Source: Candidatus Omnitrophota bacterium | Lineage (GTDB): Bacteria > Omnitrophota > Gorgyraeia > Zapsychrales > Fredricksoniimonadaceae | Direction of reading: 5' to 3' | NCBI GenBank assembly: GCA_903901225.1 | Contig: CAIUQE010000048.1 | Coordinates: forward strand, 5,844 to 69,843 | DNA length: 64,000 nucleotides | Shown here: in pieces, positions 1-64,000 of the stretch | Layout of the letters: each line of letters opens with the position of its first letter | Numbering within the stretch: position 1 is the first letter of the stretch | Notes under the pieces: model-generated | The model's database searches: none | Told to the model about the DNA's origin: nothing | The model's input: the letters and a program-made list of their open reading frames with translations, nothing else | Position numbers and translations under genes: made by a program

Positions 1-1
1 A

Positions 2-589
2 CAGGGAGATGACAAGGCCAGGCAGGAAGCTGCGGATGCCGCTGCGGCCGCTCAGCAGAAAATACTGCAGCTCACGGTGGATCTTGAGCAAGCGCGGAGT
101 CAGTCGGGTACTGCGGATGCGCAAGGCGAAGAGTTCCAGAAGATTTCCACGGAACTCAAGGACATGAAGGATGTCCTGCAGATAAAGATCTTCGAATTGA
201 CGGCACGGGACCGGGAGATCAAGAAACTGAAGGCTGACGTTGAAAAGGCCCGGAGCGGCGCCGGCAACTCCGACCAGGCTGACTATGGGGCGCGGTTGGC
301 CAGGCTCAAGGCTTCCGAGGCCGACATCCTCCAGATAGAAAAGTCGCTGGATGAGGAGAAGCAGGCCTTGCGGGCCATGAAGCTGCGTGTTTCCGAAGGC
401 AAAATGAAGCTCCAGTTGTTGAATGAAAAGACCAAAGAGACCGTGGAGCTGATCGCCCAGTTCGCCGAAGGGAAGGAATTCGAGGAGTTCCGTAAAGCCA
501 TCCATATGGACGACACCATTTCAAAATACGAAGACGAGATCAAGAGCCTGCAGATCAAGGTGATGGACCTTGAAAAAAAGGACCGGTAA
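2..589 (+). CDS. coiled-coil protein, 5' partial (runs off the window start)
   Basis: The frame is open from nt 2 through the listed ORF 77..589. The sequence is charged and heptad-like (K/E/L rich). No enzymatic motif. Confidence 0.45.
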   Translation, partial: QGDDKARQEAADAAAAAQQKILQLTVDLEQARSQSGTADAQGEEFQKISTELKDMKDVLQIKIFELTARDREIKKLKADVEKARSGAGNSDQADYGARLARLKASEADILQIEKSLDEEKQALRAMKLRVSEGKMKLQLLNEKTKETVELIAQFAEGKEFEEFRKAIHMDDTISKYEDEIKSLQIKVMDLEKKDR

Positions 590-610
590 TGACGGCCATG
601 GGAGAGCGTT

Positions 611-2929
611 GTGCGTGAATTCCTGGTAAGCCAGATGGATTATATTTTCTTTATTTATGGCCTCGCGTTCATCTTTCTGGCCATGAACGCGTATTTTATT
701 TCCCGTCGCGACAAGGCGCAACCTTTCTGGAAGCTGGTCGCCTTGTTCGGCCTGTTGCACGGGATATTGGAGTGGATGAACATGGCTTCCTTCAGTGTCG
801 GGGAAGCCTTTCTTTTCAAGCTTGTCAGGCTGGTGTTCCTTGTTCTTTCATTCCTGTGCCTGTGTGAAGTTGCCCGCGGTGCCGCCGTAAAAAGTTCCGG
901 CGCTCTTTGGGGCAGGTGGGTTTACGTCCCCTTGTTATTGTTGATAGTCGTGTCTGGCTGGGGATTGGGCGGGCTGACGGGGATCAATATTCTTTCACGG
1001 TATATCCTGGGGTTTGCCGGCGGCTTGCTGGCGGCGAGGGTCATCGCGGTGTCGGCGCCGGCCCGCGCCTTGAACGTGTTCGCCTGGGTCCTGGTGTGTT
1101 ACGTGGCCACACAGTTGTTCCCTCCCGCGGGGTCGTTCTTTCCGGCCTCAATGTTCAATCAGGATGTTTTCCTGGCAACGACAAGTATCCCGATCCAGTT
1201 GGTACGCACGTTGCTGGCGCTTTTTCTGGCGGGGTTGCTGTGGCACCAGAATTTTCGTGATGATATCAGGGCCCTGTCTCTATCCCTGGCCCCTGTTTAT
1301 TGGAGAAATGCTGTTTTTTTTGTAGCGGGCCTTGTTGTTGTGCTCGTGGCCGGATGGGGGATCACTGATTTTATTGGCAGAAACGGAGAGCTACGGGAGC
1401 GCCGTGAACTCTTTGACGAGGTCCAGATAGCGGCCGCGATCATGGACCCCTCCAGGGTCAAAGCTCTTTCCGGGACAACGGCGGACCTTGACACGGATAA
1501 TTACAAATTCATCCAGCGCCAGTTCCTGAATGTTTTCAGGAGTGACCCGGCGGTCCTTTACGTTTATTTGTTTGGAAGGAAGGACGGGAAGAATATTTTT
1601 CTTCTCGATACACAGCCGCCAGGAAAGAAAAGGAATGCCGAACCTTTGGCGGCGCCTGGCGAAGTCTATGAGGAAGATGCTGAGCTTCTAGGACGGATGT
1701 TCGCTTCCGGTGGGGCCGTGACAGTCGGCCCGGAGACTGACAAGTGGGGCACCTTTGTTTCCGGCATGGCCGCGGTCCGAAGCCATGCTGATGACAGTGT
1801 CGTCGGTATTTTAGGTATTGATTATGATGCCAGTGAATGGCACGCGAAGGTCCATGCCTATCGCCTGGGGCCGATCCTTGTGACGCTGTTGCTGTCGATC
1901 ATGTTATTGCTGTTCTTTGTGATCTATATCCGCGAACAGGAGACAGGTGTGCTGGCGTTGGAAAAGGGCCGTATCCTCAAACAGCTTTTGTCCCAGCTGG
2001 AGGGCGAGCACAAGAACTTGCAGACGATCTTTGATTCGACCCAGGTCGGGCTGTTGCTCCTTGATGGGGAGTTCAGGGTTAAGCGGTTGAACCAGGTCCT
2101 TCTTGATATCGGCACTCAGGATGCTTTCACCATCATAGACCATCAGATCGGGGTCGCCCTCAGTTGTGTGCATGCTCAAGGGGTCAATGCCGGCTGCGGC
2201 ACTGCTGAACATTGCAAGCATTGTCTTATAAGGAACATGGCCGGTCAGGTTTTGAGGACCGGGCAGAAGATCAGGGAGGCGGAGGTTTGCCATGAAGTCC
2301 GGACGGCGGCAGGACAGAGATCTATATGGCTTGAGGTCAATGCCTGCCCGATCCAGATCGATGGCGGGACGCACATTCTTTTTTCTCTGGCCGATATTAC
2401 CCGCCGCAAGGTGCTTGAGCAGGAGTTGGTCCAGAGTGAGGAGAGGCACCGCGAACTTTTTGAACGCATGCTCAGCTGTTTTGTTTCCATTGAAGTTGTT
2501 CCTGGGCCGGACGGCAAGCCGGTCGACCTTCGTATCCTCGAGGTTAACAGGGAATGTGAGCGCCTGACGGGAATGTCAAAGGACCTTCTTGTCGGGAAGA
2601 CAATTTATGAGCTGATCCCCGGACTTGAAAAAAAATGGCTGGATATCCTGGGCGGGGTCGCGCGTGGTGGTGAACCCTGCCATTTTACCGAATACGCGTC
2701 TGGCCTTGAAAAATGGTTTGAGGGCTCAGCTTTCAGCGTCAAACGCGGTTTCGTCGCGGTAACGTTTGTTGATATTACTGGGCAGAAGAAGGCCCAGGAA
2801 GAGAATGTGCGGCACACGAAAGAACTTGAAGTCTTTTACAAGGCCAGCATCGGGAGGGAAGAGCGCATCCTTGAATTGAAGAAACAGTTGGAGAAGTTGA
2901 AGAAGGAGCAGTATGAAGCTGGCGCATAA
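611..2929 (+). CDS. polytopic membrane sensor with three PAS-like domains and no output domain
   Basis: N-terminus has about 8 hydrophobic helices. PAS-like blocks follow (LQTIFDSTQVGLLLLDG; ILEVNRECERLTGMSKDLLVGKTIYELIP). A Cys cluster AGCGTAEHCKHC sits around nt 2185-2235. Ends in a coiled-coil. GTG start per ORF track. Overlaps the downstream kinase by 17 nt. Confidence 0.6.
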   Translation: MREFLVSQMDYIFFIYGLAFIFLAMNAYFISRRDKAQPFWKLVALFGLLHGILEWMNMASFSVGEAFLFKLVRLVFLVLSFLCLCEVARGAAVKSSGALWGRWVYVPLLLLIVVSGWGLGGLTGINILSRYILGFAGGLLAARVIAVSAPARALNVFAWVLVCYVATQLFPPAGSFFPASMFNQDVFLATTSIPIQLVRTLLALFLAGLLWHQNFRDDIRALSLSLAPVYWRNAVFFVAGLVVVLVAGWGITDFIGRNGELRERRELFDEVQIAAAIMDPSRVKALSGTTADLDTDNYKFIQRQFLNVFRSDPAVLYVYLFGRKDGKNIFLLDTQPPGKKRNAEPLAAPGEVYEEDAELLGRMFASGGAVTVGPETDKWGTFVSGMAAVRSHADDSVVGILGIDYDASEWHAKVHAYRLGPILVTLLLSIMLLLFFVIYIREQETGVLALEKGRILKQLLSQLEGEHKNLQTIFDSTQVGLLLLDGEFRVKRLNQVLLDIGTQDAFTIIDHQIGVALSCVHAQGVNAGCGTAEHCKHCLIRNMAGQVLRTGQKIREAEVCHEVRTAAGQRSIWLEVNACPIQIDGGTHILFSLADITRRKVLEQELVQSEERHRELFERMLSCFVSIEVVPGPDGKPVDLRILEVNRECERLTGMSKDLLVGKTIYELIPGLEKKWLDILGGVARGGEPCHFTEYASGLEKWFEGSAFSVKRGFVAVTFVDITGQKKAQEENVRHTKELEVFYKASIGREERILELKKQLEKLKKEQYEAGA

Positions 2930-5900
2930 GATAGGGCTCTGCTTTATATTCGTGGCGTTCGTTTGCATGGCCATTGCCCTGGGTGTTGTTTATGTCACTA
3001 CCAGGCAGGACATTTCCAACGCCATATTCCAGGACCTTGAGGCCAGCGTGTATTTCCGCGCTCAGCATATCAAGACGTATCTGCGGATGTCCAGGATGGC
3101 CCTGATCCAGACATCGCGTAGTGTTGTCCTTCCCAAGGCCTTGAAAACACCCAAAGACGACGCGGGGTATCAGGACGCGCTGGAAAATGCCGGAAAACTG
3201 TTGAAGAACAAGAAAACCGGTGATGATTCGTTCCTGGACTATATGCTCCTTGACGCCACAGGCATGGTTGTGGCTTCCAGCGACGATATCAATGTCGGGC
3301 TGGATAATTCCAATGACCTTTATTTTCTGAATGCCCGCAAGCAGGTGTTCGTCAAAGATGCCTATTTTTCCGATGAAAAGAAGATACCCTTGATGGGGAT
3401 TGCCACGCCGCTGTTTGATGGCCAGGGCGGTGGTTTCCTTGGCATCCTCGTCGGAAGGGTAAAGCTGGATGAGCTTTATGGCATCCTTACCGACAGGACC
3501 AACCTGGGAGAAACGGGTGAGATATTCCTGGTCAATCAGTCCGGGTACGCGATCTCGCCGCTGCGATACTCAAGAGGTCTTTTTCTTGAACAAAAGATCG
3601 ATCCGAAGTATCCCAAGCTTACGTCGGTGGACAAATCGGCCCGCGAGACAACAATTTACAGGAACTATCACGGGGTCAGTGTCCTTGGGACGCGGGGCTT
3701 CATTTCCGGGATGCAGTGGACCGTCATGGGAGAGATCGGCGCGAAAGAAGCTTTTCGCGCCATGGATAAAATGAAGGATGTTTTTCTCCTGGTTTTGTTC
3801 CTTGGGAGTATCATGGCCATGCTTTTGGGCCAGTTTATTGCCAGGATGATCACGGTCCCCCTCCGCAAACTGTACCGCGGCGCGCAGATCGTCGGTGAAG
3901 GCAACCTTGATTATAAAGTGGCCATTGCCGCGCAGGATGAGGTGGGAGACCTTTCGCGGGCGTTCGATGTGATGACCGCAAACCTGAAAAAGACAACGGC
4001 GTCCATTGATATTTTCAACAATGAAGCCAAGGCGCGGCAGAAAGCGGAAGAGGACCTCAAGGAATCCGAGGCCAGGTATTTTAAGATATTGTACGGTTCA
4101 GACGACCCGACTTTCCTCATCAGCGGGAATGTGTTCATTGATGCCAACGATGCTGCCGCCCGCATGCTAGGATGCCCTTCAAAGAGAGAGCTGCTTAACG
4201 CGCACCCTTCCTCCTTTTCCCCGGCAGTGCAGCCGGACGGGAGCAATTCATTCGAGAAGGCCAATGAAATGATCGCTCTCGCCGTCAAGAAAGGCGTGCA
4301 CCAGTTTGAATGGGTCCACCGCAGGGTCAATGGTGAGCTTTTTCCGGTCGATATCTCTCTCACGCCTATCATCCTGCGGGGCAAGCCGCTTATCCAATGC
4401 GTTTTGGTGGATCTGACGGAAAAGAAACAGAATGAACATCGGCTTCTGGAAACGCAGCGGCGCCTGCAGGAACAGACCTCTCAGTTGACAGAAGCCCTTG
4501 ACGAGTCGCGCAAGTCGCATGAGATACTCTCGAGCATGCTGGATGATATCAACCAGATGAGGTTTAACTTTGAACAGTCATCCAAAAAGCTGGAACTGAT
4601 CCTGGCATCTACCGGTGAAGGCATATTCGGGTTAGACAAAGAAAGCCGGCACACGTTCGTCAATGCCCAGGCGCAGAGATTGCTGGGGTATTCCGAACAG
4701 GAATTGATCGGAGGCGACAGCCATGCCCTTTGGCATCATTCTTATCCCGACGGCAGCCCGTATCCGCCCGAGCTTTGCCCGAATTTTGTTGCGCTGCGTG
4801 ATGGTAAGACGATCCATGGGGAGGAATATTACTGGCGCAAGGACGGGTTCGTTTTTCCGGTCGAATTCACCGCGGTGCCTGTTTTTCAGGATAATAAGGT
4901 TACCGGCCTTGTTGTTTCGTTCCGCGACATTACGGAACGCAGAAAAAACCAGGAGAACATCAGCAGGCTGACCCAGGCCATTGAACAAAGCCCGGCTTCA
5001 GTTGTTATCACCAATCTTAAAGGTGAGATGGAATACGCGAACTCAAAGTTTTATAAGGTCAGCGGCTATGCGCCGGAAGATGTCATCGGCAAGAATCCGC
5101 GCGTACTGAAGTCCGGCGAAATGACCCGGGAGCAGTACAAAGATCTGTGGGATACCATCAGTCAGGGGCATGAATGGCGCGGTGAGTTCCACAACAGGAA
5201 AAAAAGCGGTGAGCTTTACTGGGAATCCGCCTTGATCTCTCCGATCCGCAACGCGCAGGGCGCGCGGACCCACTATCTTGCCGTCAAGGAGGATATCACA
5301 GAATTAAAGAAGGCTGAAGACGAGGTGAACAAGGTCAAGTCCCAGCTGGTCCAGCGCGACAAGCTTTCCACGCTTGGCGAAATGGCTACCGGGATGGCCC
5401 ATGAGATCAACCAGCCGCTCAACGGCATCGCGCTGGTCATGGCGACCTTCCGTAAACTTATGGCCAAAAAGCTCCTGAATGACGAGAATCTTACCAATGG
5501 CATGAAGGATATCGAAACCTGCATCAAGCGGATGACCCAGACGATCACCCATATCCGTGTTTATGCCCGTCAGGAAACGCTGGCGTTCGCCGCGGTCGAT
5601 CTTCCCGTCACCATTGACTCGGCGCTGATGTTGATGGGCGAGCAATTAAGGATGCACGAGATCAAGGTTGTGACGAAGGTTGAGCCGGGGCTTCCCAAAA
5701 TTCAGGGTGAGCCGCATCAGCTTGAACAGGTATGGATCAACCTGATCTCCAACGCCCGTGACGCGCTTGAAGAGAAGCAAAAGCAGGTCGCTTCGGGCGA
5801 GAGCGCTGCCGCGGGTTATGAAAAATGCCTCACGATCGAGCTAGTCCACCTCAAGGAGTCGAATGCCGTGCGCGTGGTGTTCGGGGATAATGGTGTTGGC

Positions 5901-6107
5901 ATGACCGAACAGCAGCGTAAAAAAGCGCTTGAGCCGTTTTTCACGACCAAGGAAGTCGGGAAAGGGACGGGGCTTGGCTTGTCGATCAGTTACGGGATCA
6001 TCCAAAATCATAAAGGGAAGATCGAGATCGCGAGTGAACCGGGACAGGGGGCGTCATTTATTATTGAACTGCCCGTTTTTACAGGTAACGTTGACGTTCC
6101 GCAATAA
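2913..6107 (+). CDS. sensor histidine kinase (TM, Cache-like, HAMP, 3x PAS, HisKA, HATPase_c)
   Basis: N-terminal TM helix, periplasmic Cache-like region, second TM and HAMP. Multiple PAS domains. H-box LSTLGEMATGMAHEINQPLNGI. G-boxes GDNGVGM and GKGTGLGLSISYGI. Confidence 0.85.
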   Translation: MKLAHKIGLCFIFVAFVCMAIALGVVYVTTRQDISNAIFQDLEASVYFRAQHIKTYLRMSRMALIQTSRSVVLPKALKTPKDDAGYQDALENAGKLLKNKKTGDDSFLDYMLLDATGMVVASSDDINVGLDNSNDLYFLNARKQVFVKDAYFSDEKKIPLMGIATPLFDGQGGGFLGILVGRVKLDELYGILTDRTNLGETGEIFLVNQSGYAISPLRYSRGLFLEQKIDPKYPKLTSVDKSARETTIYRNYHGVSVLGTRGFISGMQWTVMGEIGAKEAFRAMDKMKDVFLLVLFLGSIMAMLLGQFIARMITVPLRKLYRGAQIVGEGNLDYKVAIAAQDEVGDLSRAFDVMTANLKKTTASIDIFNNEAKARQKAEEDLKESEARYFKILYGSDDPTFLISGNVFIDANDAAARMLGCPSKRELLNAHPSSFSPAVQPDGSNSFEKANEMIALAVKKGVHQFEWVHRRVNGELFPVDISLTPIILRGKPLIQCVLVDLTEKKQNEHRLLETQRRLQEQTSQLTEALDESRKSHEILSSMLDDINQMRFNFEQSSKKLELILASTGEGIFGLDKESRHTFVNAQAQRLLGYSEQELIGGDSHALWHHSYPDGSPYPPELCPNFVALRDGKTIHGEEYYWRKDGFVFPVEFTAVPVFQDNKVTGLVVSFRDITERRKNQENISRLTQAIEQSPASVVITNLKGEMEYANSKFYKVSGYAPEDVIGKNPRVLKSGEMTREQYKDLWDTISQGHEWRGEFHNRKKSGELYWESALISPIRNAQGARTHYLAVKEDITELKKAEDEVNKVKSQLVQRDKLSTLGEMATGMAHEINQPLNGIALVMATFRKLMAKKLLNDENLTNGMKDIETCIKRMTQTITHIRVYARQETLAFAAVDLPVTIDSALMLMGEQLRMHEIKVVTKVEPGLPKIQGEPHQLEQVWINLISNARDALEEKQKQVASGESAAAGYEKCLTIELVHLKESNAVRVVFGDNGVGMTEQQRKKALEPFFTTKEVGKGTGLGLSISYGIIQNHKGKIEIASEPGQGASFIIELPVFTGNVDVPQ

Positions 6108-6120
6108 CATAGGAGTTGTT

Positions 6121-6660
6121 ATGGCATCAGACACGAATAAAGGCTGTGTCCTTCTGGTCGATGATGAAGACGCGATACGCGAGTCCCTGGGGGAGCTGCT
6201 TGAAGCGTGCGGTTTTGTCACCCACCGGGCCAACTGCGTCGATAACGCGATTAAACTGCTCGATAAACAGTTTGATGTCGAAGCGATCGTGAGCGACATG
6301 AAAATGCCGGGCAAGACAGGCATTGACCTGCTGCATTATCTCAATGAACATGACCGTAAGATCCCTGTCATTTTCCTGACGGGTTACGGGACCCTTGAAA
6401 CGTGCCAGGAAGCGGTGCGTTCCGGCGCGTTCGACTACATCCTCAAGCCTCTTGACGACAAGGACAAGGTCCTTATGCCGTTGAGCCATGCGGTGGAGCA
6501 GTTCCGCCTGCGCCAGAATAACGAGGAGCTCAAACGCGACATCCTGCTCATGGCCGAGGAGCATGAGAAGCTCCTGGACGCGATCCTCAATGACGTCGAG
6601 ACCAAGGACCTGGTGCAGGAAAAGATCAGCTCGATCGTTAAAAAATGGGACAAAAAATAG
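6121..6660 (+). CDS. stand-alone response-regulator receiver (CheY-like) protein
   Basis: LLVDDEDAIRES...VSDMKMPGKTGIDLL...LTGYG...KPLD receiver signature. ATG at 6121 preceded by the aggag RBS. The upstream part of ORF 5929.. lies in another frame inside the kinase gene. Confidence 0.8.
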   Translation: MASDTNKGCVLLVDDEDAIRESLGELLEACGFVTHRANCVDNAIKLLDKQFDVEAIVSDMKMPGKTGIDLLHYLNEHDRKIPVIFLTGYGTLETCQEAVRSGAFDYILKPLDDKDKVLMPLSHAVEQFRLRQNNEELKRDILLMAEEHEKLLDAILNDVETKDLVQEKISSIVKKWDKK

Positions 6661-6669
6661 AAGTTAGCG

Positions 6670-7869
6670 ATGCCTTTGATCATCGTCGGTATAGCAGCGG
6701 GCGTTCTCCTTGGGCTTATTCTTGGGCCCCGCGCCGCCATCCTGAAGCCTTTCGGTGATATTTTCCTGAATCTTCTGTTCACCGCGGTTGTCCCTCTCGT
6801 ATTTTTTTCCATTTCTTCCGCCATTGCTTCGATGAACGATGCCCGCCGGCTTGGCCGGATCATGGGCTGGATGATGTTCTTCTTCGTGCTGACCGGCATT
6901 TTTTCCTCCGCGCTCATGATCGCCGTGGTAAGGGTGTTCCCGCCGTTCGCGGGTCATCCCTGGGCCCTGCCGGGGGGTGTCGCGCCCAACGCCATGAGCA
7001 CGGCCGACGCGCTGGTCAGGACATTCACCACGGCTGACTTCTCGGATATTCTCTCCAAAAAGAACATGTTGCCCATGATCATTTTTGCTCTCCTGGTCGG
7101 CGCCGGGGCATCGGCAGCCGGGGAGAAAGGCTCTGCGTTCGCCCGTTTTCTTGTCGCGGGCAACGAGGTGATGGGGCGTGTCATCCGGCTGATCATGCTG
7201 TACGCGCCGGTGGGGTTGGGCGCTTACATCGCGTACCTGCTGGGCACCATGGGCCCGCAGTTGATGGGTTCTTACGCGAGGGTTGTCTTTCTGTATTATC
7301 CCGCCGCGCTCTTCTATTTCATGGCAGCTTTTTCCATTTACGTGTTTTGGGCCGCGGGCCGCCAGGGCTTAAAAAAGTTCTGGTGGAATATCCCTTCAAC
7401 GGCGTTCACCGCGTTTGCCACAGGCAGCAGTGTCGCGGCCATTCCCGTCAACCTTGAAGCGTCACGAAAAATGGGGGTTGACGACGAGATCCGTGAGGTG
7501 ATCATCCCCCTGGGCGCCACGATCCATATGGAAGGCTCATGCCTGGCGGCCATTGTCAAGATCGCGTTTCTGTTCGGGCTTTTTCAAATGCCGTTCACGG
7601 GCTGGGATGTATGGCTTACGGCGATCGGTATTGCCGTGCTGGCCGGGACCGTGATCAGCGGTATTCCCGCGGGCGGCATGATCGGCGAGCTTCTGATCGT
7701 CACGCTCTACGGGTTTCCGCTCGCGGCGCTGCCGCTTATCACGATGATCGGGACGATCGTCGATCCGCCGGCCACCATGCTCAATTCTGTCGGTGATAAC
7801 GTCACGTGCCTGATGGTGTCACGCTGTATGAACGGCGCTGATCGCCAGAAAAGGAAGGATATCCCATGA
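6670..7869 (+). CDS. dicarboxylate/amino-acid:cation symporter (DAACS/SDF family)
   Basis: About 10 TM segments. Family signature IIPLGATIHMEGSCLAAIVKIAFLFG (PxGxTxNMDG-like). Confidence 0.7.
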   Translation: MPLIIVGIAAGVLLGLILGPRAAILKPFGDIFLNLLFTAVVPLVFFSISSAIASMNDARRLGRIMGWMMFFFVLTGIFSSALMIAVVRVFPPFAGHPWALPGGVAPNAMSTADALVRTFTTADFSDILSKKNMLPMIIFALLVGAGASAAGEKGSAFARFLVAGNEVMGRVIRLIMLYAPVGLGAYIAYLLGTMGPQLMGSYARVVFLYYPAALFYFMAAFSIYVFWAAGRQGLKKFWWNIPSTAFTAFATGSSVAAIPVNLEASRKMGVDDEIREVIIPLGATIHMEGSCLAAIVKIAFLFGLFQMPFTGWDVWLTAIGIAVLAGTVISGIPAGGMIGELLIVTLYGFPLAALPLITMIGTIVDPPATMLNSVGDNVTCLMVSRCMNGADRQKRKDIP

Positions 7870-8573
7870 GAACGATAGCGGCGGCTTTTTTGCTGGGTGC
7901 GTTTGTTTTTCTTTCTGTTTCCTGTTCGAGTGTGCCGCCGAGGCCATTGTGCGCGGGGGAATTTGATTATGACTCCGAAGCGGCGCGCCAGGTCATTGAA
8001 GTGCTCCCGTCCCGCAGGGGTGGTTTCAGGGCTGAACTGACGGCGTGGGTGGCGGCTGAAGGCGAGTGGCGCAAGGTCCTTGGCCCGTGGCCGGTTGTCG
8101 TGGGGCGCAACGGTTTTGCCGCGCCCGGAGAAAAGATCGAAGGCGACGGAAAAACGCCATCGGGAATATTCCCTATCGGCATCGCCTTTGGAAAAGCGCC
8201 TAAACTTGCCACCGGGTTGCCCTACCGGCAGTCAACAACGGAGGATGTCTGGGTCGATGACAGCGCTTCAGCTCAATACAATACCTGGGTAAAGATGCCC
8301 GCGCAAGCGACGTCCTACGAAAAAATGCTGCGCCCAGACGGGTTATACGATATGGGCGCGGTCATAGGGTACAACATGGCCCCTGTTGTCCCCGGCAAGG
8401 GTAGCGCGATCTTCCTTCACATCTGGCGTGATGACGGCAGGCGGCCTACGGCTGGTTGCGTGGCGCTTCATGAGGACAGGTTGCGGCGCCTGTTATCCTG
8501 GTTGAAGAAGGACAGGGAACCGGTCATTGCTCTTGGGGTTTCTGGGGCAAAAGGTCGAAGTGCTGGTAAATGA
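7866..8573 (+). CDS. L,D-transpeptidase (YkuD domain) lipoprotein
   Basis: Signal peptide with lipobox LSVSCSS. Catalytic motif FLHIW...TAGCVALHEDRLRRL (His-x-Gly-Cys). ATGA overlap with the upstream stop. Confidence 0.7.
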   Translation: MRTIAAAFLLGAFVFLSVSCSSVPPRPLCAGEFDYDSEAARQVIEVLPSRRGGFRAELTAWVAAEGEWRKVLGPWPVVVGRNGFAAPGEKIEGDGKTPSGIFPIGIAFGKAPKLATGLPYRQSTTEDVWVDDSASAQYNTWVKMPAQATSYEKMLRPDGLYDMGAVIGYNMAPVVPGKGSAIFLHIWRDDGRRPTAGCVALHEDRLRRLLSWLKKDREPVIALGVSGAKGRSAGK

Positions 8574-8910
8574 GCATCTTGATGTCTTCCATCGAAACGG
8601 GTTTGACTAGAAAACGCGCGCCCTTGGAGCGGGAGAGGACTTCATGGTCCGCGCTGGCCGTGATGATGATCACGATCACGCGGGGGTATAACTTGATGAT
8701 CTCTGCCGCCACCTCGAAGCCATTGATCCCTGGCATGCTGATATCCAGCAGGACCGCGTCAAAAGGGTGCATGGAAAGCATCCCCAGCGCCGTGTAGCCG
8801 TTCTCGGCAGTCCAGACATCAATGGGGTAATAACGTTCAATAAAGCGCTTGAGCCTGAAGATGATATCAGGTTCGTCGTCAACACAAAGTACCTGGCGTC
8901 GTTCTGTCAT
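8524..8910 (-). CDS. single-domain response regulator (CheY-like receiver)
   Basis: VLCVDDEPDIIFRLK...LLDISMPGINGFEV...IITASAD...LVKPV. Immediately downstream of the LexA-like gene on the same strand. Confidence 0.8.
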   Translation of the reverse strand: MTERRQVLCVDDEPDIIFRLKRFIERYYPIDVWTAENGYTALGMLSMHPFDAVLLDISMPGINGFEVAAEIIKLYPRVIVIIITASADHEVLSRSKGARFLVKPVSMEDIKMLIYQHFDLLPQKPQEQ

Positions 8911-8915
8911 GCGGG

Positions 8916-9656
8916 TCAGTATTTCTTTGCTTTGGCGACACGTTCAACGACCTTGCCGATGATCCCGTAGCGCTTCTGACGGTCAAAAACAATATCCTTA
9001 AAATGGGCGTTCAAAGGATGCAGGACGCAGGTTGTGGCGTAATTCTTGAACTGGCGCAGGACCGGTTCTGTTTCCCGAGTATCCGAGGCCAGGACAAAAT
9101 CCCCGTCTTTGGGTGAGGGGCATTCATCGATCACAACGATATCGCCCGGTTGGAACTCCGGGGCCATGGACGTGTCTTTGATCCTGAGCGCAAAAGCATT
9201 GCTCTTGACTTTTGTTTCTATCTTTATCCCTTCCAGCCCGATAGGGATGTCATCTTCCGTGACCTTCCTGTTCGCGTTCTCCCAGGGTAATATGGCGACT
9301 TTGTCCGGCCTGTCGATCGGCGGCAGGGGCGCGGGCGCCTGCTTTCCCTTGGAAAACCTGTTCTTGATCGTCTCAAGATCCGCTGATTTCATCCGCTCAA
9401 GGACCGCGAGTTCCAGCAGCTCCTTGCGGTCGTGTTCATTGAGCGTGAGGGCATCGGCCAGTTTGGCGCAGGTTTCACGTGTCGGGGGTTTTTGCCGCCC
9501 CGCTTCGAGGCTGGCGATGTAGGTCAAAGAGACGTCGATCTTGCGCGCCAGATCGGCCTTCTTGATGCCAGCTTTTTCCCTATAGTGTGTCAGGACCTTG
9601 TTGAACATGCTAGAAGTATACACTAAACCGGTATGCTTGTAAATATTTTTCTGCAA
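8916..9656 (-). CDS. LexA-like repressor (XRE-family HTH fused to S24 peptidase domain)
   Basis: N-terminal HTH (KADLARKIDVSLTYIASLEAG). C-terminal S24 signature KDTSMAPEFQPGDIVVID...VLRQF plus a downstream Lys. An alternative start at 9608 (MFNKVL) is possible. Confidence 0.7.
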   Translation of the reverse strand: MQKNIYKHTGLVYTSSMFNKVLTHYREKAGIKKADLARKIDVSLTYIASLEAGRQKPPTRETCAKLADALTLNEHDRKELLELAVLERMKSADLETIKNRFSKGKQAPAPLPPIDRPDKVAILPWENANRKVTEDDIPIGLEGIKIETKVKSNAFALRIKDTSMAPEFQPGDIVVIDECPSPKDGDFVLASDTRETEPVLRQFKNYATTCVLHPLNAHFKDIVFDRQKRYGIIGKVVERVAKAKKY

Positions 9657-9657
9657 C

Positions 9658-9686
9658 TTGACAACTGAAGTGATTTGGTTTATACT
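9658..9686 (+). promoter_or_regulatory. consensus sigma70-type promoter TTGACA-N17-TATACT driving the 9743 small gene, in the LexA-like divergent region
   Basis: Read directly: ttgaca at 9658-9663, a 17-nt spacer, tatact at 9681-9686. RBS aaaggagg lies before the ATG at 9743. Confidence 0.55.
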
Positions 9687-9742
9687 TCAAATGCTTCACA
9701 CCGGATAACACGCGCAATATCACAATAAAGGAGGCCCTGGAC

Positions 9743-9967
9743 ATGGAAGCCTATCTGAAGTTTAACAAGGAAAAAGGCAGCGGCGGGGTTGTTGTGAGAT
9801 TGGATGAACGCTCGGCCAGAAACAGGGTGTTGTTGCTCCTGGAGAGGAAGAAACTGAAAGAAGCGTTTGAATTGTTCAGGGACGAGGCGCAGGTCTTGTC
9901 CTATGTGCCGCCTGAAACGCCTTTGCCGTCAGGGGCGTGGATAAGCCTGAACGAAGACCATCTTTAG
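9743..9967 (+). CDS. small hypothetical protein (74 aa) divergent from the LexA-like repressor
   Basis: Strong RBS aaaggagg 7 nt upstream. Consensus promoter upstream. No recognisable domain. Confidence 0.5.
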   Translation: MEAYLKFNKEKGSGGVVVRLDERSARNRVLLLLERKKLKEAFELFRDEAQVLSYVPPETPLPSGAWISLNEDHL

Positions 9968-10887
9968 ATCAAGTACGGTTCAAGCAGCGTGCTGCGGTCC
10001 TTCTTGGCAGCCTTGGCTGTGATCCCTCTCAATGTCTCATCGTAGCGCGGCTTATTCTTGTTCTGATAAAATAGGCCGAAAAAGCGGCGTTCATCACCGG
10101 CAAATTTAAATGCCGTGACAATATCGCGCGGATCATGTTCGAGTGACTCTGTTTTAGCGGCCAGGCGTCCGTCAGGCGTGATCCCGCTGGCGTGTGTCAG
10201 GAAAGAGTACCAGCTTGAAGATTTCAGGTCAAAATTTGTTGGGTCGAAATGAACGCAACGCTGGCAGATATGGACAAACGCGAAGCCCGGATGGTCATAG
10301 GCGGCTTTTATCGTATTGGCCAGATGGTCCGGCATCCAGTCCGCGGTTGACGCAACAAATGAGGCCCCAAGGCCCAGTGCCACCGTCAGCGGGTTGAGCG
10401 CATTTAAAACGCTCCCGAACGGCTGTGTGCTGGTGGGATGATCCTTGCGCGTGGTGGGTGAGGTCTGGTTCTTGGTCAAGGCGTAGATCTCATTATCGTA
10501 CATCAGGAACACACAATTGAAATTCTTGTTGATCCCGTGCACCAGGTGGTTGCCGCCGATGCTCATGGAATCGCCGTCACCTGAATGGATGAAAATGTTA
10601 AGGTCAGGGCGGGTCAGCGCCAGCCCGGTAGCAACGGTAATGGCGCGGCCATGGATGGAGTGGATACCATAGGTGTTGAGGTAATTCGGCGCCCGGCCGG
10701 AGCAGCCTATCCCCGAAACATTGATGATCGATTCGGGTTTCAACTGGCGTTCGACGATAAAATGCTTGAGGGCGTTGAGTATCCCGAAGTCGCCGCAACC
10801 GGGGCACCAGCGCGGATTTTCCGTGTTGAGGTCTTTGAGCGTGAACGCCTCGGCGAGGGCCGGGGAAATATTAGTGGGCGATGTCAT
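9964..10887 (-). CDS. korB: 2-oxoacid:ferredoxin oxidoreductase beta subunit (TPP-binding)
   Basis: RWCPGCGDFGIL motif and TPP-binding GDGD region. Overlaps the alpha subunit stop by 4 nt. Confidence 0.85.
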   Translation of the reverse strand: MTSPTNISPALAEAFTLKDLNTENPRWCPGCGDFGILNALKHFIVERQLKPESIINVSGIGCSGRAPNYLNTYGIHSIHGRAITVATGLALTRPDLNIFIHSGDGDSMSIGGNHLVHGINKNFNCVFLMYDNEIYALTKNQTSPTTRKDHPTSTQPFGSVLNALNPLTVALGLGASFVASTADWMPDHLANTIKAAYDHPGFAFVHICQRCVHFDPTNFDLKSSSWYSFLTHASGITPDGRLAAKTESLEHDPRDIVTAFKFAGDERRFFGLFYQNKNKPRYDETLRGITAKAAKKDRSTLLEPYLI

Positions 10888-12692
10888 TTTAAAACCTCCT
10901 TAACGCGTTCAACGATCACTTTGGGGCGAACGGGACGGCCTGTGGCCTCGGCCATGAGTGGCTGGATATCCACCAGGGCTTCGCTCCTTAACAGGAGGGC
11001 CAGGGGCGATGGTTTTAACGCGTCACCGTAGGCCACTTCGACGGACATGACCTTTTTGAATTTAGCGAAAACTTCTTTCAGCATCAGCGGCAAAGGATAA
11101 ACGACACGCAGGTGCATGCCGGAAACTTTTAAGCCCTGTTTCTGCGCCAGGCCGACGGCTTCTTCGATGGCCCCGCGGGTCGAACCCCAGCCGACGATGA
11201 GCAGGTCATTGGTTTCAGGCCCGAAAATTTCGGGGGCTGTTAACGCGCGCTGGACATGGTGCAGTTTTTCGTTGCGGACCACATGCGCCCGCTGGCTGGC
11301 TTTCGAGAAGGTGCTGACATGGCCCTGGATGTCCGTGGTAAGCCCCGTGGCCCGACGCATACCGCCCGGTGTCCCTGGAGTGCTTTGGAGCGACAAGACC
11401 ATTTCGATGTCCTTGGGGAGCCGTTTCAGATGGAAGCGCTCCAGGACAAAGTCGGGAATGGTGTCGACGTTGTCCAATTGGACGAGCTTGGGCTTGGAAA
11501 TGACCTTGTAACTGTTGGCTGTCTGGAAGTCACTCATAATAAAGACCGGCAGCCGCAGTTTTTCAGTCAGGTAGCGGGCAACATGCGGCGCGTAAAAGCA
11601 GTCGATCACGTTGGACACGCTGATAACGATCTTGGTGTGGTCGCCGTGGGAACCGAACGCCGCGGCCAGGAGGTCGGACTGTTCGGTCTTGGTCGGCATC
11701 CCTGTCGAGGGGCCGCCGCGCTGGACATCAAGGATGACGATCGGGATCTCCGCGGCCTGGGCGAAGCCGATGAATTCTTGTTTCAGTGAAAGCCCCGGGC
11801 CGGAGGTCGCGGTGATGGACGGTGTGCCGCCGAAATAGGCGCCGATGGCCGCGCCAATGGCCGCGATCTCGTCCTCAGCCTGGTGGACGTGCCCGCCGTA
11901 CGCGGGGAGTTCCCTGGCGAGCGTGTGCATCACCGAAGAAGCGGGGGTGATGGGATAACCGGAGAAAAGCTTAAAACCCGCGTCGATCACGCCGAGGCTC
12001 AGCGCCGTGTTGCCGTCAATGAGGATCTTTTCGCCCTCGCGCGGGGTCGTGTCGATCTGGTAGCGGAGAAGGTCAAGCCCCTTCGCCAGCTGGTAGCCGT
12101 TATGGTAAAGGCTGATGTTCTTTTCCATCACCTCTGGCTTGAGTTTTTTCCCGAAAGTCTTTTCGATCTCCTGTTTGACGATGTCCTCGTCCATGTTGTA
12201 GATGTAGGAGAGCATGCCAAGGTAATAAATATTCTGCCCTTTTCCAGATGTGCTTTGGAGGATGTCTTTGGAGGCCTGGTCGATGTCGAAGGTGATGACC
12301 TTAAGCCCGTCCTTGGCGCAGCGCTTGAGCACCGCGTCATATGATTCCGGATTCTTTTCGCGGTCGCCGGTGTCGAGCAGGAACACGCCTTGCTGGTTAT
12401 ATTCACCGTCATCAAGACGGCGGCTGAGGACGATCTCATGCGAAGCGATGGTCAGGTCCGTGTTGTTACCTATGTTCGTGATATCAAAATCGGCGAGGCG
12501 GATGATGACGCCGGAAAGGGCGGGTTTGCTGCGCGGCAAGGGGGATATTTCGGCCGGGATCATCGGCTCGACATAAACGTATTTGCCCATGGCGACAAAC
12601 GCGCTCAGAAGGATATCGCCGGACTTCTGGGCACCAAAACCAGCATCCATCAAAAGTTCAAAACGCGTGACCGAACGTTTTTCAATTGCCAT
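10884..12692 (-). CDS. korA: 2-oxoacid:ferredoxin oxidoreductase, fused gamma-alpha subunit
   Basis: N-terminal gamma-type domain (VTRFELLMDAGFGAQKSGDIL). Then the alpha domain (GNTALSLGVIDAG...YPITPASS...EDEIAAIGAAIGA). Start chosen at the ATG at 12692 (MAIEKRS), which has a gagg RBS. The ORF track extends to 12791. Confidence 0.8.
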   Translation of the reverse strand: MAIEKRSVTRFELLMDAGFGAQKSGDILLSAFVAMGKYVYVEPMIPAEISPLPRSKPALSGVIIRLADFDITNIGNNTDLTIASHEIVLSRRLDDGEYNQQGVFLLDTGDREKNPESYDAVLKRCAKDGLKVITFDIDQASKDILQSTSGKGQNIYYLGMLSYIYNMDEDIVKQEIEKTFGKKLKPEVMEKNISLYHNGYQLAKGLDLLRYQIDTTPREGEKILIDGNTALSLGVIDAGFKLFSGYPITPASSVMHTLARELPAYGGHVHQAEDEIAAIGAAIGAYFGGTPSITATSGPGLSLKQEFIGFAQAAEIPIVILDVQRGGPSTGMPTKTEQSDLLAAAFGSHGDHTKIVISVSNVIDCFYAPHVARYLTEKLRLPVFIMSDFQTANSYKVISKPKLVQLDNVDTIPDFVLERFHLKRLPKDIEMVLSLQSTPGTPGGMRRATGLTTDIQGHVSTFSKASQRAHVVRNEKLHHVQRALTAPEIFGPETNDLLIVGWGSTRGAIEEAVGLAQKQGLKVSGMHLRVVYPLPLMLKEVFAKFKKVMSVEVAYGDALKPSPLALLLRSEALVDIQPLMAEATGRPVRPKVIVERVKEVLK

Positions 12693-12890
12693 GCGGACCT
12701 CGTTATTTGTTTGATTTGAGCGGCGTCTGTTAACCCAATTTTTCAATATAGCACCTATTCTTCGTTTGGCAATGGAAAGAAGATTTAACATATCCGCAAC
12801 TGATCTTGAATCGCCCCTTTACTTGCGTTTGAATGTATTTTATACTTTGTTTGTTCTAATGAGTTGTCGCCTTTAACCGGAGAGTGTCCC

Positions 12891-14255
12891 ATGTTCCCCA
12901 ACAATGACCTGAGAAAAGAACCGCGTTTAAAATTCAAGAATACCATTCAGTATGAAAAGATAAAGCGGAACGATGTTTACGGTTATGGCGCGCCTATTTC
13001 CACCACTGCCGTTGATATCGGCAGCCGTGGGATCGGTTTTTACGCCAACGAGGAATTTGACCTTAATTCCAACCTGCGCATCACCTGCAACATCGCTTCG
13101 AATGTCCTTGTTTCTTTCCAGGTGCGGGTTGTCAGGATGCAGATATTCACTGGCGGGATCATGAAGTTCATTGTGGGGACCGAGATCAAGGACATCACTG
13201 AGGACACCAGGGCCAAGCTTGATGCTTTCCTGGGGCGCATTAACATTTATCCGATCCTGGAATCAGGCATCCTCGACAATGTTTCCGACATGCATTTCAT
13301 GGCCGGACAGCCTCTCATTGTGAAGAAAAAAGGCACCCTTCTGCGCGTTGGCGAATCGCTCGACGAGTACACTGTAAAGAACCTGTTGCTGAACACGCTC
13401 GATGAAGACCGTTATGAAAAACTCATGAAGGAAAAAGACGTCAATTTTGTGTTCCATTATCATAACAAACGGTTCCGGGGCAATATCCATTTTCAGCAGG
13501 GGCGGCTGGAAGGCCTCTTCCGCGTCAGCAATTCCGCCGTCGAATCGCTTCAGCGCCTCGGCCTGCCGCCCGCCCTCGGGAATCTTGTCAGTAAGGCCAA
13601 AAAAGGCCTTGTGCTCATCGCCGGCAGGACGGGTGCCGGCAAGACCACGACATTGTCGTCGCTGATCAGCCACCTGGGGAAGGAAAGGTCGGACGTCATC
13701 GTCACCATCGAAGACCCGATCGAATATATCCATGACGCGGGCAAATGCATTATCAAGCAGCGCGAACTGGGGAGAGACACCCTTTCCTACGCGTCCGCGA
13801 TAAGTAACGCGTTAAAGCAAAACCCTGACATCCTGGTTATCGGCGAGATCCTCGATGCCGAGACCATGGCCCTGGTCCTGACCGCCGCCGAATCAGGCAT
13901 CCTGGTCTTCGCGACGATCAACGCGACAAGTACCATCCACGCTTTGGATCGCGTGGCATCGTTCTTCCCGGCCGACGCGCAAAAACATTTCCTCAACCGA
14001 CTGTCCCTTGTCTTAAAAGGCATCATTGTCCAGGAAATATTCCCCAAAGCCATGGATGACGGATTTATCCCAGCCGTCGAGGTGTTCCTTCCCGATGAAT
14101 CGACCCAGGCGATGCTGGCGGAAGGCGACTGGGAGAATATCCCTGCATTCATCCAGGCCGGAAAAAGCCGTGGTATGCGGTCCATAAAAGACTCCGTGGA
14201 AGAGCTTACATGCTGCGGGGCTATCGATATGGCTTATCTGAATGAATATGTCTAG
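12891..14255 (+). CDS. PilZ-domain / PilT-like secretion-ATPase fusion protein
   Basis: N-terminal PilZ-like motifs (RLKFKN ... DIGSRGIGF). C-terminal PilT/T2SSE ATPase: Walker A GRTGAGKTT, IVTIEDPIEY, and His box region GILVFATINAT. Start at ATG 12891 with a ggag RBS. Confidence 0.7.
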   Translation: MFPNNDLRKEPRLKFKNTIQYEKIKRNDVYGYGAPISTTAVDIGSRGIGFYANEEFDLNSNLRITCNIASNVLVSFQVRVVRMQIFTGGIMKFIVGTEIKDITEDTRAKLDAFLGRINIYPILESGILDNVSDMHFMAGQPLIVKKKGTLLRVGESLDEYTVKNLLLNTLDEDRYEKLMKEKDVNFVFHYHNKRFRGNIHFQQGRLEGLFRVSNSAVESLQRLGLPPALGNLVSKAKKGLVLIAGRTGAGKTTTLSSLISHLGKERSDVIVTIEDPIEYIHDAGKCIIKQRELGRDTLSYASAISNALKQNPDILVIGEILDAETMALVLTAAESGILVFATINATSTIHALDRVASFFPADAQKHFLNRLSLVLKGIIVQEIFPKAMDDGFIPAVEVFLPDESTQAMLAEGDWENIPAFIQAGKSRGMRSIKDSVEELTCCGAIDMAYLNEYV

Positions 14256-14291
14256 CGCGGGGGCTGGCCAGTTACAAGGGAGAAATCGCTC

Positions 14292-15491
14292 TCAAATAAG
14301 CGACTGGTAAAGAGAATATGTTTTTTTGGCGATCGAAGGCCAGCTGAAATTGGCGATGGCGCGCTGGCGTCCCGCGGCGCCCATCCTGCGGCGCAGAGGT
14401 TCATCCCGCATCAGAAGGTTGATCTTCGCGGCCAGGTCCCGGGCGAACTGCCCGGGGTCAACGGGCTCGAACGACCCGCCGTTGTGCTGGGCGACCGGCA
14501 CCAGAAACCCTGTTTCTCCGTCGACAACAACTTCCTTGATCCCTCCCACGGCCGCGGCGACCACCGGTGTTTCGCACGCCATGGCTTCGAGGTTGATGAT
14601 CCCAAAGGGTTCGTAGATCGAAGGGCAGCAGAAAAGGGCGGCATGAGAATATAGGGCGATCTTCGTCCTTTCATCGAGCATTTCCCCGATCCAGATGATA
14701 TCGTCACGTTCTTTTTTTGCCGCCGCGACATGGGACTGCATTTCAGCGGCAATTTCTTGCGTGTCGGGAGCCCCGGCGCACAGCACGACCTGAAACCCCT
14801 TTGACATATGCCGGATCGCGTTCACAAGGTGGATGATCCCTTTTTGACGCGTGATGCGTCCGACAAAAAGGATATAAGGCCTTTGCGGGTCAACACCGAC
14901 GTGTTTCAGGATATCGGGCGCGGCTATAGGACGGTATTCATCGAGATCGATCCCGTTGTGGATCACGTGGATCCTGGCGGGGTCGACCTTGTAATATTTG
15001 AGGACATCATCTTTGGTATCCCCGGATACGGCGATGACGGCGTCAGCCATTTCGAGCGCCGTCTTTTCGACCCAAAGGCTGAAATCATAGCCGCCGGCGA
15101 GCTGTTCGCGCTTCCAGGGGCGCAGGGGCTCAAGGGAATGGGTGGTGATGACCAGGGGCAGCCCGTAGTTGAGCTTGGCCAGTATCCCGCCGAGATGGGT
15201 ATACCATGTGTGGCAATGGACCACGTCCGCGTCAATATTCGTCGTGTTGAAATCAAGGCTGCGCTGGATGGCGCTGAAAACAGAGGCTAGCGGCTTTGGG
15301 GACGTGAACGTCTTGTCGCCGGGAGGGAAGCCGGTCGCGGATAAATTCCCGTTGTGGAGGGCCTGGGTCCCGAAGCAGCGGACATCGACCGGGCCAAGTT
15401 TGGCCAGTTCGCGGCTGAGATAGTCGACATGGATACCGGCCCCGCCATAGATCGCGGGAGGGTATTCGTTGGTCAGGAGTAAGACTTTCAC
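14292..15491 (-). CDS. GT4 glycosyltransferase, GlgM-like (candidate alpha-maltose-1-phosphate synthase)
   Basis: N-terminus LLTNEYPPAIYGGAGIHVDYLSRELAK. C-terminal GT4 EX7E-type region (EPFGIINLEAMACETPVVA). Divergent from glgE. Confidence 0.55.
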   Translation of the reverse strand: MKVLLLTNEYPPAIYGGAGIHVDYLSRELAKLGPVDVRCFGTQALHNGNLSATGFPPGDKTFTSPKPLASVFSAIQRSLDFNTTNIDADVVHCHTWYTHLGGILAKLNYGLPLVITTHSLEPLRPWKREQLAGGYDFSLWVEKTALEMADAVIAVSGDTKDDVLKYYKVDPARIHVIHNGIDLDEYRPIAAPDILKHVGVDPQRPYILFVGRITRQKGIIHLVNAIRHMSKGFQVVLCAGAPDTQEIAAEMQSHVAAAKKERDDIIWIGEMLDERTKIALYSHAALFCCPSIYEPFGIINLEAMACETPVVAAAVGGIKEVVVDGETGFLVPVAQHNGGSFEPVDPGQFARDLAAKINLLMRDEPLRRRMGAAGRQRAIANFSWPSIAKKTYSLYQSLI

Positions 15492-15614
15492 ACCACAATA
15501 TTACTTCATGGCGTGGAATTAGCAAGGCGAAACTCCTCAAGTTATGGTTTTAATATTTTCAACTCGATGTTAAAATGCATGACATCATTGTTCCGTCAAC
15601 AGCAAAGGAATCCC

Positions 15615-17621
15615 ATGGCGAAGCGCATCAGGATCGTAGCGTCCCCAACACCTCCCAGGATCGTCATCGAAAATGTCACGCCCGAGATCGATGGCGGGAA
15701 TTTTCCGGTCAAGCGCATCGTCGGCGAACAGGTCGTTGTCCGGGCCAATGTTTTCGCGGACGGCCACGATGAGGTCAAGGCTGACCTCCTTTTCCGTAAA
15801 GCCGGTGATACGCAATGGCATGCTGTGGGCATGAAAGCCACTGGTAACGATGGCTGGGTTGGGGCTTTCCGGGTGACGGAACAGGTGGATCATTTTTATA
15901 CTGTGCGCGGGTATATTTGTGAATTTTCCTCCTGGTGCCATGACTTGAAGAAGAGAGTGGATGCCGGCAATGACGTGAGTGTTGACCTGAAGATCGGCAG
16001 CCTTCTTGTGCGTGACGCGGCGCAACGCGCGGATGCCGACGAGGCCAAGACCCTCCTCGCGTGGGCTGATGTGGTGGCGGATGCCGGGGACAGGGAAAAC
16101 GCCCTCAAGCGCGCGTTCAGCGATGAACTCTACAGGTTGATGGAGGCGCACATTGATCCGGCCCGTTGTCATGTTTATGAACGGGAGTTGAGGGTCAGTG
16201 TGGAACGAAAAAAAGCCGGCTTCAGCAGCTGGTATGAATTTTTCCCGCGTTCCTGGGGCCAGGTGCCGGGCAAGCACGGCACGTTCAAGGATTGCGAACG
16301 TATCCTTCCCGAGATCGCGCGCATGGGCTTCGACGTTATCTATTTGCCGCCGATCCACCCGATCGGGGAAGCGTTCAGAAAAGGCCGGAATAACGCGACC
16401 CGCTGCGCGGCTGATGATCCGGGTTCGCCGTGGGCCATCGGCGGCCGGGCCGGCGGGCATAAAGATATCAACCCCTTGCTGGGGACGCCGGAAGATCTCC
16501 GCTCATTTATAAAAACGGCCCGGGTGCACGGACTGGAACTCGCGCTGGATATCGCGTTCCAGTGTTCGCCGGACCATCCCTATTTGAAGGAACATCCGGA
16601 CTGGTTCAAATGGCGTCCCGACGGCACCGTGCAGTACGCCGAGAATCCGCCTAAAAAATATGAGGACATCGTCCCTTTCAATTACGACACCCAGGACCGC
16701 GAAGCCCTCTGGCAGGAATTGAAGGACGTCGTCCTCTTCTGGGCGGGGCAGGGGGTCCATATTTTTCGCGTGGATAATCCGCATACCAAGCCTTTCCTTT
16801 TTTGGGACTGGATGATCGCCGAGGTCAGAAAAATTTATCCTGATACGATCTTTCTTGCCGAGGCTTTCACGCGGCCGCATATCATGTACCGTCTGGCCAA
16901 GGGCGGCTTTACCCATTCGTACACGTATTTCACCTGGCGGAATACCAAGAAAGAATTCCAGGATTACCTGGGCGAATTGACCCGTACAGAGGTGGCGGAA
17001 TTCTTCCGCCCGAATTTCTGGCCCAATACACCCGATATCCTGGCGGAACACCTTCAGCATGCCGGGAGGACGGCCTTCACCATGCGCGCGGTGCTGGCCG
17101 CCACGTTGTCGTCGAATTTCGGCATCTACGGCCCTGCGTTCGAGCTTTGCGAGAATGAGCCTTTTCCTGGGAAAGAAGAATATAACCATTCTGAAAAGTA
17201 CGAGATCAAGGCCTGGGACTGGGACCGTCCGGGGAACATCAAGGAACTCCTCGCGCGGCTCAACAAGATCCGGCGGGAGAATCCGGCCCTGCAGATGACC
17301 CGTAATATTCGTTTTTGCGGGATCAGCAATGAACAGCTCCTGGCGTATTACAAGGCCACGGGGGATTTTTCCAACATCATTATTGTCGTCGTTAACCTTG
17401 ATCCGCGCCAGGCGCAGGGCGGGCTGATCGAACTGCCGTTGCATGAATTCGGGATAGCCCCAGACCGTTCTTACGCGGCGGAAGACCTCCTGAGCGGCGA
17501 GAAGTTCACCTGGAACGGCGATAAGAATTTCGTTAAACTCGACCCCGCGCGATCCCCGGCCCACATCATCCGCGTGACACGGCAGTCGCGGCAGGAACTC
17601 GAGTTTGACTACTTCCTATGA
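15615..17621 (+). CDS. glgE: alpha-1,4-glucan:maltose-1-phosphate maltosyltransferase
   Basis: N-terminal IENVTPEIDGGNFPVKRIVGE. GH13-like catalytic core (FRVDNPHTKP, DTIFLAEAFTRP). Start at ATG 15615 with an aagga RBS. Confidence 0.8.
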   Translation: MAKRIRIVASPTPPRIVIENVTPEIDGGNFPVKRIVGEQVVVRANVFADGHDEVKADLLFRKAGDTQWHAVGMKATGNDGWVGAFRVTEQVDHFYTVRGYICEFSSWCHDLKKRVDAGNDVSVDLKIGSLLVRDAAQRADADEAKTLLAWADVVADAGDRENALKRAFSDELYRLMEAHIDPARCHVYERELRVSVERKKAGFSSWYEFFPRSWGQVPGKHGTFKDCERILPEIARMGFDVIYLPPIHPIGEAFRKGRNNATRCAADDPGSPWAIGGRAGGHKDINPLLGTPEDLRSFIKTARVHGLELALDIAFQCSPDHPYLKEHPDWFKWRPDGTVQYAENPPKKYEDIVPFNYDTQDREALWQELKDVVLFWAGQGVHIFRVDNPHTKPFLFWDWMIAEVRKIYPDTIFLAEAFTRPHIMYRLAKGGFTHSYTYFTWRNTKKEFQDYLGELTRTEVAEFFRPNFWPNTPDILAEHLQHAGRTAFTMRAVLAATLSSNFGIYGPAFELCENEPFPGKEEYNHSEKYEIKAWDWDRPGNIKELLARLNKIRRENPALQMTRNIRFCGISNEQLLAYYKATGDFSNIIIVVVNLDPRQAQGGLIELPLHEFGIAPDRSYAAEDLLSGEKFTWNGDKNFVKLDPARSPAHIIRVTRQSRQELEFDYFL

Positions 17622-18754
17622 CAAGAGCACGGATCAATCTTAAACGGATGTTTCTTTGCACTGTGTTCAGCCTCGCGATGTTATTGACGGTGGCCGAGCG
17701 CTCTTTTGCCGACCAGTCCGCTCCTCGCGGGATATTCGTCACGCTCATTGATAAAGAGCCGGTGCTGGCCAGCAAGAGCCAGATCAATGAACTTGTCGCT
17801 TTCGCCCAGAAAGCGAAGGTCACGACGCTTTTTGTCCAGATCTACCGCGCCAACCGGGCCTGGTTCCCGTCCAGGATGGCCGAGCAGGAGCAGTACAGAA
17901 GAGCATTGAAGAGCGTTGGAGAAGACCCGTTCGCTCTCCTGATCCGGCTGGCTCATGCCAGGAATATCCAGGTTCATGCCTGGCTCAACGTGCTGAGCCT
18001 CAGCAAGAATACCCAGTCGCCGCTGCTGAAGAAATACGGCCCAAGTATCCTGACAAGGAATTTAGAGCCCAAAGTTTCTCTCAAGGACTATGAGATCGAC
18101 GGCCAGTATTTCCTTGAGCCGGGGGACTTGCGCGTACGCAAGGAACTGGCCAATATGGTCGAGGAAGTTGTGCGGTCGTATCCCGAGCTCGACGGCATTC
18201 AGTTCGATTATATCCGTTATCCAGATTCACATCCGGCTTATGGTTACACCGAGATGAATGTCGGGCGATTCAAGAAGGCCACTAAACTTCAGGTGTTCAA
18301 CGAAAATACCCCGGCGTGGCGCGAATGGAAAAGGGATCAGGTTACTGAGCTCCTGCGCAAACTGGTGCGCCGGGCGCGATCCCTCAACGATAACCTGCAT
18401 CTTTCAACGACAGGGTGCATGTCTTATTCCCGCGCCTACAACGAAGCGTTCCAGGACTGGCCGTCATGGATCGACAAGGGCTACGCGGAATTCGTGACGG
18501 CCATGAGTTATCCGGAAACGGTTGAAGAATTCAGCAAGGACATCGAGGACGCCAGGAAAAGGGTGCGGGACTTCAGAAAAATATACCTGGCCACGCCCGC
18601 GTACAAGTTCCCGAAAACATCAGATGTTTATATCCGGCAGTTCAACCTTTGCAAGGATTCGGGAGCGGGCGCCTGTATTGTGTTCCATTACGGGAGCCTG
18701 ATCGTCAATCCGGCTTTAAAACAATATATCAGGAACATTCCCAGGACGGAATGA
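17618..18754 (+). CDS. secreted glycoside-hydrolase-like family 10 (GHL10/DUF4015-type) protein
   Basis: Signal peptide. Motif DGIQFDYIRYPD. ATGA overlap with the glgE stop. Confidence 0.55.
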   Translation: MTRARINLKRMFLCTVFSLAMLLTVAERSFADQSAPRGIFVTLIDKEPVLASKSQINELVAFAQKAKVTTLFVQIYRANRAWFPSRMAEQEQYRRALKSVGEDPFALLIRLAHARNIQVHAWLNVLSLSKNTQSPLLKKYGPSILTRNLEPKVSLKDYEIDGQYFLEPGDLRVRKELANMVEEVVRSYPELDGIQFDYIRYPDSHPAYGYTEMNVGRFKKATKLQVFNENTPAWREWKRDQVTELLRKLVRRARSLNDNLHLSTTGCMSYSRAYNEAFQDWPSWIDKGYAEFVTAMSYPETVEEFSKDIEDARKRVRDFRKIYLATPAYKFPKTSDVYIRQFNLCKDSGAGACIVFHYGSLIVNPALKQYIRNIPRTE

Positions 18755-18775
18755 ACCACGAATCCGGGGGCTTGT

Positions 18776-19174
18776 ATGCAAGTTGAGATCTTTTCCATCA
18801 GCGATGCCGCGACGAGCGAGAATGGAAAGCTGAACATCCTTGGGGCGTTTGACACCATCTGGGTCAGGCAATTCCCGGCCCTGTATCCGCACTGCGCGGT
18901 GGCGGTGAGGATGCGATTTTTATCGCTGGAGCAGGGCGATCATGCTTTGGTGGTCCGGTTCATGGACGCGGACGGCGTGAATGTCCTGCCGCCGGCCAGC
19001 GGGTCATTTTCCATTACGATGCCCGAAACCCAGCGCACGGCCTCTGCCGATATCGTGCTTAACATCCAGGCATTGAACCTTATCAAGCCGGGGGAGTATT
19101 CGCTGGAATTGCTGGTCGATGGTGAGAATATCCGTTCCCTGCCTCTTTTCGTTAAGGATGCCCCCAGGCCCTAG
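18776..19174 (+). CDS. hypothetical protein (132 aa)
   Basis: ORF with gggggc upstream. No recognisable motif. Confidence 0.4.
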   Translation: MQVEIFSISDAATSENGKLNILGAFDTIWVRQFPALYPHCAVAVRMRFLSLEQGDHALVVRFMDADGVNVLPPASGSFSITMPETQRTASADIVLNIQALNLIKPGEYSLELLVDGENIRSLPLFVKDAPRP

Positions 19175-19176
19175 CT

Positions 19177-19941
19177 ATGCTCCAGGACGCGCACATCCAT
19201 ATCCAGGACCTGAAGAACAGTGCATTTATTGATGATTTTTTGAACGCGGCATCGGCGCAGGCCATTGACCGTTTCTTTGGTTGCGCGATCACGCCGGCCG
19301 ATTGGCCTATGGTCGAGTCCCTGGCTTCCCGTTGCCATGGCTTAGTCCCGTTCTTCGGGATACATCCCTGGTTTGCGGACATGCCGACACCTGGCTGGGA
19401 GAATGACCTGCGCGCCCTTCTTGAGAAATATCCCGGTGCCGGCGTGGGCGAGACCGGGCTGGACAGAACCCGCAAGAACATCGACATGGATGTCCAGAAA
19501 GATATATTCCGGCGTCATCTGGTGATCGCCCGTGAGTTTTCAAGGCCCTTCGCCCTTCATTGCGTCAGGGCATGGCCGGATACGCTGGCGTTGATCAAAG
19601 AGAATGCCGGGGGCCTCGCGTTCTGCGCGCATTCCTTCTACGGGACCCCGGAGATCCTTGCTGAGGTTCTGTCTCTTGGCGGGTACGCCAGTTTCTCAGC
19701 CAAACAATTGCTCAAACCCGATGACATCTTAAAGCCTCTTGTGGCGGCAACACCTGTTGACCGAATTCTCATTGAGACCGATTTTCCTTATCAGACAAAA
19801 TGGACCACATCCGCGGATTACGTCAGCACCCTGCGCTTGGCCTATGAGGTGGCGGCCGGGATCAAGGGGCTGAAGCTACAAGAATTCACGGAAGCAGTTT
19901 TTAAGACCGGGGCTGTACTTAGTAAATTCGTGCCCAGTTAA
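19177..19941 (+). CDS. TatD-family metal-dependent hydrolase
   Basis: DAHIHI, GETGLD and HCVRA motifs of the TatD fold. Confidence 0.7.
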   Translation: MLQDAHIHIQDLKNSAFIDDFLNAASAQAIDRFFGCAITPADWPMVESLASRCHGLVPFFGIHPWFADMPTPGWENDLRALLEKYPGAGVGETGLDRTRKNIDMDVQKDIFRRHLVIAREFSRPFALHCVRAWPDTLALIKENAGGLAFCAHSFYGTPEILAEVLSLGGYASFSAKQLLKPDDILKPLVAATPVDRILIETDFPYQTKWTTSADYVSTLRLAYEVAAGIKGLKLQEFTEAVFKTGAVLSKFVPS

Positions 19942-19974
19942 CTGCAAACAATAAGTGAATTTATGTTTAGTGGG

Positions 19975-20067
19975 CGTAGGGGAGGCCCTTGTGTCCTCCC
20001 GTTAGTGAATGCGGTTATTTATAATACTCGTTAGGTTTATTGGGCCGACACAAGGTCGGCCCCTACG
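19975..20067 (+). promoter_or_regulatory. structured element: two GC-rich hairpins with mutually complementary cores, bracketed by an 8-nt outer inverted repeat
   Basis: Hairpin 1 is gggagg/cctccc (19980-20000). Hairpin 2 is gggccgac/gtcggccc (20042-20062). ccttgtgtc in hairpin 1 is the exact reverse complement of gacacaagg in hairpin 2. Outer arms are cgtagggg and cccctacg. No U-tract. Confidence 0.4.
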
Positions 20068-20212
20068 TTCTACGATATCCTCTCTGACTGTTAAGCATTA
20101 TATTTTCCCCCTACCCTTGACGCAGCCCTCTTTTATAGTATATATTTATTCTGTCGTCTTTCATTCGTTGACATTTTGGACTATATTTAAAAACCTGAAA
20201 ACAGGAGTTTTT

Positions 20213-23200
20213 ATGGTACGTTCTATTGAAGAATTATCTTGTAAGGCCTTGGTAAGAAAGTCGTTAAGCCTGTTTGTAATGGCCGCTTTCATCTTAACAA
20301 GCCTTGTGCCGCCAACCTATGCCCAGGCCGTATTCAACCTGCCCCAACCGGGTGAGATGATCGGTTTGTCCGGGGTTTATACGCCGGTCGTGCTCAAAGG
20401 CGTCTCCATTCATCCCGAAGACCCCCTTTTATTCGATTTTATCGTTGATAACGGCAATTCTGATCTCAAAGGTCAGGCTTTGACCGATGAGACCACCAAG
20501 CTTGTGAAATATTTCCTGACCGGCCTCGCTGTGCCGGAAAAGGAGCTGTGGGTCAACCTTTCGCCGGTTGAGAACAACCGTATCATGGCCGATGATCTCA
20601 GTCATACGGACGCGGGTCGCGACATGCTGGCGCAGGACTATATCCTCAAGCAGATAACGTCCACTTTGATGTATCCGGAAAAAGACCTTGGCCGCAAGTT
20701 CTGGGATGAGATCTACAGCCGCGTGAACGCGAAATTCGGCACGACCGATATCCCGGTGGACACCTTCAACAAGGTGTGGATCACGCCTGACGTGGCTGAA
20801 GTGTACCAGCACGATGGGAATGCTTTTGTGACCAAGGCGCATTTGAAGGTTATGCTCGAGGCTGATTACAATGCGCTTAACGGTGCCGCGGCCCCCATGG
20901 CTGACGCGGGGAATTCCCAGACCATCGACCTGGCGCGGGATGTGGTGCGTGAGGTGATACTGCCCGTGTTGGAGAAGGAAGTCAACGAGGGCAAGAATTT
21001 CGCGGCCCTGCGGCAGATATTCAATTCCCTGATCCTGGCCGGATGGTACAAGCATGCGTTGAAAGACAGCCTGTTGAACCAGGTTTACGCGGGTACCAAC
21101 AAGGTGGCAGGCATCGATATTGCTGAAAAGAACGCGCGGGAACAGGTTTATGCCCAGTACCTGCAGGCCTACCAGAAGGGTGTTTACAACTATATTAAGG
21201 AAGAGTTCGACAGCACGACAAAGGAGTCCCTGCCGCGTAAGTATTTTTCGGGTGGAGCCGTTCTTGATCGGGCGATGAATCCTGATATAAAAAATAAAAT
21301 TGAACTTGGGTTTGATTTTTTTAGAAAATTAGGGAAAGCACTAACCGTGGTCCCTTTTCAACTTGTTCTTAAGCAGGCACAGAACGCTGTTGAACGTACG
21401 AAAAATAATATTGCCGGAAATAAGACTTCCAAATATTTCGATCTTCCTGAGTTAAGCTCTGACGAGAACAAAGATCTTATCTCGGCTATGAATAGCCCTT
21501 TAGGAATGTCAAGATTTCTGAATTTTGATGGTGTTACATCTGCGTGGGTTATGCCGACAGTGTTGGGTATTTTAGGAATTGTGGCTGAGACAGCGGTTGT
21601 CACATTAGGACAAATACCAATGGATTATAAGTTAGTTGTTAAGAGTGTTCTGCCTTTATACAGTGGTTCGGCTTTGTATACTGCATTATATGCGTATTAT
21701 CGTAGTGCCGCACTTAATGTTGTTCAGGACGATGAAAGAAGTCGTTTGGAAAAACTTCGTGCGGTAATCTTCCTTCGCAAAATTAAAGCTAGGGAGGCTC
21801 TGTGGGATGTTTCCAATAGGGCGAAGTCTGTCGTCACTAAAGTTGCCGGATGGCTTGCCATGGATGATCGAACGCTGCGAGAAATGATCCAGACCGGGGT
21901 ATCCTCTTTTGGAGTACTAAATTATTCACGTATGACCAATCAAGAGAGGGACGCTTTGGCAGGCCAATTGGCCGCAAACAACAATTTTGAAGCCTTGGCG
22001 TTTCTTGCGATTGATCCTCCGACAAGAACCCAAGCGTTGGCATTTTTTCATGGTTGGAGCAATAGTAAAGAAGATGTTCTTGCTATAGGGAAAAATTCTA
22101 TTTTTTCGATAGCTGAGTTCTCGGGTGGGCAAAAAGAACAATTGTTCACAACATTCAGGGCTGTCGTCAACGCTGATTACGCACAGGGAGATACATTGCA
22201 AAAAATGTATTCGAAGAATCTTGACCATGTCCGCAGCGTTCAGATGCTTATCGACAATTTTAAGAAGAAAGACTGGGTACGGATTGAGTTAAATGCTTTG
22301 CGTGATGCGATACGGGATCAGATTGGTTTTGAAGGTTCTTCGGGTAATCTTTCCGGAAATCCTGAACTAACAGCAATGATATTGGAGTTGCAAAAATTAG
22401 TTGATGATAAGGAATTTGAATTATCAACAGGCGTGCAGGAGGATGGCGCGCAGGAGAGCAGGAAACCAGCTAGTCTGGAAGAGGTCAGGTTAGATAAGAT
22501 CTTCTCGAAATACTCTTTAAGTGCCGCTGCTTTTTGGGATGCATATTTCTATTATGTTGAAAAGGTCATTTATCAGGAGACAAAGAACCAGTCATTTGAT
22601 CGCGTTACAAAGTTTAAATCCGTGGGTCTGCGATTGTTAACTCCGATCATTGAAAAAGTAGCCGGTATAGACTCCGGCGTAAGTATTAAAAAGCCGGGAG
22701 AAATACAAAGCTTCTTGGATGAAAAAATCAAGGAATTCAATAAAGACCGGTCACAAACGACGGATTTCGCGGCATCGCCGATCACCCTTTTATTCACGGC
22801 ATTGAGTGCTGCCGAACAACGTGAGGCTGCATTTATTATCGATAACGTAAAACACGGGCTTTTTGGTGATGCGATGGCAGCGGTGGTTTCAAGTGATTCG
22901 AGATTTTCGCCTGCAATTAAACAATTGGCTCTTTGGTTATTAATTCAGCGTTCCTGGAAAGATCCTTATTCTGACCTGGCAACTGACCTTATTAAACAAG
23001 AGATCCGTTATACAATGCCAGAGTTGCGTGCGGTTAACAAAGATGATTTTTCGCCAAAGGATTGGAATGTGATGTTAACCAATAAGTGGATCGATGAGCT
23101 TGGCGTGATCCAGGATGAATTTAAGAAAATCACTGACTATTCAAAGGTGCATTTGGATGGTGTGGAGGACGTAGATGTGCAAAACATTTGTCAGACATTG

Positions 23201-24022
23201 AACGATGAAATTGTCGCGCCAATGTACGATACAGATCTTGTCGTTGCGCATAAAGAGTTGCATTTTAAAAAAGAAGACAGAAAGAAATGGGAAGATGTGG
23301 TCTTTCTTAACGAAACTTCATTGTTCAAACGATATATTGAATTAAGCGGCTCTCAGGAAGAATTTATGGCATTTGTTGATCGTTTTAATGTTAAAAATTT
23401 TAGCAAGAAGCGGTTGGCGCGTTTATTAAATGAGATCAACGCGCAGGTTAATTCCAATCAATATGATGAGGAAAAAAAGATTTTTCTTACAGGATGGAGA
23501 GGGCTGATCGAGCAATTTATTGAGAGTAAGCCCGTGAATGAAGTTTCTGCCCAAGTTAAAATAACAGAACGAGATGATTTTGTGCCTCCATACAGGAGGA
23601 GGATCGATGAGCTCATGCGTGAATCCTTTCCTTCGGGTCAAGATGTTAAGACAGATTCTGGCGAACCTCTTTATAGAAGGCAAATCAATAAACTTATGCA
23701 GAAGAAGAATCTCCCAGGCAGTGATAGTGCCGGGACAGTCGGGACTTCCCAAAAGGATATACAAGGCGGTATCGACCTCGGCCAGGGGGATTATCTCAAG
23801 GTCATTGGCACGGACGCGTCCGGTATGCCGAAGTTCGACCCGGCTCAGCTTATCCAGTTACAGAAGGACCTGCGCGGGATCGTTCCTGTGCCGGTTGGAG
23901 TTCCTCAGCCTGTGAATTTAAAGCCGCTCCTGGGGCTTGACCCCAACAGCGGCAACGAGAACCTCCAGACCGGCCAGCTTGACCCGGTGAAGGTTGAGGC
24001 TGAAGAGGGGGTTCCTTCCTGA
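20213..24022 (+). CDS. giant secreted protein of unknown function (1269 aa), compositionally mosaic
   Basis: Start at ATG 20213 with an aggag RBS. Signal peptide ends AQA. Central nt 21240-23700 is markedly AT-rich relative to both gene ends and to the window. No recognisable catalytic motif. Confidence 0.6.
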   Translation: MVRSIEELSCKALVRKSLSLFVMAAFILTSLVPPTYAQAVFNLPQPGEMIGLSGVYTPVVLKGVSIHPEDPLLFDFIVDNGNSDLKGQALTDETTKLVKYFLTGLAVPEKELWVNLSPVENNRIMADDLSHTDAGRDMLAQDYILKQITSTLMYPEKDLGRKFWDEIYSRVNAKFGTTDIPVDTFNKVWITPDVAEVYQHDGNAFVTKAHLKVMLEADYNALNGAAAPMADAGNSQTIDLARDVVREVILPVLEKEVNEGKNFAALRQIFNSLILAGWYKHALKDSLLNQVYAGTNKVAGIDIAEKNAREQVYAQYLQAYQKGVYNYIKEEFDSTTKESLPRKYFSGGAVLDRAMNPDIKNKIELGFDFFRKLGKALTVVPFQLVLKQAQNAVERTKNNIAGNKTSKYFDLPELSSDENKDLISAMNSPLGMSRFLNFDGVTSAWVMPTVLGILGIVAETAVVTLGQIPMDYKLVVKSVLPLYSGSALYTALYAYYRSAALNVVQDDERSRLEKLRAVIFLRKIKAREALWDVSNRAKSVVTKVAGWLAMDDRTLREMIQTGVSSFGVLNYSRMTNQERDALAGQLAANNNFEALAFLAIDPPTRTQALAFFHGWSNSKEDVLAIGKNSIFSIAEFSGGQKEQLFTTFRAVVNADYAQGDTLQKMYSKNLDHVRSVQMLIDNFKKKDWVRIELNALRDAIRDQIGFEGSSGNLSGNPELTAMILELQKLVDDKEFELSTGVQEDGAQESRKPASLEEVRLDKIFSKYSLSAAAFWDAYFYYVEKVIYQETKNQSFDRVTKFKSVGLRLLTPIIEKVAGIDSGVSIKKPGEIQSFLDEKIKEFNKDRSQTTDFAASPITLLFTALSAAEQREAAFIIDNVKHGLFGDAMAAVVSSDSRFSPAIKQLALWLLIQRSWKDPYSDLATDLIKQEIRYTMPELRAVNKDDFSPKDWNVMLTNKWIDELGVIQDEFKKITDYSKVHLDGVEDVDVQNICQTLNDEIVAPMYDTDLVVAHKELHFKKEDRKKWEDVVFLNETSLFKRYIELSGSQEEFMAFVDRFNVKNFSKKRLARLLNEINAQVNSNQYDEEKKIFLTGWRGLIEQFIESKPVNEVSAQVKITERDDFVPPYRRRIDELMRESFPSGQDVKTDSGEPLYRRQINKLMQKKNLPGSDSAGTVGTSQKDIQGGIDLGQGDYLKVIGTDASGMPKFDPAQLIQLQKDLRGIVPVPVGVPQPVNLKPLLGLDPNSGNENLQTGQLDPVKVEAEEGVPS

Positions 24023-24146
24023 GCCATGGTTTATTAAAAAATATTGGCAATCTGTCCGGGTATAGTGTATATTGTAGGTACTTAAGGCAGTAAGTTAGTT
24101 CAATGACGCTTATATTTTCGTAACAATCAGGAAAGGCAGGTATATT

Positions 24147-24236
24147 ATGGCTGAATGGAAAGAAGACAAGCCGATCAAGATCAACCAGGCTCAGCGCGAG
24201 ATCTTCGGTTGGGATAATATCGATATTCTCATCTGA
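24147..24236 (+). CDS. small protein gene (29 aa, MAEWKEDKPIKINQAQREIFGWDNIDILI)
   Basis: Has its own RBS aggaaaggcagg. Candidate promoter TTGGCA-N18-TATATT at 24044-24073. Intrinsic terminator immediately downstream. Confidence 0.4.
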   Translation: MAEWKEDKPIKINQAQREIFGWDNIDILI

Positions 24237-24261
24237 AGATATTTTGATCTCGATCCTAAAG

Positions 24262-24292
24262 CCCTGTAAGGAAAAAACTTACGGGGTTTTTT
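24262..24292. terminator. bidirectional rho-independent terminator between the small ORF (+) and queH (-)
   Basis: Hairpin ccctgtaagg-aaaaaa-cttacgggg followed by tttttt. Confidence 0.6.
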
Positions 24293-24837
24293 CATTTCAG
24301 GATCGAGTACTCACAGCCGCAGTATTTTTGCCGGTAGAAGTCCTCTCTCTTTGAAACAGCCTGCATCCGTTCAATGCCTTTGCCCTTGCGCCAGTCCCTA
24401 TCAAGGAAGGCAAGCCCCGCATAGGGGGCCACGGCATTAACCCCGGCCAGCCGTACCTGCCGGGGGTCTTTCCAGCGGGAAATGCCATTGGTCGTGGCCA
24501 GCGCCTTAAAGCCGTTATCATGGGCATATAATGCAGCCCGTTCAAGGCGCATATCAAAGCAAACCTGACAACGGCGGCCGCGTTCCTTTTCATCTTCAAG
24601 CCCTTTGACCCGCAGCATCCATTTATCCGGGTCGTGGTCCGCGTCAATGAAAGGGACGCCTTTTTTGACAGAAAAGCGCTTTACCTCAGCTTTACGGCGT
24701 TCATATTCTTCGAACGGGTGGATATTGGGGTTATAGAAATAGAGGGTCAGTCCCTGGCCTTCATCCAGCAGGGTCTCGATGATCCCGGCTGAGCATGGCG
24801 CGCAACAAACGTGCAGGAGAAGGTCGGTGGATGGCAT
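24292..24837 (-). CDS. queH: epoxyqueuosine reductase QueH (DUF208)
   Basis: LLHVCCAPCS motif and conserved C-terminal CGCEYS. Confidence 0.8.
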   Translation of the reverse strand: MPSTDLLLHVCCAPCSAGIIETLLDEGQGLTLYFYNPNIHPFEEYERRKAEVKRFSVKKGVPFIDADHDPDKWMLRVKGLEDEKERGRRCQVCFDMRLERAALYAHDNGFKALATTNGISRWKDPRQVRLAGVNAVAPYAGLAFLDRDWRKGKGIERMQAVSKREDFYRQKYCGCEYSILK

Positions 24838-24900
24838 TTATATTTGAAGTTGCGATTGACGTCTATACGGCTATGTTATACTTAAAAAGTATTCTAATTT

Positions 24901-25548
24901 ATGAAACCATTAAAAGCTATTATTTTTGATATGGACGGCGTGATCACGATGAGCATGCCGTTGCACTACCGCGCCTGGGCCAAGGTTTTCGCGGATATTG
25001 GCATCAAGGTGTCGCGCTTTGAGATTTACCGGCGTGAAGGCCAGAAAGGCCTCGACAGCGTGATGGAGATATCGGCCAAATACGGCAAACCTGTTGGTGT
25101 GGCTGTGGCGAAAGAGCTTTTATTGAAGAAAGAGCGTTTGTTCAAGCGTATCGTCCGTACGCGCTTTGTGCCCGGGGCCAGACGTTTTATTAAACAATGC
25201 CATCATGACGGGCTTAAGACGGGCCTTGTTACCGGAACGGCACGGCATGAGGTTGAAAAGATACTTCCGGATGCCCTCATCAAGGCGTTCGATGTGATCG
25301 TCTGCGGCAGTGATGTCAGGAATGGTAAGCCGCATCCGGAGCCGTATCTCAAGGCGCTTGGATCCTTGAAGATCACCGGGGGAGAGGCGCTTGTGATCGA
25401 GAACGCCCCTTTTGGGATCACTTCCGCGGTCAAGGCGGGGGTGAAATGCGTGGCCATTGAAACATCCCTGCCACGGCGCTATCTTAAGGATGCTGACCAT
25501 GTGGTACGGAATTACACGGAATTAAGGAAGTTTCTTAAAAAGATCTGA
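24901..25548 (+). CDS. HAD-IA family hydrolase (beta-phosphoglucomutase-like)
   Basis: Motif I FDMDGV. Motif III/IV region (NGKPHPEPY ... VIENAPFG). Confidence 0.7.
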   Translation: MKPLKAIIFDMDGVITMSMPLHYRAWAKVFADIGIKVSRFEIYRREGQKGLDSVMEISAKYGKPVGVAVAKELLLKKERLFKRIVRTRFVPGARRFIKQCHHDGLKTGLVTGTARHEVEKILPDALIKAFDVIVCGSDVRNGKPHPEPYLKALGSLKITGGEALVIENAPFGITSAVKAGVKCVAIETSLPRRYLKDADHVVRNYTELRKFLKKI

Positions 25549-25555
25549 CATTTCT

Positions 25556-26404
25556 ATGAAAAAACCCAGGGTCCTTCTTATCTATAAGCGTAGTGCTTTG
25601 GCGATGGCTGGAAAAATTTCAGGCCGGCACCATAACACCCGCAAGTTCCTGCATAACCATCTGGCCCATTATGAAGCCCTAAGCTCCATTGAAAAGATCC
25701 TGAAAAAGTACGATGTCCCGTACCGGAAATACGCCCGGGGCAAGTTCAAGGATTACAGCCCGTATGACGTGATCGTCACGGTCGGCGGCGACGGGACGGT
25801 CCTGCAGGCCGCGCGCTGGGTCAACCGGCGCCAGGTCATCCTTGGCGTCAATTCCGATCCTGCCTGGAGTATCGGTGAATTCTGTTGTACCGACGCGGCG
25901 CATTTTGAACTTAAACTAAAGCAGCTGCTCGGATCAAAGCTGAAGACCTGCCGTTTGTACAAGCTTCAGATACGCCTCAAGGATGCCGGCAGGACCCGTC
26001 GTGTCGAATGCCTCAATGATATCCTGATCTGCCACGCCAATCCCGCGGCCATGAGCCGCTACGCGTTGACCATCGGGGGAGTCAGGGAGGACCAGAGGGA
26101 TTCCGGGATATGGTTCTCGACGGCAGCGGGGTCCACGGGGGCCATGCTTTCGGCTGGCGGGAAGGCCATGCCTTTGTCTTCTACTGATTTCCAGTACCAT
26201 CCGCGGGAGCTTTACCAGGTCAAGGGCGTGCCGTACCGCCTGAGCGGCGGCCTTGTCAAGCGCCCTCAGAAAGCCGTCCTGGTGTCCTTCATGCCGCACG
26301 GGCGGGTTTTTGTCGACGGGGCGCACATCAAGTTCCCGTTCACCTACGGCAGCCGCGCTGAAATATCCCTTTCATCCAACTATGTCCAGTTGGTCCATGC
26401 CTGA
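25556..26404 (+). CDS. nadK: NAD+ kinase
   Basis: VIVTVGGDGTVL and NDILICHANPAAMSRYALTIGG motifs. Confidence 0.75.
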   Translation: MKKPRVLLIYKRSALAMAGKISGRHHNTRKFLHNHLAHYEALSSIEKILKKYDVPYRKYARGKFKDYSPYDVIVTVGGDGTVLQAARWVNRRQVILGVNSDPAWSIGEFCCTDAAHFELKLKQLLGSKLKTCRLYKLQIRLKDAGRTRRVECLNDILICHANPAAMSRYALTIGGVREDQRDSGIWFSTAAGSTGAMLSAGGKAMPLSSTDFQYHPRELYQVKGVPYRLSGGLVKRPQKAVLVSFMPHGRVFVDGAHIKFPFTYGSRAEISLSSNYVQLVHA

Positions 26405-27455
26405 TAAATTATTTTCAAAAAAACTCCTGAAATGGTATGACGCGCACGCGCGTTCGCTGCCGTGGCGCGGCACCAAAGACCCCTATAAAATATGGGTCTC
26501 GGAGGCCATGCTGCAGCAGACAACGGTCAAGACCGTGCTGGGCTATTATGACCGGTGGCTGGGGATTTTTCCTGACATTAACAGCCTTGCGTCGGCGCCT
26601 ATTGAAAAGGTCCTTAAGGCCTGGCAGGGGCTTGGTTATTACAATCGTGCCAGGAATTTTCACAGGTCAGCGCAGATCGTTATGGCCGAACATCGGGGTG
26701 TTTTACCGTCCGACCCGGAAACTTTGCGGAAATTGCCGGGGTTCGGGCCTTACATGACGGCATCCGTGGCCAGCATCGCGTTCGATGCGCGCGTGCCGCT
26801 GGTGGATGCCAATGTGCGACGGATCGTGATGCGGTTGTTAAATATCCATGGGCCGGCTGTGGCGTCGCTGGACAATGAATTATTGCTATTCTTGAATAAT
26901 GTTTTACCGCTTAAGCGCTGTGGCGATTTTAACCAGGCGTTGATGGAGCTTGGGTCCCAGGCATGCACCACGAATGAACCAGGATGTGACGCATGTCCGC
27001 TCAAGAGTTATTGCAAGGCATTCAAGGAAGGCTGTCAGGAGCAGATCCCGACCCCGAAAAAGGTCGAGATCAGCCAGATAACGGCTGTTATTGGCCTGAT
27101 CCGCAGGAATGGCAAATACCTGATCCAGCAAAGGCCTGCGGGCGGCCTTTTGGCTGGTTTATGGGAGTTTCCTGGTGGCAAGGTCGAAAAGACCGATAAA
27201 AGCCTTCAAGAGGCCCTTGCACGGGAGCTTTTAGAGGAACTGGAGTGTTCCTGCCTTGTAGGGGAGGAATTCTGCCGTGTGCGGCATTATTACACGACCA
27301 ACAAAGTCCATCTGATAGCTTTCCAGGCGGCGCTGGGTGCAGGTCAGTTCAAGCTAAAGAAGCACCAACGATGGGTCGGCGTGAAAGAACTTCAGGAATA
27401 CGCCATGCCATCAGGCAACGCCAGGATACTCGAAAAGCTTTTGCAGCCCCTATAA
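26397..27455 (+). CDS. mutY: A/G-specific adenine DNA glycosylase with C-terminal NUDIX domain
   Basis: N-terminal WYDAHARSLPWRG...PYKIWVSEAMLQQT. Fe-S cluster cysteines (C..C..C..C near CDACPLKSYC). C-terminal GLWEFPGGKVE. Start ATG 26397 overlaps the nadK stop. Confidence 0.8.
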   Translation: MPDKLFSKKLLKWYDAHARSLPWRGTKDPYKIWVSEAMLQQTTVKTVLGYYDRWLGIFPDINSLASAPIEKVLKAWQGLGYYNRARNFHRSAQIVMAEHRGVLPSDPETLRKLPGFGPYMTASVASIAFDARVPLVDANVRRIVMRLLNIHGPAVASLDNELLLFLNNVLPLKRCGDFNQALMELGSQACTTNEPGCDACPLKSYCKAFKEGCQEQIPTPKKVEISQITAVIGLIRRNGKYLIQQRPAGGLLAGLWEFPGGKVEKTDKSLQEALARELLEELECSCLVGEEFCRVRHYYTTNKVHLIAFQAALGAGQFKLKKHQRWVGVKELQEYAMPSGNARILEKLLQPL

Positions 27456-27496
27456 ACAACTTCCTATAATATACGTTATGTTAACTTCGCACACAG

Positions 27497-27540
27497 GAAA
27501 GCAGGTTTTGAGCGGCTTGCACGCTCACCAGCTTTCTTGT
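27497..27540. terminator. possible imperfect hairpin between convergent mutY and ssb
   Basis: gaaagc ... gctttc outer arms with an inner gagcg/cgctc. No clear U-tract. Confidence 0.2.
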
Positions 27541-27568
27541 GACCAATAACGTATTATTCTCCAGGAAA

Positions 27569-27976
27569 TTATTCTTCCCACGCGATATTATCAGGGCTCA
27601 CCGCTCCAGATGACTCAGCCTCTGAGCCATCCTGAGGCCCGCGTCCGGAGCCTTCTCTCTTGGGCATGAAGTGGACGCTGTTCGCCGCTATCCTGACGCG
27701 GCTTTGGGTCTTGCCATCTTTTTCCCAGCGGTCCTGCTTGAGGCGGCCTTCAACAATGATGCCGCTGCCTTTTTTGAGGTACTTGGCGCAATTTTCGCCC
27801 ATAGGCCCCCAGACATCGATATCAAAGTATGAAACTTCCGTGACCTTCTCATTGTTCTTGGTATAAACACGGTTATTGGCGATCGAGATGCCGCAGACAG
27901 ATTTGCCGGACGCGAGTATTTTTAGTTCCGGATCCCTTGTCAGGTTCCCCATGATGTTGACGCTGTTCAGGCTCAT
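27569..27976 (-). CDS. ssb: single-stranded DNA-binding protein
   Basis: OB-fold N-terminus NIMGNLTRDPEL. Acidic Gly/Ser-rich tail. Confidence 0.75.
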   Translation of the reverse strand: MSLNSVNIMGNLTRDPELKILASGKSVCGISIANNRVYTKNNEKVTEVSYFDIDVWGPMGENCAKYLKKGSGIIVEGRLKQDRWEKDGKTQSRVRIAANSVHFMPKREGSGRGPQDGSEAESSGAVSPDNIAWEE

Positions 27977-28061
27977 GTAACGATCCTTTCTGTAATGATC
28001 ATTTTCTTGTTCGGGGTTATTTTAAGCTACCACACACATTTGCGGTGGTCAAGGATGTTTT

Positions 28062-28964
28062 TCAATACCTGTTCACGGAAAGGACATGAAGCACGACCGT
28101 AAAAATAAAAATGAACGTCAACGGCAGATGAAGCACGTGCCATAAATAAAAAACACGTTCATAGAAATTGAATTCCGCGACGGTAACCGCTTGCCGTAAA
28201 AAGCCATGGCTTTTGCGTTCCATCTGGGTAAGGATCAGTTGCCGGCGGCGGAGCGACCAGTGGCGCTTGAGGGCATGTTCCTGGAGGTAGGCGTCGATCG
28301 CGCGGCGTATCTCGTGCCGGGTCACGCGCGCCTCGTGGCTGACTTCCAGCGCCCTCCTGAAACTGACCGACAGCACCTTCGTCGGCGTGATGACTTTTGC
28401 CAGAAAAGAATCCAGTTCCTGCTTGATAAGGGGAATGTAAGTAAAATGATGATATGTTATTTCCTTTGATTGCGCGAAAGATTTTTGAAGGTTGACCAGT
28501 GTCGTCCTCTCCCCGTTCAAGCTTTGGCAGATCTTGATGTAAATATGTTTGCCCACCACCCCGCTGGCGGACACGATCAGGAGCGAGAACAAAGCGATGT
28601 TGCTGTTGAAGGCGCCGAGATGGAAATTGCAATGGTAAAGGATGAGCAACGGCCCGAGTAATCCCAGCGTCATGTGCAACTGGAACCACTGTTTCATTGT
28701 GCCGATAACAGTCAGCGTTTTGACGCGTTTGCGTAATGGGTAGACAAATAACAGGAGCATCATGCCGGTACCGACAAACCCGTAGATGAGGCCCTGGCCA
28801 TGTGTCGGTGTGATGAGCTCATGGCGGCTTAACCGCCACCCCGCGACCACCGCGACGACGAGGAATAAATTAAAAAGCGAAGGGCTTAATGCGTCATAGC
28901 GCTTAACGCCCCTGGCCCAGGCGGGCGCAAATCTCAGTGTCAAATTTTTAATGATATCCGGCAT
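28062..28964 (-). CDS. polytopic membrane protein of unknown function (first gene downstream of the cytochrome cluster)
   Basis: 4-5 predicted TM helices followed by a basic cytoplasmic tail. Same strand as the cytochrome genes, 9-nt gap from the upstream gene. Confidence 0.5.
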   Translation of the reverse strand: MPDIIKNLTLRFAPAWARGVKRYDALSPSLFNLFLVVAVVAGWRLSRHELITPTHGQGLIYGFVGTGMMLLLFVYPLRKRVKTLTVIGTMKQWFQLHMTLGLLGPLLILYHCNFHLGAFNSNIALFSLLIVSASGVVGKHIYIKICQSLNGERTTLVNLQKSFAQSKEITYHHFTYIPLIKQELDSFLAKVITPTKVLSVSFRRALEVSHEARVTRHEIRRAIDAYLQEHALKRHWSLRRRQLILTQMERKSHGFLRQAVTVAEFNFYERVFYLWHVLHLPLTFIFIFTVVLHVLSVNRY

Positions 28965-28973
28965 ATGGTCCTA

Positions 28974-31280
28974 CTAATAAATGATGTTCATCAGGAATTT
29001 CAAGAGGGTCATGTGCCTGGCAAGGAGGCGCTTCATTTCGGACGGGGCGGCATCCATGATCCTGACAGGCAAAAACGGGTTCGCTCCTTGCTTTAGAAGA
29101 GTCTTGACAATAACGCTGTTGTTGCGTTTGACGGCCAAAGCGAGCGCCGAGTTCCCCGCTTTGTTCATCGGTGTGACGTCCGCCCGATGGCCCAGTAACA
29201 GAGCGACCACATCCGCGGCGTCCGCGTCGACGGCCAGCATGAGGGGCGTATTGCCATCGTTGCTGGCCACATTGACAAGGGCTCCTGAGCTGACCAGCAA
29301 CAAAGCACACTCAATGCTGCCGGCGTGCGCGGCGAAAGACAAGGCCGTATGGCCTTCGTTGTTGCGGCGCGTTGTATCAGCTTTGCGCCCAAGAAGGAAT
29401 TTAACGGCCTCCTGGTGACCGTTCTCGGCGGCGATCATGAGCGCGGTGCGGCCCGACGCGTCGCTGGTGTTGATATCCATTTTTCGCGCGAGGAAGATAT
29501 CGATGAGATCAACGTCTCCCATCTTGACAGCGGCCAGGAACGGCCCCAATGCGCCGCCAGATGTCATGTCCCAGCTGGCCCCGGCATTTAAAAGCAACTT
29601 GGCAACGGGGCCGTGGCCGTTGGCAATGGCCTCAGCCAGGGCCTTGTCAAAAACGCGCGGGAATTTTTCGTGGCTGCCATATTCCTGGATAAGGCGGTTG
29701 ACCACGGCTTCATGGCCATTACCCGCCGCAAGGATCAAGGGCGAAGTTTTTTCCGGGTTGAGCCCGTCATTCACGCGTGCTCCGGCTTTGAGCAGGCGCG
29801 CGACAATATCCAGGTTGCCACGCCATGCGGCCCGGCTTAGCGGTGTCTGACCTTCTGTATCAGTCGCGTTGACATCAGCCCCCTGGAGGATCAAAAGGTC
29901 GACGATATCCTTTTCCCCTCGCCATACGGCCAGGATGAGGGGCGTTCTTGTCGCCGTGGTTTTTAAAAGAGAAGGATCGACCCCGGTAGACGGCAACATA
30001 ACTTTACCTGTGGCCAGGAGGGCCTCACTGACATCTTTATACCCTTTCAGTAAAGCGATGGATAAGGCATTCTCGTGGTTGCTGGTGGTCCGGGTGACAT
30101 CCGCTCCCTGGTTGATGAGGAACTTGACCATGGGAAGGTCGTCCTGCCAGGCTGCCAGCATCAAAGGTGTCAGGCCTTTAGTATTGGGGAAATCGATCTT
30201 GCTGCCGGCTTTTAGCAGCATTTCGGCTGACGTGAAGTCTTTCTTTTGCACCGCAAGCAGCAGCGCGTTGTCACCGTCATTACTGAGGATGTCGGGGTCA
30301 GCTCCTTTTCGGATGACGTCGGGAAGCCATGCCGTCAGGCCGCGCGCCACGGTTTCCATGAGAGCCGTGCGTCCGTTGCGGTCTTTGTAATTGATGTTCA
30401 GGCCAGCCGCGATGATCCGGTCAAAATCATCTTTGCGCGCGTTCCTGATCGCTGATAAGAAAAGTTCTTCGCGCGGCAGGTCAGGGTCGTTCTGGCCCCA
30501 CCGGGCCTGCTGTTGTATTGTTTTTAGCCTTTCGATCGCCGGACTGAACCCCTTACCCGCGGCTCTTGTGTACCAGGACAAGGCGTCCTGATAGCTTGAA
30601 GCGGTCCCTTTGCCAGTTTCGATGAGCTGTCCCAGCCGGTATTCAGATTCAAGGTCCCCTTGATCAGCAAGGGTTTTATAGAGGTTCACGGCTAGCGCGA
30701 AGTCTTTGTTGTTGACGGCTTGCATGGCCCTGTCATGCAGTTGTTGCTGCGATGAAAGTATGGCCGATGGCTTGAGGGCATTTATGGTTTCAGAGGAAGA
30801 TGTTTCTTTGATCCGAAGAGATGTCGTGCCGTTAATCTTGATATCCGCCAGGCGGTCGACAGCGGGGGTGTAATTCTGGCCGGCTGATTTTTTATACCAG
30901 GATAAGGCTTCGGGAATACCCTGAAGCACTCCCCGGCCGGATTCGAGCATGGAGGCGACATTGAATTGGGCTTTGGCGTTGCCTTTTTCAGCAGCCTTTT
31001 TATACCATGAAAAAGCCGTCGGGTAGTCTTTGGGAACTCCCTTCCCTGTCTCGTAAAGAGCGCCGAGTTGGTATAGCGCGTCGGGATCGCCCTGATCGGC
31101 CAGGCCGGAATATAGCGTAAGCGCAAGTGTGTAATCTCTCGCGCGGATCGCACGCCTGGCTTCATCCATTGGCGATGGCCTGGAGGGAATATCCTGGGCG
31201 CGGGCATCGAGCCCAACGCCCAGGATAAGTAACGGGATAACGGCGGATACACAACGCCGCCATGACCGAGCATGCGACAT
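28974..31280 (-). CDS. secreted Sel1-like-repeat plus ankyrin-repeat protein
   Basis: Signal peptide. Sel1-like repeats (YQLGALYETGKGVPKDY...; EYRLGQLIETGKG). About 13 ankyrin repeats (GRTALM..A...G..DVV..LL..GAD). Start chosen at the ATG at 31280 (MSHARS), which has a ggaga RBS. Confidence 0.7.
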   Translation of the reverse strand: MSHARSWRRCVSAVIPLLILGVGLDARAQDIPSRPSPMDEARRAIRARDYTLALTLYSGLADQGDPDALYQLGALYETGKGVPKDYPTAFSWYKKAAEKGNAKAQFNVASMLESGRGVLQGIPEALSWYKKSAGQNYTPAVDRLADIKINGTTSLRIKETSSSETINALKPSAILSSQQQLHDRAMQAVNNKDFALAVNLYKTLADQGDLESEYRLGQLIETGKGTASSYQDALSWYTRAAGKGFSPAIERLKTIQQQARWGQNDPDLPREELFLSAIRNARKDDFDRIIAAGLNINYKDRNGRTALMETVARGLTAWLPDVIRKGADPDILSNDGDNALLLAVQKKDFTSAEMLLKAGSKIDFPNTKGLTPLMLAAWQDDLPMVKFLINQGADVTRTTSNHENALSIALLKGYKDVSEALLATGKVMLPSTGVDPSLLKTTATRTPLILAVWRGEKDIVDLLILQGADVNATDTEGQTPLSRAAWRGNLDIVARLLKAGARVNDGLNPEKTSPLILAAGNGHEAVVNRLIQEYGSHEKFPRVFDKALAEAIANGHGPVAKLLLNAGASWDMTSGGALGPFLAAVKMGDVDLIDIFLARKMDINTSDASGRTALMIAAENGHQEAVKFLLGRKADTTRRNNEGHTALSFAAHAGSIECALLLVSSGALVNVASNDGNTPLMLAVDADAADVVALLLGHRADVTPMNKAGNSALALAVKRNNSVIVKTLLKQGANPFLPVRIMDAAPSEMKRLLARHMTLLKFLMNIIY

Positions 31281-31314
31281 TCCTGGATCTCCCATAAAAA
31301 GCACAATGCTATTA

Positions 31315-33540
31315 CTAAAAGATCAGCCTGTACCCGGTAGTAATGAACATTTCACGCGATTTGGACTTAATGCCCGACGCGATCTCGCTGACCCACTCTG
31401 TTCCGCCGTCAATTTCCAGTGTCGCGAACTTTGTCAGGCTGTACTCCAGGCGCATTTCGGGACGATAAGCCCAGCGTTCGTCGGCTGACGCTTTCGTGTC
31501 TTTAAAGTCCGTATGAAAACGCGGATTGATCCTGGTTTTGGCCGTCAGCGGGTAACGCGCGTTGAGGTTGAACGCGTAATCATAATATGTTTGCGCGTCG
31601 GTGAACACCAGGCCCGGGATCAAAGAGTCCTGCTCTTTGATAAGGTTGCTGATGTTCAGTTCGGTTGAATAGGTCCAGTCCGGCCCTGTTGAATTGGAGC
31701 CTTCAACCCCGCCGGACGTGATCATACCTTCGAGCGCGGAGACCGAGACTTCACCCGTCCACTGGAGATTTTCCCTGATGTCCTGGCTCACACCGGCCGT
31801 GGCCGACTTGCTGTTCGTCGAGCGGTCAATGGCCAGTTGGCGCAGCTCTTTTCTGGTATAAGTGGACTTAAGGTCGGATATATTCGCGACACCCATCCCC
31901 TGGATCGCGTTGTTCGTTGTGATCAAAGGCGACTTGCGGTAGTCTGCCGTCAAGCTGAGCGTGGTCTTTGTCGGCAAGGTGTAACGCATGTTGGTGGACG
32001 CGATATTGAGCCTCTGGAAATATGTATCATAATCGACAAGTGTGAAGAGCGATTTTTTCCGGTCAAAATACCTGACCTCGCCGCCCACCGCCTGGCGGTC
32101 CGTCAAGCCTGAATTCTGCTGGGCAATGGCAAAGGTATTGAATGTCCAGCGCGCTTTGGGGATCCCCCAGTCGATGTTGATCCCTTCGAACAGTTTCTGC
32201 GTGATCACCCGTGATATTTTCACGCTATCAACCGGATAACCGCTGACAACGTTGAGCTTTATCCCTGGGGTTATCTGCTTGGACACATGGACACCGTCAA
32301 AACGACCCAATACGCCGCCCGTTGAGAGTGTCTGGCGTCCGGCGCGCGCGTAGAAACCGAGTTTTTTGGACTTGATATCAACGGCCATGGCGCTCAAGCG
32401 ATTCTCATTCTTGCTGCCGCTGAGGTAATTCTGTGTTTTTCCACCGCTGAAACGCGCCTTGATCTCGAGGTCCCGGCTCTTCCACCGCCCGTTGATATCA
32501 ACGTCGCTGGCAAGGTTGTTCAACGTGTCGTTTTGTTTGCTTCCTTTGATCTTTAACATGTCCCTGTAATAGTACTGGGACGCGCTGCCGAAATACTGCG
32601 ATGACCACACGGACTCGGCGATCTTTCTGCTGGCGCCGGCAGGTTCCTTGAGAGGGGCCTGGGCGGCCTGGGTGGAGGTAACAACACCCGCCAGGCGTTG
32701 ACGGACACGGTCGGCGTCGGGGCCTTCGGGATATTCTTTAAGGTACTGGCTGTATTCAGCGGCCGCGTGGGCCAGTTGCTTGTTGCGTTCCCGCGCGACA
32801 CCCAACAATTCCCGCGCCTGTTTTTTCAATTCTCCTTGAGCTGTCAGAAGGACTTTCAAATATAGCTGGACCGCGGCGTCATAATCAGGCTTCACCAGCG
32901 CATCTTTGGCTTCCCGCATGAGCGAAGATTCAGGCTGGTCTAGAGGGGCTTCAGGCAATGCCAATTCCCCTGCTTTCCTGGCTTCGAGCCCGGCCCCCTG
33001 CGGCGGCTGGGCTGTAGTTACCCTGATGGTCACGGTTTTCATATCCGCGCTGTCATGCACATCGATCGTAACATCTTCGTTAAAATCGAGGATGATCTGC
33101 GGGTTTTCCGTGTCATTGCCATCGAAAGTGATATTGTTCAACGGGATGCCTGAGGAGTGATCCCAGGAAGGGATCAGGTTCGAATGGATGATGTCGAGAT
33201 CCTCCTGGTCCAGTTTTGAATGGTCGACGGTCTTTAACTGGATGTAGAACTTGCTCGCTTTCCCGGAGGGTGACGCATTCTTGAAGCGGTAGGAATAGAG
33301 CGAGTTCATCTCGATCTTGTAACCTTCGGAAATTGTCTGGATCTTGATATCTTCCATGGCGCCGGCATAAGCAGGTACGACGGAAAGTAACCAAATGCTT
33401 AGGAAGACTGTTAATGATCTGACGCCGTTGGCCAGTGTTTCTTGAAGAAAAGTTTTATTCACGAACGTTGAGCCGGATATATTTTTTATAGTGAGCACGA
33501 TAGTCTTTCTTACTTGTTGAATGTTCTTGTTGAGTGACAC
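31315..33540 (-). CDS. outer-membrane protein: N-terminal TPR-like helical region plus C-terminal beta-barrel
   Basis: Signal-peptide-like segment. Helical repeat region. Alternating amphipathic C-terminal half ending in the aromatic residue ...YRLIF. The listed start overlaps the upstream cytochrome by 31 nt; an alternative GTG at 33462 would avoid the overlap. Confidence 0.5.
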   Translation of the reverse strand: MSLNKNIQQVRKTIVLTIKNISGSTFVNKTFLQETLANGVRSLTVFLSIWLLSVVPAYAGAMEDIKIQTISEGYKIEMNSLYSYRFKNASPSGKASKFYIQLKTVDHSKLDQEDLDIIHSNLIPSWDHSSGIPLNNITFDGNDTENPQIILDFNEDVTIDVHDSADMKTVTIRVTTAQPPQGAGLEARKAGELALPEAPLDQPESSLMREAKDALVKPDYDAAVQLYLKVLLTAQGELKKQARELLGVARERNKQLAHAAAEYSQYLKEYPEGPDADRVRQRLAGVVTSTQAAQAPLKEPAGASRKIAESVWSSQYFGSASQYYYRDMLKIKGSKQNDTLNNLASDVDINGRWKSRDLEIKARFSGGKTQNYLSGSKNENRLSAMAVDIKSKKLGFYARAGRQTLSTGGVLGRFDGVHVSKQITPGIKLNVVSGYPVDSVKISRVITQKLFEGINIDWGIPKARWTFNTFAIAQQNSGLTDRQAVGGEVRYFDRKKSLFTLVDYDTYFQRLNIASTNMRYTLPTKTTLSLTADYRKSPLITTNNAIQGMGVANISDLKSTYTRKELRQLAIDRSTNSKSATAGVSQDIRENLQWTGEVSVSALEGMITSGGVEGSNSTGPDWTYSTELNISNLIKEQDSLIPGLVFTDAQTYYDYAFNLNARYPLTAKTRINPRFHTDFKDTKASADERWAYRPEMRLEYSLTKFATLEIDGGTEWVSEIASGIKSKSREMFITTGYRLIF

Positions 33541-36500
33541 GCGCCACAGTCTTGTGTGGTACGCGGATGATCATGCGACTTTCCAGTGATCTGGATGCCG
33601 TCATGCGATTGTCCATCATGGCAGCTGGAACAAGTTCCGGATGCATCTGAATGGTTGAATTTGCTGCTTGAAACATTCCAACTTGAGGTCAAATGGCAAT
33701 TGCCGCAATTATTGGTGGTATTTAAATGGGAAGCTCCTTTTCCTGTAGCTTTTGATCCGTTATGGCACGAGGAACATGTTCCCGTGACCGCTGTATGATC
33801 AACGCGTGCTACCGGTGTCCAGGCCACGGTCGAGTGGCAACTGTTGCAGGTGCTCGCGGAACTGATGTGGTTAGCCGATTTGCCTGTAGCGGATGATCCG
33901 TTGTGGCAGGTGGAACATGCCGCAGAAACGCCGCCATGGTCAAAAACCGCGGGGGTCCAGGCATTGGTGTTGTGGCAGGCGTCACAGCTCGTCGATGTCG
34001 GGATGTGCGTGGCGTTCTTACCCGGAGCCGTCGAGCCGTTATGGCAACTGGAGCATGACCCTGTCACCGAGGTGTGGTCTACCCTTGAGACAGAGCTCCA
34101 GGAAACGGTCGTATGGCAGTTATTGCAAATATTGTTCGTCGTGATATGGGTCGGAGGCTTACCGCTCGCGCTTGTGCCATTATGGCAATTCGCGCATGAA
34201 CCGCTCACCGCGTTGTGGTCCATCCGCGTCACGGGGGTCCAGGCCGAGGTCGAATGACAGCTGTCGCAGGTCGTTGCCGAAGCAATATGGTTTGGCGATT
34301 TCCCGGTGGCCGTGGTGCCATTATGGCAGCTTGAACAAGAGCCGCTGACCCGCGAGTGATCCAGGCGTGACACGGCCCAGCTCGATGTTGTGTGGCAGGA
34401 GTCACAGGACGCTGATGTTGCGATATGGTTCCCCGGCTTCCCTGTCGCCGTTGAGCCATTGTGACAGTTCGCGCAGGTGCCGGTCGCCGCGGCATGGTCC
34501 ATGCGGGTGACGGGCGACCAGGCTGAGGTTGAATGGCAACTGTCGCAGGTTGTTGCGGAGGCGATATGATTGGCCGGCTTCCCCGAGGCGGTCGTGCCGT
34601 TATGGCAGCTGGAACATGTGCCGCTGACCTTGGAGTGGTCCAGACGTGACACGGTCCAGCTCGACGTTGTATGGCAGGCGTCACAGGCCGCGGATGTGGT
34701 GATGTGATTTGCAGGTTTTCCTGTCGCCGCCGACCCGTTGTGGCAGTTGGCACATGTGCCGGTCACCGCGGCATGGTCCATGCGGGTGACGGGCGTCCAG
34801 GCTGTGGTCGAATGACAGCTGTCGCAGGTCGTCGCGGAGGCGATGTGGTTCGCCGATTTTCCCGGTGCCGTTGTGCCGTTATGGCAGCTGGAACACGTCC
34901 CGCTGAGCTTGGAATGGTCCAGCCGGGACACGGTCCACGATGATGTCGTATGGCAGGCGTCACAGGCGGCGCTTGTGGCAATGTGCGTGCCCGGCTTGCC
35001 TGTGGCGGCTGATCCATTATGGCACGCGGCGCACGCTCCTGTCACCGCCGCGTGATCAAGCCTCATCACGGGTGACCACGCCGTTGTCGAATGGCAACTG
35101 TTACATGTTGCCGCGGAACTTATGTGCGTGGGAGATTTTCCGGTCGCGGTCGTTCCGTTGTGGCAGCTTGAACAACTGCCGCTTACCTTGCTGTGGTCCA
35201 GCGATGTCACGGCCCAGTTGTTGGTGCCATGGCAGGCGTCACAGCTGGCGCTCGTGGCGATATGTGTGGGCGATCTTCCCGTAGCGGCAGACCCGTTGTG
35301 GCAGCTCGCGCAGGTTCCTGTCGCCGCCGTATGGTCCATCCTTGCCAGCGGGGTCCAGGCTGATGTGGTGTGACAACTGTTGCAGGTTGTTGCGGCAGCG
35401 ATGTGCGTTGGCGATTTTCCTGTCGCTGTAGTACCGTTATGACAACTCGCGCAGGTCCCGCTGGCCTTGGTGTGGTCAAATGAAGATACCGCCCAACTGT
35501 TGATGCTGTGGCATGAATCACAGCTGGCGCTTGTGGCAATGTGGGTGGCGGTCTTGCCCGGCGCCGTTGATCCGTTGTGGCATGATGCGCATGTTCCGCT
35601 AACGGACGCATGGTCCATTTTTGTCAAGGGGGTCCAGGCCGAGGTTGAATGGCAACTGTTACAGGTCGTCGCGGAACTGATATGCGTCGCGGACTTGCCC
35701 GTCGCGGACGTCCCGTTATGGCAGCTCGCGCAGGTCCCGGTGACCTTGTTATGGTCAAGTGAGGCCGCTGCCCAAGTGGTTGTGCTGTGACAGGAATCAC
35801 ACGTGGCACTGGTGGCGACATGTTTGGCAGGCTTGCCTGTGGAGATGGTCCCGTTATGGCAGCTTGCGCAGGTCCCGGTCACGGCCGCGTGGTCCATTTT
35901 TGTCAACGGCGTCCAGGCTGATGTGGCGTGGCAACTGTTACAGGTCGTCGCGGTGCTGATATGTGTGGCTGACTTACCTGCCGCGGACGTCCCGTTATGG
36001 CAACTGGCGCACGCGCCGCCGCCGGTCTTGTTGTGGTCAAATGATGATACAGCCCAGCTGTTGACGCTGTGGCAGGCATCGCAGCCGGTTGATGTGGCAA
36101 TATGCCGGGCCGGCTTCCCTGTCGCGGCGCGCCCGTTATGGCAATTCGCGCACGTGCCGATACCGGCCGCATGATCCATCTTGGTCAGGGGTGTCCAGCC
36201 GGTTGTCGTATGGCAACTGTTGCAGGTTGCCGTCGAACTTATGTGTGACGGAGATTTTCCCTGCGCGGTCGTCCCGTTGTGGCAACTGGCGCATGTCCCG
36301 GATGCTCTTTTGTGGTCGAAAGAAGCCACGGCCCAGCTGTTGGTGGTGTGACACGTGTCGCAGGCATCGTTGGTCAGGATGTGACGGGACGGTTTTCCTG
36401 TCGCGGTCGTCGTATTGTGGCAACTGGCACATGTCCCTGATGCCCTGGAGTGATCGAACTTTTTGACGGCCCAGCTGTTGGTGGTATGGCACACTTCACA

Positions 36501-37058
36501 GCCATCGGTCGTGACAATATGGCTTATCGGCCGGCCCGTGGCATTCTGGCCGTTATGGCAGCGGGCACAAACGCCGATGACCTTACTGTGATCAAATTTA
36601 ACCTTGGTCCAGCTGGAAGTGACATGGCAGGTGTCACAGTTGGCAACTGTCGGGACGTGCCCGATGTCCTTCCCGCCCGCTGTTGTCCCGTTGTGGCAGT
36701 TGAGGCATGAGCCGATCACCGCGTTATGGTCAACCGAAACATTGCTGCTGAAATTTGTTGATGAATGGCAATCCTGGCAGCGTTCGCTGCTCCTGATGTG
36801 GTTGACAGGCTTTGACATGGCCTGGATGCCCGCGCCTGAAGTGTGGCAGCCGTCACAGGTGTTGGGCGTGTTCTTGAAGCGGCCTTGCGCGTGGCACGTC
36901 TCACATGTCAGCCCGGCATGGGCCCCGGTGATGGCAAAGCCCGTCGTGTTGTGGTCGAACGTTCCGGTATCAGCCTGTGCTCCTGCAGGAAGCAGCGCCA
37001 GGACGAAAGCCAGCGCCCATGTCATGAAAGCCAAAAGGTTTATTCGTTTATCGCTCAT
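33510..37058 (-). CDS. secreted giant multiheme c-type cytochrome (49 CxxCH motifs in 1182 aa)
   Basis: Signal peptide ends AQA. I counted 49 CxxCH motifs. Most of the protein is built from tandem ~47-aa diheme repeats. ATGA overlap with the upstream 27-heme gene. Confidence 0.85.
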   Translation of the reverse strand: MSDKRINLLAFMTWALAFVLALLPAGAQADTGTFDHNTTGFAITGAHAGLTCETCHAQGRFKNTPNTCDGCHTSGAGIQAMSKPVNHIRSSERCQDCHSSTNFSSNVSVDHNAVIGSCLNCHNGTTAGGKDIGHVPTVANCDTCHVTSSWTKVKFDHSKVIGVCARCHNGQNATGRPISHIVTTDGCEVCHTTNSWAVKKFDHSRASGTCASCHNTTTATGKPSRHILTNDACDTCHTTNSWAVASFDHKRASGTCASCHNGTTAQGKSPSHISSTATCNSCHTTTGWTPLTKMDHAAGIGTCANCHNGRAATGKPARHIATSTGCDACHSVNSWAVSSFDHNKTGGGACASCHNGTSAAGKSATHISTATTCNSCHATSAWTPLTKMDHAAVTGTCASCHNGTISTGKPAKHVATSATCDSCHSTTTWAAASLDHNKVTGTCASCHNGTSATGKSATHISSATTCNSCHSTSAWTPLTKMDHASVSGTCASCHNGSTAPGKTATHIATSASCDSCHSINSWAVSSFDHTKASGTCASCHNGTTATGKSPTHIAAATTCNSCHTTSAWTPLARMDHTAATGTCASCHNGSAATGRSPTHIATSASCDACHGTNNWAVTSLDHSKVSGSCSSCHNGTTATGKSPTHISSAATCNSCHSTTAWSPVMRLDHAAVTGACAACHNGSAATGKPGTHIATSAACDACHTTSSWTVSRLDHSKLSGTCSSCHNGTTAPGKSANHIASATTCDSCHSTTAWTPVTRMDHAAVTGTCANCHNGSAATGKPANHITTSAACDACHTTSSWTVSRLDHSKVSGTCSSCHNGTTASGKPANHIASATTCDSCHSTSAWSPVTRMDHAAATGTCANCHNGSTATGKPGNHIATSASCDSCHTTSSWAVSRLDHSRVSGSCSSCHNGTTATGKSPNHIASATTCDSCHSTSAWTPVTRMDHNAVSGSCANCHNGTSASGKPPTHITTNNICNNCHTTVSWSSVSRVDHTSVTGSCSSCHNGSTAPGKNATHIPTSTSCDACHNTNAWTPAVFDHGGVSAACSTCHNGSSATGKSANHISSASTCNSCHSTVAWTPVARVDHTAVTGTCSSCHNGSKATGKGASHLNTTNNCGNCHLTSSWNVSSSKFNHSDASGTCSSCHDGQSHDGIQITGKSHDHPRTTQDCGACHSTRTFNK
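33940..36450 (-). repeat. in-frame tandem array of ~141-bp coding repeats (about 17-18 units, several nearly identical)
   Basis: Repeating protein unit CASCHNGTxATGKxxxHIATSAxCDxCHxTxxWTPVTRMDHAAVTGT. Adjacent double units (~280 bp) are almost identical at the DNA level. Confidence 0.8.
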
Positions 37059-39025
37059 TTACTATCCCTGATGAAATATTTCTTGAACGTATCAACGGCA
37101 TGACACAGGCCGCAATTCTCGCCGAATTGTCCTTTATGGACGTCATCGTTCTCATGGCACGCGAAACAATCCGATGAAGTATGCCGGCCTTTTGCGAGGG
37201 GTTTGTTATGGCACGCTGCGCATTTGATCCCCGCGTGCGGCCCCTCAAGTTTGTATTTGGTCTGTCGGTCATGGTCGAATTGCCACAACTTCCAGCCGTT
37301 GGGATTGTGGCATTGGCCGCAATCCGTCCCCAAAGCGCTTTTATGCGTATCTTGCCTGGCGTGACATGAACCACAATCAGGCTGGGTGTCTTGATAAGCG
37401 GCCGAATGATGACATTCTGTGCATGCCAGGACAGCATGCTGGCCAATGAGCGGAAAATGAGTCAGGTCATGGTCGAATTTTGACACATCCTGCCATTTCC
37501 CGGCATTATGGCAACGCTGACAATCGCGCGCGGACGCGCTTTTGTGGACATCATCTTTTTGATGACAACTGGCGCAATCTGTCGGCAGCCTCGTCCCGTG
37601 TTCCAGCGGGGCGTTATGGCAAGCGCGGCATTTTAACGTTTCGTGTGCTTCAGTCAACAAAAATTTTGTCATAATATTGTGCTTAAAATCCCACTGTTTC
37701 CAGCTGTCAGCCGTATGGCATTGCGCGCAATCTTCACCGAGGGCACCTTTATGCGTGTCGTCTTTTTCATGGCAGGAAGAACACGCGCGTTTAGCGTCTT
37801 TGAACGCCGCGCTAAGATGGCATGTGTTACAAGCCAGAACAATATGCGGGCCTTTTAACTGGAAACGAGTCCTGTCGTGGTCAAATTTAACGTTAACTTT
37901 CCAGCCCGCATCGTTGTGGCAGGACTGGCAGTCCTTCCCTTCCTGCCCTTTGTGCACATCCTGCGCCTGATGGCAGGACAGGCAAGCCTTGTCGATTTTC
38001 ATATCAGCCGAAGCTATCCTGTGACAGGCCTCACAATCGGCAGCCCTATGTTTCCCTGACAACAAGAAATGCGTGTCGCGGTCATGGTCAAAGGTGACCT
38101 TTTTCCATCCGGATGTGGTGTGGCACTGTTCGCATTTGGTCCCGTTCTTGGCTTTATGGGTGTCGTCCAGTTTATGGCACGCCAGACAATTTGTCGGAGT
38201 GGTTGTCGTAAAAACATTCGCGGCATGGCAGGCCGCGCATGCCGTCTGGAGGTGCTTTCCCGTCAAGGCGAACTTGGTCCCTTTGTCATGGTCAAAAGAG
38301 ATGTTCTTCCATCCACGGGTTGAATGGCACTGTTCACAACGGGCATCACGGGGGCTGTTATGGACATCATTGATCAGATGGCACGCCACGCAAGCCACGG
38401 CTGTTTTGGTGTATTTTTCATTAACATGGCAGATATTGCAGGCGACGTTCACATGCTTCCCGTTCAGTGGGAAATTTGTTTTGGCATGAACAAAGAGCGC
38501 GTTTTTCCAGCCGGTGTCATTGTGGCATCGGGCGCAATCTTTACCAAGTTCTTCATGATGATGATCATTCTTGGCGTGACAGCTGTAACAATCTTCGGGA
38601 GCAGCCCGGTAAGGGCGTCCGGGTTGATGGCATGAGCGGCATGTCACGCTCGAAAGAGCGTGGGCCCCATGGAGCGCGAAGTCTGTCCGGTCATGCTTGA
38701 AGGTTTCTTTATCCAGACGGACAATGTCATACGCGCGGCCTTTATGTTCCGTGTGGCAGGCCTTGCAAGCCTTATCTTCCTCGCCCGCGCGCCGGCCGTG
38801 GAGGCCTTGATGGAGCGTGATGTCAGAGGCCACATCCTTGTGGCAGTCCAGGCATATCAGATCCTGTTTGTTCTTGTCGAAAGCAGAATGGCATTTTGGA
38901 CACTGCCCTTCGTAGGCCGCGTGGGCCCTGGTCAATGGCCCGGGCATGACGAACAGTTCGATGAGATTAACGCGATAAAGTTGGAACAGCGCTATCAGTA
39001 TGAGCACGACCAGAGCGCTGATCAC
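37055..39025 (-). CDS. membrane-anchored multiheme cytochrome, c7/c3-polymer-like (27 CxxCH motifs)
   Basis: N-terminal TM anchor. 27 CxxCH motifs, roughly three per ~70 aa, resembling triheme c7-like modules. GTG start per ORF track. Confidence 0.8.
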   Translation of the reverse strand: MISALVVLILIALFQLYRVNLIELFVMPGPLTRAHAAYEGQCPKCHSAFDKNKQDLICLDCHKDVASDITLHQGLHGRRAGEEDKACKACHTEHKGRAYDIVRLDKETFKHDRTDFALHGAHALSSVTCRSCHQPGRPYRAAPEDCYSCHAKNDHHHEELGKDCARCHNDTGWKNALFVHAKTNFPLNGKHVNVACNICHVNEKYTKTAVACVACHLINDVHNSPRDARCEQCHSTRGWKNISFDHDKGTKFALTGKHLQTACAACHAANVFTTTTPTNCLACHKLDDTHKAKNGTKCEQCHTTSGWKKVTFDHDRDTHFLLSGKHRAADCEACHRIASADMKIDKACLSCHQAQDVHKGQEGKDCQSCHNDAGWKVNVKFDHDRTRFQLKGPHIVLACNTCHLSAAFKDAKRACSSCHEKDDTHKGALGEDCAQCHTADSWKQWDFKHNIMTKFLLTEAHETLKCRACHNAPLEHGTRLPTDCASCHQKDDVHKSASARDCQRCHNAGKWQDVSKFDHDLTHFPLIGQHAVLACTECHHSAAYQDTQPDCGSCHARQDTHKSALGTDCGQCHNPNGWKLWQFDHDRQTKYKLEGPHAGIKCAACHNKPLAKGRHTSSDCFACHENDDVHKGQFGENCGLCHAVDTFKKYFIRDSK

Positions 39026-39175
39026 CAGGTTAAAACTTTTTTTCTTTCCTGCGGATTCGATAATAACTCCTTTTCGAAAAAAATATCTGTGTAAAAGATA
39101 CTATATATAATTAACAAAGCAAATTTATTTTATGAAATTTTGGGATCAAAACAACGAAGAGGAGCTACTGTCTGG

Positions 39176-39589
39176 TCAGGGTTTAGAATGATCGGCCGGG
39201 CCGGTGTTGTGAAGGATATAACCAAGATTTTGTCCGGTCCTGGAATAATCCAGGGCGGTCATTTTTTTGATGCTTTGGATCACATTGTTGTCGCGCGTGT
39301 AGTCGATCCTCACCCTGTCCCCCGTTTGATAACCGGGTGAGTTGTCCAGGTAAATGAAACTCCTGACGGTACGCGTGTTCTCATCATAAATATCAATGCG
39401 GTTGCGACCCATGGCCCTGATCGTGCCAAAGATCATGTCGGTACTTTTGAGTTGTTGGAAGGTTTGGTCTGTTGTTGCTGCCTGGCCGGGGAAAACAAGA
39501 GCAGCTGAAAACAAGAGGACGCAAAAAACCCCGGACCTTGCATGTTTTGGCAGAACAGCGTCAAGAAGAACGTGTGCTGTAAGTTCCAT
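39176..39589 (-). CDS. small secreted hypothetical protein (137 aa)
   Basis: Signal-peptide-like N-terminus. No recognisable motif. Confidence 0.4.
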   Translation of the reverse strand: MELTAHVLLDAVLPKHARSGVFCVLLFSAALVFPGQAATTDQTFQQLKSTDMIFGTIRAMGRNRIDIYDENTRTVRSFIYLDNSPGYQTGDRVRIDYTRDNNVIQSIKKMTALDYSRTGQNLGYILHNTGPADHSKP

Positions 39590-39612
39590 GCAAGACCCGG
39601 GGGTTGAATTGC

Positions 39613-40308
39613 CTATTTGCCGTACACTGTCTGTAATTGCGCGACTTTGGGGAACTCCGCGTAGAATTCACCCTGGGGACCCACGAAGCCGGCCCCTGAC
39701 CTCTTGATCGTTACCGCCGTATACCCGCCACTTTTGGTGTTGGGGATATTGATCGTGAACACCTCATCGGCCGCGGGAGTTGCCGCTGATGCCGTTACAG
39801 ATGCCGCTGGGGCTGTTGCAACCGGCTGGGGCTGTGTTATCGATGCCTGAACGATGACAGGGGCCGGCGCGGGTTGTGTGACAATGACCGGTGCCTGTGT
39901 CATTGTCGCAGGTTGCTGAACGACCTGGTATCCATAACGCGTGTAAATGTAATAAGTGCCGTTATCGACGTAGTACGTGATACCGTTGATCACAATGGGC
40001 CGGTATTCCGGAGGGATCGCGGCCACCACGGCGCCGATCGGCGGGGTTACAAGGACAAAGTCACCGCCTATTTTGGTGTAATAAAGCCCATCATAATAGT
40101 AATATCTCGCTTCCCTTGTCCGCACAACAAAGGCGTCGTCGGGAACAAAGGTCAAATGAAGGCCAAACGAAGGGCGCTCGTGATAGCGATAATAATGATG
40201 GTCTTCGTGACGACCATTGTCCCTGGCGAATGACAACGAAGGCGGTGCCAATAATGACAATCCCATAATTAGCGCCGACACCTTCGATATTTCTTTTATA
40301 CTGAACAT
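39613..40308 (-). CDS. secreted Tyr-rich protein, paralog A
   Basis: Signal peptide. Y-rich core (ARYYYYDGLYYTKIGGDFVLV...INGITYYVDNGTYYIY). Pro/Ala/Thr/Val-rich linker. Conserved C-terminus GPQGEFYAEFPKVAQLQTVYGK shared with 40885..41490. Confidence 0.55.
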   Translation of the reverse strand: MFSIKEISKVSALIMGLSLLAPPSLSFARDNGRHEDHHYYRYHERPSFGLHLTFVPDDAFVVRTREARYYYYDGLYYTKIGGDFVLVTPPIGAVVAAIPPEYRPIVINGITYYVDNGTYYIYTRYGYQVVQQPATMTQAPVIVTQPAPAPVIVQASITQPQPVATAPAASVTASAATPAADEVFTINIPNTKSGGYTAVTIKRSGAGFVGPQGEFYAEFPKVAQLQTVYGK

Positions 40309-40346
40309 GGCGAACCTCTTGTTTTGAGCTGGCAGGTCCAGTCCTG

Positions 40347-40808
40347 TTACCTGGTCTGCATGGTTTCAATGACCCGCTGACTTACACCTTCCCTGCGCAG
40401 ATAACTTATGTCATCAGCCGTGAGGGCATACGTTGAATTAGTGGTCCTGATTCTGGCAATGATCTCATCCCCCGACAAGCCCTGCTGTGTCCAATCAACG
40501 ATCTGCTGCATCGTTATTTGGGAGATCGGAGTGGCGCGTGACGCGACCGGGACCTGTCTGGGCGTAGCGTTCTTGTTCTCGATCTGTGACCCCGCAATGC
40601 CACCCGCGGCCGCGCCCAAAGCACCGCCGATCAAAGCGCCGCCGATGGCATGGTCGCCTTTTTGCTGATGCCCCACTACGCCGCCGACAACAGCGCCGAG
40701 TATGCCGCCGATCCCGGCGCCCTCAGCGACCTTGGTCTGGTTCTCGGCGCAGCCGGACAATGCCAGCGCGTAGACCGCAATGATTAGTAGATAGACTTGA
40801 TTCTTCAT
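40347..40808 (-). CDS. glycine-zipper lipoprotein
   Basis: Lipobox LALSGCA. Glycine zipper GIGGILGAVVGGVVG...GALIGGALGAAAGGIAG. Small globular C-terminal domain. Confidence 0.55.
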   Translation of the reverse strand: MKNQVYLLIIAVYALALSGCAENQTKVAEGAGIGGILGAVVGGVVGHQQKGDHAIGGALIGGALGAAAGGIAGSQIENKNATPRQVPVASRATPISQITMQQIVDWTQQGLSGDEIIARIRTTNSTYALTADDISYLRREGVSQRVIETMQTR

Positions 40809-40884
40809 TCCCTGCCTCCATGTTTGATGATTTAATTATCAAAGGCCGCCATGTGACCTGATGGGCCGCATTTTAGCACTTTTT

Positions 40885-41490
40885 TCATTTTGTATACATA
40901 ACACGTAATTGCTCGACCTTGGGAAATTCATTATAAAATTCTCCCTGGGGTCCGATAAACCCGCTGCCTGACCGCGTGAGATTTACAGCCGTGAACCCGC
41001 CCTGGGAATTTGGCACATTGACGGTAATGGCTCCCTGGGCGCTGGCAGGAGCAGTTGCCGGGGTGATCACTGTAGGCGGCGCGACAACAACAGCGGGCTG
41101 ATAAATGACCGGTTGAGGAACGACCTGATAACCGCCCGCGACGGGAACATAATAAGTCCCGTTATACTCAAAATATGCGGTGCCGTTGACAATGTACTGC
41201 CGGGATCCGGCGGGAATAGCGTAAACGATCGCGTTAACAGGGGCCGTTTCAACGATATAGGTGTAAGAAACGGGTGTGTAATAACGGGGCGGATAATACC
41301 TGTGGGCATAATAGTCCCTCCAGGGGTCATAATCCCTGAAAGAGCCCCTTCCACGATGGTCCGCGACGCCGATATCTATCCCCCATGAAACACCGGCATG
41401 GGCTGTTGTTGGCGTGAAGGACAAGATTAGGAAGGCCAGGATGCTCACACACAAGGACACGGGAAAATTCAATTTGTTCGAGCTATACAT
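40885..41490 (-). CDS. secreted Tyr-rich protein, paralog B
   Basis: Start at ATG 41490 (MYSSNK) with a ggagg RBS. Signal peptide. Same architecture and C-terminal GPQGEFYNEFPKVEQLRVMYTK motif as paralog A. Confidence 0.55.
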   Translation of the reverse strand: MYSSNKLNFPVSLCVSILAFLILSFTPTTAHAGVSWGIDIGVADHRGRGSFRDYDPWRDYYAHRYYPPRYYTPVSYTYIVETAPVNAIVYAIPAGSRQYIVNGTAYFEYNGTYYVPVAGGYQVVPQPVIYQPAVVVAPPTVITPATAPASAQGAITVNVPNSQGGFTAVNLTRSGSGFIGPQGEFYNEFPKVEQLRVMYTK

Positions 41491-41568
41491 AGGTACCTCC
41501 ACAGGATCGTTTGCGTTCCTGTTAATTAGACAACAACACACCTAAAAAAGTTCCCATAAAATAGATCA

Positions 41569-42132
41569 TCAGGAGAATGCCTGCTCCATCTTTTTCAGGA
41601 TCGCGCGTTCCGCTGGAGATGTTTTCAGGGCAACACCCAGGATACCACCGGACGCTTCGGCAACTTTTTTGGCCCGCTCCAGAAGGTCGGACCTGAATGA
41701 ATGGCGGTCCGCGGTTGTCATTGTTTCACATACGCCCTCAATGTAATGCAACCAGGCTTCAAGCAACTTGGCAGGAGGCTGGTGCTTGAGCCAATTCTCA
41801 AGTAAGAGATATTCACTTGAACCGGCTGTGATCCCGTTGGCCGCGGCGGCTTCGAGGACAGCGGTACGTTCCTTGTCATCAATTTTACCGTCTGCCCAGG
41901 CGATCTCAATGAGCGGCACAACGGCTATCGACGTCAGAATATGAGGGGCTATGTCCAGTTCAATGAGTTTGTCAAGGACCTTGGGATTATGGATACCGGA
42001 AACTTCCGACAATGCCTCGCGTGTGCTTTTGATGGCTTCCAACTTTCGCTGCAAGGCGATCAGCTCAGCGTCTTTTCTCCTGAAGAAAGCTTCTTCCAGC
42101 GATAAGCTACTGTCAAAAAACTCATTGGCCAT
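41569..42132 (-). CDS. TerB-like domain protein
   Basis: IAWADGKIDDKERTAVLEAA resembles the TerB ADG...E signature. Confidence 0.4.
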   Translation of the reverse strand: MANEFFDSSLSLEEAFFRRKDAELIALQRKLEAIKSTREALSEVSGIHNPKVLDKLIELDIAPHILTSIAVVPLIEIAWADGKIDDKERTAVLEAAAANGITAGSSEYLLLENWLKHQPPAKLLEAWLHYIEGVCETMTTADRHSFRSDLLERAKKVAEASGGILGVALKTSPAERAILKKMEQAFS

Positions 42133-42150
42133 ACTTTCCCTCCGTTATTA

Positions 42151-42522
42151 TCATTCGGCTGTTTTTAGTGATAGTAAATATATGGTTGCCGCGATACCGA
42201 TAAGGCCCATCAGCACCCTTCCCGGTAAATTATGGACAAAAAATATCGAGGATGTAATTATACCCGCCCACTGGGAAACGACAAGGATCACCTTGACCTT
42301 TAGTTTGATCCCGTTATTTTCATGATAGTTCCTGATATGCGGTCCTATCAACCGGTTATCCATGAGCATGGCATGGAATTTCTGCGAACTTTTCGAGAAA
42401 CATACCGAGGCGATGATAAAAAAAGGCAGCGATGGTACTACAGGCAAAAGCGCGCCAAGGATCCCAAGGGCCACAAAAAAGAACCCGGTACACAAGAGGA
42501 ACACGCGTTTAATTTCATTCAT
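42151..42522 (-). CDS. YbaN-family (DUF454) inner-membrane protein
   Basis: LGILGALLPVVPSLPFFIIASVCFSKSSQKFHAML matches the YbaN N-terminal pattern. Two to three TM helices. Confidence 0.6.
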   Translation of the reverse strand: MNEIKRVFLLCTGFFFVALGILGALLPVVPSLPFFIIASVCFSKSSQKFHAMLMDNRLIGPHIRNYHENNGIKLKVKVILVVSQWAGIITSSIFFVHNLPGRVLMGLIGIAATIYLLSLKTAE

Positions 42523-42544
42523 AGCGAATATTATACATTAAATA

Positions 42545-43564
42545 TCACGCGACATCCCGGGCATGCGCGCGGGTGAAATCAATGACCTGGCGCATCATGG
42601 TGACCGTTTCGACAGGATATTTCCCTGCCGCGGTTTCGGCGGATAGCATCAGAAAATCCGAGCCATCGAGCATCGCGTTGGCGACATCCGTCACCTCAGC
42701 GCGCGTGGGCCTGTAGTGCTCGGTCATGCTTTCCAGCATCTGGGTCGCGGTGATCACGAGCTTCTTCGCGCGATTGCATTTATGGATGATCTTCTTCTGG
42801 ATCACGGCTATCTCGTAGATGGGCAACGACACGCCCATGTCGCCGCGGGCGACCATGATCCCGTCGCTGACCGCGAGGATCTCGTCAATATTCCTGATCC
42901 CCTCCCTGTTCTCGATCTTGGCAATGATCTTGCAGGCAGGGCTCCTGTCTTTGACAGATTCTTTGAAATTAAGGATATCCTCCTTGCGCCGGACAAAGGA
43001 CTGCGCGATATAATCCGCCTTGTTCCTGACGCAGAACTCGATATTTTCCTTGTCCCTGCCGGTCAAGCCGTCAAAACCCAGATCTACATCGGGTATATTG
43101 ATCCCCTTATGCTCCTTCAGGACACCGGGAACGAGAACTTCCGTCTTAAGGATGTTGCGGTTACCCGAAAGGACTCTTAGCGCGATATTGCCGTCGTCAA
43201 TATAAATGAGCGACCCCTTGCCGATAGCCGTCAGGTCGCCTTGATAGTCAAAAGGGACCGCGTTCTCGATGCAAGGCGCCGCGGCATTGCTCAGAACGAG
43301 CGACTGGTTTTTCCTTAAGAGGATATCCTGATCAAGTTTTCCTATCCTGATCCTGTAGCCCTCGAGATCCCCCAGGAACCGCAATCGCCTAGAGTATTGC
43401 TTATTTAGGGCGCGGATACGCTCGATGACCTTCGCGTGACCGGCAAGATTGCCATGAGAGAAGTTCAGGCGGGCAACATCCATCCCGGCCAGCAACATTC
43501 GTTTCAAGACCGAAAGAGTGTTACTCATCGGCCCGATCGTGCAAATAATGCCTGTTTTACCCAT
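42545..43564 (-). CDS. pyruvate-kinase-like protein lacking the C-terminal regulatory domain (339 aa)
   Basis: PK barrel motifs [18 protein letters not shown] and MVARGDMGV. The protein ends at the end of the A domain. Confidence 0.6.
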
Positions 43565-43631
43565 AACACCCCACTCGTTTCATAAAAGAGTAACTGAAGA
43601 AAGGCTTGCTGTCCCTGATTTTTCAATTTTT

Positions 43632-44084
43632 TTAACGGTTATTATCGGATATTGGTGTGGCACTGCTCATCGTTGTGTTTGGCCGCTGGGTCGCGTCGTT
43701 GGTATAGTGCGCGGCATCATTGGGGCGCAGTGTGGCGTCATTGCTGTTCAATGAACCGTCATTAGGATGGTCCAGCGCGTTGTTCTGGTTAGACGACGCG
43801 TCATTGGGTGAATTAGTAGCATCATTGGCCTGGCCGCTGAGATCGTTTGACGTGAAATTTGAATCTCGCGATCGTTGCTGACTGACGTTTATCGTTGCAA
43901 TGTTATCGCGCAGAGAATCCATGCTCAGCCTGAAGGCTTCATCCTCATCCGCCCGCCTGCTCTTTTGGTCAGCGCGGGGTGAACTTTGGGGATGAAACGC
44001 CAGAAAGCATAGCACTAACGCTCCGAAGAGGATCTTCAGCGCGTTGGATCTGCTGATCACTTGCAGGAATGTATGACTTTTCAT
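43632..44084 (-). CDS. secreted low-complexity Asn/Asp/Ser-rich repeat protein
   Basis: Signal peptide. Repeated NDATxxPNDASS-type units. No catalytic motif. Confidence 0.4.
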   Translation of the reverse strand: MKSHTFLQVISRSNALKILFGALVLCFLAFHPQSSPRADQKSRRADEDEAFRLSMDSLRDNIATINVSQQRSRDSNFTSNDLSGQANDATNSPNDASSNQNNALDHPNDGSLNSNDATLRPNDAAHYTNDATQRPNTTMSSATPISDNNR

Positions 44085-44126
44085 GTATAAACCATCTAAC
44101 GTTAAGGAAAGCCGGATATAGGCGCG

Positions 44127-44636
44127 TCAATGATCATCAAGTTTTTCCGGGCCGGTTTGAGCAAGAACTTCTTGGGCACGCGCGATCTCATCGCCGGTGC
44201 CATGCGCGATCAGGATGAATTTTCCGGCTTTCAGCGCTGTTTCATAATGCCGTATGGTTTCCTGAGGGATGCCCAGGGTGTAGAGGCCGGCCCCGAGCGC
44301 GCTCAAGCCACCCACCACGACCGCCCCTTCAAGCGCCCCGACGATCCAGCCGACCAGGGGGCCTGCGACGAGCAAAGGCCCGACGGTCGGAACCCAAAAG
44401 AACGCGGAACCGAACAGCAGTCCCCATAATCCGCCCCAAAAAGCGCCTGTTTTTCCCCACATCGTCATGCGTTCGCCGATATTGTAATAACCGACCGCGT
44501 GTTCATCCGTGTGGTAATCACGTCCGACGGCCGACAGTTTCTTCATGTCAAAGCCGGAGTGCTCCAGTTTCCTGATGGCCGCTTCGGCTTCAGTGTGCGA
44601 CGGATAGATCGCGATGGTCGTATTGGTGGTCTTCAT
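44127..44636 (-). CDS. glycine-zipper membrane stress-protein-like (DUF1269-like)
   Basis: Start at ATG 44636 (MKTTNTT) with an aaggag RBS. Hydrophobic Gly-zipper core (FWGGLWGLLFGSAFFW...VGGLSALGAG). Confidence 0.4.
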   Translation of the reverse strand: MKTTNTTIAIYPSHTEAEAAIRKLEHSGFDMKKLSAVGRDYHTDEHAVGYYNIGERMTMWGKTGAFWGGLWGLLFGSAFFWVPTVGPLLVAGPLVGWIVGALEGAVVVGGLSALGAGLYTLGIPQETIRHYETALKAGKFILIAHGTGDEIARAQEVLAQTGPEKLDDH

Positions 44637-44720
44637 GCGGGCTCCTTTGGGCAAGTTACAAATCGTACTTACGGTCTTGTGGTTATTATTTTATCGAAGC
44701 GCGGGATGTACGCAATTGTA

Positions 44721-47700
44721 CTAAGGTGTAACAGGGCCGGCCTTGTGGTCCGTCGCCAGCATCATGTACATGGCGGGAACAACAAAGAGGGTGAAGAGCG
44801 TGCCTATGGCGATGCCGGTGGATATCACCAGCCCCATATTGAACCGTCCGGCAGCGCCCGCGCCCGACGCAAGGACCAGCGGCATGACGCCAAAGACCAT
44901 GGCCGCGGTGGTCATCAGGATGGGCCGCAGGCGTATCGCGGCCGCCATTTCGACGGCATCGCGTTTGGAGCGGCCCTCTTTGCGCAGGTCATTGGCGAAC
45001 TGCACGATCAGTATCCCGTGTTTGCTGATGAGCCCGATCAACGTCACGAGACCGACCTGGGTGAATATATTCAGGCTGGCACCGCCGATGCCAAGGCTGA
45101 TGAAGATCAACGCGCCGCAGATCGACATCGGGACGCTCACCAGCACGATGAGCGGGTCACGGAAACTTTCGAACTGCGCGGCAAGGGCCAGAAAAATGAT
45201 CAGCAGGGCGAAAAAGAACGTGATGATCAAAGCGCTGGATTCCTTGACGAACTGGCGGGACTGCCCGGCATGATCAAAGGTATAGCCCTGCGGCAGGACT
45301 TCCTGGCCTATCTGCTTGAGTTTCGCCAGTGCTGTCCCGAGCGGGATGCCGGGCATCTGGACCCCGGAAATGGTCGCTGAATTAAGCTGCTGGAAATGGT
45401 TCAGCGACTGGGGCACAACGCTTGTCTTAAAGCTGATGATCGTCGAGATGGGCACGGATGCCCCGCTGGCGGTCGTGATGTAATAATCTTTCAACTGGTC
45501 AGGGTTAAGCCGTTCGCGGCGCATGACCTGCGGGATGACCTTGTAGGACCGCCCTGAAAGGCTGAAATAGTTGACGTACCCGCCCCCCAGCATGGCGCCG
45601 AGGACGCCACCCACGTCGCGCATGGACAAACCTATCTGTGCCGCTTTTTCCCGGTCGATCTGTATCTCGGTCTGCGGCTTGTCGATCTTAAGGTCGGTAT
45701 CAATGAACATGAACAAGCCGCTGGCCCGCGCCTTGTCGAGAAAGGCGGACGAAACTTCGTTGAGCCTGGCGGAAGTATCCGTCGTCCCTATGACGAATTG
45801 CACCGGGAGGCCTTCCCCGCCGCCGGGCAAAGGCGGCGGCAGGAATGCCACCCCGTTAACGCCGGCAATGCCGGCCAGCTTAGCTTGAAGGCCCTGCTGG
45901 AATTGCACGGATGACCGCTTGCGTTCTTCCCAGGGTTTGAGAACAATACCGGCCAATCCGGCATTGAGCCCGCCCAGACCATCGATCTGAAAGATATGTT
46001 CGGTCTCGGGGTAAGCCTTGATGATGTTATATACTTCTTTTGAATAGATCGCGGTCTGTTCCAATGAAGCATTCGGAGCGCCGGTATACATTGAAATGAT
46101 AAACCCCTGATCCTCTTGCGGTGCCAGCTCGCTGTTCGATTTTAAGTACAAAAAGCAGGTGCTGGTCAGGACAATGAGCGCGAAAACAGCTACCACGGGC
46201 AGGTAATTCAAAGTCCCGTGCAGCGTTCTCCGGTAAGCCCCCTGCACGCGTTCGAACTGTTGGTCAATGACCTCCGTGAATGATCTTTTCGCGCCGTGGT
46301 CATGGTGCCGGAGCATCCTGGAACACATCATGGGTGACAATGTCAGGGCTACGGCGGCGGATACGACGACAGCGCCTACCAGCGTGAACGCGAATTCAGT
46401 GAACAAAGCGCCCGTCAATCCGCCCATGAAACCGATGGGGACATAAACGGCCACGAGGACAATGGTCATGGCGATGATGGCGCCTGAAAGTTCACGCGCG
46501 CCCCGCAGCGAGGCTTCCAGCGGCGCGATCCCGTCCTCGATATGCCGGTGGATGTTCTCCACGACAATGATCGCGTCGTCGACCACCAGCCCGATGGCCA
46601 GGATCAGCGCCAGCAGCGTCAGCAGGTTGATCGTGTAGCCGAAAACAAGCATCATGAACAAAGCGCCGATCAGGGACAGCGGCATCGCTATGGCCGGTAT
46701 CACGACGGAACGGATCGACCCAAGGAAAAGGAAAATAACAAGCGTCACGATCAGCAGTGATTCGACCAGGGTCTTGAGGACCTCGTGGATCGAGCTGTTG
46801 ATATAATTGGTCGCGTCATAAATGATCCGTCCTTCGAGCCCTTCGGGTAATTGCGCCTCGACATCGGGGAACGCTTTGCGCACGCCGGCAATGACCGTTA
46901 GCAGGTTCGCGCTCGGGGCCACCTTGATGCCGATGAACACCGCGTTCTCACCGTCAAAAGCGACCGTGGTGTCATAATCCTCGGACCCCAGGGTCACATT
47001 GGCGACATCCCCCAGCCGGACCATGGCGCCGCCGGCCGACTTGATGATGAGCTCCCTGAATTGCTCCACCGAATGCAGGCCGGTGCCCGCGGTAAGGTCT
47101 GCCGTTACCATAAGGCCTCTGGTACGGCCCACTGCCGCGATAAAATCGTTCGCCGCCAGCGCGTTGCTCACATCGACAGCAGTGATACCGCGTGACGCCA
47201 TTTTTTGCGGGTCCAGCCAGGCCCGCAGCGCGAACTGGCGCCCGCCCAGGATCTCGGCGGTCTGCACACCTTCAACTGTTTGCAGTTTGGGCTGGACGAC
47301 CCTGATCAGGTAGTCGGTGATCTTGTTCGTTTCCAGGATCTTGCTGTAAAAACCGATATACATCGAATCCGTAGACTCGCCGACCGCCACCGTGATCGCC
47401 GGCTGCTGGGCTTCTTTGGGCAGCTGGTTGAGCACCGCGTTCACCTTGGTGTTGATCTCGGTCAAGGCCTTGTTAGCGTCGTAATTAAGGCGCAGGTTGG
47501 CCTTGATCACGCTAACGTTCGAGGTGCTTGAGGACGTGAGATAATCGATGCCGCTCGCCTGGGCGATCGAATTTTCCAGCGGCGTGGTGATGAACCCGGC
47601 CACCAGCGCGGGATCCGCCCCGGTGTAGACCGTGGTGACCGTGACGACCGCGTTCTGGGTCTCGGGATATTCTCGCACGCTCAGCAAACTCGCGGCCCTC

Positions 47701-47777
47701 AAGCCCAGCACGAAGATGAACAGGCTGACCACCGTTGCCAGGACCGGGCGTTTGACGAAAATATCGGTAAAATTCAT
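44721..47777 (-). CDS. RND efflux transporter permease (HAE1, AcrB/MexB-like)
   Basis: 1018 aa with a 12-TM RND architecture. N-terminus MNFTDIFVKRPVLATVVSL. Confidence 0.85.
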   Translation of the reverse strand: MNFTDIFVKRPVLATVVSLFIFVLGLRAASLLSVREYPETQNAVVTVTTVYTGADPALVAGFITTPLENSIAQASGIDYLTSSSTSNVSVIKANLRLNYDANKALTEINTKVNAVLNQLPKEAQQPAITVAVGESTDSMYIGFYSKILETNKITDYLIRVVQPKLQTVEGVQTAEILGGRQFALRAWLDPQKMASRGITAVDVSNALAANDFIAAVGRTRGLMVTADLTAGTGLHSVEQFRELIIKSAGGAMVRLGDVANVTLGSEDYDTTVAFDGENAVFIGIKVAPSANLLTVIAGVRKAFPDVEAQLPEGLEGRIIYDATNYINSSIHEVLKTLVESLLIVTLVIFLFLGSIRSVVIPAIAMPLSLIGALFMMLVFGYTINLLTLLALILAIGLVVDDAIIVVENIHRHIEDGIAPLEASLRGARELSGAIIAMTIVLVAVYVPIGFMGGLTGALFTEFAFTLVGAVVVSAAVALTLSPMMCSRMLRHHDHGAKRSFTEVIDQQFERVQGAYRRTLHGTLNYLPVVAVFALIVLTSTCFLYLKSNSELAPQEDQGFIISMYTGAPNASLEQTAIYSKEVYNIIKAYPETEHIFQIDGLGGLNAGLAGIVLKPWEERKRSSVQFQQGLQAKLAGIAGVNGVAFLPPPLPGGGEGLPVQFVIGTTDTSARLNEVSSAFLDKARASGLFMFIDTDLKIDKPQTEIQIDREKAAQIGLSMRDVGGVLGAMLGGGYVNYFSLSGRSYKVIPQVMRRERLNPDQLKDYYITTASGASVPISTIISFKTSVVPQSLNHFQQLNSATISGVQMPGIPLGTALAKLKQIGQEVLPQGYTFDHAGQSRQFVKESSALIITFFFALLIIFLALAAQFESFRDPLIVLVSVPMSICGALIFISLGIGGASLNIFTQVGLVTLIGLISKHGILIVQFANDLRKEGRSKRDAVEMAAAIRLRPILMTTAAMVFGVMPLVLASGAGAAGRFNMGLVISTGIAIGTLFTLFVVPAMYMMLATDHKAGPVTP

Positions 47778-47800
47778 GCGGCCGTTCTCCGTGATAAAAC

Positions 47801-48931
47801 TTATTGGTCGACCGGTTCCGGAGCCGGATCATTCCCCGGCTGGACCTTGTCATTGATGATAACGACACTGCCATTTTTAAGCTTGTGCTGCCCGCTTGAA
47901 ACGACCGTGTCCCCTTCCTTGATGCCCTTGAGGACGCTCAGCTGGTCTCCCCGCGTTTCCCCCACTGTGATAAATGTTTGCCTGGCCTTCAATAGGACGG
48001 CGCCCTTGACGTCTTTCTCTATTGTGTCGACGATATAGACCGTCTCGCCGTAGGGATTGAACGTCACCGCGGTCTGGGGCAATGTCAAATACGGCTTGGC
48101 ATCCCCGGCCTGCACTTCAACGGCGGCGAACATGCCTGGCAGGAGTTCGTGCCCGGAATTAGGGACCGAGGCCTGCACATGGATATTACGCGTGTCCTGT
48201 TCGACTTTGGTATTGATGGCCGTTATCGTTCCGGTAAAAACGCGCCCTGGAAAAGCGTCCGTGGAAACGGTGACTTCCTGACCTATGGCCAGGCGCGAGA
48301 GTTCCTGCTGCGGTAGAAAGAAGTCCGCGTAGATAATATCCAGGGACTGGAGCGACACGATCTTTGTCCCGGCATCCAGATACTGTCCGGGATTGACCGT
48401 GCTTATGCCGAGTTTGCCGCTGAAAGGGGCTTTGATCTTTTTCTTGGCAACGAGCGCGGCCTGCTGGGCCTGCTGGGCCACGCGGCCTTTCAAGTCCGCC
48501 GCATCAGCGTCTACCACCGCCTGGCTCACCGCCTGGATCTCAAATTGTTTCTTGTCGCGTTCATAGACGGACCTGGCGAGTTCCGCCCCGGCTTCAAGGA
48601 CCTGAAGCTGGGCGGTATCCGCTGCCGCGTTCAGGTCAAGCAAAGCATCGCCCGCCGCGACATCCTCGCCGGACCTGAAATGAACCGCCTCCACGACACC
48701 CGCGATCTCATTGGCCACGTCAACGCCCTGCGCGGCGCGCAGGTTACCCACGGCCTTGATGCGCGGTTGCCAGAGCTGCGTCGCGGCCTTGACCGTCGAT
48801 ACGACAACACCCGGAGCCTGCATTGTGGCAAAATGCTGGTTCATCATGTAATTACCGAAAGCAAGGTAGCCAAAAATGCCGCCGAAGATGACACCGGCGA
48901 TCAAAAGCATAAGGAACATTTTTTTAGCCAT
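47801..48931 (-). CDS. RND efflux membrane fusion protein (AcrA/HlyD family)
   Basis: N-terminal TM/lipoyl segment, coiled-coil and beta-barrel region. Sits between the OMF and RND genes. Confidence 0.8.
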   Translation of the reverse strand: MAKKMFLMLLIAGVIFGGIFGYLAFGNYMMNQHFATMQAPGVVVSTVKAATQLWQPRIKAVGNLRAAQGVDVANEIAGVVEAVHFRSGEDVAAGDALLDLNAAADTAQLQVLEAGAELARSVYERDKKQFEIQAVSQAVVDADAADLKGRVAQQAQQAALVAKKKIKAPFSGKLGISTVNPGQYLDAGTKIVSLQSLDIIYADFFLPQQELSRLAIGQEVTVSTDAFPGRVFTGTITAINTKVEQDTRNIHVQASVPNSGHELLPGMFAAVEVQAGDAKPYLTLPQTAVTFNPYGETVYIVDTIEKDVKGAVLLKARQTFITVGETRGDQLSVLKGIKEGDTVVSSGQHKLKNGSVVIINDKVQPGNDPAPEPVDQ

Positions 48932-48935
48932 AGCA

Positions 48936-50441
48936 CTACTCCTTTAATGTTGCCGCTGAGCCCTGGTCGAACGGGTCCCACCAGCCGCCGCCAAGGGCCT
49001 GAAAAAGTGCGGCTGTGTCGGACAGGCGCGCGGCCCGGGCCTGGATCAAGCTGATGCGGGACTGCTGGTACTGGCGTTGCGCGTTCAATAAAAAGATGTA
49101 ATTAACGGCCCCGGCGACAAGTTGTTGGCGGCTCATTTCCAGGGATGCCGCCGCCGCTGATTGCGCGTCAGCCTGGGCTCTGAGGGTCCGGGCGTCAGTC
49201 TCAAGCGCCCGCAGGACATCAGCCACGTTCGCGTAGGCGGCCAGGACCGTCTGTCTGAATTGAGCGTTGGCCGCCTCGAACGCGGCCACGGAAGCCCGGC
49301 GTTGGGCGCGCAGCCGGCCGCCGTTGAAGAGCGGCTGGATAACACCCCCGGCAATGTTCCATACCGTGCTGTTGGGATCGAATAGGTCCGCCGGCCGGCC
49401 GGATTGAAGGCCGTAACTTCCGCTGAGGGTGATCTGCGGATAAAGGCCCGCGCTTGCCACACCGACCCTGGCACTGGCCGCCCGCACCATCGCTTCCGCG
49501 GCGCGGATATCCGGCCGCTGATGCGCCAGGCTGGAAGGCAATGTGACCGGCAGGTCTTCGGGTAACGTAAGCATGGACAGCGTGAAAATAGGCATAGCGC
49601 TCTCATCAGCGGGAAATTTGCCGGCCAGAAGCATCAACTGATGACGGGCCTGGGAAAGTTCCTTTTCAACGGGAGGCACGGACGCCCTGGTTTGTTCAAG
49701 TTGCGCGCGTTGGGCCAACACTTCCGCGCGCGAGGTGCCACCCAATACAACTTGCCGATCAAGCAGGCTTAACTGTTTTTCCTCTGAAATGACAATATCG
49801 TTCAAAGCGGCCAACTGTTCACGTAATGATGCTTCTTTGACCACGGTGGTGACGATATTGGCCGTGAGCGAAAGATAAGCCGCCTCCAACTGGAAGCGCT
49901 GATGGTCGACCTGGGCTTTGAGCGCGTCAAGTTCCCTTTGCCCCCCTCCGAAAATATCGAACGCGTACGTCACGTCCACCGAAGCGTTATGCAGGTCAAA
50001 GATACTGCTTTTTGTGCCCGACGGCTGTCCCGCCGCGGCCGGAGAACTTTTCATCCTTTTCGATGACAAATTCGCGGCGACATCCGGATAATATTCACTT
50101 CCTGTGCGGGTATTGTAATTCTCTAAAGATTCCCGCAGCGTGGCTTCGGCAGCCGACAATGTAGGGTTGCGGGCCATGGCAGTCCTGATAACGAGGTCAA
50201 GGTCCTTCGATCGGAAGACCTTCCACCATTGTGCCTGGATGTTCCCTCCGGATACGAATTTTTGCGTGCCGCCAGTCAGCGCGTCGGTCGTGCCGGGTAT
50301 CGTTGACAAAGGTGTCGACAAGTACGCCACGGGATATCGCAGGTCAGCCGTCCCCTGCGAGGGGCCCGTGACACACCCGCCCAACGCCAGCATCACCGGC
50401 AGCATCAGGGATAACCCCGCGTGGTTGCTGAAATTCTTCAC
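48936..50441 (-). CDS. RND efflux outer-membrane factor lipoprotein (NodT/OprM family)
   Basis: Lipobox LALGGCV. Duplicated coiled-coil/beta halves typical of TolC-like OMFs. Confidence 0.8.
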   Translation of the reverse strand: MKNFSNHAGLSLMLPVMLALGGCVTGPSQGTADLRYPVAYLSTPLSTIPGTTDALTGGTQKFVSGGNIQAQWWKVFRSKDLDLVIRTAMARNPTLSAAEATLRESLENYNTRTGSEYYPDVAANLSSKRMKSSPAAAGQPSGTKSSIFDLHNASVDVTYAFDIFGGGQRELDALKAQVDHQRFQLEAAYLSLTANIVTTVVKEASLREQLAALNDIVISEEKQLSLLDRQVVLGGTSRAEVLAQRAQLEQTRASVPPVEKELSQARHQLMLLAGKFPADESAMPIFTLSMLTLPEDLPVTLPSSLAHQRPDIRAAEAMVRAASARVGVASAGLYPQITLSGSYGLQSGRPADLFDPNSTVWNIAGGVIQPLFNGGRLRAQRRASVAAFEAANAQFRQTVLAAYANVADVLRALETDARTLRAQADAQSAAAASLEMSRQQLVAGAVNYIFLLNAQRQYQQSRISLIQARAARLSDTAALFQALGGGWWDPFDQGSAATLKE

Positions 50442-50992
50442 GCGGCAGACTCCAGTTCTTCGATCATCCTGATCATCGTGTCCTTGATGTTCTTCTTTTG
50501 CGCCAGGCTGTAAGGCGAAAAACCAAGCATCTCAGAAAGCATTAACCCGTCAGATGCCAATGAAATGACCGCCGCGCGCTCTAACGTGAGGCCCGATCCG
50601 GTCAGCTCATTCAAATGGTCGCGATGGGCGTCCTTGAGGCTCTTGAGCAGTTCGGGGTCGTGCGCCGCGACAACGAGAATGGATAGCCCCATCCGGTCGC
50701 GTTTCTTGTCGGGCGCCAGCGCCGTCAGGATACCGGCTTTAAGCAGGCGGCCCTTCCCTTCCTTGATCTTCTCCAGAACGACGGCACGGTCCTTGTAGTA
50801 CTGTTTGACCAGCCGTTCGATCATGGCCTTCAGGAGGCTTTTTTTGGTGGTGAAATGGTACATCAGCCCGCCTTTGCTGACACGGGCTTTCCTGGCGACA
50901 ACGTCGAGCGACATATGGACGGCGCCCATTTCCATGACCACGGCTTCAGCGGCGTCGAGAATAACTTCCTTGCAATTCGGTTTCCTGACCAT
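50438..50992 (-). CDS. TetR-family transcriptional regulator of the efflux operon
   Basis: HTH VHMSLDVVARKARVSKGGLMYHF. Start at ATG 50992 with a ggaga RBS. 4-nt overlap with the OMF gene. Confidence 0.8.
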   Translation of the reverse strand: MVRKPNCKEVILDAAEAVVMEMGAVHMSLDVVARKARVSKGGLMYHFTTKKSLLKAMIERLVKQYYKDRAVVLEKIKEGKGRLLKAGILTALAPDKKRDRMGLSILVVAAHDPELLKSLKDAHRDHLNELTGSGLTLERAAVISLASDGLMLSEMLGFSPYSLAQKKNIKDTMIRMIEELESAA

Positions 50993-51047
50993 AGTGCCTG
51001 TTCTCCATGCATGTCGTGCCTGTTCACGTTCCCGGCACCCGTCAACA

Positions 51048-51076
51048 AGTATACCGACCGGTCGGTATAGTGTCAA
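51048..51076 (-). promoter_or_regulatory. minus-strand consensus promoter TTGACA-N17-TATACT with a 20-bp perfect palindromic operator tataccgaccggtcggtata (51050-51069) in its spacer
   Basis: Read directly on the reverse complement: -35 ttgaca (51076-51071), a 17-nt spacer, -10 tatact (51053-51048). The palindrome is perfect over 20 bp. Confidence 0.6.
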
Positions 51077-51138
51077 GGGCGAAAAAAGATCACAGGCACG
51101 GCTTTTCCGCTGCCGGGACCCTGTGAACATTGGTCCTG

Positions 51139-52980
51139 TTATTTCGTCGCTTCCCCCATGATCTCGATCATTCTTTTCACAAAATCCGCCCGTGATGGCA
51201 ATTCCCCGTCCATCAATTGTGCGCTCTCGTAAAGCTGAAGGGCGCATTTCTTCAGGAGATCATCAGAGGCATTGGCAAGAAAGCGCCGGGAGAGGTTCTG
51301 GATGATCGGATGGTCCACGTTGACCTCCATGATCCGTTTGGATGACCCGACATCCTGCCCCATGAGCTTCATCATGCGCTCCATCTGGCGGTCCATGCCC
51401 TTGTCACTCGAAACCAGTGTCACGGCTGAGTCCACCAAACGCTTTGAAACCCGCACATCCTCGACCTGGTCTTTCAAAGTTTCTTTGAAAAACCCTATCA
51501 GCGATTTGGAAAGGGCATCTTCTTCTTTCTTGTCGGCGCCTTCAAGCTCAATATCGCCCTTGTCGACGGCCTTAAGAGGCTTCTTTTCATACTCGGTGAT
51601 CGAGGGCATGTTGTAGACATCCACGGGTTCAAAGAGGAAAAGCACTTCCATGCTGTGTTTCTTGAAATATTCGAGGTTGGGATTGCCTTCAATTTGAAGC
51701 CGGCTCTCGCCGGTCAGATAATAAATTTCTTTCTGCCCTTCCCGCATCCTTCCAACGTAGCTCTTGAGGGACGTCATCTCCCCGGCCTTATGGAGGGAAC
51801 TTTCGAAGCGCAACAGGTCGATCAGCTTGTCGCGATTGGCAAAATCGGCGTTGATCCCCATTTTGAACAGGGGCCCGAACGCTTTATAGAACGTCAAATA
51901 TTCCTCTTCATTCTTGTTCGCCATCCGCTGGAGCCACTGGATGATCTTTGTCGTCAACGCGGCCCTGATCTTTGTCATCACCGGCGACGCCTGCACCACC
52001 TCGCGGGAAACATTCAACGGCAGGTCCCCGGTATCGATCACGCCCCGGATGAATTGCAGGTGCTCCGGCAGCAGTTCCTTGCAGTCATCCATGATCATGA
52101 TCTTGCGGGCGTATAACTGCACCGTCTTGTGCTGGTGGGTGCGCATCAGCTCAAAGGGAGCTTTTTTGGGAATGAACAACAGGGCCTTGAATTCCGCTCC
52201 CGCGCCTTCAACTGACAAATGCAGGGATGCCAGAGGGTCCTCATAGTCATTGGTAACGAACTTGTAGAACTCGTTACGCTCCTCATCCTTCACATCGGCC
52301 TCGTTCTTGCGCCACAAAGCCTCGACCGTATTGACCTTGTCTTTGCCGACGAATATGGGAAAATCAGCGAAGTTGGAATACTTTTTTATGACCTGTTTGA
52401 TCTTATGTTCTTCAGCGAACTCTTTGGCGTTCTCCTTAAGCTTGAAGGAGATATTGGTCCCGCGTTCTTTTTTATCGATCGCTTCAATCGTGTAGTTGCC
52501 TTCGCCCGTGGATGTCCAGCGATACCCCTGGGATCCGCTGGCGGCATGACGGGTTTCAATGTTCACCTCGTCAGCAACCATGAACACCGAGTAGAAGCCA
52601 ACGCCGAACTGCCCGATAAGGTCACCCGCGTCCTTGCCTTCTTCCTTCATTTTCTTAAAGAAATCCAGGGTTCCTGAGCGGGCAACGGTCCCGATGTTCT
52701 CTGTGAGGTCTTCCCTGGTCATGCCTATGCCATTGTCCTTGATGGAGAAGGTATTCTCCTTGGCGTCGACCAGGATCCTGATCTCCAGCTCCTGTCCCTT
52801 GTCGAGGATGGCCTCATCGGTCAACTGACGGTAGCGCGCCTTGTTCAAGGCATCGGATGCGTTTGAGATCAATTCCCTCAAAAACACTTCGGGATGCGTG
52901 TAAAGGGAATGAATGATCAACTGTAACAATTGTTTCATCTCGGCTTTGTATTCGAATTTTTCCACTGAGCTGCCTTCCAT
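51139..52980 (-). CDS. htpG: Hsp90-family chaperone
   Basis: N-terminal ATPase motifs LQLIIHSLYTHPEVFLRELISNASDAL and GQFGVGFYS. Confidence 0.9.
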   Translation of the reverse strand: MEGSSVEKFEYKAEMKQLLQLIIHSLYTHPEVFLRELISNASDALNKARYRQLTDEAILDKGQELEIRILVDAKENTFSIKDNGIGMTREDLTENIGTVARSGTLDFFKKMKEEGKDAGDLIGQFGVGFYSVFMVADEVNIETRHAASGSQGYRWTSTGEGNYTIEAIDKKERGTNISFKLKENAKEFAEEHKIKQVIKKYSNFADFPIFVGKDKVNTVEALWRKNEADVKDEERNEFYKFVTNDYEDPLASLHLSVEGAGAEFKALLFIPKKAPFELMRTHQHKTVQLYARKIMIMDDCKELLPEHLQFIRGVIDTGDLPLNVSREVVQASPVMTKIRAALTTKIIQWLQRMANKNEEEYLTFYKAFGPLFKMGINADFANRDKLIDLLRFESSLHKAGEMTSLKSYVGRMREGQKEIYYLTGESRLQIEGNPNLEYFKKHSMEVLFLFEPVDVYNMPSITEYEKKPLKAVDKGDIELEGADKKEEDALSKSLIGFFKETLKDQVEDVRVSKRLVDSAVTLVSSDKGMDRQMERMMKLMGQDVGSSKRIMEVNVDHPIIQNLSRRFLANASDDLLKKCALQLYESAQLMDGELPSRADFVKRMIEIMGEATK

Positions 52981-53057
52981 AGATACTGACTCCCTTTTGT
53001 GTTGAATAATTTTAATCCGTGGTTTCCTGATGAATGACCATCATAAATTACAGGCAG

Positions 53058-53086
53058 AATATATCACCGATGAAATTGAGAGGCAA
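53058..53086 (-). promoter_or_regulatory. candidate sigma70-type promoter for htpG (TTGCCT-N17-TATATT on the minus strand)
   Basis: The reverse complement of 53058-53086 reads ttgcct, then 17 nt, then tatatt. Confidence 0.3.
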
Positions 53087-53096
53087 AAGAAAAGAT

Positions 53097-54014
53097 CTAA
53101 AAGCTTTCACCGAATATCCCAAGCAAGGCTTCTTTGACAAGCGGCTGCTGGAACTTAAAACCGGCAGCCAATAATTTTTTCGGGACGACGCGCTGGCTCG
53201 ACAGGACAACACCGGCCATCTCCCCCAATGCCGCGCGCAGGACAAATGAAGGGCAGCGTATCCAGGACGGCCGGCGTAAAGCGGCCCCCAGCGCCACGCA
53301 AAAACCATTCATGGTCAACAGATCAGGCGCAACGCAATTGACCGGGCCTGACATATCGTTATGTGTGATCATGAAAGAACAGGCTGCGGCCAGGTCTTTA
53401 CGTGAGATCCAGGGCATCCATTGACGGCCCGACCCCAGCGGCCCGCCGACGTAGGAACGAAAAGGAATGATGAGTTTGTTCAAAACTCCGCCGCGCCCAA
53501 GGACCACGCCCATCCTGGCCGCAATGACGCGTACGCCATACTCCTTTGCTTCCAAGGCCGCCCGTTCCCATGAGACGCACAGGTCCGCGAGAAAACCTTT
53601 TCCGGGTAACGATGTTTCATCAAGAATAGAGTCGCCCGCATCCCCATAGTAGCCGACCGCGGAAGCGTTGACAAAAACTCGCGGAGGCTTGCGGCACGCG
53701 GCGATCGCGTTAACGATCGCCCGGGTTGGATCCAGGCGGCTGTCACGCAAGATTTGTTTATACGCCGAGGTCCACTCTCGCGCGCTGATATTTTCACCGG
53801 AGAAATTGATCACGGCATCGGCATCTTCAAGGACCGAAACCCACTTGCCCGATGTTTTTCCGTCCCAGGAGACCACGGCCGCTTTGCGGGGCCATGTGGA
53901 CCTGTTTGGCGATGAACTCCGGCTCAACACAAAGATATCATGCTCCTGTGAAAGGAGGAGCTCAACAACAGCTTTCCCGATGAATCCTGTCCCGCCCGCG
54001 ATAACGATCTTCAT
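53097..54014 (-). CDS. TIGR01777-family NAD-dependent epimerase-like protein (YfcH-like)
   Basis: N-terminal KIVIAGGTGFIGKAV. C-terminal DUF1731-like region. Confidence 0.65.
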   Translation of the reverse strand: MKIVIAGGTGFIGKAVVELLLSQEHDIFVLSRSSSPNRSTWPRKAAVVSWDGKTSGKWVSVLEDADAVINFSGENISAREWTSAYKQILRDSRLDPTRAIVNAIAACRKPPRVFVNASAVGYYGDAGDSILDETSLPGKGFLADLCVSWERAALEAKEYGVRVIAARMGVVLGRGGVLNKLIIPFRSYVGGPLGSGRQWMPWISRKDLAAACSFMITHNDMSGPVNCVAPDLLTMNGFCVALGAALRRPSWIRCPSFVLRAALGEMAGVVLSSQRVVPKKLLAAGFKFQQPLVKEALLGIFGESF

Positions 54015-54934
54015 ATTGCCTTATGCCTCCTGAAAGGAGTTACCACAGACAGGTCTTTACGGAGGCGAAGTACGGCCAGCTCTTTCGCCTTGGCCTCAAC
54101 TTCAACTGTAACATCAAGGGAACGCCATTCAACCGGAAAGTCCTTCTTATCAATGTAGTCGTGGTGCCAGCCAGGCTGTTTGGCGCCCCACCCCGACCTG
54201 GGACTGGAGATATGGAACAACGGCTCTCTGTCCCACGTTTGAATGGCCTCAGCCGTTGCCTGCTGGACGCTGAGGCCGTCAGGCAGGCAGCGATGATGAT
54301 GGGCATCATAAACCATGGGGATGCCATTGGCGCGGCAGAAAGGCAATAAGTCCGCCGGTGAATAGGTCCGGTCATCATTCTCAATGGTCAGACGGGAACG
54401 CACGGGTATTTTCAAGCGACGGAGCACCTTTCCCATTCTTTTGAGGGCCGCAGCCTTGTCACCATAGCCGCCGCCCGCGTGGATATTAATCACATCAGCG
54501 CCGATCATCGAGGCAACCTCGGCCTGATAATCAAGCTCCTGGACCGATCCTGCCACAACATCAGCCCTGGGTGAACTTAAAAGGACAAATTGGTCAGGAT
54601 GGAACGTTAAGCGTACATCCAGTTCTGCCGCCTTTTGCCGGCATTGGGAAAGGACCGCTTTAATTTCCTTGACCTCAGGCAGGTCAGCGATCTTATAACC
54701 GGCTTCAGGATGAGTTTTTAACGGCCATAACCGGCTGTTGACGCGAAAACAGCCGATCTTGTTCGCTCCACAAAATATGATCGCCGCGAACAACGCGCGC
54801 GCGTTCGCCAGGCAAAGGGCTGATAATCTGGCAAGCTGTTGCGCTCGCGGCAACTTCCCGATATATGTCGCCGTCGTCGTCCTGAATTTTATGGGTTGGT
54901 CGATAAAGAGACAGCACAGGCCCAGCCTTACCAT
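54011..54934 (-). CDS. uvsE: UV-damage endonuclease
   Basis: N-terminal RLGLCCLF motif and TIM-barrel UVDE pattern (HPDQFVLLSS, NIHAGG). Confidence 0.7.
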   Translation of the reverse strand: MVRLGLCCLFIDQPIKFRTTTATYIGKLPRAQQLARLSALCLANARALFAAIIFCGANKIGCFRVNSRLWPLKTHPEAGYKIADLPEVKEIKAVLSQCRQKAAELDVRLTFHPDQFVLLSSPRADVVAGSVQELDYQAEVASMIGADVINIHAGGGYGDKAAALKRMGKVLRRLKIPVRSRLTIENDDRTYSPADLLPFCRANGIPMVYDAHHHRCLPDGLSVQQATAEAIQTWDREPLFHISSPRSGWGAKQPGWHHDYIDKKDFPVEWRSLDVTVEVEAKAKELAVLRLRKDLSVVTPFRRHKAI

Positions 54935-54937
54935 GGT

Positions 54938-55858
54938 TTACCTTTCCGGTTTATACAATATGGGCCGGTCCGCAAAAAGATACCCCCGTTCGGCAGCTTT
55001 TCGTTCGAGCACGCTCAGCGCGTTGATGTACGCCGCCTTGCCCGTCCTCTCCGACGGCGCCTGGACATCAATGAATTTCAGGCCGAAAACTTTCCTGTAA
55101 TGCGCCACATGCTTGACCATCACCGACTGGATACGTTGTAACGTTGATGGCCGCCGCAGGAGACCCATGACCCGCTCCCGCCAGAGTTCCGTATCCGTCA
55201 CCACAGGCTTCCTTGAAAATGAGGACAATGACCTGCCGATATCATCTGCCGCCGCCCGGTCGACCTCCTGACAGATGAACTTGAGCGCATGCCAGGCTTC
55301 GTAAAGGTCTTTCTTCAGGAATATCTTGAGCCGCTTGGTCCACACGAACGCATGCAAACGACGCCTATGGTCCCACCACTTCCATGGGCTGTCAAGATCA
55401 AGCGCGGAGATAAGGAAAAACTTTTCCTTTAAAAGCAGTGAACCGAATGCGCCGGGAGGTTTTCCTAAATTCTTATTCTTCAAAGTGGTGCGCTGAATGC
55501 CGCACGTGGGGCTGCCTTCCATGTACAGGAAAGCGTCCACTTTCGCCCGGCGCAATGCCTCGAGTGATGCCAAAGAAGCCGCTTTGACGGCCACTGACAC
55601 GTCATGGCCCGATCGATCCTTGACTTTGCCAGTGCCTGCCCACAGATCATCCCCATTGCCACCCGTGAGCCGTATCGTGGCGCGGGGGATACCGAGACCG
55701 GCCAGCACTTCAGGGCAGACCGGGGTCCAGGCGTAATCACTCATTTCGCGCCCAAGGTTTCCGACACGATCCCAGCCCGCGTGATCATACCGGAACCTCG
55801 CGCCGAAGTTACAGGCGCTGATACCAACGTTGATATGTTCCTTAATGATGAAATCCAC
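54938..55858 (-). CDS. DUF523 + DUF1722 two-domain protein (YbgA-like)
   Basis: N-terminal VGISACNFGARFRYD (DUF523 Cys motif). C-terminal helical DUF1722-like half. Confidence 0.6.
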   Translation of the reverse strand: MDFIIKEHINVGISACNFGARFRYDHAGWDRVGNLGREMSDYAWTPVCPEVLAGLGIPRATIRLTGGNGDDLWAGTGKVKDRSGHDVSVAVKAASLASLEALRRAKVDAFLYMEGSPTCGIQRTTLKNKNLGKPPGAFGSLLLKEKFFLISALDLDSPWKWWDHRRRLHAFVWTKRLKIFLKKDLYEAWHALKFICQEVDRAAADDIGRSLSSFSRKPVVTDTELWRERVMGLLRRPSTLQRIQSVMVKHVAHYRKVFGLKFIDVQAPSERTGKAAYINALSVLERKAAERGYLFADRPILYKPER

Positions 55859-55879
55859 GGGAACTTCACTCTCTGTGAT

Positions 55880-56620
55880 TTATGCTGCCAGATAATCGTG
55901 AACCACTTCGCCCACGTCAAGTGTCAGATCCGCTATAAAATGGAGGGCAGATTCGACCTTTAACACCGGCAGGTCGGCTACCGGCGCGAGCGCGTGCGGG
56001 TGCAATTCCAGCGATCCAGGCCCGGTCCAGGCGCCCTTGAGCGTTACCTCTGTTGTGAAATAGCGCACCAGCTCGCAGATCCTCGCTGATCCGTCAACAT
56101 GCGGGATGATCTTTAACAAATAATTTGGCGCGGCCAATGCTGCCAGTACCATAGCATGGTCCGCTTCCCTGTGCTTGAATCCCATCGTCGCCTGCGCGAT
56201 GCGGACTTTCCCATAATCCAGCGTGCCCACCAGCGTATCAACCTGGACACCTAACTGAGGAGAGCCGCTCTTTTTCGGGAACCCCCATAGCTCCCTCCCG
56301 CCGGCAATGGCCAGTTGATCATTAAGATACATCCCATGGACATAACTGCCGCGCATGCCATTGAAAATCACCGGAACGCTCTGTCCGGATTCGGTATAAT
56401 CCCCGAACCCGGATGAGTCGGGCATGCGGATAAATTCGAACTTCACGATCGGATCCATTAACTGTAATGGTTCCGGGATAACCGCCCTTAACGCGTCTGG
56501 GTCTGTGCGATACGTAATGATCAGGAATTCACGATTTATAAAATGATATGGCCCGCGCGGGAAAGCCGGGCTGGTGAACGGCATCGTGAAGGCATTGGCC
56601 TTGATATCTGCCATGTTCAT
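55880..56620 (-). CDS. adc: acetoacetate decarboxylase family protein
   Basis: [33 protein letters not shown], close to the Adc N-terminal signature. Start at ATG 56620, spaced 6 nt from the ggagg RBS. Confidence 0.8.
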
Positions 56621-56649
56621 GATCATCCTCCGGAAAGATATTCCAGGCC

Positions 56650-57909
56650 TTACTTTAAACGACGCAGGACCGAGACACAATTGGTCACGGCGGAACCTCC
56701 CACATTGAAGGTGACACCGATCTCCGGTCGCTTTTGGGAAGGGGTCGCCCCGATGGGCTCACCCGTTAATTGCTTGTAGATCAGCGCGTGCATGGAAACA
56801 CCCGTGGCACCGACAGGATGCCCTTTGGCTTTCAATCCGCCGGACAAATTTACAGGGCAGCGGTCATCGCGCGTGAAACGCCCTTCCATGTAATCAAATC
56901 CCGCCCGTCCGTCAACGGAGAGCCCCAGGGCTTCCGTGCATAGAAGCTGATTGATGGTAAAACAATCGTGAAGCTCAACGATGTCCACATCCGCAATACC
57001 GACCTTCGCCTCGCTGAAGGCCCTGCGCACCGCTTCCTTGCCTGCCATAAGATCGTACATGTTCGGGCGCACGGAAACAGGCAATCGTTCGTTCACGTGG
57101 CCGATGCCGGCGATCTCGACAACTTTCTTTCCGGCTTTCAGCGCGTCATTTGTTTTCATGATAACAACAGCCGCGGCCCCGTCGGTCACTAGCGAACAAT
57201 CGTGAAGTCGCAAAGGGTCCGCGATCACGGGGTTCTTATCCGCGGTCAACTTCAGGATCGCGTCAGCCGTTAAAAGTCCCAGTTTATCCGCATGACCGCC
57301 TTTGCTGAACTGTGCCAGTGGATTGTCAATGCCATTCTTATAGGCCAGGGCCGACACTGTCGCCAGCATGCGCGCAAACTCGGTCGTAGTTAATTTATAA
57401 TGATCCCTGTAACATTTCGCGTACGCGGCAAAAAGAACCGGAAAATTCATCGACCTGGCGCCTTCTCCCGGCCAATAGGAACAAGTAGCGAGCGCATGCG
57501 TCACCCCTTTTGTGTCCAGCAGGTGCATTTTTTCCACACCCACCACCAAAGCAATGTTCATCCGCCCGGATTCAACCGCGTAAAGAGCGTCATAAAGAGC
57601 CACCGAACCGGAGGCGCACGCGGCTTCACACCGGGTCATGGGCTTGAAGCGCAGCCCGACAGGATCGATCTCAACGGCGAAAGACGCCAGGTGTTCCTGG
57701 TTGGCGAACAATCCGGGCGCGAAACTGCCAAGCCATACCCCATCCACATCCTTGCCGCTGATACCCGCGTCTGAAAGAGCTCCCTGTCCCGCCTCGATAA
57801 TAAGTTCATAAATAGATTTGTGATCCGTAAACACGCCCGTCTCATGATTACGCGTCACAAAAGAACCGAATTTCGAATTATAGGCACCGATAATGCTGAT
57901 GGCACTCAT
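56650..57909 (-). CDS. thiolase-family acetyl-CoA C-acyltransferase
   Basis: Catalytic Cys region [15 protein letters not shown]-terminal HDCF...GH...G.TG thiolase motifs. Start at ATG 57909 (MSAISI). Confidence 0.7.
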
Positions 57910-57913
57910 GGCG

Positions 57914-58594
57914 TTACCTTTCCGACAGCGCTTCAACTGTTACGACAGGGCAATCATTCTTCACGATGATGTCCGCGTCGGTGCGTTCCAGGATAAATGC
58001 GGGAGTGTAGGGCGCAAAACATTCTGTCAGGTGAAACCGGCCCCCGAAGACTTCAAATACCCCCAGGTCGGTAATGACCGTATTAACTTCATGGATGGCT
58101 GTCAGTGGCAACGTGCAGCGACGCATCAGGCGTGCGGCACCCGATGGCTGAAAGTGCAGGGTGGCCGCGATCACTACGCGTGCTCCCGTGGTTAGGTCCA
58201 TGGCCCCGCCCATACCGGGTATCATCTTGCCCGGTACCTTGTAGTTGGCGAGATCACCCTCCTGATCGACTTGCAAAACACCCAGTACCGTGTAATCCAC
58301 ATGACCACCCCGGATAATGCCGAAACTTACCGCGGAATCAAAGAAGCAGCCGCCGGGCCTGACACTTGCTGGAGCTCCGCCGGCATCATTTACATCCTTG
58401 TCCACACATCCCTTGCCAGGAGATGGCCCCAGGCCCAGGATGCCATTTTCAGACTGAAGGATGATATTGACTTCGCTAGGTATGAACTTTTGCACCAGAG
58501 TGGGCAGGCCGATGCCCAGATTCACCACTTCGCCCGTTTTAAAGATCCGGGCGATCCGCCGGGCAATGATCTCTTTGTTGGGAACATATTCCAC
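57914..58594 (-). CDS. 3-oxoacid CoA-transferase subunit B
   Basis: LQSENGILG (SENG active-site Glu motif). Confidence 0.8.
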   Translation of the reverse strand: MEYVPNKEIIARRIARIFKTGEVVNLGIGLPTLVQKFIPSEVNIILQSENGILGLGPSPGKGCVDKDVNDAGGAPASVRPGGCFFDSAVSFGIIRGGHVDYTVLGVLQVDQEGDLANYKVPGKMIPGMGGAMDLTTGARVVIAATLHFQPSGAARLMRRCTLPLTAIHEVNTVITDLGVFEVFGGRFHLTECFAPYTPAFILERTDADIIVKNDCPVVTVEALSER

Positions 58595-58606
58595 GATCTC
58601 ACCTTA

Positions 58607-59290
58607 TCAAACAAGCTGTTGCGCTTTTACCAGAAAGTCTACAAAGATCGAGGGTGTATGCACATCATCAGGCCCGATCTGCCCGATCTCGACGATCTCC
58701 TCCACCTCGGCGATAACCAGCGCCGCGGCCGTTGCCATCAGCGGGTTAAAATTCCGGGCAGTCCCTTTGTAAACGAGATTTCCGGCCTTGTCCGCCTTGT
58801 GGGCCTTGATGATCGCCACATCAGCTTTGAGCGGCAATTCAAGTAGAAAAGGCTTGTGCGCCACCAGAATGATCTGTTTGCCTTTTACCACTTCAGTCCC
58901 TACTCCCGTGGGTGTAAGGAACCCGCCCAGCCCCGTGCCTGCCGCCCGTACCTGCTCCGCCAGTGTCCCCTGCGGCACAAGTTCGATCTCGGTTTCACCG
59001 GCATTCATTTGCCGCTGGGCTTCCTGGTTAGTCCCGATATGACTGGCAATGATCTTTTTGAAAAGCCTGGCTTGCACCAGATGTCCGACGCCGGCAACCT
59101 TCCCGTTCTTCAGGTCGTGCAGTCCGGCATCGTTAGATATAAGGGTCAGGTTCTTTGTGCCATTCACTTTTATGGCGGCAATGATCGTATGCGGTGACCC
59201 GCACCCCAGGAATCCGCCCACCATCAAAGACGCGCCTTCTTTGATCTTACCGGCGGCATCCGCCGGAGATATCAGTGGTTTTACGATCAC
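58607..59290 (-). CDS. 3-oxoacid CoA-transferase subunit A
   Basis: MVGGFLGCGSPHT region. GTG start at 59290 preceded by the aaaggag RBS. The ORF track extension to 59398 is unsupported. Confidence 0.75.
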   Translation of the reverse strand: MIVKPLISPADAAGKIKEGASLMVGGFLGCGSPHTIIAAIKVNGTKNLTLISNDAGLHDLKNGKVAGVGHLVQARLFKKIIASHIGTNQEAQRQMNAGETEIELVPQGTLAEQVRAAGTGLGGFLTPTGVGTEVVKGKQIILVAHKPFLLELPLKADVAIIKAHKADKAGNLVYKGTARNFNPLMATAAALVIAEVEEIVEIGQIGPDDVHTPSIFVDFLVKAQQLV

Positions 59291-59306
59291 CTGGCGCTCC
59301 TTTATG

Positions 59307-59549
59307 TTACGATGTGGAACAGGCTGACTTATCGCATAGCGGCGGGGTCTTTGTCTGTTTGCATCCGCAGAAATCAACCGACTTGGTTTCCTTGGCATCG
59401 TACTTTAACGGCGTAAAGCCCGTCCCCGCGTGTGACCCGTCACACAGAGGCTGTTTCTTGCTGCGGCCACACGCGCACCAATAATACGATTTACCGGCTT
59501 CAACGGGCGTGACGTACGGAGTGTTCGAGGCTTTGACTGGCTTATCCAT
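59307..59549 (-). CDS. CDGSH-type iron-sulfur domain protein
   Basis: Literal CDGSH motif (YWCACGRSKKQPLCDGSHAG) plus a second Cys cluster CGCKQTKTPPLCDKS. Start at ATG 59549. Confidence 0.65.
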   Translation of the reverse strand: MDKPVKASNTPYVTPVEAGKSYYWCACGRSKKQPLCDGSHAGTGFTPLKYDAKETKSVDFCGCKQTKTPPLCDKSACSTS

Positions 59550-59678
59550 GATATTTCCCCCAGATTCTTGTTGGTTAATTAACAATGGCATTCTAGAGGA
59601 TGAAGGCAGGCTGAAGCAATGGTACCGAGGTATAACAGGGTATTCTACGGAAGGGGAAATCGAACTAGATCCGACGGC

Positions 59679-60122
59679 TCACTGGGTCAGGATGCTCGCG
59701 ATCTCAGTGGTGCTCCTGGACCTGAAGAGGCTTTCCTTCCTGTCGACATTCTTGACCGCTTTCAGGATCATTCCCAAAAGACCAAGGTAAGCCTTCTGGT
59801 CGTTATCCGGCCCGCCGATCAGAAAGACGATCCTGACGGGATTTTGGTCGGGCGCGTCCCACTCAACGCCGTTACGCATCACCGCCGTTATCACAAAGAA
59901 CGCCGGGATACCGGGGATCTTGGCGTGCGGGATCGCGATCTCATCACCGATCGCCGTGGCGCAAAGGGCTTCGCGCGCGTCGATCGCCGACCTGAATACC
60001 GGGACATCGGTCACAAACCCAAGCTCAACGGCTTTGTCGACGAGAATTTCCAGGACATCGCCTTTGCGCCGTTCTTCCAGAAGCAAGACGGTCGTCCCTT
60101 TGATCAGGTCGCGTAATTTCAT
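59679..60122 (-). CDS. ptsN: PTS EIIA-Ntr-like regulatory protein
   Basis: EIIA type-2 His region GDEIAIPHAKIPGI. The alternative start at 60170 would overlap the pyk end by 41 nt. Confidence 0.6.
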   Translation of the reverse strand: MKLRDLIKGTTVLLLEERRKGDVLEILVDKAVELGFVTDVPVFRSAIDAREALCATAIGDEIAIPHAKIPGIPAFFVITAVMRNGVEWDAPDQNPVRIVFLIGGPDNDQKAYLGLLGMILKAVKNVDRKESLFRSRSTTEIASILTQ

Positions 60123-60129
60123 TGCGGGA

Positions 60130-61911
60130 CTATTCTTTGACTTTTGTTCGTTCGGGGATACTGCCATCATAGATCACCTTCTCCTGTCCGTCGATAGTTA
60201 CGATCTGGCCATCCTTGAGGTTCGCCATCGCCTTGAAGGCGCCGGCAAGCGCGACCAGTTTTGGGTTCATCGCATAAATATCACTCCAGCTCATGGAAGA
60301 GAATTCTTCCAAAATATAACCTCCTACCGCCTTGAGGACCGGCTCAAACGACATATCAATGTATTTCGTGAGCAGGATCTCCGTCCCATCGCCGATGATC
60401 CTCCGGCCGGCCTCCTCGAGGCCGCTCACCTTCACGATCCTGCCGGAGAATGTCGTGCCGTAACCGCGAAGCCCTTTTCCGATCACATTCGCGACCATGT
60501 GAACGCGGATATTGTTCACCATGATCGGCGAATCGATCGGGATCCCGGAAAGGATAACTAGCTTGTCGAACGGTTTGATCAGTCCTTGCCGCTGCCCGGC
60601 CGCGAGAGCCCCCTCAAGCACGGAGTCCGGATCACGCGCGATGTCCGCGATGATCGGGGTCACCCCCCAGTACAGCAACAGCTTCCGGCGGACTTCCTCA
60701 TACGGCGTTACGGCCAGGATGTCCTGCTCCGGGCGGTATTTGCTGATAAGTTTCGGCGTGTTCCCCCGCAATGTGGGCGTCACGATCGCGTCCGCTTTGA
60801 TATCGCGCGCCACCAGGAATGCCGACCTGGCGACCGTGTCGGCAATATTGATCTTCTTGAGGTCGGTAAAAAGCTTGCGGTCCTGGACATATTCGCGGGA
60901 ACCTTCGATCTCAAGCGCGATCCTGTGCATCATTTCAACCGCCTGAACCGGATAGGCGCCGGTTGCCGTTTCACCGGAAAGCATGATCGCGTCCGTCCCG
61001 TCAAAGATCGCGTTGGCCACATCCGTCACCTCCGCCCGCGTCGGCATGGGATTGCGGATCATGGATTCCAGCATCTGTGTCGCCGTGATGACCGGCTTGT
61101 TGTGCTGATTGCATCTTTCGATGATGCGTTTTTGCGCCAGCGGGATCTCCTCGGGGCGAAGCTGGACGCCCAGATCCCCGCGCGCGACCATCACCCCGTT
61201 CGAGACCCGGATGATCTCGTCGATATTCTGAAGGCCTTCCTCATCCTCAACCTTCGCGATGATATCGACATTGCTGTCGGCAATATCGATCGCGGCACGG
61301 ATCTCCTTGATGTCCTGCGGCCTTCTGATGAATGAGGCCGCGATAAAATCGACACCCTGCGCGATGCCGAACATGATATCGTCCAGGTCGATCCCGGTCA
61401 CGGCCGGCAACGATGTCTTCACGCCGACAACGTTCACGTTCTTGTAACTCCCGATCCGGGCGCCGCTCCTGATGACGCAGTGTATCCTGTTCCCTTCGAT
61501 CTTCTCCACTTCCAGGCTGACCTGGCCGTCCGCGATATAGATCTGCTTGCCCGGGGAAACATCACCGGGAAGTTTCTTATGGGAAATGCTGAAGATCTCG
61601 TCCGTCCCTTCAACTGTATCTGTCGTGAGGATGACCTTCTTGCCTTTGACAAGCTCGATCATGCCGCCATTCTTGTTCGATCCGGTGCGGATCTCCGGGC
61701 CTTTGGTATCAAGCAGCAAGGCGACTGGGATGTCGATCTTGCGGCTCGCGTCCTTGACCATGTCCATCCGTTCTTTATGCTCGGCATGGTTCCCGTGAGA
61801 GAAATTGAACCTGGCGATATTCATGCCGGCCTGCAGGAGCTTCTTGACAATCTCAATGTCCTGGCAGGCGGGGCCGATCGTGCAAATGATCTTTGTTTTA
61901 CGCATATACAC
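60130..61911 (-). CDS. pyk: pyruvate kinase with C-terminal PEP-utilising-enzyme mobile domain
   Basis: KIICTIGPA, ARFNFSHG and MVARGDLGV motifs. About 110 aa of PEP-utiliser-like extension. Confidence 0.85.
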   Translation of the reverse strand: MYMRKTKIICTIGPACQDIEIVKKLLQAGMNIARFNFSHGNHAEHKERMDMVKDASRKIDIPVALLLDTKGPEIRTGSNKNGGMIELVKGKKVILTTDTVEGTDEIFSISHKKLPGDVSPGKQIYIADGQVSLEVEKIEGNRIHCVIRSGARIGSYKNVNVVGVKTSLPAVTGIDLDDIMFGIAQGVDFIAASFIRRPQDIKEIRAAIDIADSNVDIIAKVEDEEGLQNIDEIIRVSNGVMVARGDLGVQLRPEEIPLAQKRIIERCNQHNKPVITATQMLESMIRNPMPTRAEVTDVANAIFDGTDAIMLSGETATGAYPVQAVEMMHRIALEIEGSREYVQDRKLFTDLKKINIADTVARSAFLVARDIKADAIVTPTLRGNTPKLISKYRPEQDILAVTPYEEVRRKLLLYWGVTPIIADIARDPDSVLEGALAAGQRQGLIKPFDKLVILSGIPIDSPIMVNNIRVHMVANVIGKGLRGYGTTFSGRIVKVSGLEEAGRRIIGDGTEILLTKYIDMSFEPVLKAVGGYILEEFSSMSWSDIYAMNPKLVALAGAFKAMANLKDGQIVTIDGQEKVIYDGSIPERTKVKE

Positions 61912-62178
61912 TCATTTTATGCATTACGCCCAACGGGAATACCGGCGGGCCAATTGAGCTTTCAACTCTGAATTTAACTGGAGTTAGCGCGCCATTTCAC
62001 TGCTTTTGATGCGGATCAACTCCTGGCGCTTCGTACAAACCAGATGGGCTTCAATGCCTTGAACATCCATAAGTTTAGTCATTAATAAAGGACAATTCAA
62101 CTGATATTATCGTCAAATAAAATACCGCCTGGGCAACAGCAACGCCACCACCCCATCAAGGAAAGTTTAAAAATGGCG

Positions 62179-63024
62179 TTATAGCCCGTCAATGGTCAAA
62201 TTGACGCTTATCCGGCAGGAGGCCCCGCCGCGGAACGTGCCGGTCACCGGCATTGTAAGAAGAGGGTCGACGGAAGAACTCAAGGCGATATAACGGTGGT
62301 CGCAGGCGCCCCCCTGTGCCGGATCGAACCCTTTCCATCCGGCGCCTGGCAGAAAGACCTCAACCCAGGCATGAAGGTCGGCGGGCCCTGAAGCATCATC
62401 ATTGAGGTAATAGCCGCTCACATAGCGGGCGGCGATCCCCATCCGACGGCAGGCCGCCATCATCAGAACAGAGAAATCACGGCAACAGCCCTGTTTTTCC
62501 TGCAGCGTTACAGAGGGGGACTGCGCGGCTCCCTGGTCTCTTTTTTCGTAACGAAAACCCTCATAAACAGTCCGGCACAGCCCCATCACGAAAGCAACGG
62601 TATCCCCTTGGCAGGCAGCCGCGGCATCGGACGCGAAAAGGCTGATCGCGGGGATATCCTCCGAGGCCACATAGGGCGCCAGCACAGCAATATGAGAAGC
62701 CGGATAGACCATCGGCAGTCGCGCGCATGAGACGGGATGGACAATGAAATCGAACGGATTGACCGTCTCTGGCTGGACAACGGCTTCGCTGCGCACATCC
62801 AGATGATCGGACATCCCCTTGAACCAGGCAAATGTGGCACGGTTCCCGTCGACATCAAGAACGCGGCTTGTGCGTGACGGTTCCGGGGAGATCAGTAGTG
62901 ACTGCGACAGAACAGAACAAGCACCAGGCCGCGGCTCGAGCCTGAAAACATGCGGCTCAAGCACAACCCGGTCCGTGTACCGGTAGCGCGTCTCATGGAT
63001 GATCCGGAACGACGGCGTGCTCAC
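62179..63024 (-). CDS. transglutaminase-like cysteine peptidase-fold protein
   Basis: GCCRDFSVLMMAACRRMGIAARYVSGY...DLHAWVEVFLPGAGWKGFDP (Cys-His-Asp core). Start chosen at GTG 63024, which forms a GTGA overlap with the Anbu stop. The ORF track extends to 63114. Confidence 0.7.
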   Translation of the reverse strand: MSTPSFRIIHETRYRYTDRVVLEPHVFRLEPRPGACSVLSQSLLISPEPSRTSRVLDVDGNRATFAWFKGMSDHLDVRSEAVVQPETVNPFDFIVHPVSCARLPMVYPASHIAVLAPYVASEDIPAISLFASDAAAACQGDTVAFVMGLCRTVYEGFRYEKRDQGAAQSPSVTLQEKQGCCRDFSVLMMAACRRMGIAARYVSGYYLNDDASGPADLHAWVEVFLPGAGWKGFDPAQGGACDHRYIALSSSVDPLLTMPVTGTFRGGASCRISVNLTIDGL

Positions 63025-63764
63025 TGCTGTTGCCCCTGCTCGTAATTTTTGAGCAGTTCGTCCGCCCATTCTTCCGGGAATTCCTCGATCCCCTGCGAGA
63101 TCTTGGCTTGCCACCAGTTCGAATAACGCATCATCTGCTCGTGGGTCAGTTGCTGTGTCGCCATGAAAAAACTGCCCTTCCGGTAAAGGATCAGGTCCAC
63201 CGGATAGCCAACGTCATTTGAGCTGACCTGGGTGGCGTTGAACGAAAGAAAACCCACCTTCATGGCAAAATTAAGGCTCGACTCGTAACGTAAAGCGCGG
63301 TCAAGGATCGGCTTGCCGTGGCTGGTGTTCCCGATGATGAAATACGGGTTGGCGTCTCCCACTTCCACCCAGTTGCCTTCCGGGAACACCATGAAGAGCT
63401 TATGCTCCGGATCGTCCGCGAGCTGACCCGCGATGAGCGCGTGGATATTGAATTCGTAGTGCGCTTCCTCAAGGGCCTTGCGGTCCTCCTGGCTCACCCG
63501 GCGGATCTGCGCCCCGAAGGCATTGACCAGCTGGTAAAGCTTGCGATATTCAAAACCGGATTCATCAACGATCTCGTTGAAATAGATCATGGCCTTGTCG
63601 CGCAGGGCCCGCAGGCCCGAGGTCATGAAGAAAACGGCGTATTTCCCCTTTTTCTGCTGGATGACGACCTTCTTGGCCGTCAACGTCTGGTTCCCCGACG
63701 TGATCCGTGTATCCGAGAGGCCGACCAAACCATCCTTCACCTTGATCCCGAGACAATAGGACAT
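63021..63764 (-). CDS. Anbu-type proteasome-like Ntn-hydrolase (COG3484-like)
   Basis: MSYCLGIKVKDGLVGLSDTRITSG, a beta-subunit-like N-terminus. Size about 247 aa from the ATG at 63764. Confidence 0.6.
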   Translation of the reverse strand: MSYCLGIKVKDGLVGLSDTRITSGNQTLTAKKVVIQQKKGKYAVFFMTSGLRALRDKAMIYFNEIVDESGFEYRKLYQLVNAFGAQIRRVSQEDRKALEEAHYEFNIHALIAGQLADDPEHKLFMVFPEGNWVEVGDANPYFIIGNTSHGKPILDRALRYESSLNFAMKVGFLSFNATQVSSNDVGYPVDLILYRKGSFFMATQQLTHEQMMRYSNWWQAKISQGIEEFPEEWADELLKNYEQGQQQ

Positions 63765-63780
63765 AATGTTCCGCTTTCTT

Positions 63781-64000
63781 TTATTGGCGCTGATTAAAAA
63801 ACGAATGGAATATCCCCTCACCGAGGCAATTCAACCTCACCTGGAAATCGTCCAGGTATTCATGAAGGCCATACTTGACCACGTCGTGGATATCATTGAA
63901 ACTCAGCCGCGCGATGGTCTTCCCCATCTCTTTTTCCGCCGCGTTACCAAAAGCGCCCACCGGTGACCCGGAGATCGCGTGCAGCGAGCGGTCCGCCTCG
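63781..64000 (-). CDS. C-terminal end of an upstream gene (5' part outside the window); possibly the alpha-E-type partner of the Anbu operon
   Basis: Open minus-strand frame ending in TAA at 63781-63783. Function inferred from operon context only. Confidence 0.3.
   Translation of the reverse strand, partial: EADRSLHAISGSPVGAFGNAAEKEMGKTIARLSFNDIHDVVKYGLHEYLDDFQVRLNCLGEGIFHSFFNQRQ

What the first reader, a model, noticed from the sequence alone, without database searches (positions are those of the whole stretch)
20213..24022. Compositionally mosaic 1269-aa secreted giant protein of unknown function
The first ~340 codons and the last ~90 codons have the GC-rich composition of the window. The central ~2.5 kb (about 21240-23700) is strongly AT-rich (Lys/Asn/Ile/Phe-rich protein) with no recognisable domain. 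This fits a foreign segment inserted in-frame into a resident secreted-protein gene, or a recently fused gene. The gene has a strong RBS and a signal peptide. It is flanked upstream by a structured element and downstream by a small terminated gene.
Basis: seen in the sequence. Interest (0 to 1): 0.6.

Follow-up and report, generated by a model that had tools for sequence, protein, structure and literature searches.

The report
Variable-core exported protein family of Omnitrophota
The AT-rich middle of this 1269-residue exported protein is not a recent foreign insert but the fast-evolving variable core of a very large, undescribed Omnitrophota protein family, in which two conserved end modules bracket an interchangeable middle that is AT-richer at silent codon positions across the whole family.

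Summary
The ORF 20213-24022 has GC3 0.69 in its first 341 and last 83 codons and 0.39 in between. The shift is in codon usage, not amino acids, and nothing else in the 64 kb goes this low.

The two change-points fall on the borders of two conserved modules: a ~310-residue N-module behind a Sec-type signal peptide, and a ~60-residue C-terminal module. At least 3997 proteins share them, nearly all named ones from Omnitrophota. Neither module matches Pfam, NCBIfam or PDB. In relatives the middle carries phosphoglucomutase, glucose-6-phosphate isomerase, kinases, TPR or ankyrin repeats. Here it is an orphan with one clear membrane segment.

Syntenic orthologs have the same architecture. The N-module is 91% identical and flanking genes are 75-89%, but the middle is only 30-40%. 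Silent-site divergence in the proximal middle equals that of the flanks, so it is not a recent insertion. The distal middle changes its nearest relative, which indicates recombination.

The sandwich pattern recurs in 75-102 family genes (p about 1e-11 to 1e-16). The cause of the low GC3 and the protein's function remain inferred.

The parts
19970..20067 (+). Long imperfect hairpin (GCGTAGGGG...CCCCTACG) between the TatD-like gene and the promoter.
   Evidence: Fold energy -51.8 kcal/mol, z = -3.1. It occurs once in the window. It is absent from the shorter intergenic region of the ortholog locus L001. It is probably not part of the gene's own machinery.
20117..20146 (+). Sigma-70-like promoter (TTGACG, 18 nt, TATATT), followed by a conserved 5' leader.
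   Evidence: Scores 10 of 12 in the consensus scan. The block from about 110 nt upstream to the ATG aligns with L001 and with the non-syntenic relative L002.
20203..20207 (+). Ribosome-binding site AGGAG, 5 nt before the ATG at 20213.
   Evidence: Read directly from the sequence. Conserved in L001 and L002.
20213..24022 (+). The whole coding sequence: 1269 codons plus the stop.
   Evidence: A protein differing only at I269V is on record from an independent 33.7-kb contig.
20213..20329 (+). Sec-type signal peptide, residues 1-39. It has basic residues (R15, K16), a hydrophobic core (LSLFVMAAFILTSLV), then PPTYAQA. Cleavage after AQA is inferred.
   Evidence: Hydropathy peak at residues 14-32. 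The family consensus here is PP...AQ..LNLP.PG. The cleavage site was read by eye; no dedicated predictor was run.
20330..21256 (+). Conserved N-module, residues 40-348, ending in PRKYFSGG. GC3 is about 0.69.
   Evidence: 50-77% identical to more than 100 listed relatives and 91% to the syntenic ortholog. There are 43 invariant columns among 48 sequences. dN is 0.053, the lowest among the genes compared. The AlphaFold2 model has mean pLDDT 78.7 and is mixed alpha/beta with three beta-hairpins. No match in Pfam, NCBIfam, PDB sequences or Foldseek-PDB.
21257..23770 (+). Variable middle ('cargo'), residues 349-1186. GC3 is 0.39 and no domain is recognisable.
   Evidence: GC3 change-points fall at codons 341 and 1186. 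Only 2 hits were found among 1.84 billion representative proteins. It is 30-40% identical to syntenic orthologs whose flanking genes are 75-89% identical. dN is 0.55 against 0.05-0.16 elsewhere.
21542..21616 (+). Hydrophobic membrane-spanning segment, residues 444-468. A weaker second segment follows at about 474-492.
   Evidence: Kyte-Doolittle 19-residue mean of 1.88; the second segment reaches 1.24. The orthologs P0002 and P0004 each show two strong segments at the matching place. A helical hairpin is the more likely reading.
23771..23962 (+). Conserved C-module, residues 1187-1250: GGIDLGQGDYLKVIGTDASGMPKFDPAQLIQLQKDLRGIVPVPVGVPQPVNLKPLLGL. GC3 is back to about 0.65-0.69.
   Evidence: The GG[IV]D[LFM] motif occurs in 96 of 120 relatives, 36-95 residues from the C-terminus. 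An HMM of this module finds it in 75 of 83 N-module genes with a complete 3' end. A median of 6 residues follows it. Nucleotide similarity to L019 (79%) begins at 23753.
24147..24236 (+). Downstream 29-codon ORF (MAEWKEDKPIKINQAQREIFGWDNIDILI). It is a neighbour, not part of the protein.
   Evidence: A 29-residue gene is called in the other two syntenic loci as well. It is nearly identical in nucleotides to L019, whereas the neighbouring genes are 79% identical. dS is 0.07 against about 1.
24258..24290 (+). Terminator-like hairpin followed by a T-run, after the small ORF.
   Evidence: 13-pair stem, conserved in L019.

Best explanation
The gene belongs to a very large, Omnitrophota-specific and apparently undescribed family of exported modular proteins. 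Its layout is: Sec signal peptide, a strongly conserved ~310-residue N-module ending in ...PRKYFSGG, a variable middle, then a conserved ~60-residue module starting GGIDL at the extreme C-terminus.

What is shown:
- The compositional breaks lie exactly at the two module borders.
- The middle is a resident, vertically inherited part of the gene. It changes amino acids about 5-10 times faster than the ends and the neighbouring genes (dN 0.55 against 0.05-0.16).
- Pieces of the middle are occasionally exchanged between related lineages.
- Across the family, the middle sits at a lower silent-site G+C than both the end modules and the surrounding genome. This holds even where it contains well-conserved enzyme domains.

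What is inferred about composition: the low GC3 is a standing local equilibrium, not an unameliorated foreign signature. The most likely cause is that bacterial mutation is AT-biased, and the force that keeps GC3 high elsewhere acts weakly on a hypervariable segment. That force would be GC-biased gene conversion during homologous recombination, or selection on codons.

What is inferred about function:
- The signal peptide takes the protein across the inner membrane.
- The N-module, under the strongest purifying selection, and the C-terminal module act as constant handling or anchoring parts, such as envelope docking or a sorting signal.
- The middle is the lineage-specific working part.
- In this gene the middle is an orphan region held in the membrane, probably by a helical hairpin. 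It is likely exposed in the envelope and diversifies through contact with hosts, prey or phages.
For: Family and modules:
- At least 3997 relatives share the N-module; all but one of the 18 source-named hits in the top 120 are labelled Omnitrophota or Omnitrophica.
- BLAST shows conservation confined to residues ~13-348 and ~1157-1267.
- The C-module is present in 96 of 120 relatives and in 75 of 83 complete N-module genes.
- Other members' middles carry phosphoglucomutase, glucose-6-phosphate isomerase, enolase, response-regulator, NDK, guanylate kinase, FBPase, GH77, TPR and ankyrin domains.

Borders: GC3 change-points at codons 341 and 1186 coincide with PRKYFSGG (341-348) and GGIDL (1187).

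Not a recent insert:
- The syntenic ortholog has the same architecture.
- Four-fold-site identity between window and L001 is 43-48% in flanks, 48% in the N-module, and 47-61% in middle codons 349-750. Chance gives about 27%.
- NG86 dS is 1.2-2.1 in flanks, 1.10 in the N-module and 1.29 in the middle.
- Middle GC3 is 0.39, 0.44, 0.44 and about 0.40 in four homologous copies, against backgrounds of 0.59-0.70.

Family-wide pattern:
- N-module minus post-N-module region (C-module not separated in most genes): mean +0.085 (65 of 102 genes above +0.05, 2 below -0.05; p = 6e-16).
- Background minus post-N-module region: +0.073 (p = 2e-11).
- N-module against background: not significant.
- C-module minus middle: +0.105 (56 of 75 genes; p = 4e-11).
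- Pfam-recognised enzyme domains inside the middle are just as low.

Recombination in the middle: L001 is nearest to the window at 551-750 (52% against 32% with L019) but nearest to L019 at 951-1040 (63% against 31%).

Not an assembly artefact: an independent contig encodes the same protein with one substitution. Flanks on both sides are syntenic in one relative.
Against: - The cause of the low GC3 was not tested directly. Neither recombination rates nor polarised substitution spectra could be measured.
- Synonymous divergence between the compared genomes is high (dS about 1.1-2), so the dS comparison has limited power. The four-fold counts in the distal middle are small (6-26 sites).
- Low GC3 in conserved enzyme domains of the same mRNA argues against simple relaxed constraint.
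- About a third of family genes show little or no mosaic.
- Function is inferred from architecture only. No structural or sequence relative of either module was found.
- No conserved neighbouring gene points to a partner machine; no neighbour family recurs in more than 8 of 99 loci.
- Membrane topology is unsettled (one segment or two). With a single span, the C-module would be cytoplasmic.
- Export of ATP- and sugar-phosphate-dependent enzymes in other members is hard to reconcile with a purely extracellular role.
Confidence: 0.6

Rival explanations
1. A foreign, AT-rich DNA segment was recently inserted in frame into a resident secreted-protein gene, or two genes fused recently. On this view the low G+C is the donor's unameliorated signature.
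For: - The borders are sharp and the codon usage differs completely from every other gene in the window.
- The middle has almost no homologs.
Against: - The syntenic ortholog has the same architecture.
- Silent-site divergence in the proximal middle equals that of the flanks (dS).
- The same GC3 of about 0.4 is kept in four diverged copies.
- A crude two-state amelioration estimate was made from the observed roughly 50% four-fold identity. It is my own inference, not a tool result. It would require a starting GC3 near 0.1, lower than any background seen in the family (minimum 0.25).
- No terminal repeats or mobility genes lie at the borders.
- No phage-family hit was found.
Confidence: 0.07
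2. Cassette turnover. The conserved N- and C-modules act as homology arms, and middles are repeatedly replaced by recombination from a pool circulating among Omnitrophota. On this view the low G+C reflects the composition of that pool.
For: - Window against L019: flanks are 79% identical in nucleotides from 23753 onward, with no similarity upstream. Four-fold identity in the middle is 27.5%, which equals chance.
- The nearest relative switches along the middle.
- The tandem paralogs in L075 share the N-module (76-86%) and C-module (61%) but have unalignable middles of different length.
- P0003 and P0004 have 93% identical N-modules but partly non-matching middles.
- The change-points lie exactly at the module borders.
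Against: - A shared pool should make middles regress towards the phylum mean. Middles in AT-rich genomes would then be GC-richer than their background. Instead they are at or below background in every GC bin (+0.04 to +0.10).
- The proximal middle of window and L001 co-diverged with the genome.
- No silent cassette copies exist within the 64 kb.
Confidence: 0.22
3. The low GC3 is selected for. AT-ending, rarer codons in the middle would slow or tune translation, or lower mRNA structure, to help co-translational export and folding of long exported proteins. The end modules would be translated with ordinary codons.
For: - The pattern is family-wide, independent of what the middle encodes, and returns to normal in the last ~60-90 codons.
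- It affects all amino acids alike.
Against: - There is no direct evidence.
- About a third of members lack the pattern, including close homologs in GC-rich genomes (L008, L009, L013, L014).
- The size of the shift (0.28 in GC3) is far larger than known codon-tuning effects; this rests on my own knowledge.
Confidence: 0.08
4. Assembly chimera. The metagenome assembler joined reads of a lower-GC organism to this genome at the conserved N- and C-modules.
For: The window comes from an uncultured-organism assembly, and the two modules are repeated in many genes and organisms.
Against: - An independent contig encodes the same protein with one substitution.
- Three other assemblies show the same arrangement at the same locus or in the same clade.
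- The modules are only about 79% identical in nucleotides even between close relatives. That is too low for exact k-mer joins; this last step is inference.
- The artefact would have to occur twice per gene, in frame.
Confidence: 0.03

Closest known systems
Long and giant Omnitrophota proteins ('Archaeovorins'; West-Roberts et al. 2023 preprint, doi 10.1101/2023.11.21.568195; 2026 preprint 10.64898/2026.06.07.730766)
   Same: - Same phylum.
- Signal peptide and/or membrane segments.
- N-terminal regions without identifiable domains.
- The same unusual set of embedded domains as in this family's middles: phosphoglucomutase, glucose-6-phosphate isomerase, FBPase, pyruvate phosphate dikinase, HEAT, TPR, radical SAM, response regulator, GT5.
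- N-module genes in L021, L023 and L078 run for 3000 or more codons past the module without reaching a stop within the stored locus.
   Different: - This protein has 1269 residues, not tens of thousands.
- Its middle has none of those domains.
- In the passages I searched and read, neither paper describes the conserved N-module / C-module bracket or a codon-composition mosaic.
- Whether true Archaeovorins start with this N-module was not tested.
Polymorphic toxin / effector proteins (CdiA, Rhs, MafB type; Zhang, Aravind and colleagues)
   Same: - A constant trafficking part joined at a short, sharply defined motif to a highly variable part that differs between close strains.
- The variable part is exchanged by recombination.
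- In those systems the variable part is typically AT-richer than the rest of the gene (from my own knowledge).
- There are many paralogs per genome, some in tandem.
   Different: - The variable part here is internal, bracketed by conserved modules on both sides.
- No toxin domain and no adjacent immunity gene were found.
- The cargo of relatives is metabolic enzymes and repeat scaffolds, not nucleases or deaminases.
- No T5, T6 or T7 trafficking domain was detected.
Type IX secretion cargo proteins with a C-terminal sorting domain (Bacteroidota)
   Same: The logic of two signals is shared. An N-terminal Sec signal peptide is paired with a short conserved domain at the extreme C-terminus, and diverse passengers sit in between. 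The C-module here is about 60 residues with a median 6-residue tail.
   Different: - No sequence match to Pfam or NCBIfam models, which include the T9SS sorting domains.
- There is an additional 310-residue conserved N-module, which T9SS cargo lacks.
- The phylum is different, and no T9SS genes were seen near any locus.
ORFan-like, fast-evolving AT-rich genes and hypervariable surface-protein genes of bacteria (Daubin and Ochman 2004; mosaic surface antigens)
   Same: - Fast amino-acid change, few homologs and lower G+C than the genome.
- Mosaic ancestry along the gene.
   Different: Here the behaviour is confined to an internal segment of a single reading frame, between two modules that are among the most conserved sequences in the neighbourhood. 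It also recurs systematically across a family.

Membership tests
Omnitrophota N-module / C-module bracketed family (unnamed; defined here) | Conserved ~310-residue N-module with invariant WVNLSP.E, DY.LKQ, FNK.W, E.E.N....F...RQ and KYF.GG motifs | tested here: met
   50-77% identity to the listed relatives. All 43 invariant columns are present in the window protein.
Omnitrophota N-module / C-module bracketed family (unnamed; defined here) | C-terminal GGIDL...FDPA...G..PV...P......LLG module within about 90 residues of the end | tested here: met
   Residues 1187-1250, 55-91% identical to relatives.
Omnitrophota N-module / C-module bracketed family (unnamed; defined here) | N-terminal signal peptide preceding the N-module | tested here: met
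   Hydropathy peak at residues 14-32, basic residues before it and AQA after it. This matches the family consensus. It was read by eye; no dedicated predictor was available.
Omnitrophota N-module / C-module bracketed family (unnamed; defined here) | Variable middle with depressed GC3 relative to both modules | tested here: met
   GC3 is 0.39 against 0.69. The family-wide differences are +0.085 (N-module minus post-N region, 102 genes) and about +0.10 for each module against the middle (75 genes).
Archaeovorin-type giant proteins | Giant length (tens of thousands of residues) with many HEAT, GT and TPR domains | tested here: not met
   1269 residues and no Pfam domain at E <= 1.
Archaeovorin-type giant proteins | Shared N-terminal region with the type protein of Velamenicoccus archaeovorus | not tested
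   The type sequence was not retrieved. Only the papers' text was read.
Recently acquired foreign DNA (genomic islet) | Atypical composition | tested here: met
   GC3 is 0.39 against 0.64 +/- 0.055 for the other ORFs.
Recently acquired foreign DNA (genomic islet) | Absent from orthologous loci of related genomes | tested here: not met
   A homologous middle is present in the syntenic loci of P0002/L001 and P0121/L019.
Recently acquired foreign DNA (genomic islet) | Insertion scars: flanking direct repeats, integrase or transposase genes, a tRNA target | tested here: not met
   No repeat joins the two borders. The neighbouring genes are housekeeping genes. A tRNA scan was not run.
Polymorphic toxin systems | Recognisable toxin domain plus an adjacent immunity gene | tested here: not met
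   No Pfam, PADLOC or PHROG domain was found; the only hit was a chance-level Csm5 match. The 29-residue downstream ORF is conserved while the middle varies, which is the opposite of what a cognate immunity gene would show.
T9SS cargo (C-terminal sorting domain) | Match to the curated C-terminal sorting-domain models | tested here: not met
   No Pfam or NCBIfam hit anywhere in the protein apart from LipL46 at E = 0.03.
Leptospira LipL46 lipoprotein family (NF033164) | Score above the curated cut-off (400 bits), with the hit shared by family members | tested here: not met
   13-16 bits. Among 48 family members, LipL46 did not appear in the table of families matched, in which every listed family had a single member.

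The most novel reading that the evidence does not exclude
The N-module / C-module bracket is a phylum-wide cargo-handling system of host-dependent Omnitrophota nanobacteria. It would export or display whatever is placed between the two modules. That includes complete cytoplasm-type enzymes (phosphoglucomutase, glucose-6-phosphate isomerase, enolase, phosphoglycerate kinase, nucleotide kinases), delivered to the periplasm, the cell surface, or into host or prey cells. The middles would form a rapidly diversifying, recombining effector repertoire with its own silent-site composition. The window's gene would be one enzyme-less, membrane-anchored member.
Probability: 0.15. Interest if true: 0.85.

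Novelty: new variant of a known kind. Interest (0 to 1): 0.6.

Why it matters
Omnitrophota are widespread, uncultured, ultra-small bacteria thought to depend on hosts or prey. How they interact with other cells is an open question.

This locus exposes a family of at least several thousand proteins that has no entry in Pfam or NCBIfam and no solved or Foldseek-detectable structural relative. The family has a simple grammar: signal peptide, constant N-module, variable middle, constant C-terminal module. The two modules give a direct handle for cataloguing the variable repertoire in any Omnitrophota genome. They also help frame the puzzle, already raised for the giant 'Archaeovorins', of why glycolytic and nucleotide-handling enzymes sit behind export signals.

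Separately, the silent-site mosaic within single reading frames is sharp and reproducible. The ends match the genome and the middle is AT-richer, in about two thirds of members. This makes a clean natural test case for what maintains G+C content in bacteria: biased gene conversion, codon selection, or gene flow.

Tried and rejected
- **Domain and structure searches on the whole protein.** Pfam gave nothing at E <= 1. NCBIfam gave only LipL46 at 13-16 bits, not shared by other members, so rejected as chance. PADLOC gave Csm5 at 15 bits in a charged stretch, rejected. PHROGs gave nothing. PDB sequence search with the single protein gave nothing. The family profile hit only low-complexity or coiled-coil proteins in the variable columns.
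- **Searches with parts of the protein.** A word-indexed search with the middle alone returned only the protein itself. The same search with the C-module alone returned four short fragments. Neither was informative.
- **Second structure job.** Full-length P0005 gave moderate confidence (pLDDT about 70-75) for the start of the C-module. The tool returns no contacts or PAE, so the idea that the C-module docks on the N-module could not be tested.
- **Concerted evolution of N-modules among paralogs** as the reason for their higher GC3 was rejected. Paralogs in one genome are only 49-64% identical, while orthologs are 95-98%. N-module GC3 also equals the background.
- **Amino-acid composition as the cause of AT-richness** was rejected.
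- **Relaxed protein constraint alone** was rejected, because Pfam-recognised enzyme domains in other members' middles are equally low.
- **Internal or border repeats** were not found.
- **Paralogs or silent cassettes in the window** were not found.
- **A conserved neighbouring partner gene** was not found.
- **Literature searches** for a description of the two modules found none.

Full report
**1. The observation**

The ORF 20213-24022 (+) encodes 1269 residues. It has AGGAG 5 nt before its ATG and a promoter-like TTGACG-18-TATATT at 20117-20146.

Sliding G+C is 0.53-0.57 over 20300-21200, falls to 0.37-0.46 over about 21200-23750, and returns to 0.52-0.56. The window averages about 0.54, and 21-24 kb is its lowest stretch.

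The shift lies almost entirely at third codon positions. GC3 is 0.675 / 0.392 / 0.655 for the N-terminal, middle and C-terminal parts, while GC2 is 0.345 / 0.344.

A two-change-point likelihood fit on GC3 puts the breaks at codon 341 (support 338-355) and codon 1186 (support 1159-1189). These are positions 21236 and 23771. The log-likelihood gain is 50.7.

Every amino acid uses fewer G/C-ending codons in the middle. With its own amino acids and the neighbours' codon preferences, the middle would have GC3 0.65; the observed value is 0.37. Lys+Asn+Ile+Phe is only 24.1% against 21.1%.

The other 49 ORFs of the window have GC3 0.52-0.75. No 300-codon stretch in them falls below 0.55.

**2. What the borders are**

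A search of 5.8 billion proteins found at least 3997 relatives. Of the 18 top hits that carry a source name, all but one are labelled Omnitrophota or Omnitrophica. BLAST shows that similarity is confined to residues ~13-348 (50-77% identity) and ~1157-1267 (55-75%). Only the nearest relatives align in between.

The N-module ends with the nearly invariant ...PRKYFSGG at residues 341-348. The C-module begins with GGIDL at residue 1187. Its consensus is GGIDLn...fdPa...Gf.PVI..P..n...LLG. The motif occurs in 96 of 120 relatives, 36-95 residues from the end. The compositional change-points therefore coincide with the two module borders.

In 99 loci fetched from genomes and metagenomes, profile searches gave these counts:
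- 115 ORFs carry the N-module.
- Of the 83 with a complete 3' end, 75 also carry the C-module.
- A median of 6 residues follows the C-module.

The middle differs from member to member. It can contain a complete phosphoglucomutase, glucose-6-phosphate isomerase, enolase, phosphoglycerate kinase, NDK plus guanylate kinase, FBPase plus GH77, a response-regulator receiver, or TPR, ankyrin or HEAT repeats. In many members it contains nothing recognisable.

Twelve loci carry more than one N-module gene. Paralogs within a genome are old, with N-modules 49-64% identical, whereas orthologs between sister genomes are 95-98% identical.

**3. The parts of this protein**

- *Signal peptide.* Residues 1-39 look like a Sec signal peptide: basic residues, a hydrophobic core at 14-32, then PPTYAQA. 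This was read by eye.
- *N-module.* It has no match in Pfam, NCBIfam, PDB sequences (single sequence or family profile) or Foldseek-PDB. The weak LipL46 hit is not shared by other members. AlphaFold2 with a 48-sequence alignment gives a mixed alpha/beta model with mean pLDDT 78.7.
- *Middle.* It has one clear hydrophobic span at residues 444-468 and a weaker one at about 474-492. The orthologs P0002 and P0004 have two strong spans there, so a helical hairpin is likely. Apart from that the middle is an orphan, with only two hits among 1.84 billion representative proteins.
- *No mobile-element or defence signal.* There is no phage or defence-system match of any weight. No repeats link the two borders. 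No copy of any part exists elsewhere in the window.

**4. Is the middle foreign or recent?**

Three related assemblies carry the gene.

*P0002 / L001.* This copy lies in the same gene order: POR, T2SS ATPase, GT4, GlgE, GHL10, DUF6941, TatD, the gene, a 29-residue ORF, QueH, HAD, NAD kinase. Flanking proteins are 75-89% identical to the window's. The N-module is 91% identical and the C-terminal ~70 residues are about 70%. Identity drops in one step, from 90% at residues 301-350 to 38% at 351-400, and averages 38-40% across the middle.

Third-position identity at four-fold sites under identical amino acids compares as follows:

| Region (window vs L001) | Four-fold identity |
|---|---|
| Flanking genes | 43-48% |
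| N-module | 48% |
| Middle, codons 349-750 | 47-61% |
| Chance expectation | about 27% |

NG86 estimates agree. dS is 1.2-2.1 in flanks, 1.10 in the N-module and 1.29 in the middle. dN is 0.07-0.16, 0.053 and 0.55 respectively. The proximal middle has therefore been in the gene since before these genomes separated, and it changes amino acids 5-10 times faster.

*P0121 / L019.* This copy is followed by the same 29-residue ORF and QueH. It is 79% identical in nucleotides from window position 23753 onward and shows no nucleotide similarity upstream. Its middle is 29-31% identical in protein. Its four-fold identity is at chance level, 27.5% against 64-66% in its C-module and QueH.

*Switch of nearest relative.* Along the middle the nearest relative changes. 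At residues 551-750, L001 is closest to the window (52% against 32% with L019). At 951-1040, L001 is closest to L019 (63% against 31% with the window). This is a recombination signature inside the middle.

*Shared composition.* All copies keep a low middle GC3: 0.39 in the window, 0.44 in L001, 0.44 in L002 and about 0.40 in L019. Their backgrounds are 0.59-0.70.

*Amelioration estimate (my own inference).* I applied a crude two-state calculation to the observed roughly 50% four-fold identity. A segment acquired before the split and evolving under the genome's own regime would have closed about half of its GC3 gap. That implies an implausible starting GC3 near 0.1. The low GC3 is therefore better read as a local equilibrium than as a fading foreign signature.

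*Assembly chimera.* This is unlikely. An independent 33.7-kb contig encodes the same protein with one substitution. The arrangement also recurs in other assemblies.

**5. The pattern is family-wide**

| Comparison (GC3) | Genes | Mean difference | Above +0.05 / below -0.05 | Wilcoxon p |
|---|---|---|---|---|
| N-module minus post-N region | 102 | +0.085 | 65 / 2 | 6e-16 |
| Neighbouring genes minus post-N region | 88 | +0.073 | 57 / 4 | 2e-11 |
| N-module minus neighbouring genes | 88 | +0.012 | 21 / 14 | 0.11 |
| C-module minus middle (HMM borders) | 75 | +0.105 | 56 / 3 | 4e-11 |

Further points:
- Pfam-recognised enzyme or repeat domains inside the middle (PGM, receiver, NDK, guanylate kinase, ankyrin, FBPase, GH77) are as low as the unannotated remainder. 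The last 90 codons return to the N-module level in all five genes examined.
- The deficit is present in every background-GC bin (+0.04 to +0.10) and never reverses in AT-rich genomes. This argues against simple regression towards a shared gene pool.
- About a third of members show little or no mosaic.
- The window's gene, with a difference of 0.28-0.30, is among the most extreme.

**6. Interpretation**

*Shown.* The mosaic marks the module structure of a large family. The middle is a resident, hypervariable and occasionally recombining segment, not a recent insert.

*Inferred for composition.* Bacterial mutation is AT-biased, and the force holding GC3 up elsewhere acts weakly in the middle. 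GC-biased gene conversion is my preferred candidate. It requires homologous recombination between similar alleles, which a hypervariable segment rarely offers. It would also affect conserved enzyme domains within the middle equally. Weaker codon selection and continuing cassette influx remain possible.

*Inferred for function.* The protein is exported. The constant N-module is the most strongly conserved sequence in the neighbourhood. Together with the extreme C-terminal module, it would serve handling, anchoring or sorting, while the middle is the lineage-specific working part. In this gene the middle is an orphan region, membrane-anchored probably by a hairpin, that diversifies quickly. No neighbouring gene family recurs in more than 8 of 99 loci, so context offers no partner machine.

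**7. Relation to what is known**

Two preprints on Omnitrophota long and giant proteins ('Archaeovorins') report signal peptides or membrane segments, N-terminal regions without identifiable domains, and the same odd set of embedded domains: PGM, PGI, FBPase, PPDK, HEAT, TPR, radical SAM and receiver. They note the puzzle of glycolytic enzymes predicted outside the cell. In the passages I searched and read, neither describes the N-/C-module bracket or the codon mosaic. Seymour et al. 2023 contains none of the searched terms on N-termini, signal peptides or fusions.

N-module genes in L021, L023 and L078 continue for 3000 or more codons. The family may therefore grade into the giants.

By analogy, the architecture resembles polymorphic toxins (constant trafficking part, sharp junction, variable AT-richer part) and T9SS cargo (Sec signal plus C-terminal sorting domain). 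The defining features of both were tested and not met.

**8. Verdict**

The gene is a member of an undescribed, phylum-wide modular family, and its compositional sandwich is systematic. The function and the cause of the low GC3 remain inferences.

Noticed in passing
window 24125-24290 (ORF 24147-24236, hairpin 24258-24290); L019 2555-2720: The 29-codon ORF, its leader and its terminator hairpin are nearly identical in nucleotides between the window and L019, while adjacent genes are about 79% identical. dS is 0.07 against about 1. Rfam gives a sub-threshold full-length match to the trpB motif (RF04312) at 24202-24298: 39.8 bits against a gathering score of 59, E = 0.004. Conservation at this level suggests a structured RNA or a regulatory leader rather than, or in addition to, a small protein.
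   Followed up: partly
window 19970-20067: A roughly 100-nt imperfect hairpin (fold z = -3.1) sits between the TatD-like gene and the promoter of the big gene. It is absent from the ortholog locus L001, whose intergenic region is about 135 nt shorter. It occurs once in the window. It may be a terminator or an inserted small repeat element.
   Followed up: partly
window 20100-20212; L001 5890-6000; L002 5890-6000: The promoter-like hexamers and a leader block (GTCTTTCATTCGTTGACATTTTG ... AACAGGAG) are conserved upstream of the gene in L001. They are also conserved in L002, which lies in a completely different gene neighbourhood. The regulatory region therefore travels with the gene.
   Followed up: partly
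L019 1-2453 (P0121): This syntenic relative appears to lack the signal peptide and N-module. The called gene starts about 60 residues before the membrane segments. An in-frame stop and a near-consensus promoter (TTGACG-17-TATAAT) lie in the 176 nt upstream, where the contig ends. Four other internal 'C-module only' ORFs were seen (L005, L062, L068, L094). These may be split genes, frameshifts or true N-less variants.
   Followed up: partly
L005 1716-8003; L059 1333-7287; L085 4757-12538; proteins P0007, P0008, P0011, P0012, P0016, P0024, P0035, P0106, P0112: Complete cytoplasm-type enzymes sit between the N- and C-modules, behind a signal peptide. They include phosphoglucomutase, glucose-6-phosphate isomerase, hexokinase, transketolase, phosphoglycerate kinase, enolase, NDK, guanylate kinase, FBPase and 4-alpha-glucanotransferase. 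P0007, P0008, P0011, P0012, P0016, P0024 and P0035 show no further hydrophobic segment after the N-module at the threshold used; the others were not individually listed. Where these enzymes act is unexplained.
   Followed up: partly
L075 (three genes, N-modules starting at 4474, 9082 and 14299); L008 (three genes); L045, L053, L066, L024, L049, L072: Family genes often lie in tandem. The two adjacent L075 paralogs share the N-module (76-86%) and the C-terminal ~90 residues (61%), but their middles differ in length and cannot be aligned.
   Followed up: partly
L021, L023, L078: ORFs that begin with the N-module run for 3000 or more codons and leave the stored locus without a stop. The module therefore also heads very long proteins, possibly the giant Omnitrophota proteins described in preprints.
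   Followed up: no
window 28977-37058 (- strand): Three long ORFs lie back to back on the minus strand: 782, 751 and 1182 codons. One carries Sel1 and ankyrin repeats and two have no Pfam hit on record. All have ordinary GC3 (0.64-0.67), so large size or repeat content does not by itself bring low GC3 in this genome.
   Followed up: no

Follow-up and report, generated by a model that had tools for sequence, protein, structure and literature searches.

Do five consecutive genes in an Omnitrophota genome, two of which encode cytochromes with 27 and 49 haems, specify a new route for electrons across the cell envelope, or do they belong to one that has already been described? The genes lie on the minus strand of the window, that is, the whole 64-kb stretch of DNA that was analysed, and are here called A to E in the order in which they are read. 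The first-pass annotation regarded them as an undescribed extracellular electron-transfer conduit. The idea of a conduit is reasonable; the claim of a new layout fails because A, B, C and E match the porin-cytochrome family PCC3 gene for gene (PMC5566968, PMC9900912). PCC3 was first described in 2017 (He et al. 2017, PMC5566968), was treated further by Hoover et al. 2023 (PMC9900912), and is still called a predicted electron conduit in papers up to mid-2026. The five genes are most likely a PCC3-type cluster of Omnitrophota whose haem chain carries electrons across the whole envelope; HtpG assigns the window to this phylum.

Gene organization

The features of the cluster are as follows.

37055-39025, minus strand: gene A, 27-haem cytochrome, 656 aa
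33510-37058, minus strand: gene B, 49-haem cytochrome, 1182 aa
31315-33540, minus strand: gene C, outer-membrane protein, PCC3 'porin'; probable start 33498 or 33453
28974-31304, minus strand: gene D, secreted Sel1-like/ankyrin protein; probable start Met9 at 31280
28062-28964, minus strand: gene E, inner-membrane protein, 300 aa, PCC3 'IMP'
39026-39175, minus strand: AT-rich intergenic stretch preceding A, with putative promoter and ribosome-binding site

All five co-directional reading frames are present as first annotated, and in the ORF list of the window the four genes C, B, A and E follow one another on a single strand. A and B overlap by 4 nt, C and D are separated by 10 nt (34 nt with the D start at Met9), and D and E by 9 nt. 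The 31-nt overlap of B and C is probably an artefact of choosing the longest ORF, since public gene calls start C downstream of the B stop, at a GVG-free GTG at 33498, 11 nt past it. The upstream region is indeed AT-rich, with 29.3% GC vs 55.3% for the cluster. No sigma-70 consensus site was found within 39026-39175, and promoter and terminator counts over the upstream region equalled the shuffled expectation. The GTG start of A at 39025 has no Shine-Dalgarno sequence; an AAGGAG at 39072-39067 lies 5 nt ahead of an in-frame ATC at 39061, a non-canonical start that, if used, would add a KKK n-region to A.

The two cytochromes

The periplasmic cytochrome of PCC3 has 21, 24 or 27 haems in repeats of ~66 aa, with about 26 aa per haem (He et al. 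2017, PMC5566968). Gene A encodes exactly 27 CXXCH motifs, with no CX3CH or CX4CH, in nine c7-like trihaem units of ~67 aa each (haem spacing 16-18/18/33 aa); this amounts to 24.3 aa per haem, with at least one extra His for each, and the protein matches Pfam Cytochrome_C7 (PF14522) at 6.4e-30 in five stretches. Its N-terminus consists of one hydrophobic helix with no AXA cleavage site, which together with the haem count and the Pfam match upholds its first description as a membrane-anchored c7-polymer-like cytochrome. A is the counterpart of the PCC3 'periplasmic MHC' and appears to be signal-anchored, whereas most proteobacterial homologues are cleaved. Homologues with 21, 23 or 24 haems occupy the order E-A-B-C in other genomes. 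The tandem c7-like trihaem domains are shared with the Geobacter c7 polymers GSU1996 (12 haems) and GSU2210 (27 haems), a likeness of domain type that need not imply orthology: a phmmer search of the PDB with A returned no match to the solved GSU1996 at E<=1e-3. The genetic setting differs from that of the Geobacter polymers too, in that the gene of A is accompanied by those of a porin, an IMP and another giant cytochrome.

The second PCC3 cytochrome carries many haems, 10-85 in the published range, in low-complexity T/S/A/G-rich repeats with one haem site per repeat (He et al. 2017, PMC5566968). Gene B fits this description, with exactly 49 CXXCH (again no CX3CH or CX4CH), one per 23-24 aa or about 24 aa per haem, and with T+S+A+G making up 50.7% of its residues. 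A further 51 His provide at least one extra per haem. The match to Cytochrome_C7 reaches 1e-67, and the repeats match the DmsE/MtrA decahaem model piecewise, at 195.6 bits summed over 11 partial stretches; the family cut-off of 192.2 bits is passed only through this summing. A Sec-type signal peptide, without lipobox, agrees with the secreted repeat cytochrome first annotated; no recognisable surface-export signal was found in the B sequence. B is the counterpart of the PCC3 'extracellular MHC', its extracellular site being a prediction.

The inner-membrane protein and gene F

As published, the PCC3 IMP measures about 300 aa and has five TM helices, of which TM3 and TM5 each bear WX3HX13H and TM4 bears SGXXG (He et al. 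2017, PMC5566968). Gene E encodes 300 aa with SGVVG at residue 134 and both of the longer motifs, W93 to H111 and W275 to H293.

28632-28688, minus strand: E residues 93-111, first WX3HX13H sequence motif (TM3), invariant His
28086-28142, minus strand: E residues 275-293, second WX3HX13H sequence motif (TM5), invariant His

The four histidines H97, H111, H279 and H293 are shared by all 52 sequences compared, and the positive-inside rule places one His pair at each membrane face. The AlphaFold2 model is all-helical (pLDDT 84.9), its helices consistent with five TM segments, and a 120-aa basic cytoplasmic helical insert accompanies the five. The Pfam search gave no match for E, and its family comprises 3474 clusters (50% identity) at E<=1e-3. 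The earlier label of polytopic membrane protein is correct as far as it goes but too general, for E is probably a transmembrane carrier of electrons with two b haems. Two HX13H pairs on two TM helices are likewise found in the FRD superfamily (NOX/FRE; E. coli MsrQ with Fre; PMC12525009, PMC5676040), although E has no Pfam Ferric_reduct match and its fold match to FRD, NOX and MsrQ proteins is weak.

The likeness to MsrQ and Fre extends to the neighbourhood, as most PCC3 loci encode a separate cytoplasmic NAD(P)H flavoenzyme, gene F, beside E. F lies next to D-E in 28 loci and is a membrane-anchored oxidoreductase with 2x[4Fe-4S] and FAD/NAD(P)H, differing from Fre in its two 4Fe-4S clusters and its anchor; it has no Tat signal and therefore should face the cytoplasm. 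No F-E fusion protein was found. F is the main clue to the direction of electron flow, yet it is absent from the 64-kb window and from the closest Omnitrophota locus.

The barrel protein and the ankyrin protein

The AlphaFold2 model of C (pLDDT 86) runs from a beta-sandwich through TPR-like helices to a C-terminal barrel ending in Phe, in keeping with the helical repeats and barrel first annotated. The model also supplies the strand number that the first-pass annotation had proposed to obtain by structure prediction.

33016-33357, minus strand: C residues 62-175, periplasmic beta-sandwich with seven modelled strands
32671-32928, minus strand: C residues 205-290, five TPR-like helices in the AlphaFold2 model
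31318-32604, minus strand: C residues 313-741, 22-strand beta-barrel in the AlphaFold2 model, helical insert 542-572, C-terminal Phe

The beta-sandwich (62-175) was missing from the first description. Homologues of C carry a SPOR (PF05036) or AMIN (PF11741) domain at its position; the similarity of the window's own sandwich to AMIN is not significant. SPOR, AMIN and the YbgF-like TPR, the N-terminal modules of this protein, are cell-wall and Tol-Pal-type elements. In structure only, C neighbours the barrels of TonB-dependent receptors and the TPR domain of YbgF/CpoB, at 9-13% sequence identity; unlike the receptors it has neither plug domain nor TonB box, and it stands in an entirely different gene context. 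The 22 strands predicted by AlphaFold2 compare with up to 42 predicted by PRED-TMBB for the PCC3 porin and with the 26 of MtrB-type porins.

Gene D matches Pfam Sel1 (3.4e-25), Ank (1e-62) and Ank_2 (2.7e-68) and has a signal peptide ending ...GLDARA|QD. Its Sel1-like part has two blocks with three W[YF]..A cores in all; 11 ankyrin cores are clear, one about every 33 aa, with room for 12-13 repeats, close to the roughly 13 first counted. Of the 37 loci that bear E, 28 also encode a homologue built like D, and six of the nine others have less than 1.4 kb of upstream flank. D was rightly seen as a conserved part of the module. Neither D nor F nor the beta-sandwich/TPR module of the porin is mentioned in the PCC3 paper texts searched, which describe four genes. 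Beyond those texts, the present comparison adds a conserved fifth gene, D, a sixth, F, in most loci though not in the window, and, by prediction, a 22-strand C with β-sandwich and YbgF-like TPR.

Conservation and family membership

The first-pass annotation called for profiling of the five genes in other genomes, and they do form a conserved module. In a set of 80 genome loci centred on relatives of C, C itself was present in all 80, B was identified in 70 and A in 64 (the last number contains cross-hits with B), while E was seen in 37 loci and D in 28; given that only these genes of the window are conserved there, the linkage is not due to chance. Linkage of all four PCC3 genes, A, B, C and E, was seen in 36 loci. 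Of 54 informative loci, 50 have a B-type multihaem ORF as the immediate upstream neighbour of the barrel gene, and some loci pair B with C but have neither A nor E. The order E-A-B-C, that of Slit_1446-1449, recurs in Gamma- and Alphaproteobacteria, Thermodesulfobacteriota and Omnitrophota; in a Verrucomicrobiota locus these genes are arranged differently. The closest relative is an Omnitrophota MAG with the identical order A-B-C-D-E, which was seen only there and in the window.

By its sequence features the cluster is a PCC3, since the length and motifs of the IMP, the 27 haems in ~67-aa trihaem repeats and the T/S/A/G-rich giant cytochrome all fit, and since A (3e-151), B (0), C (1e-116) and E (3e-36) all have homologues at an Amphritea locus whose cytochromes have 21 and 63 haems. 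These are the numbers given for PCC3 of Amphritea atlantica (He et al. 2017, PMC5566968), and it is through this locus and its haem numbers, hence indirectly, that homology to a PCC3 named in the literature was judged. The four components A, B, C and E are also those of the Sideroxydans lithotrophicus clusters Slit_0867-0870 and Slit_1446-1449, although the order differs (A-B-C-D-E vs IMP-cyt-cyt-porin), as does the host phylum, Omnitrophota being unlike the described PCC3 hosts. With MtrCAB/MtoAB (Shewanella; PDB 6r2q) the cluster shares the logic of a multihaem cytochrome and an outer-membrane barrel; it has neither a 10-haem protein of the MtrA type (about 300-350 aa) nor a 26-strand porin of the MtrB type. 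The stated difference from Mtr and Geobacter Pcc layouts holds.

Proposed electron path and direction

In the proposed path, E would move electrons across the inner membrane by means of two b haems held between its four invariant histidines, each haem close to one of the two faces. A, kept at the inner membrane by its N-terminal helix, would serve as a wire of roughly periplasmic length: the four c7 units of GSU1996 are 12 nm long (Pokkuluri 2011, as cited in PMC10138318), and by analogy the nine of A might span about 27 nm. B would be an MtrA-like haem polymer lying in or through the 22-strand barrel of C and projecting outside the cell. C may be tied to the cell wall and to periplasmic partners by its beta-sandwich and YbgF-like TPR, and D may act as a periplasmic repeat-protein scaffold or chaperone for both very long cytochromes. 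The functional idea of the first-pass annotation is reasonable; a succession of inner-membrane protein, periplasmic haem wire, giant cytochrome and outer-membrane barrel had already been published for PCC3.

C might instead be a housekeeping or polysaccharide-export protein (BamD/LptD, or BcsC/PgaA/AlgE type) that merely lies beside cytochrome genes. This is extremely unlikely, and neighbourhood analysis refutes it for practical purposes: only A, B, D, E and F are conserved nearby, with no synthase or Bam/Lpt genes. Polysaccharide exporters of this kind have 16-18-strand barrels, so that BcsC, PgaA and AlgK/AlgE were rejected on strand number as well as on context. BamD/YfiO was rejected on scores far below cut-off (YfiO 18.2 vs 25 bits, TIGR03302 28.8 vs 81.4 bits), and an LptD- or Bam-type protein on the cytochrome neighbours, in agreement with the view that C is neither BamD nor LptD. 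Somewhat less remote, though still improbable, is a purely periplasmic role for the cytochromes, which would store electrons like a capacitor or act as a redox buffer, C being an envelope-tethering outer-membrane protein with no cytochrome passing through it. The ordinary Sec signal peptide of B, without a surface-export signal, would suit such a store, as would the cell-wall and Tol-Pal-type modules of C, and storage of electrons in the periplasm has been suggested as a role of the Geobacter c7 polymers. However, B-type genes are tied to the barrel gene even where A and E are missing, the plug-less 22-strand barrel has no other obvious cargo, and B resembles MtrA, a cytochrome that sits inside a porin.

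Given a path through the envelope, the same hardware might run inward, from extracellular Fe(II), minerals or a partner cell through B/C, A and E to the quinone pool, as modelled by He et al. 2017. PCC3 was discovered in iron oxidisers and occurs in 59% of Sideroxydans genomes, many loci come from lithotrophs that use sulfur or iron (Chromatiaceae, Ectothiorhodospiraceae, Thiohalobacterales, Sedimenticola), in one PCC3 copy of Sideroxydans CL21 the IMP gene is up during iron oxidation, and a two-haem-b protein could react with quinones. Uptake is nevertheless rather unlikely as the reading of this cluster. The module is also common in heterotrophs (Cellvibrionaceae, Marinagarivorans, Emcibacter, Caulobacteraceae) and in Omnitrophota, and the NAD(P)H/FAD/FeS neighbour F suits a cytoplasmic donor better than a quinone sink. 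Outward flow is favoured over uptake, at about an even chance, because F, in its 28 loci, is a cytoplasm-facing enzyme, because in Sideroxydans ES-1 expression of both PCC3 clusters falls on Fe(II), the authors of that work concluding that the clusters have no role under the conditions used, and because the window encodes a 2-oxoacid:ferredoxin oxidoreductase, an enzyme typical of anaerobes.

Identity of the cluster

The five minus-strand genes read in the first-pass annotation as a candidate conduit for extracellular electron transfer (here A to E) lie where it placed them. A and B encode multihaem cytochromes, C a barrel protein, D a Sel1/ankyrin protein and E a 300-aa inner-membrane protein. 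The two cytochrome genes are:

37055-39025, minus strand: gene A, 656 aa, exactly 27 CXXCH motifs
33510-37058, minus strand: gene B, 1182 aa, exactly 49 CXXCH motifs

By motif count, neither A nor B contains CX3CH or CX4CH. A consists of nine trihaem units with spacings of 16-18, 18 and 33 aa, and B has a haem period of 23-24 aa and is 50.7% Thr, Ser, Ala and Gly. Each protein has about 24 aa and at least one spare histidine per haem, so that bis-His ligation is possible throughout. Pfam assigns c7-type domains to A and B and Sel1 and ankyrin repeats to D; C gives sub-threshold TPR/YfiO matches only, and E no match. No solved relative of A was found, and that of B is confined to a weak match to the ACIII pentahaem subunit. 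The genes are tightly packed: A and B overlap by 4 nt and gaps of about 10 nt separate C from D and D from E, while the 31-nt overlap of B and C is probably an artefact of choosing the longest open reading frame. The 150 nt upstream of the cluster are 29% GC; a consensus scan of this AT-rich region found no sigma-70 promoter, and the counts of promoters and internal terminators across the cluster region equal the shuffled expectation.

Genes A, B, C and E correspond to PCC3, a predicted porin-cytochrome cluster. In the description of He et al. (2017; PMC5566968), PCC3 combines a porin with two cytochromes, one termed 'extracellular' and the other 'periplasmic'. The former is a T/S/A/G-rich repeat protein with 34 haems at the median and 85 at most, and the latter has a median haem number of 21. 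The fourth component is an inner-membrane protein of about 300 aa and five helices, with WX3HX13H on TM3 and TM5, for which two b-haems were proposed, and SGXXG on TM4. Hoover et al. (2023; PMC9900912) give the periplasmic subunit 21, 24 or 27 haems, and supplementary repeat tables list repeats of about 66 aa for the periplasmic cytochrome. Every one of these features is present in the window cluster. An Amphritea locus homologous to A, B, C and E encodes 21 and 63 haems, the published numbers for the PCC3 of Amphritea atlantica (PMC5566968), and Slit_1446-1449 (inner-membrane protein, periplasmic cytochrome, extracellular cytochrome, porin) follow the E-A-B-C order of most loci examined here. 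On the strength of these correspondences the window cluster is a member of PCC3. The first-pass annotation was correct that the layout differs from Mtr and Geobacter Pcc, and its functional guess is reasonable; its implication that the layout was undescribed fails, since the cluster belongs to a known but uncharacterised kind, still called predicted in papers up to June 2026.

Barrel and inner-membrane proteins

An AlphaFold2 model of C, built with 71 homologues (pLDDT 86), predicts, past the signal peptide, a beta-sandwich at 62-175, five TPR-like helices at 205-290, a disordered linker and finally a barrel of 22 strands (313-740), into which a helical segment is inserted (542-572). An AMIN identity for the N-terminal domain was considered and dropped, the similarity not being significant. 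Likewise, readings of C as a BamD/LptD protein or a polysaccharide exporter are ruled out by family scores, the 22-strand model and the gene neighbourhood.

E (model pLDDT 84.9) carries two WX3HX13H motifs, at 93 and 275, and SGVVG at residue 134; across 52 family members its H97, H111, H279 and H293 do not vary. The distribution of basic loops would place H97 and H279 near the cytoplasmic face and H111 and H293 near the periplasmic face, with a 120-aa basic helical insert predicted on the cytoplasmic side.

Conservation of the module

At E<=1e-3 the homologues of C number at least 668. When one genome per GTDB species was scanned, at least 498 relatives were confirmed, and 80 loci around them were fetched. 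Across these 80 loci the only window genes conserved around C are the five of the cluster; the window's flanking genes (DUF6515, glycine-zipper lipoproteins, SSB) show no conservation with the module. In 50 of the 54 loci with enough flank, C directly follows the end of a multihaem reading frame. The commonest order is E-A-B-C, with 21-24 haems in A and 17-89 in B. The upper extreme is a B homologue of 2148 aa and 89 CXXCH motifs (L007, 3419-9865; Omnitrophota MAG HK-STAS-OMNI-4), which exceeds 85, the highest known count cited by He et al. (2017; PMC5566968). The A-B-C-D-E order is common to the window and its closest relative among the matches listed, an Omnitrophota MAG, and is otherwise unique among the loci examined.

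A D-like protein is encoded at 28 of the 37 loci showing E, and six of the nine exceptions have insufficient flank to judge. A further gene, F, encoding an FeS-flavoprotein, occurs in 28 loci (L010, L012, L014, L021, L047, L088 and about 22 more), always adjoining D: the order is F-D-E-A-B-C, or F and D form a pair that diverges from E-A-B-C. In its product (about 435 aa), an N-terminal membrane helix and adjoining basic residues precede a 2x[4Fe-4S] ferredoxin domain and an FAD/NAD(P)H domain resembling thioredoxin reductase and YpdA. The protein lacks a Tat signal and is expected to lie on the cytoplasmic side. Neither the 64-kb window nor the locus of this closest relative contains F. A search of the E family for F-E fusion proteins, as Rosetta-stone evidence, found none; long members have SPOR or TPR N-termini, not F.

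Three loci with full 10-kb flanks (L011, L030 and L085, from Nitrospinaceae, Desulfuromonadales and a deltaproteobacterial MAG) hold a B-C pair only, with 7, 29 and 15 haems, and nothing resembling A, D, E or F inside those flanks. B and C thus form the tightest partnership, and the lone cytochrome-barrel pair looks like a minimal form of the system. Stand-alone response-regulator genes directly precede the module at L086 (3846-4217) and L088 (2030-2410), whose arrangements, A-B-C-D-E in one and F-D-E-A-B-C in the other, are unrelated; in the window none lies upstream.

He et al. (2017; PMC5566968) make no mention of ankyrin, Sel1, TPR, tetratricopeptide, FAD, ferredoxin or pyridine nucleotide, the 2025 Sideroxydans paper mentions neither ankyrin nor tetratricopeptide, and the literature searched yielded no specific paper on PCC3 or multihaem extracellular electron transfer in Omnitrophota. 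Consequently, within that literature, a conserved fifth gene (D), a frequent sixth (F), the porin's periplasmic beta-sandwich/TPR module and the presence of PCC3 in Omnitrophota appear to be additions, as does the modelled 22-strand barrel, set against up to 42 strands predicted for PCC3 porins by an older method (PMC5566968). Few predicted systems for extracellular electron transfer are as widespread as PCC3, and it includes the most haem-rich proteins on record. The window alone adds little to it: one further member, from a phylum new to PCC3 and with its genes in a new order. More comes from the comparison of loci, which provides a sharper parts list (six linked genes, a predicted cell-wall-tied 22-strand barrel and four invariant histidines in E) together with a testable NOX-like alternative to the iron-oxidase idea, and it is in these, not in a new conduit type, that the value lies.

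Proposed electron path and its direction

Beyond the gene content, motifs, haem counts, predicted folds and conserved linkage observed here, a path for electrons can be proposed. E would carry them across the inner membrane via two b-haems. A would span the periplasm, anchored in this case by an N-terminal helix that is apparently not cleaved off; in most proteobacterial homologues the signal peptide is cleavable. The four c7 units of GSU1996 measure 12 nm (Pokkuluri 2011, as cited in PMC10138318), from which a length of about 27 nm may be estimated for A's nine units. B, whose repeats resemble MtrA, a cytochrome located inside a porin, would sit in or be threaded through C and reach the outside of the cell, and D may serve as scaffold or chaperone for both long cytochromes.

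Whether PCC3 passes electrons outward or takes them up can be argued from several sides. Uptake fits two observations: PCC3 is enriched among iron and sulfur lithotrophs, and one inner-membrane protein gene rises in iron-oxidising CL21 cells. Outward flow is favoured by the neighbouring F, as F and E together would make a two-part NOX-like or MsrQ/Fre-like system, by the down-regulation of both Sideroxydans ES-1 PCC3 clusters on Fe(II), and by the anaerobe-type 2-oxoacid:ferredoxin oxidoreductase encoded in the window. In its fullest form, outward flow would make PCC3 not an iron oxidase but the output wire of a split NOX-like enzyme, a six-gene module including D and F; this is a speculative and, on balance, unlikely proposal. 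Membrane-anchored F would oxidise NAD(P)H or ferredoxin in the cytoplasm and reduce the two-haem-b E, which would pass electrons to the 21-27-haem periplasmic wire and on, outward, to the giant cytochrome in the barrel; D would be a dedicated periplasmic scaffold, giving six genes where four are described. The Omnitrophota form, having no F, would draw on another donor and might give electrical contact with a host or partner cell.

Gene calls in public assemblies

The window contig recurs in several public metagenome assemblies. Public calls on related contigs give A a length of 403 aa or omit it. Variation in repeat number was considered and rejected: the contigs are 100% identical to the window, so that the short or missing A is a failure of gene calling and not biology. 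At L001, L002 and L004 (same sequence as window 37055-38964) the 27-haem gene is called as short antisense reading frames, and at L087 both cytochrome genes are replaced by strings of them. Antisense frames run open through B and seem 'conserved' in 18-24 loci, an annotation artefact. Because some public calls break PCC3 cytochrome genes in this way, call-based surveys undercount the system, and the artefact would hide PCC3 in protein catalogues.

The start of A itself is unusual. No Shine-Dalgarno sequence precedes its first canonical start, GTG 39025. An ATC in the same frame, 36 nt upstream at 39061, lies 5 nt past AAGGAG (window 39025-39073). Initiation there would place ESAGKKKSFNL, a basic n-region of typical form, ahead of the hydrophobic helix; the ATC may be a non-canonical start codon.

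Remainder of the window

Directly upstream of the cluster lie a 137-aa reading frame without a family (39176-39589) and small minus-strand genes (39613-41541) for two DUF6515 proteins and a glycine-zipper lipoprotein, none of them conserved beside PCC3 elsewhere. The window contains no tRNA or Rfam element. A plus-strand 1337-aa reading frame (20009-24022) without a Pfam match lies in its lowest-GC stretch (42-45% at 21-24 kb vs 54% for the whole window) and may represent foreign DNA or a fast-evolving surface protein. HtpG (51139-52980) has its best named matches in Candidatus Omnitrophota/Omnitrophica, at 76-81% identity, which assigns the window to an uncultured member of the Omnitrophota. 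Two minus-strand pyruvate-kinase genes are present, a 339-aa barrel-only form (42545-43564) and a 593-aa form (60130-61911) with a C-terminal PEP-utilising mobile domain.

Follow-up and report, generated by a model that had tools for sequence, protein, structure and literature searches.

The Sel1/ankyrin gene and its protein

The window, i.e., the whole analysed stretch of 64 kb from a Candidatus Omnitrophota bacterium, contains a tight operon of five minus-strand genes with intergenic gaps of -4 to 34 nt. These encode, in this order, two multiheme cytochromes (27 and 49 hemes, respectively), a porin, a Sel1/ankyrin repeat protein (Sel1/Ank) and an inner-membrane protein (IMP). A scan of the operon for promoters and terminators gave counts at the level of shuffled sequences. 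The public scaffold L001 is 99.9-100% identical to the window apart from gaps.

The Sel1/Ank gene (28974..31280, minus strand) lies within an open reading frame at 28974..31304 (-). A GGGAG is located ~10 nt ahead of its ATG start codon at 31280, the product begins with MSHARSWRRCVSAVIPLLILGVGLDARAQD, and public gene calls provide the identical product of 768 aa. The fusion of Sel1-like and ankyrin repeats that the original prediction had placed at 28974-31280 is confirmed by both Pfam and AF2, with exact coordinates. That is, the protein is matched by Ank_2 (E=2.4e-68, 227 bits vs. a cut-off of 27.3), by Ank (E=9e-63, 205 bits vs. 21.1) and, in 3 stretches, by Sel1 (PF08238; E=3.2e-25, 88.1 bits vs. 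30.7). Since these scores are far over the curated cut-offs, chance is excluded. The protein thus belongs to the Sel1-like repeats by the gathering score of PF08238 and to the ankyrins by its tandem repeats of ~33 residues, which are seen both in the respective profiles (PF00023/PF12796) and as a helix-turn-helix stack.

In the AF2 model (mean pLDDT 83), aa 2-21 form an N-terminal helix, and the linker behind it is disordered; given a pTM of 0.44, the inter-domain geometry of the model is to be taken as uncertain. Sel1 module 1 (aa 37-150; 30831..31172, -) is supported by the Pfam Sel1 match and by AF2 helices over the same residues. Sel1 module 2 (aa 175-261; 30498..30758, -), also helical in the model, shares 44% identity with module 1 over 78 aa. 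It is an insertion confined to the window's protein (alignment A1) and, judged from this comparison, arose by an internal duplication of module 1 in this lineage. The modules are followed by 14 ankyrin repeats (aa 267-738; 29067..30482, -), which are delimited by Pfam Ank families, AF2 helix pairs and the repeat register, and by a long C-terminal helix in the AF2 model (aa 747-767; 28980..29042, -) with a conserved EMKxLLxxY tail (alignment A1). When the model is compared to the PDB with Foldseek, the top matches are ankyrin-R/B and DARPins, i.e., only generic ankyrin stacks and DARPins that do not indicate a function. None of the curated NCBIfam families scores above its cut-off with Sel1/Ank, the IMP or the porin.

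Among 107 orthologues, positions 13/14 are variable in all ankyrin repeats except repeat 6, where they are occupied by W453 and R454 (codons at 29919..29924, -) with a weighted conservation of ~0.8 and 0.91, respectively. The motif PLMLAAWRGE specifically retrieves the Sel1/Ank family from metagenomes. Based on this conservation, we consider W453-R454 a family signature at the canonical ligand positions of the ankyrin concave groove and a putative binding site.

The first 28 residues (31197..31280, -) resemble a signal peptide with predicted cleavage at ARA/QD, to which the AF2 helix at aa 2-21 corresponds. Read by eye, they comprise an n-region HARSWRR, the h-region VSAVIPLLILGVGL and a c-region in which A26-R27-A28/Q29 matches the AXA rule. 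A hydrophobic N-terminal segment of similar kind was found in 47/50 orthologues by a heuristic scan. The signal peptide assumed in the original prediction is retained as a putative one, called by eye and heuristic rather than by SignalP. Tat export via the SWRRC stretch of the n-region was considered and dropped, since orthologues lack this motif (alignment A1).

A PCC3-type operon with a fifth gene

PCC3, as described by He et al. 2017 (PMC5566968), consists of four genes. Its IMP has ~300 aa and five TM helices, with SGXXG on TM4 and WX3HX13H on TM3/TM5; its periplasmic cytochrome carries very many hemes (median 21) at a low aa/heme ratio; its extracellular cytochrome is of low complexity, repetitive and rich in Thr/Ser/Ala/Gly with dozens of hemes; and a beta-barrel outer-membrane protein is encoded adjacently (PMC5566968). 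The role of PCC3 in extracellular electron transfer is putative in the literature itself (PMC5566968). Follow-up studies cover Gallionellaceae and Sideroxydans (PMC9900912, 10.1101/2025.02.27.639646).

All four described components are found in the window's operon. The periplasmic-type multiheme cytochrome (37055..39025, -; Pfam and heme count) carries 27 CXXCH in 656 aa, i.e., 24 aa per heme, and has a hydrophobic anchor at aa 1-27. The second multiheme cytochrome (33510..37058, -; 1182 aa), matched by Pfam Cytochrome_C7 and others, carries 49 CXXCH at ~24 aa per heme. It corresponds to the extracellular cytochrome of PCC3 in hemes, composition (T 15.5%, S 14.6%, A 12.7%) and internal repeats of ~93 aa (self-match at an offset of 279 nt), and it is predicted to be extracellular.

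For the outer-membrane protein (porin; 31315..33540, -; likely true start 33498), the AF2 model (pLDDT 81) combines a 22-strand barrel with TPR-like helices and a beta-sandwich, in addition to a signal helix. Respective Foldseek matches are ushers and porins, profile matches to TPR_16 and BamD-like models are weak, and homologues occupy the porin position in 60 IMP-anchored loci. The IMP (28062..28964, -; 300 aa) is a putative di-heme b protein according to its motifs, i.e., WX3HX13H at aa 93 (WFQLH..H) and aa 275 (WHVLH..H) as well as SGVVG (SGXXG) at aa 134. The motif residues including the His are invariant in 6 homologues (alignment A2), and a hydropathy scan finds 4 clear segments plus TM3, which approximately confirms the five-helix count. 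A 211-aa truncated IMP in scaffold L001 was rejected as an artefact of 100-base scaffold gaps. Neither the porin nor the IMP profile had a meaningful match in sequence searches of the PDB, and thus no solved relative is available for a PCC3 component.

Sel1/Ank therefore sits between an outer-membrane protein and a membrane protein within a cytochrome operon, just as had been predicted. What the original prediction had not recognised is the PCC3 type of this operon, nor that the usual FeS-flavoprotein partner is absent.

Compared to the described PCC3, the window's operon differs by the Sel1/Ank gene as a fifth gene inside it, by its gene order (cytochrome, cytochrome, porin, Sel1/Ank, IMP) and by its host, since Omnitrophota are not listed in the PCC3 papers. 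Furthermore, most non-betaproteobacterial loci add a two-gene unit of Sel1/Ank and an FeS-flavoprotein (Fx) to the described set. The PCC3 literature that we searched does not mention ankyrin, Sel1, TPR or an FAD/FeS oxidoreductase, and nothing relevant was found when searching for ankyrin, Sel1 or TPR in combination with PCC3, multiheme cytochromes, extracellular electron transfer or Omnitrophota. Sel1/Ank is thus a conserved and apparently undescribed companion of PCC3.

Linkage, partner gene and protein length

We assessed the linkage from both sides. Starting from Sel1/Ank, we considered the metagenomic loci of orthologues that retain 1 kb or more of sequence upstream; all of these (63/63) contain Fx or PCC3 genes. 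In every orthologue context inspected, the IMP, multiheme cytochromes and the porin are present, also where their order is shuffled. Starting from the IMP (at least 553 relatives in a set of 185,579 species-representative genomes), we investigated 80 loci from such genomes that were retrieved through the IMP alone. Here, a Sel1/Ank orthologue is located within ~5 kb of the IMP in 48/80 loci, and these span Pseudomonadota, Planctomycetota, Verrucomicrobiota, Thermodesulfobacteriota, Nitrospinota and Omnitrophota. Linkage to cytochrome genes, which the original prediction had proposed to follow across genomes, is kept in both samples. That is, the linkage of Sel1/Ank to PCC3 is near-obligate across six phyla. 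The remaining 32/80 PCC3 loci, mostly from Betaproteobacteria and Nitrospira, are without Sel1/Ank, such that not every PCC3 requires the protein.

In most other lineages, the usual partner gene of Sel1/Ank encodes Fx, a membrane-anchored 2x[4Fe-4S] flavoprotein. Wherever both genes are present, Fx is located directly upstream on the same strand (106/106 loci), and the two genes overlap or abut in 75/106. Judged from this arrangement, they are usually translationally coupled, and the coupling of Sel1/Ank to a redox subunit suggests production at a 1:1 ratio. Fx probably feeds the IMP from the cytoplasmic side. The Omnitrophota cluster of the window is without Fx, and no homologue was found across the 64 kb.

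Furthermore, the length of Sel1/Ank rises with the number of hemes in the periplasmic but not in the extracellular cytochrome, a relation that is covered by only ~3-5 phylogenetically independent contrasts. Median lengths are 507 aa for 18 hemes (n=8) and 670 aa for 21 hemes (n=50); 22-23 hemes come with 683-707 aa, the 27 hemes of the window with 768 aa, and 33 hemes with a doubled protein of 1254 aa. This also holds within Omnitrophota, where 634 aa go with 21 hemes and 768 aa with 27. Within the 21-heme class, where the extracellular cytochrome ranges from 9 to 56 hemes, Sel1/Ank length does not scale with extracellular heme number (Spearman rho -0.15, p=0.41). The routes to a different length differ as well, i.e., Sel1 duplication in the window, fewer ankyrin repeats in Alphaproteobacteria and doubling of the whole protein in Nitrospinaceae.

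A proposed periplasmic solenoid for a putative electron conduit

Periplasmic alpha-solenoid partners of barrels or of cytochrome maturation are known from AlgK-AlgE, from the TPR-porin fusions BcsC, PgaA and PelB, and from NrfG and CcmI/CycH. Proteins of the AlgK/NrfG/CcmI type are encoded alongside their barrel or cytochrome and scaffold or chaperone clients that are long and linear. Similar to the AlgK-AlgE/BcsC type, the barrel of the window's porin is fused to a periplasmic domain with TPR-like helices. On the other hand, none of the AlgK/NrfG/CcmI-type proteins is known to join Sel1 to a long ankyrin stack, and the BamD model that weakly matches the porin does not match Sel1/Ank.

With regard to ankyrins, Pseudomonas aeruginosa AnkB is a periplasmic protein without which the heme enzyme KatB is not fully active, and Bdellovibrio Bd3460 is a periplasmic ankyrin protein, too. 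Both are exported and have a periplasmic rather than a eukaryotic partner, as proposed for Sel1/Ank; however, they are short, with ~4-6 repeats, have no Sel1 module and are not known to be linked to multiheme cytochromes or porins, and they resemble Sel1/Ank in the generic repeat. Non-redox repeat and folding proteins inside a cluster for extracellular electron transfer are also found in the Uet cluster, where the NHL-repeat proteins UetH/I and the PPIase UetB are presumed structural or assembly factors (PMC9900912). UetH/I are beta-propellers, in contrast to the alpha-solenoid of Sel1/Ank, and belong to a different cluster family.

We propose that Sel1/Ank is a Sec-exported periplasmic solenoid and a dedicated accessory subunit, i.e., a scaffold or adaptor, of a PCC3-type trans-envelope conduit, to which we assign a probability of roughly 0.5. 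The assembly or scaffolding role put forward in the original prediction is supported, as a reading that draws on the conserved gene neighbourhood, the predicted location and the length relation. In such a conduit, cleavage at ARA/QD would leave a mature Sel1/Ank of ~740 aa that is retained in the periplasm. Its ankyrin concave groove, centred on W453-R454, and its Sel1 superhelix would bind the 27-heme periplasmic cytochrome and may keep it in register between the di-heme-b IMP and the TPR/beta-sandwich domain of the porin. Electrons could then be exchanged between the inner membrane and the extracellular cytochrome with its 49 hemes.

The main rival is a transient assembly or maturation chaperone that later dissociates. 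It might hold the long low-complexity apo-/holo-cytochromes during heme attachment, similar to NrfG and CcmI, or guide the barrel to its place, help with its insertion and thread the extracellular cytochrome, as AlgK does for AlgE. Such a helper would show the same obligate genomic linkage, and the periplasmic location derived from the signal-like N-termini suits it equally. Its clients would be extreme, given 27 and 49 hemes at the spacing reported above, and the porin, too, has a TPR/BamD-like domain. That many PCC3 clusters do without Sel1/Ank also fits a helper, and one orthologue locus adjoins CcmH/CycH-TPR and thioredoxin-like genes. There, however, the true CcmH/CycH-TPR member is a separate gene beside the locus, while Sel1/Ank itself has no match to PF23914 (TPR_CcmH_CycH, covering the CcmI/CycH/NrfG type) at E<=0.01. 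Furthermore, a catalytic chaperone has no need for a length that follows the periplasmic heme number, and this length is independent of the largest client, i.e., the extracellular cytochrome. The suggested 1:1 production with a redox subunit also argues against a transient role. We therefore regard the chaperone as a realistic possibility on the unlikely side.

A third option is a periplasmic regulator or gate, which would either restrain a kinase in the manner of ExoR, a Sel1 protein that restrains a sensor kinase, or sense redox state or occupancy to control expression or electron flow. Histidine-kinase and response-regulator genes do occur in or near some loci (L010, L012, L004), but kinase genes are found neither in the window's operon nor in most loci. 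The similarity of the Sel1 part to the ExoR model is weak, i.e., NCBIfam NF045484 scores 30 bits where 450 are required, and neither 14 ankyrin repeats nor size scaling with a cytochrome is expected of a regulator, which makes this option improbable.

Finally, a eukaryote-directed effector (of the Legionella/Coxiella Ank type or a LpnE-like Sel1 protein) in a coincidental operon position, which the original prediction had already disfavoured, is effectively excluded: Ank and Sel1 are classic eukaryote-like effector domains and partially match Dot/Icm Ank-effector models of NCBIfam (AnkX, AnkY, AnkH, AnkG and others), but all scores are 4 to 40 times under the cut-offs (best AnkY with 146 bits vs. 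600) and reflect generic repeats, the signal is of Sec type rather than in a T4SS context, and the near-obligate linkage to PCC3 extends over free-living environmental lineages of six phyla.

The accessory-subunit reading can be extended, at the price of being more speculative and, in our view, doubtful. In this extension, PCC3 would be a six-component machine resembling an NADPH oxidase rather than a quinone-linked conduit of four proteins, in which Fx, anchored at the cytoplasmic face of the membrane, moves electrons between NAD(P)H and the two b-hemes of the IMP. Sel1/Ank would be a stoichiometric periplasmic sheath or ruler along a periplasmic wire of 18-33 hemes that sets its length and register between the two membranes. 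The Omnitrophota form without Fx would then be derived and use another donor or acceptor. If true, Sel1/Ank would be the first case in which an ankyrin-repeat protein forms a structural part of an electron-transport complex in bacteria.

PCC3 is among the most widespread candidate systems for extracellular electron transfer and is currently modelled, searched and scored as a set of four marker genes. The presence of Sel1/Ank and its coupled Fx in most non-betaproteobacterial PCC3 lineages alters which genes are to be cloned for reconstitution, which components enter structure predictions and which marker sets are used. Since cultured carriers of Sel1/Ank exist, e.g., a Bradyrhizobium isolate (L069), genetics is feasible. 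The association of Sel1/Ank with Fx also brings in another electron source or sink at the inner membrane that is to be considered. Beyond PCC3, Sel1/Ank provides a clear and testable example of eukaryote-like repeats that would be part of a periplasmic housekeeping structure rather than of host manipulation.

Sel1/ankyrin protein and its gene cluster

The Sel1/ankyrin ORF spans 28974-31304 (-), with an ATG at 31280 that is preceded by a GGGAG box. Translation from this ATG yields 768 aa with the N-terminus MSHARSWRRCVSAVIPLLILGVGLDARAQD. That is, the coordinates of the original prediction (28974-31280) match the ORF and its ATG exactly, and public gene calls give the same product. The proposed fusion of Sel1 and ankyrin repeats is also borne out, since the Pfam scores for Ank_2 (E=2.4e-68, with many ankyrin matches) and Sel1 (E=3.2e-25) are both far over the curated cut-offs. 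Our AlphaFold2 model (16 orthologues as input; mean pLDDT 83, pTM 0.44) shows an N-terminal helix and a disordered linker, followed by two Sel1 helical modules (aa 37-150 and 175-261), fourteen ankyrin repeats (aa 267-738) and a long terminal helix (aa 747-767). Module 2 is 44% identical to module 1 over 78 aa and is missing in all aligned orthologues; judging by sequence, it is a lineage-specific duplication of module 1. The exact protein is present on nine metagenome contigs, and the HtpG encoded in the window shows 70-81% identity to proteins of Candidatus Omnitrophota MAGs, which assigns the host to the Omnitrophota.

Export was part of the original prediction. Here, the predicted signal at the N-terminus consists of a basic n-region, a hydrophobic core of 14 residues and an A-R-A|Q site. 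A simple hydrophobicity scan finds an equivalent segment in 47/50 distinct orthologues, while the remaining 3 appear truncated.

Five co-directional genes are tightly packed here (gaps of -4 to 34 nt), with the Sel1/ankyrin gene in fourth place. It follows a cytochrome of 656 aa (27 CXXCH motifs, hydrophobic anchor at the N-terminus; 37055-39025 (-)), a Thr/Ser/Ala-rich cytochrome of 1182 aa (49 CXXCH motifs, ~93-aa internal repeats; 33510-37058 (-)) and an outer-membrane protein (31315-33540 (-)), and precedes a 300-aa membrane protein (28062-28964 (-)). The AlphaFold2 model of the outer-membrane protein (pLDDT 81) contains a 22-strand barrel in addition to a signal helix, a beta-sandwich and TPR-like helices; Foldseek places it near ushers and porins. 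The 300-aa protein carries WX3HX13H motifs at residues 93 and 275 and SGXXG at residue 134. He et al. 2017 (PMC5566968) defined the porin-multiheme-cytochrome cluster PCC3 and its conserved inner-membrane protein (IMP) by exactly such features; in their proposal, the IMP is a di-heme b cytochrome that resembles ferric-reductase domains. As far as sequence can tell, the window cluster is a PCC3, i.e., every sequence-testable feature is found. The published description comprises four genes, whereas here the Sel1/ankyrin gene and, in other loci, a flavoprotein gene are extra. Neither appears in the PCC3 literature searched, which covered the supplementary material of PMC5566968 as well.

Several further observations concern the cluster. 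Compared with itself, the 49-heme cytochrome gene (33510-37058 (-)) shows ~75% identity over ~2 kb when shifted by 279 nt (93 aa), which indicates that multi-heme modules are arrayed in tandem. The 27-heme cytochrome gene (37055-39025 (-); 2187-4073 in comparison locus L001) is uncalled in public predictions for identical contigs, where small opposite-strand ORFs are predicted instead; protein databases may therefore under-represent this component. Beside their TPR region, some PCC3 barrel relatives (from a set of porin homologues such as P0296, P0302 and P0352) carry a peptidoglycan-binding SPOR domain and others an AMIN domain. These differing periplasmic N-terminal modules suggest that some lineages attach the barrel to the cell wall.

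Directly upstream of the operon, a run of small genes (39613-42132 (-)) encodes two DUF6515 proteins, one glycine-zipper protein (Rick_17kDa_Anti-type) and one protein without family; it is present on identical public contigs, too. Elsewhere in the window, a 1337-aa ORF without Pfam match (20009-24022 (+)) is located in a stretch with a clearly lower G+C content (43-47% compared to ~54% around it), which may be horizontally acquired. The 64 kb also hold two pyruvate-kinase genes (42545-43564 (-), 60130-61911 (-)), one form being a 339-aa barrel-only protein and the other a 593-aa protein with C-terminal and PEP-utilizer mobile domains.

Linkage to PCC3 and to a flavoprotein

The best database relatives with Sel1 plus ankyrin architecture are 36-44% identical. 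In all six genomic contexts inspected, they adjoin an IMP homologue and multiheme cytochromes, such that the link to cytochrome genes expected by the original prediction is conserved. An Omnitrophota MAG shows the same five genes in the same order, while the order is shuffled in the other contexts; kept content in shuffled order argues for selection on content rather than inherited synteny. We also scanned metagenomes for the family-specific motif PLMLAAWRGE and studied the best-scoring 80 further loci of a larger hit list. Where the upstream flank reached 1 kb or more, an IMP, multiheme cytochrome or flavoprotein was found in 63/63 loci; the 11 loci without any such gene all end within ~300 nt of the Sel1/ankyrin gene.

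Starting from an alignment of six IMPs, at least 553 relatives were identified in species-representative genomes, of which the best-scoring 80 were fetched. A near-full-length Sel1/ankyrin orthologue lies within ~5 kb of the IMP in 44/80 loci, and 4 more have one that is degraded or cut by the contig end. Carriers belong to Alpha- and Gammaproteobacteria, Planctomycetota, Verrucomicrobiota, Thermodesulfobacteriota, Nitrospinota and Omnitrophota. No Sel1/ankyrin gene was found in 32/80 loci, mainly from Betaproteobacteria (the group of the first PCC3 description), Nitrospira and some Woeseiaceae. In two of the 7 Nitrospira/Nitrospiraceae loci, its place is taken by a short lipoprotein with Sel1 repeats only. 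This protein of ~220 aa has a lipobox-like N-terminus and follows the flavoprotein gene (L058:1530-2219(-), L086:1532-2176(-)).

The flavoprotein gene (~436 aa; e.g., L008:2415-3731, L034:6988-8370(-) and L097:6595-7911) is located immediately upstream of the Sel1/ankyrin gene on the same strand in 106/106 loci having both, and the two overlap or abut in 75 of these. Its product carries a membrane anchor at the N-terminus and two domains, one a 2x[4Fe-4S] ferredoxin and the other a thioredoxin-reductase/YpdA-like flavoprotein. As a rule, the gene pair is oriented divergently from the IMP, both the periplasmic and the extracellular cytochrome, and the porin. The flavoprotein also occurs in 13 PCC3 loci without Sel1/ankyrin gene. 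Conversely, it is missing from the whole window, its Omnitrophota relative and a few other loci, i.e., the Sel1/ankyrin protein does not strictly depend on it. Unlike the quinone-linked electron path proposed for PCC3 so far, the coupled flavoprotein hints at a putative NAD(P)H-linked, NOX-like path. Together with the ferric-reductase-like di-heme IMP, this suggests that electrons cross the inner membrane by a split route resembling that of NADPH oxidase.

Role of the Sel1/ankyrin protein

In our reading, the protein serves the PCC3 conduit as a dedicated accessory in the periplasm (probability about 0.9). Its neighbours there would be the loops of the IMP, the periplasmic cytochrome and the TPR/beta-sandwich domain of the porin. 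Conserved residues across 107 orthologues are mostly structural repeat positions. The exception is W453-R454 at positions 13/14 of repeat 6 (weighted frequencies ~0.8 and 0.91); the other thirteen repeats vary at these positions. In the ankyrin groove, positions 13/14 are the canonical sites of contact with a target, which suggests that a single ligand is conserved.

Furthermore, protein length grows with the number of hemes in the periplasmic cytochrome, with starts in the comparative sets guessed from the longest ORF: the median is 507 aa for 18 hemes (n=8) and 670 aa for 21 hemes (n=50), followed by 683-707 aa for 22-23 hemes (n=3), 768 aa for 27 hemes (the window; n=1) and 1254 aa for 33 hemes (n=1). 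The latter is a doubled Sel1-Ank-Sel1-Ank protein from Nitrospinaceae (L022:6081-9845), adjoining its 33-heme cytochrome. Within Omnitrophota, 634 aa at 21 hemes contrast with 768 aa at 27 hemes. The hemes of the extracellular cytochrome (9 to 56 within the 21-heme class) show no such relation to length (rho -0.15, p=0.41). Across the few independent lineages that show it, the scaling is suggestive of a structural partner of the periplasmic cytochrome.

As to the kind of accessory, the odds are about even that it is a scaffold or adaptor of the stable kind, which would most likely run along the periplasmic multiheme cytochrome. Chief among the alternatives is a transient assembly or maturation chaperone, a possible if somewhat doubtful reading by analogy to the TPR proteins NrfG, CcmI and AlgK, which are precedents for such chaperones. 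A regulator is unlikely, with the ExoR model scoring far below its cut-off. A host effector, already disfavoured by the original prediction, is very unlikely because all effector models are likewise far below their cut-offs and the PCC3 linkage holds in free-living lineages.

PCC3 in Omnitrophota extends the known host range of this cluster. PCC3 is widespread but uncharacterised, and a conserved subunit overlooked so far could account for difficulties in its modelling or reconstitution.
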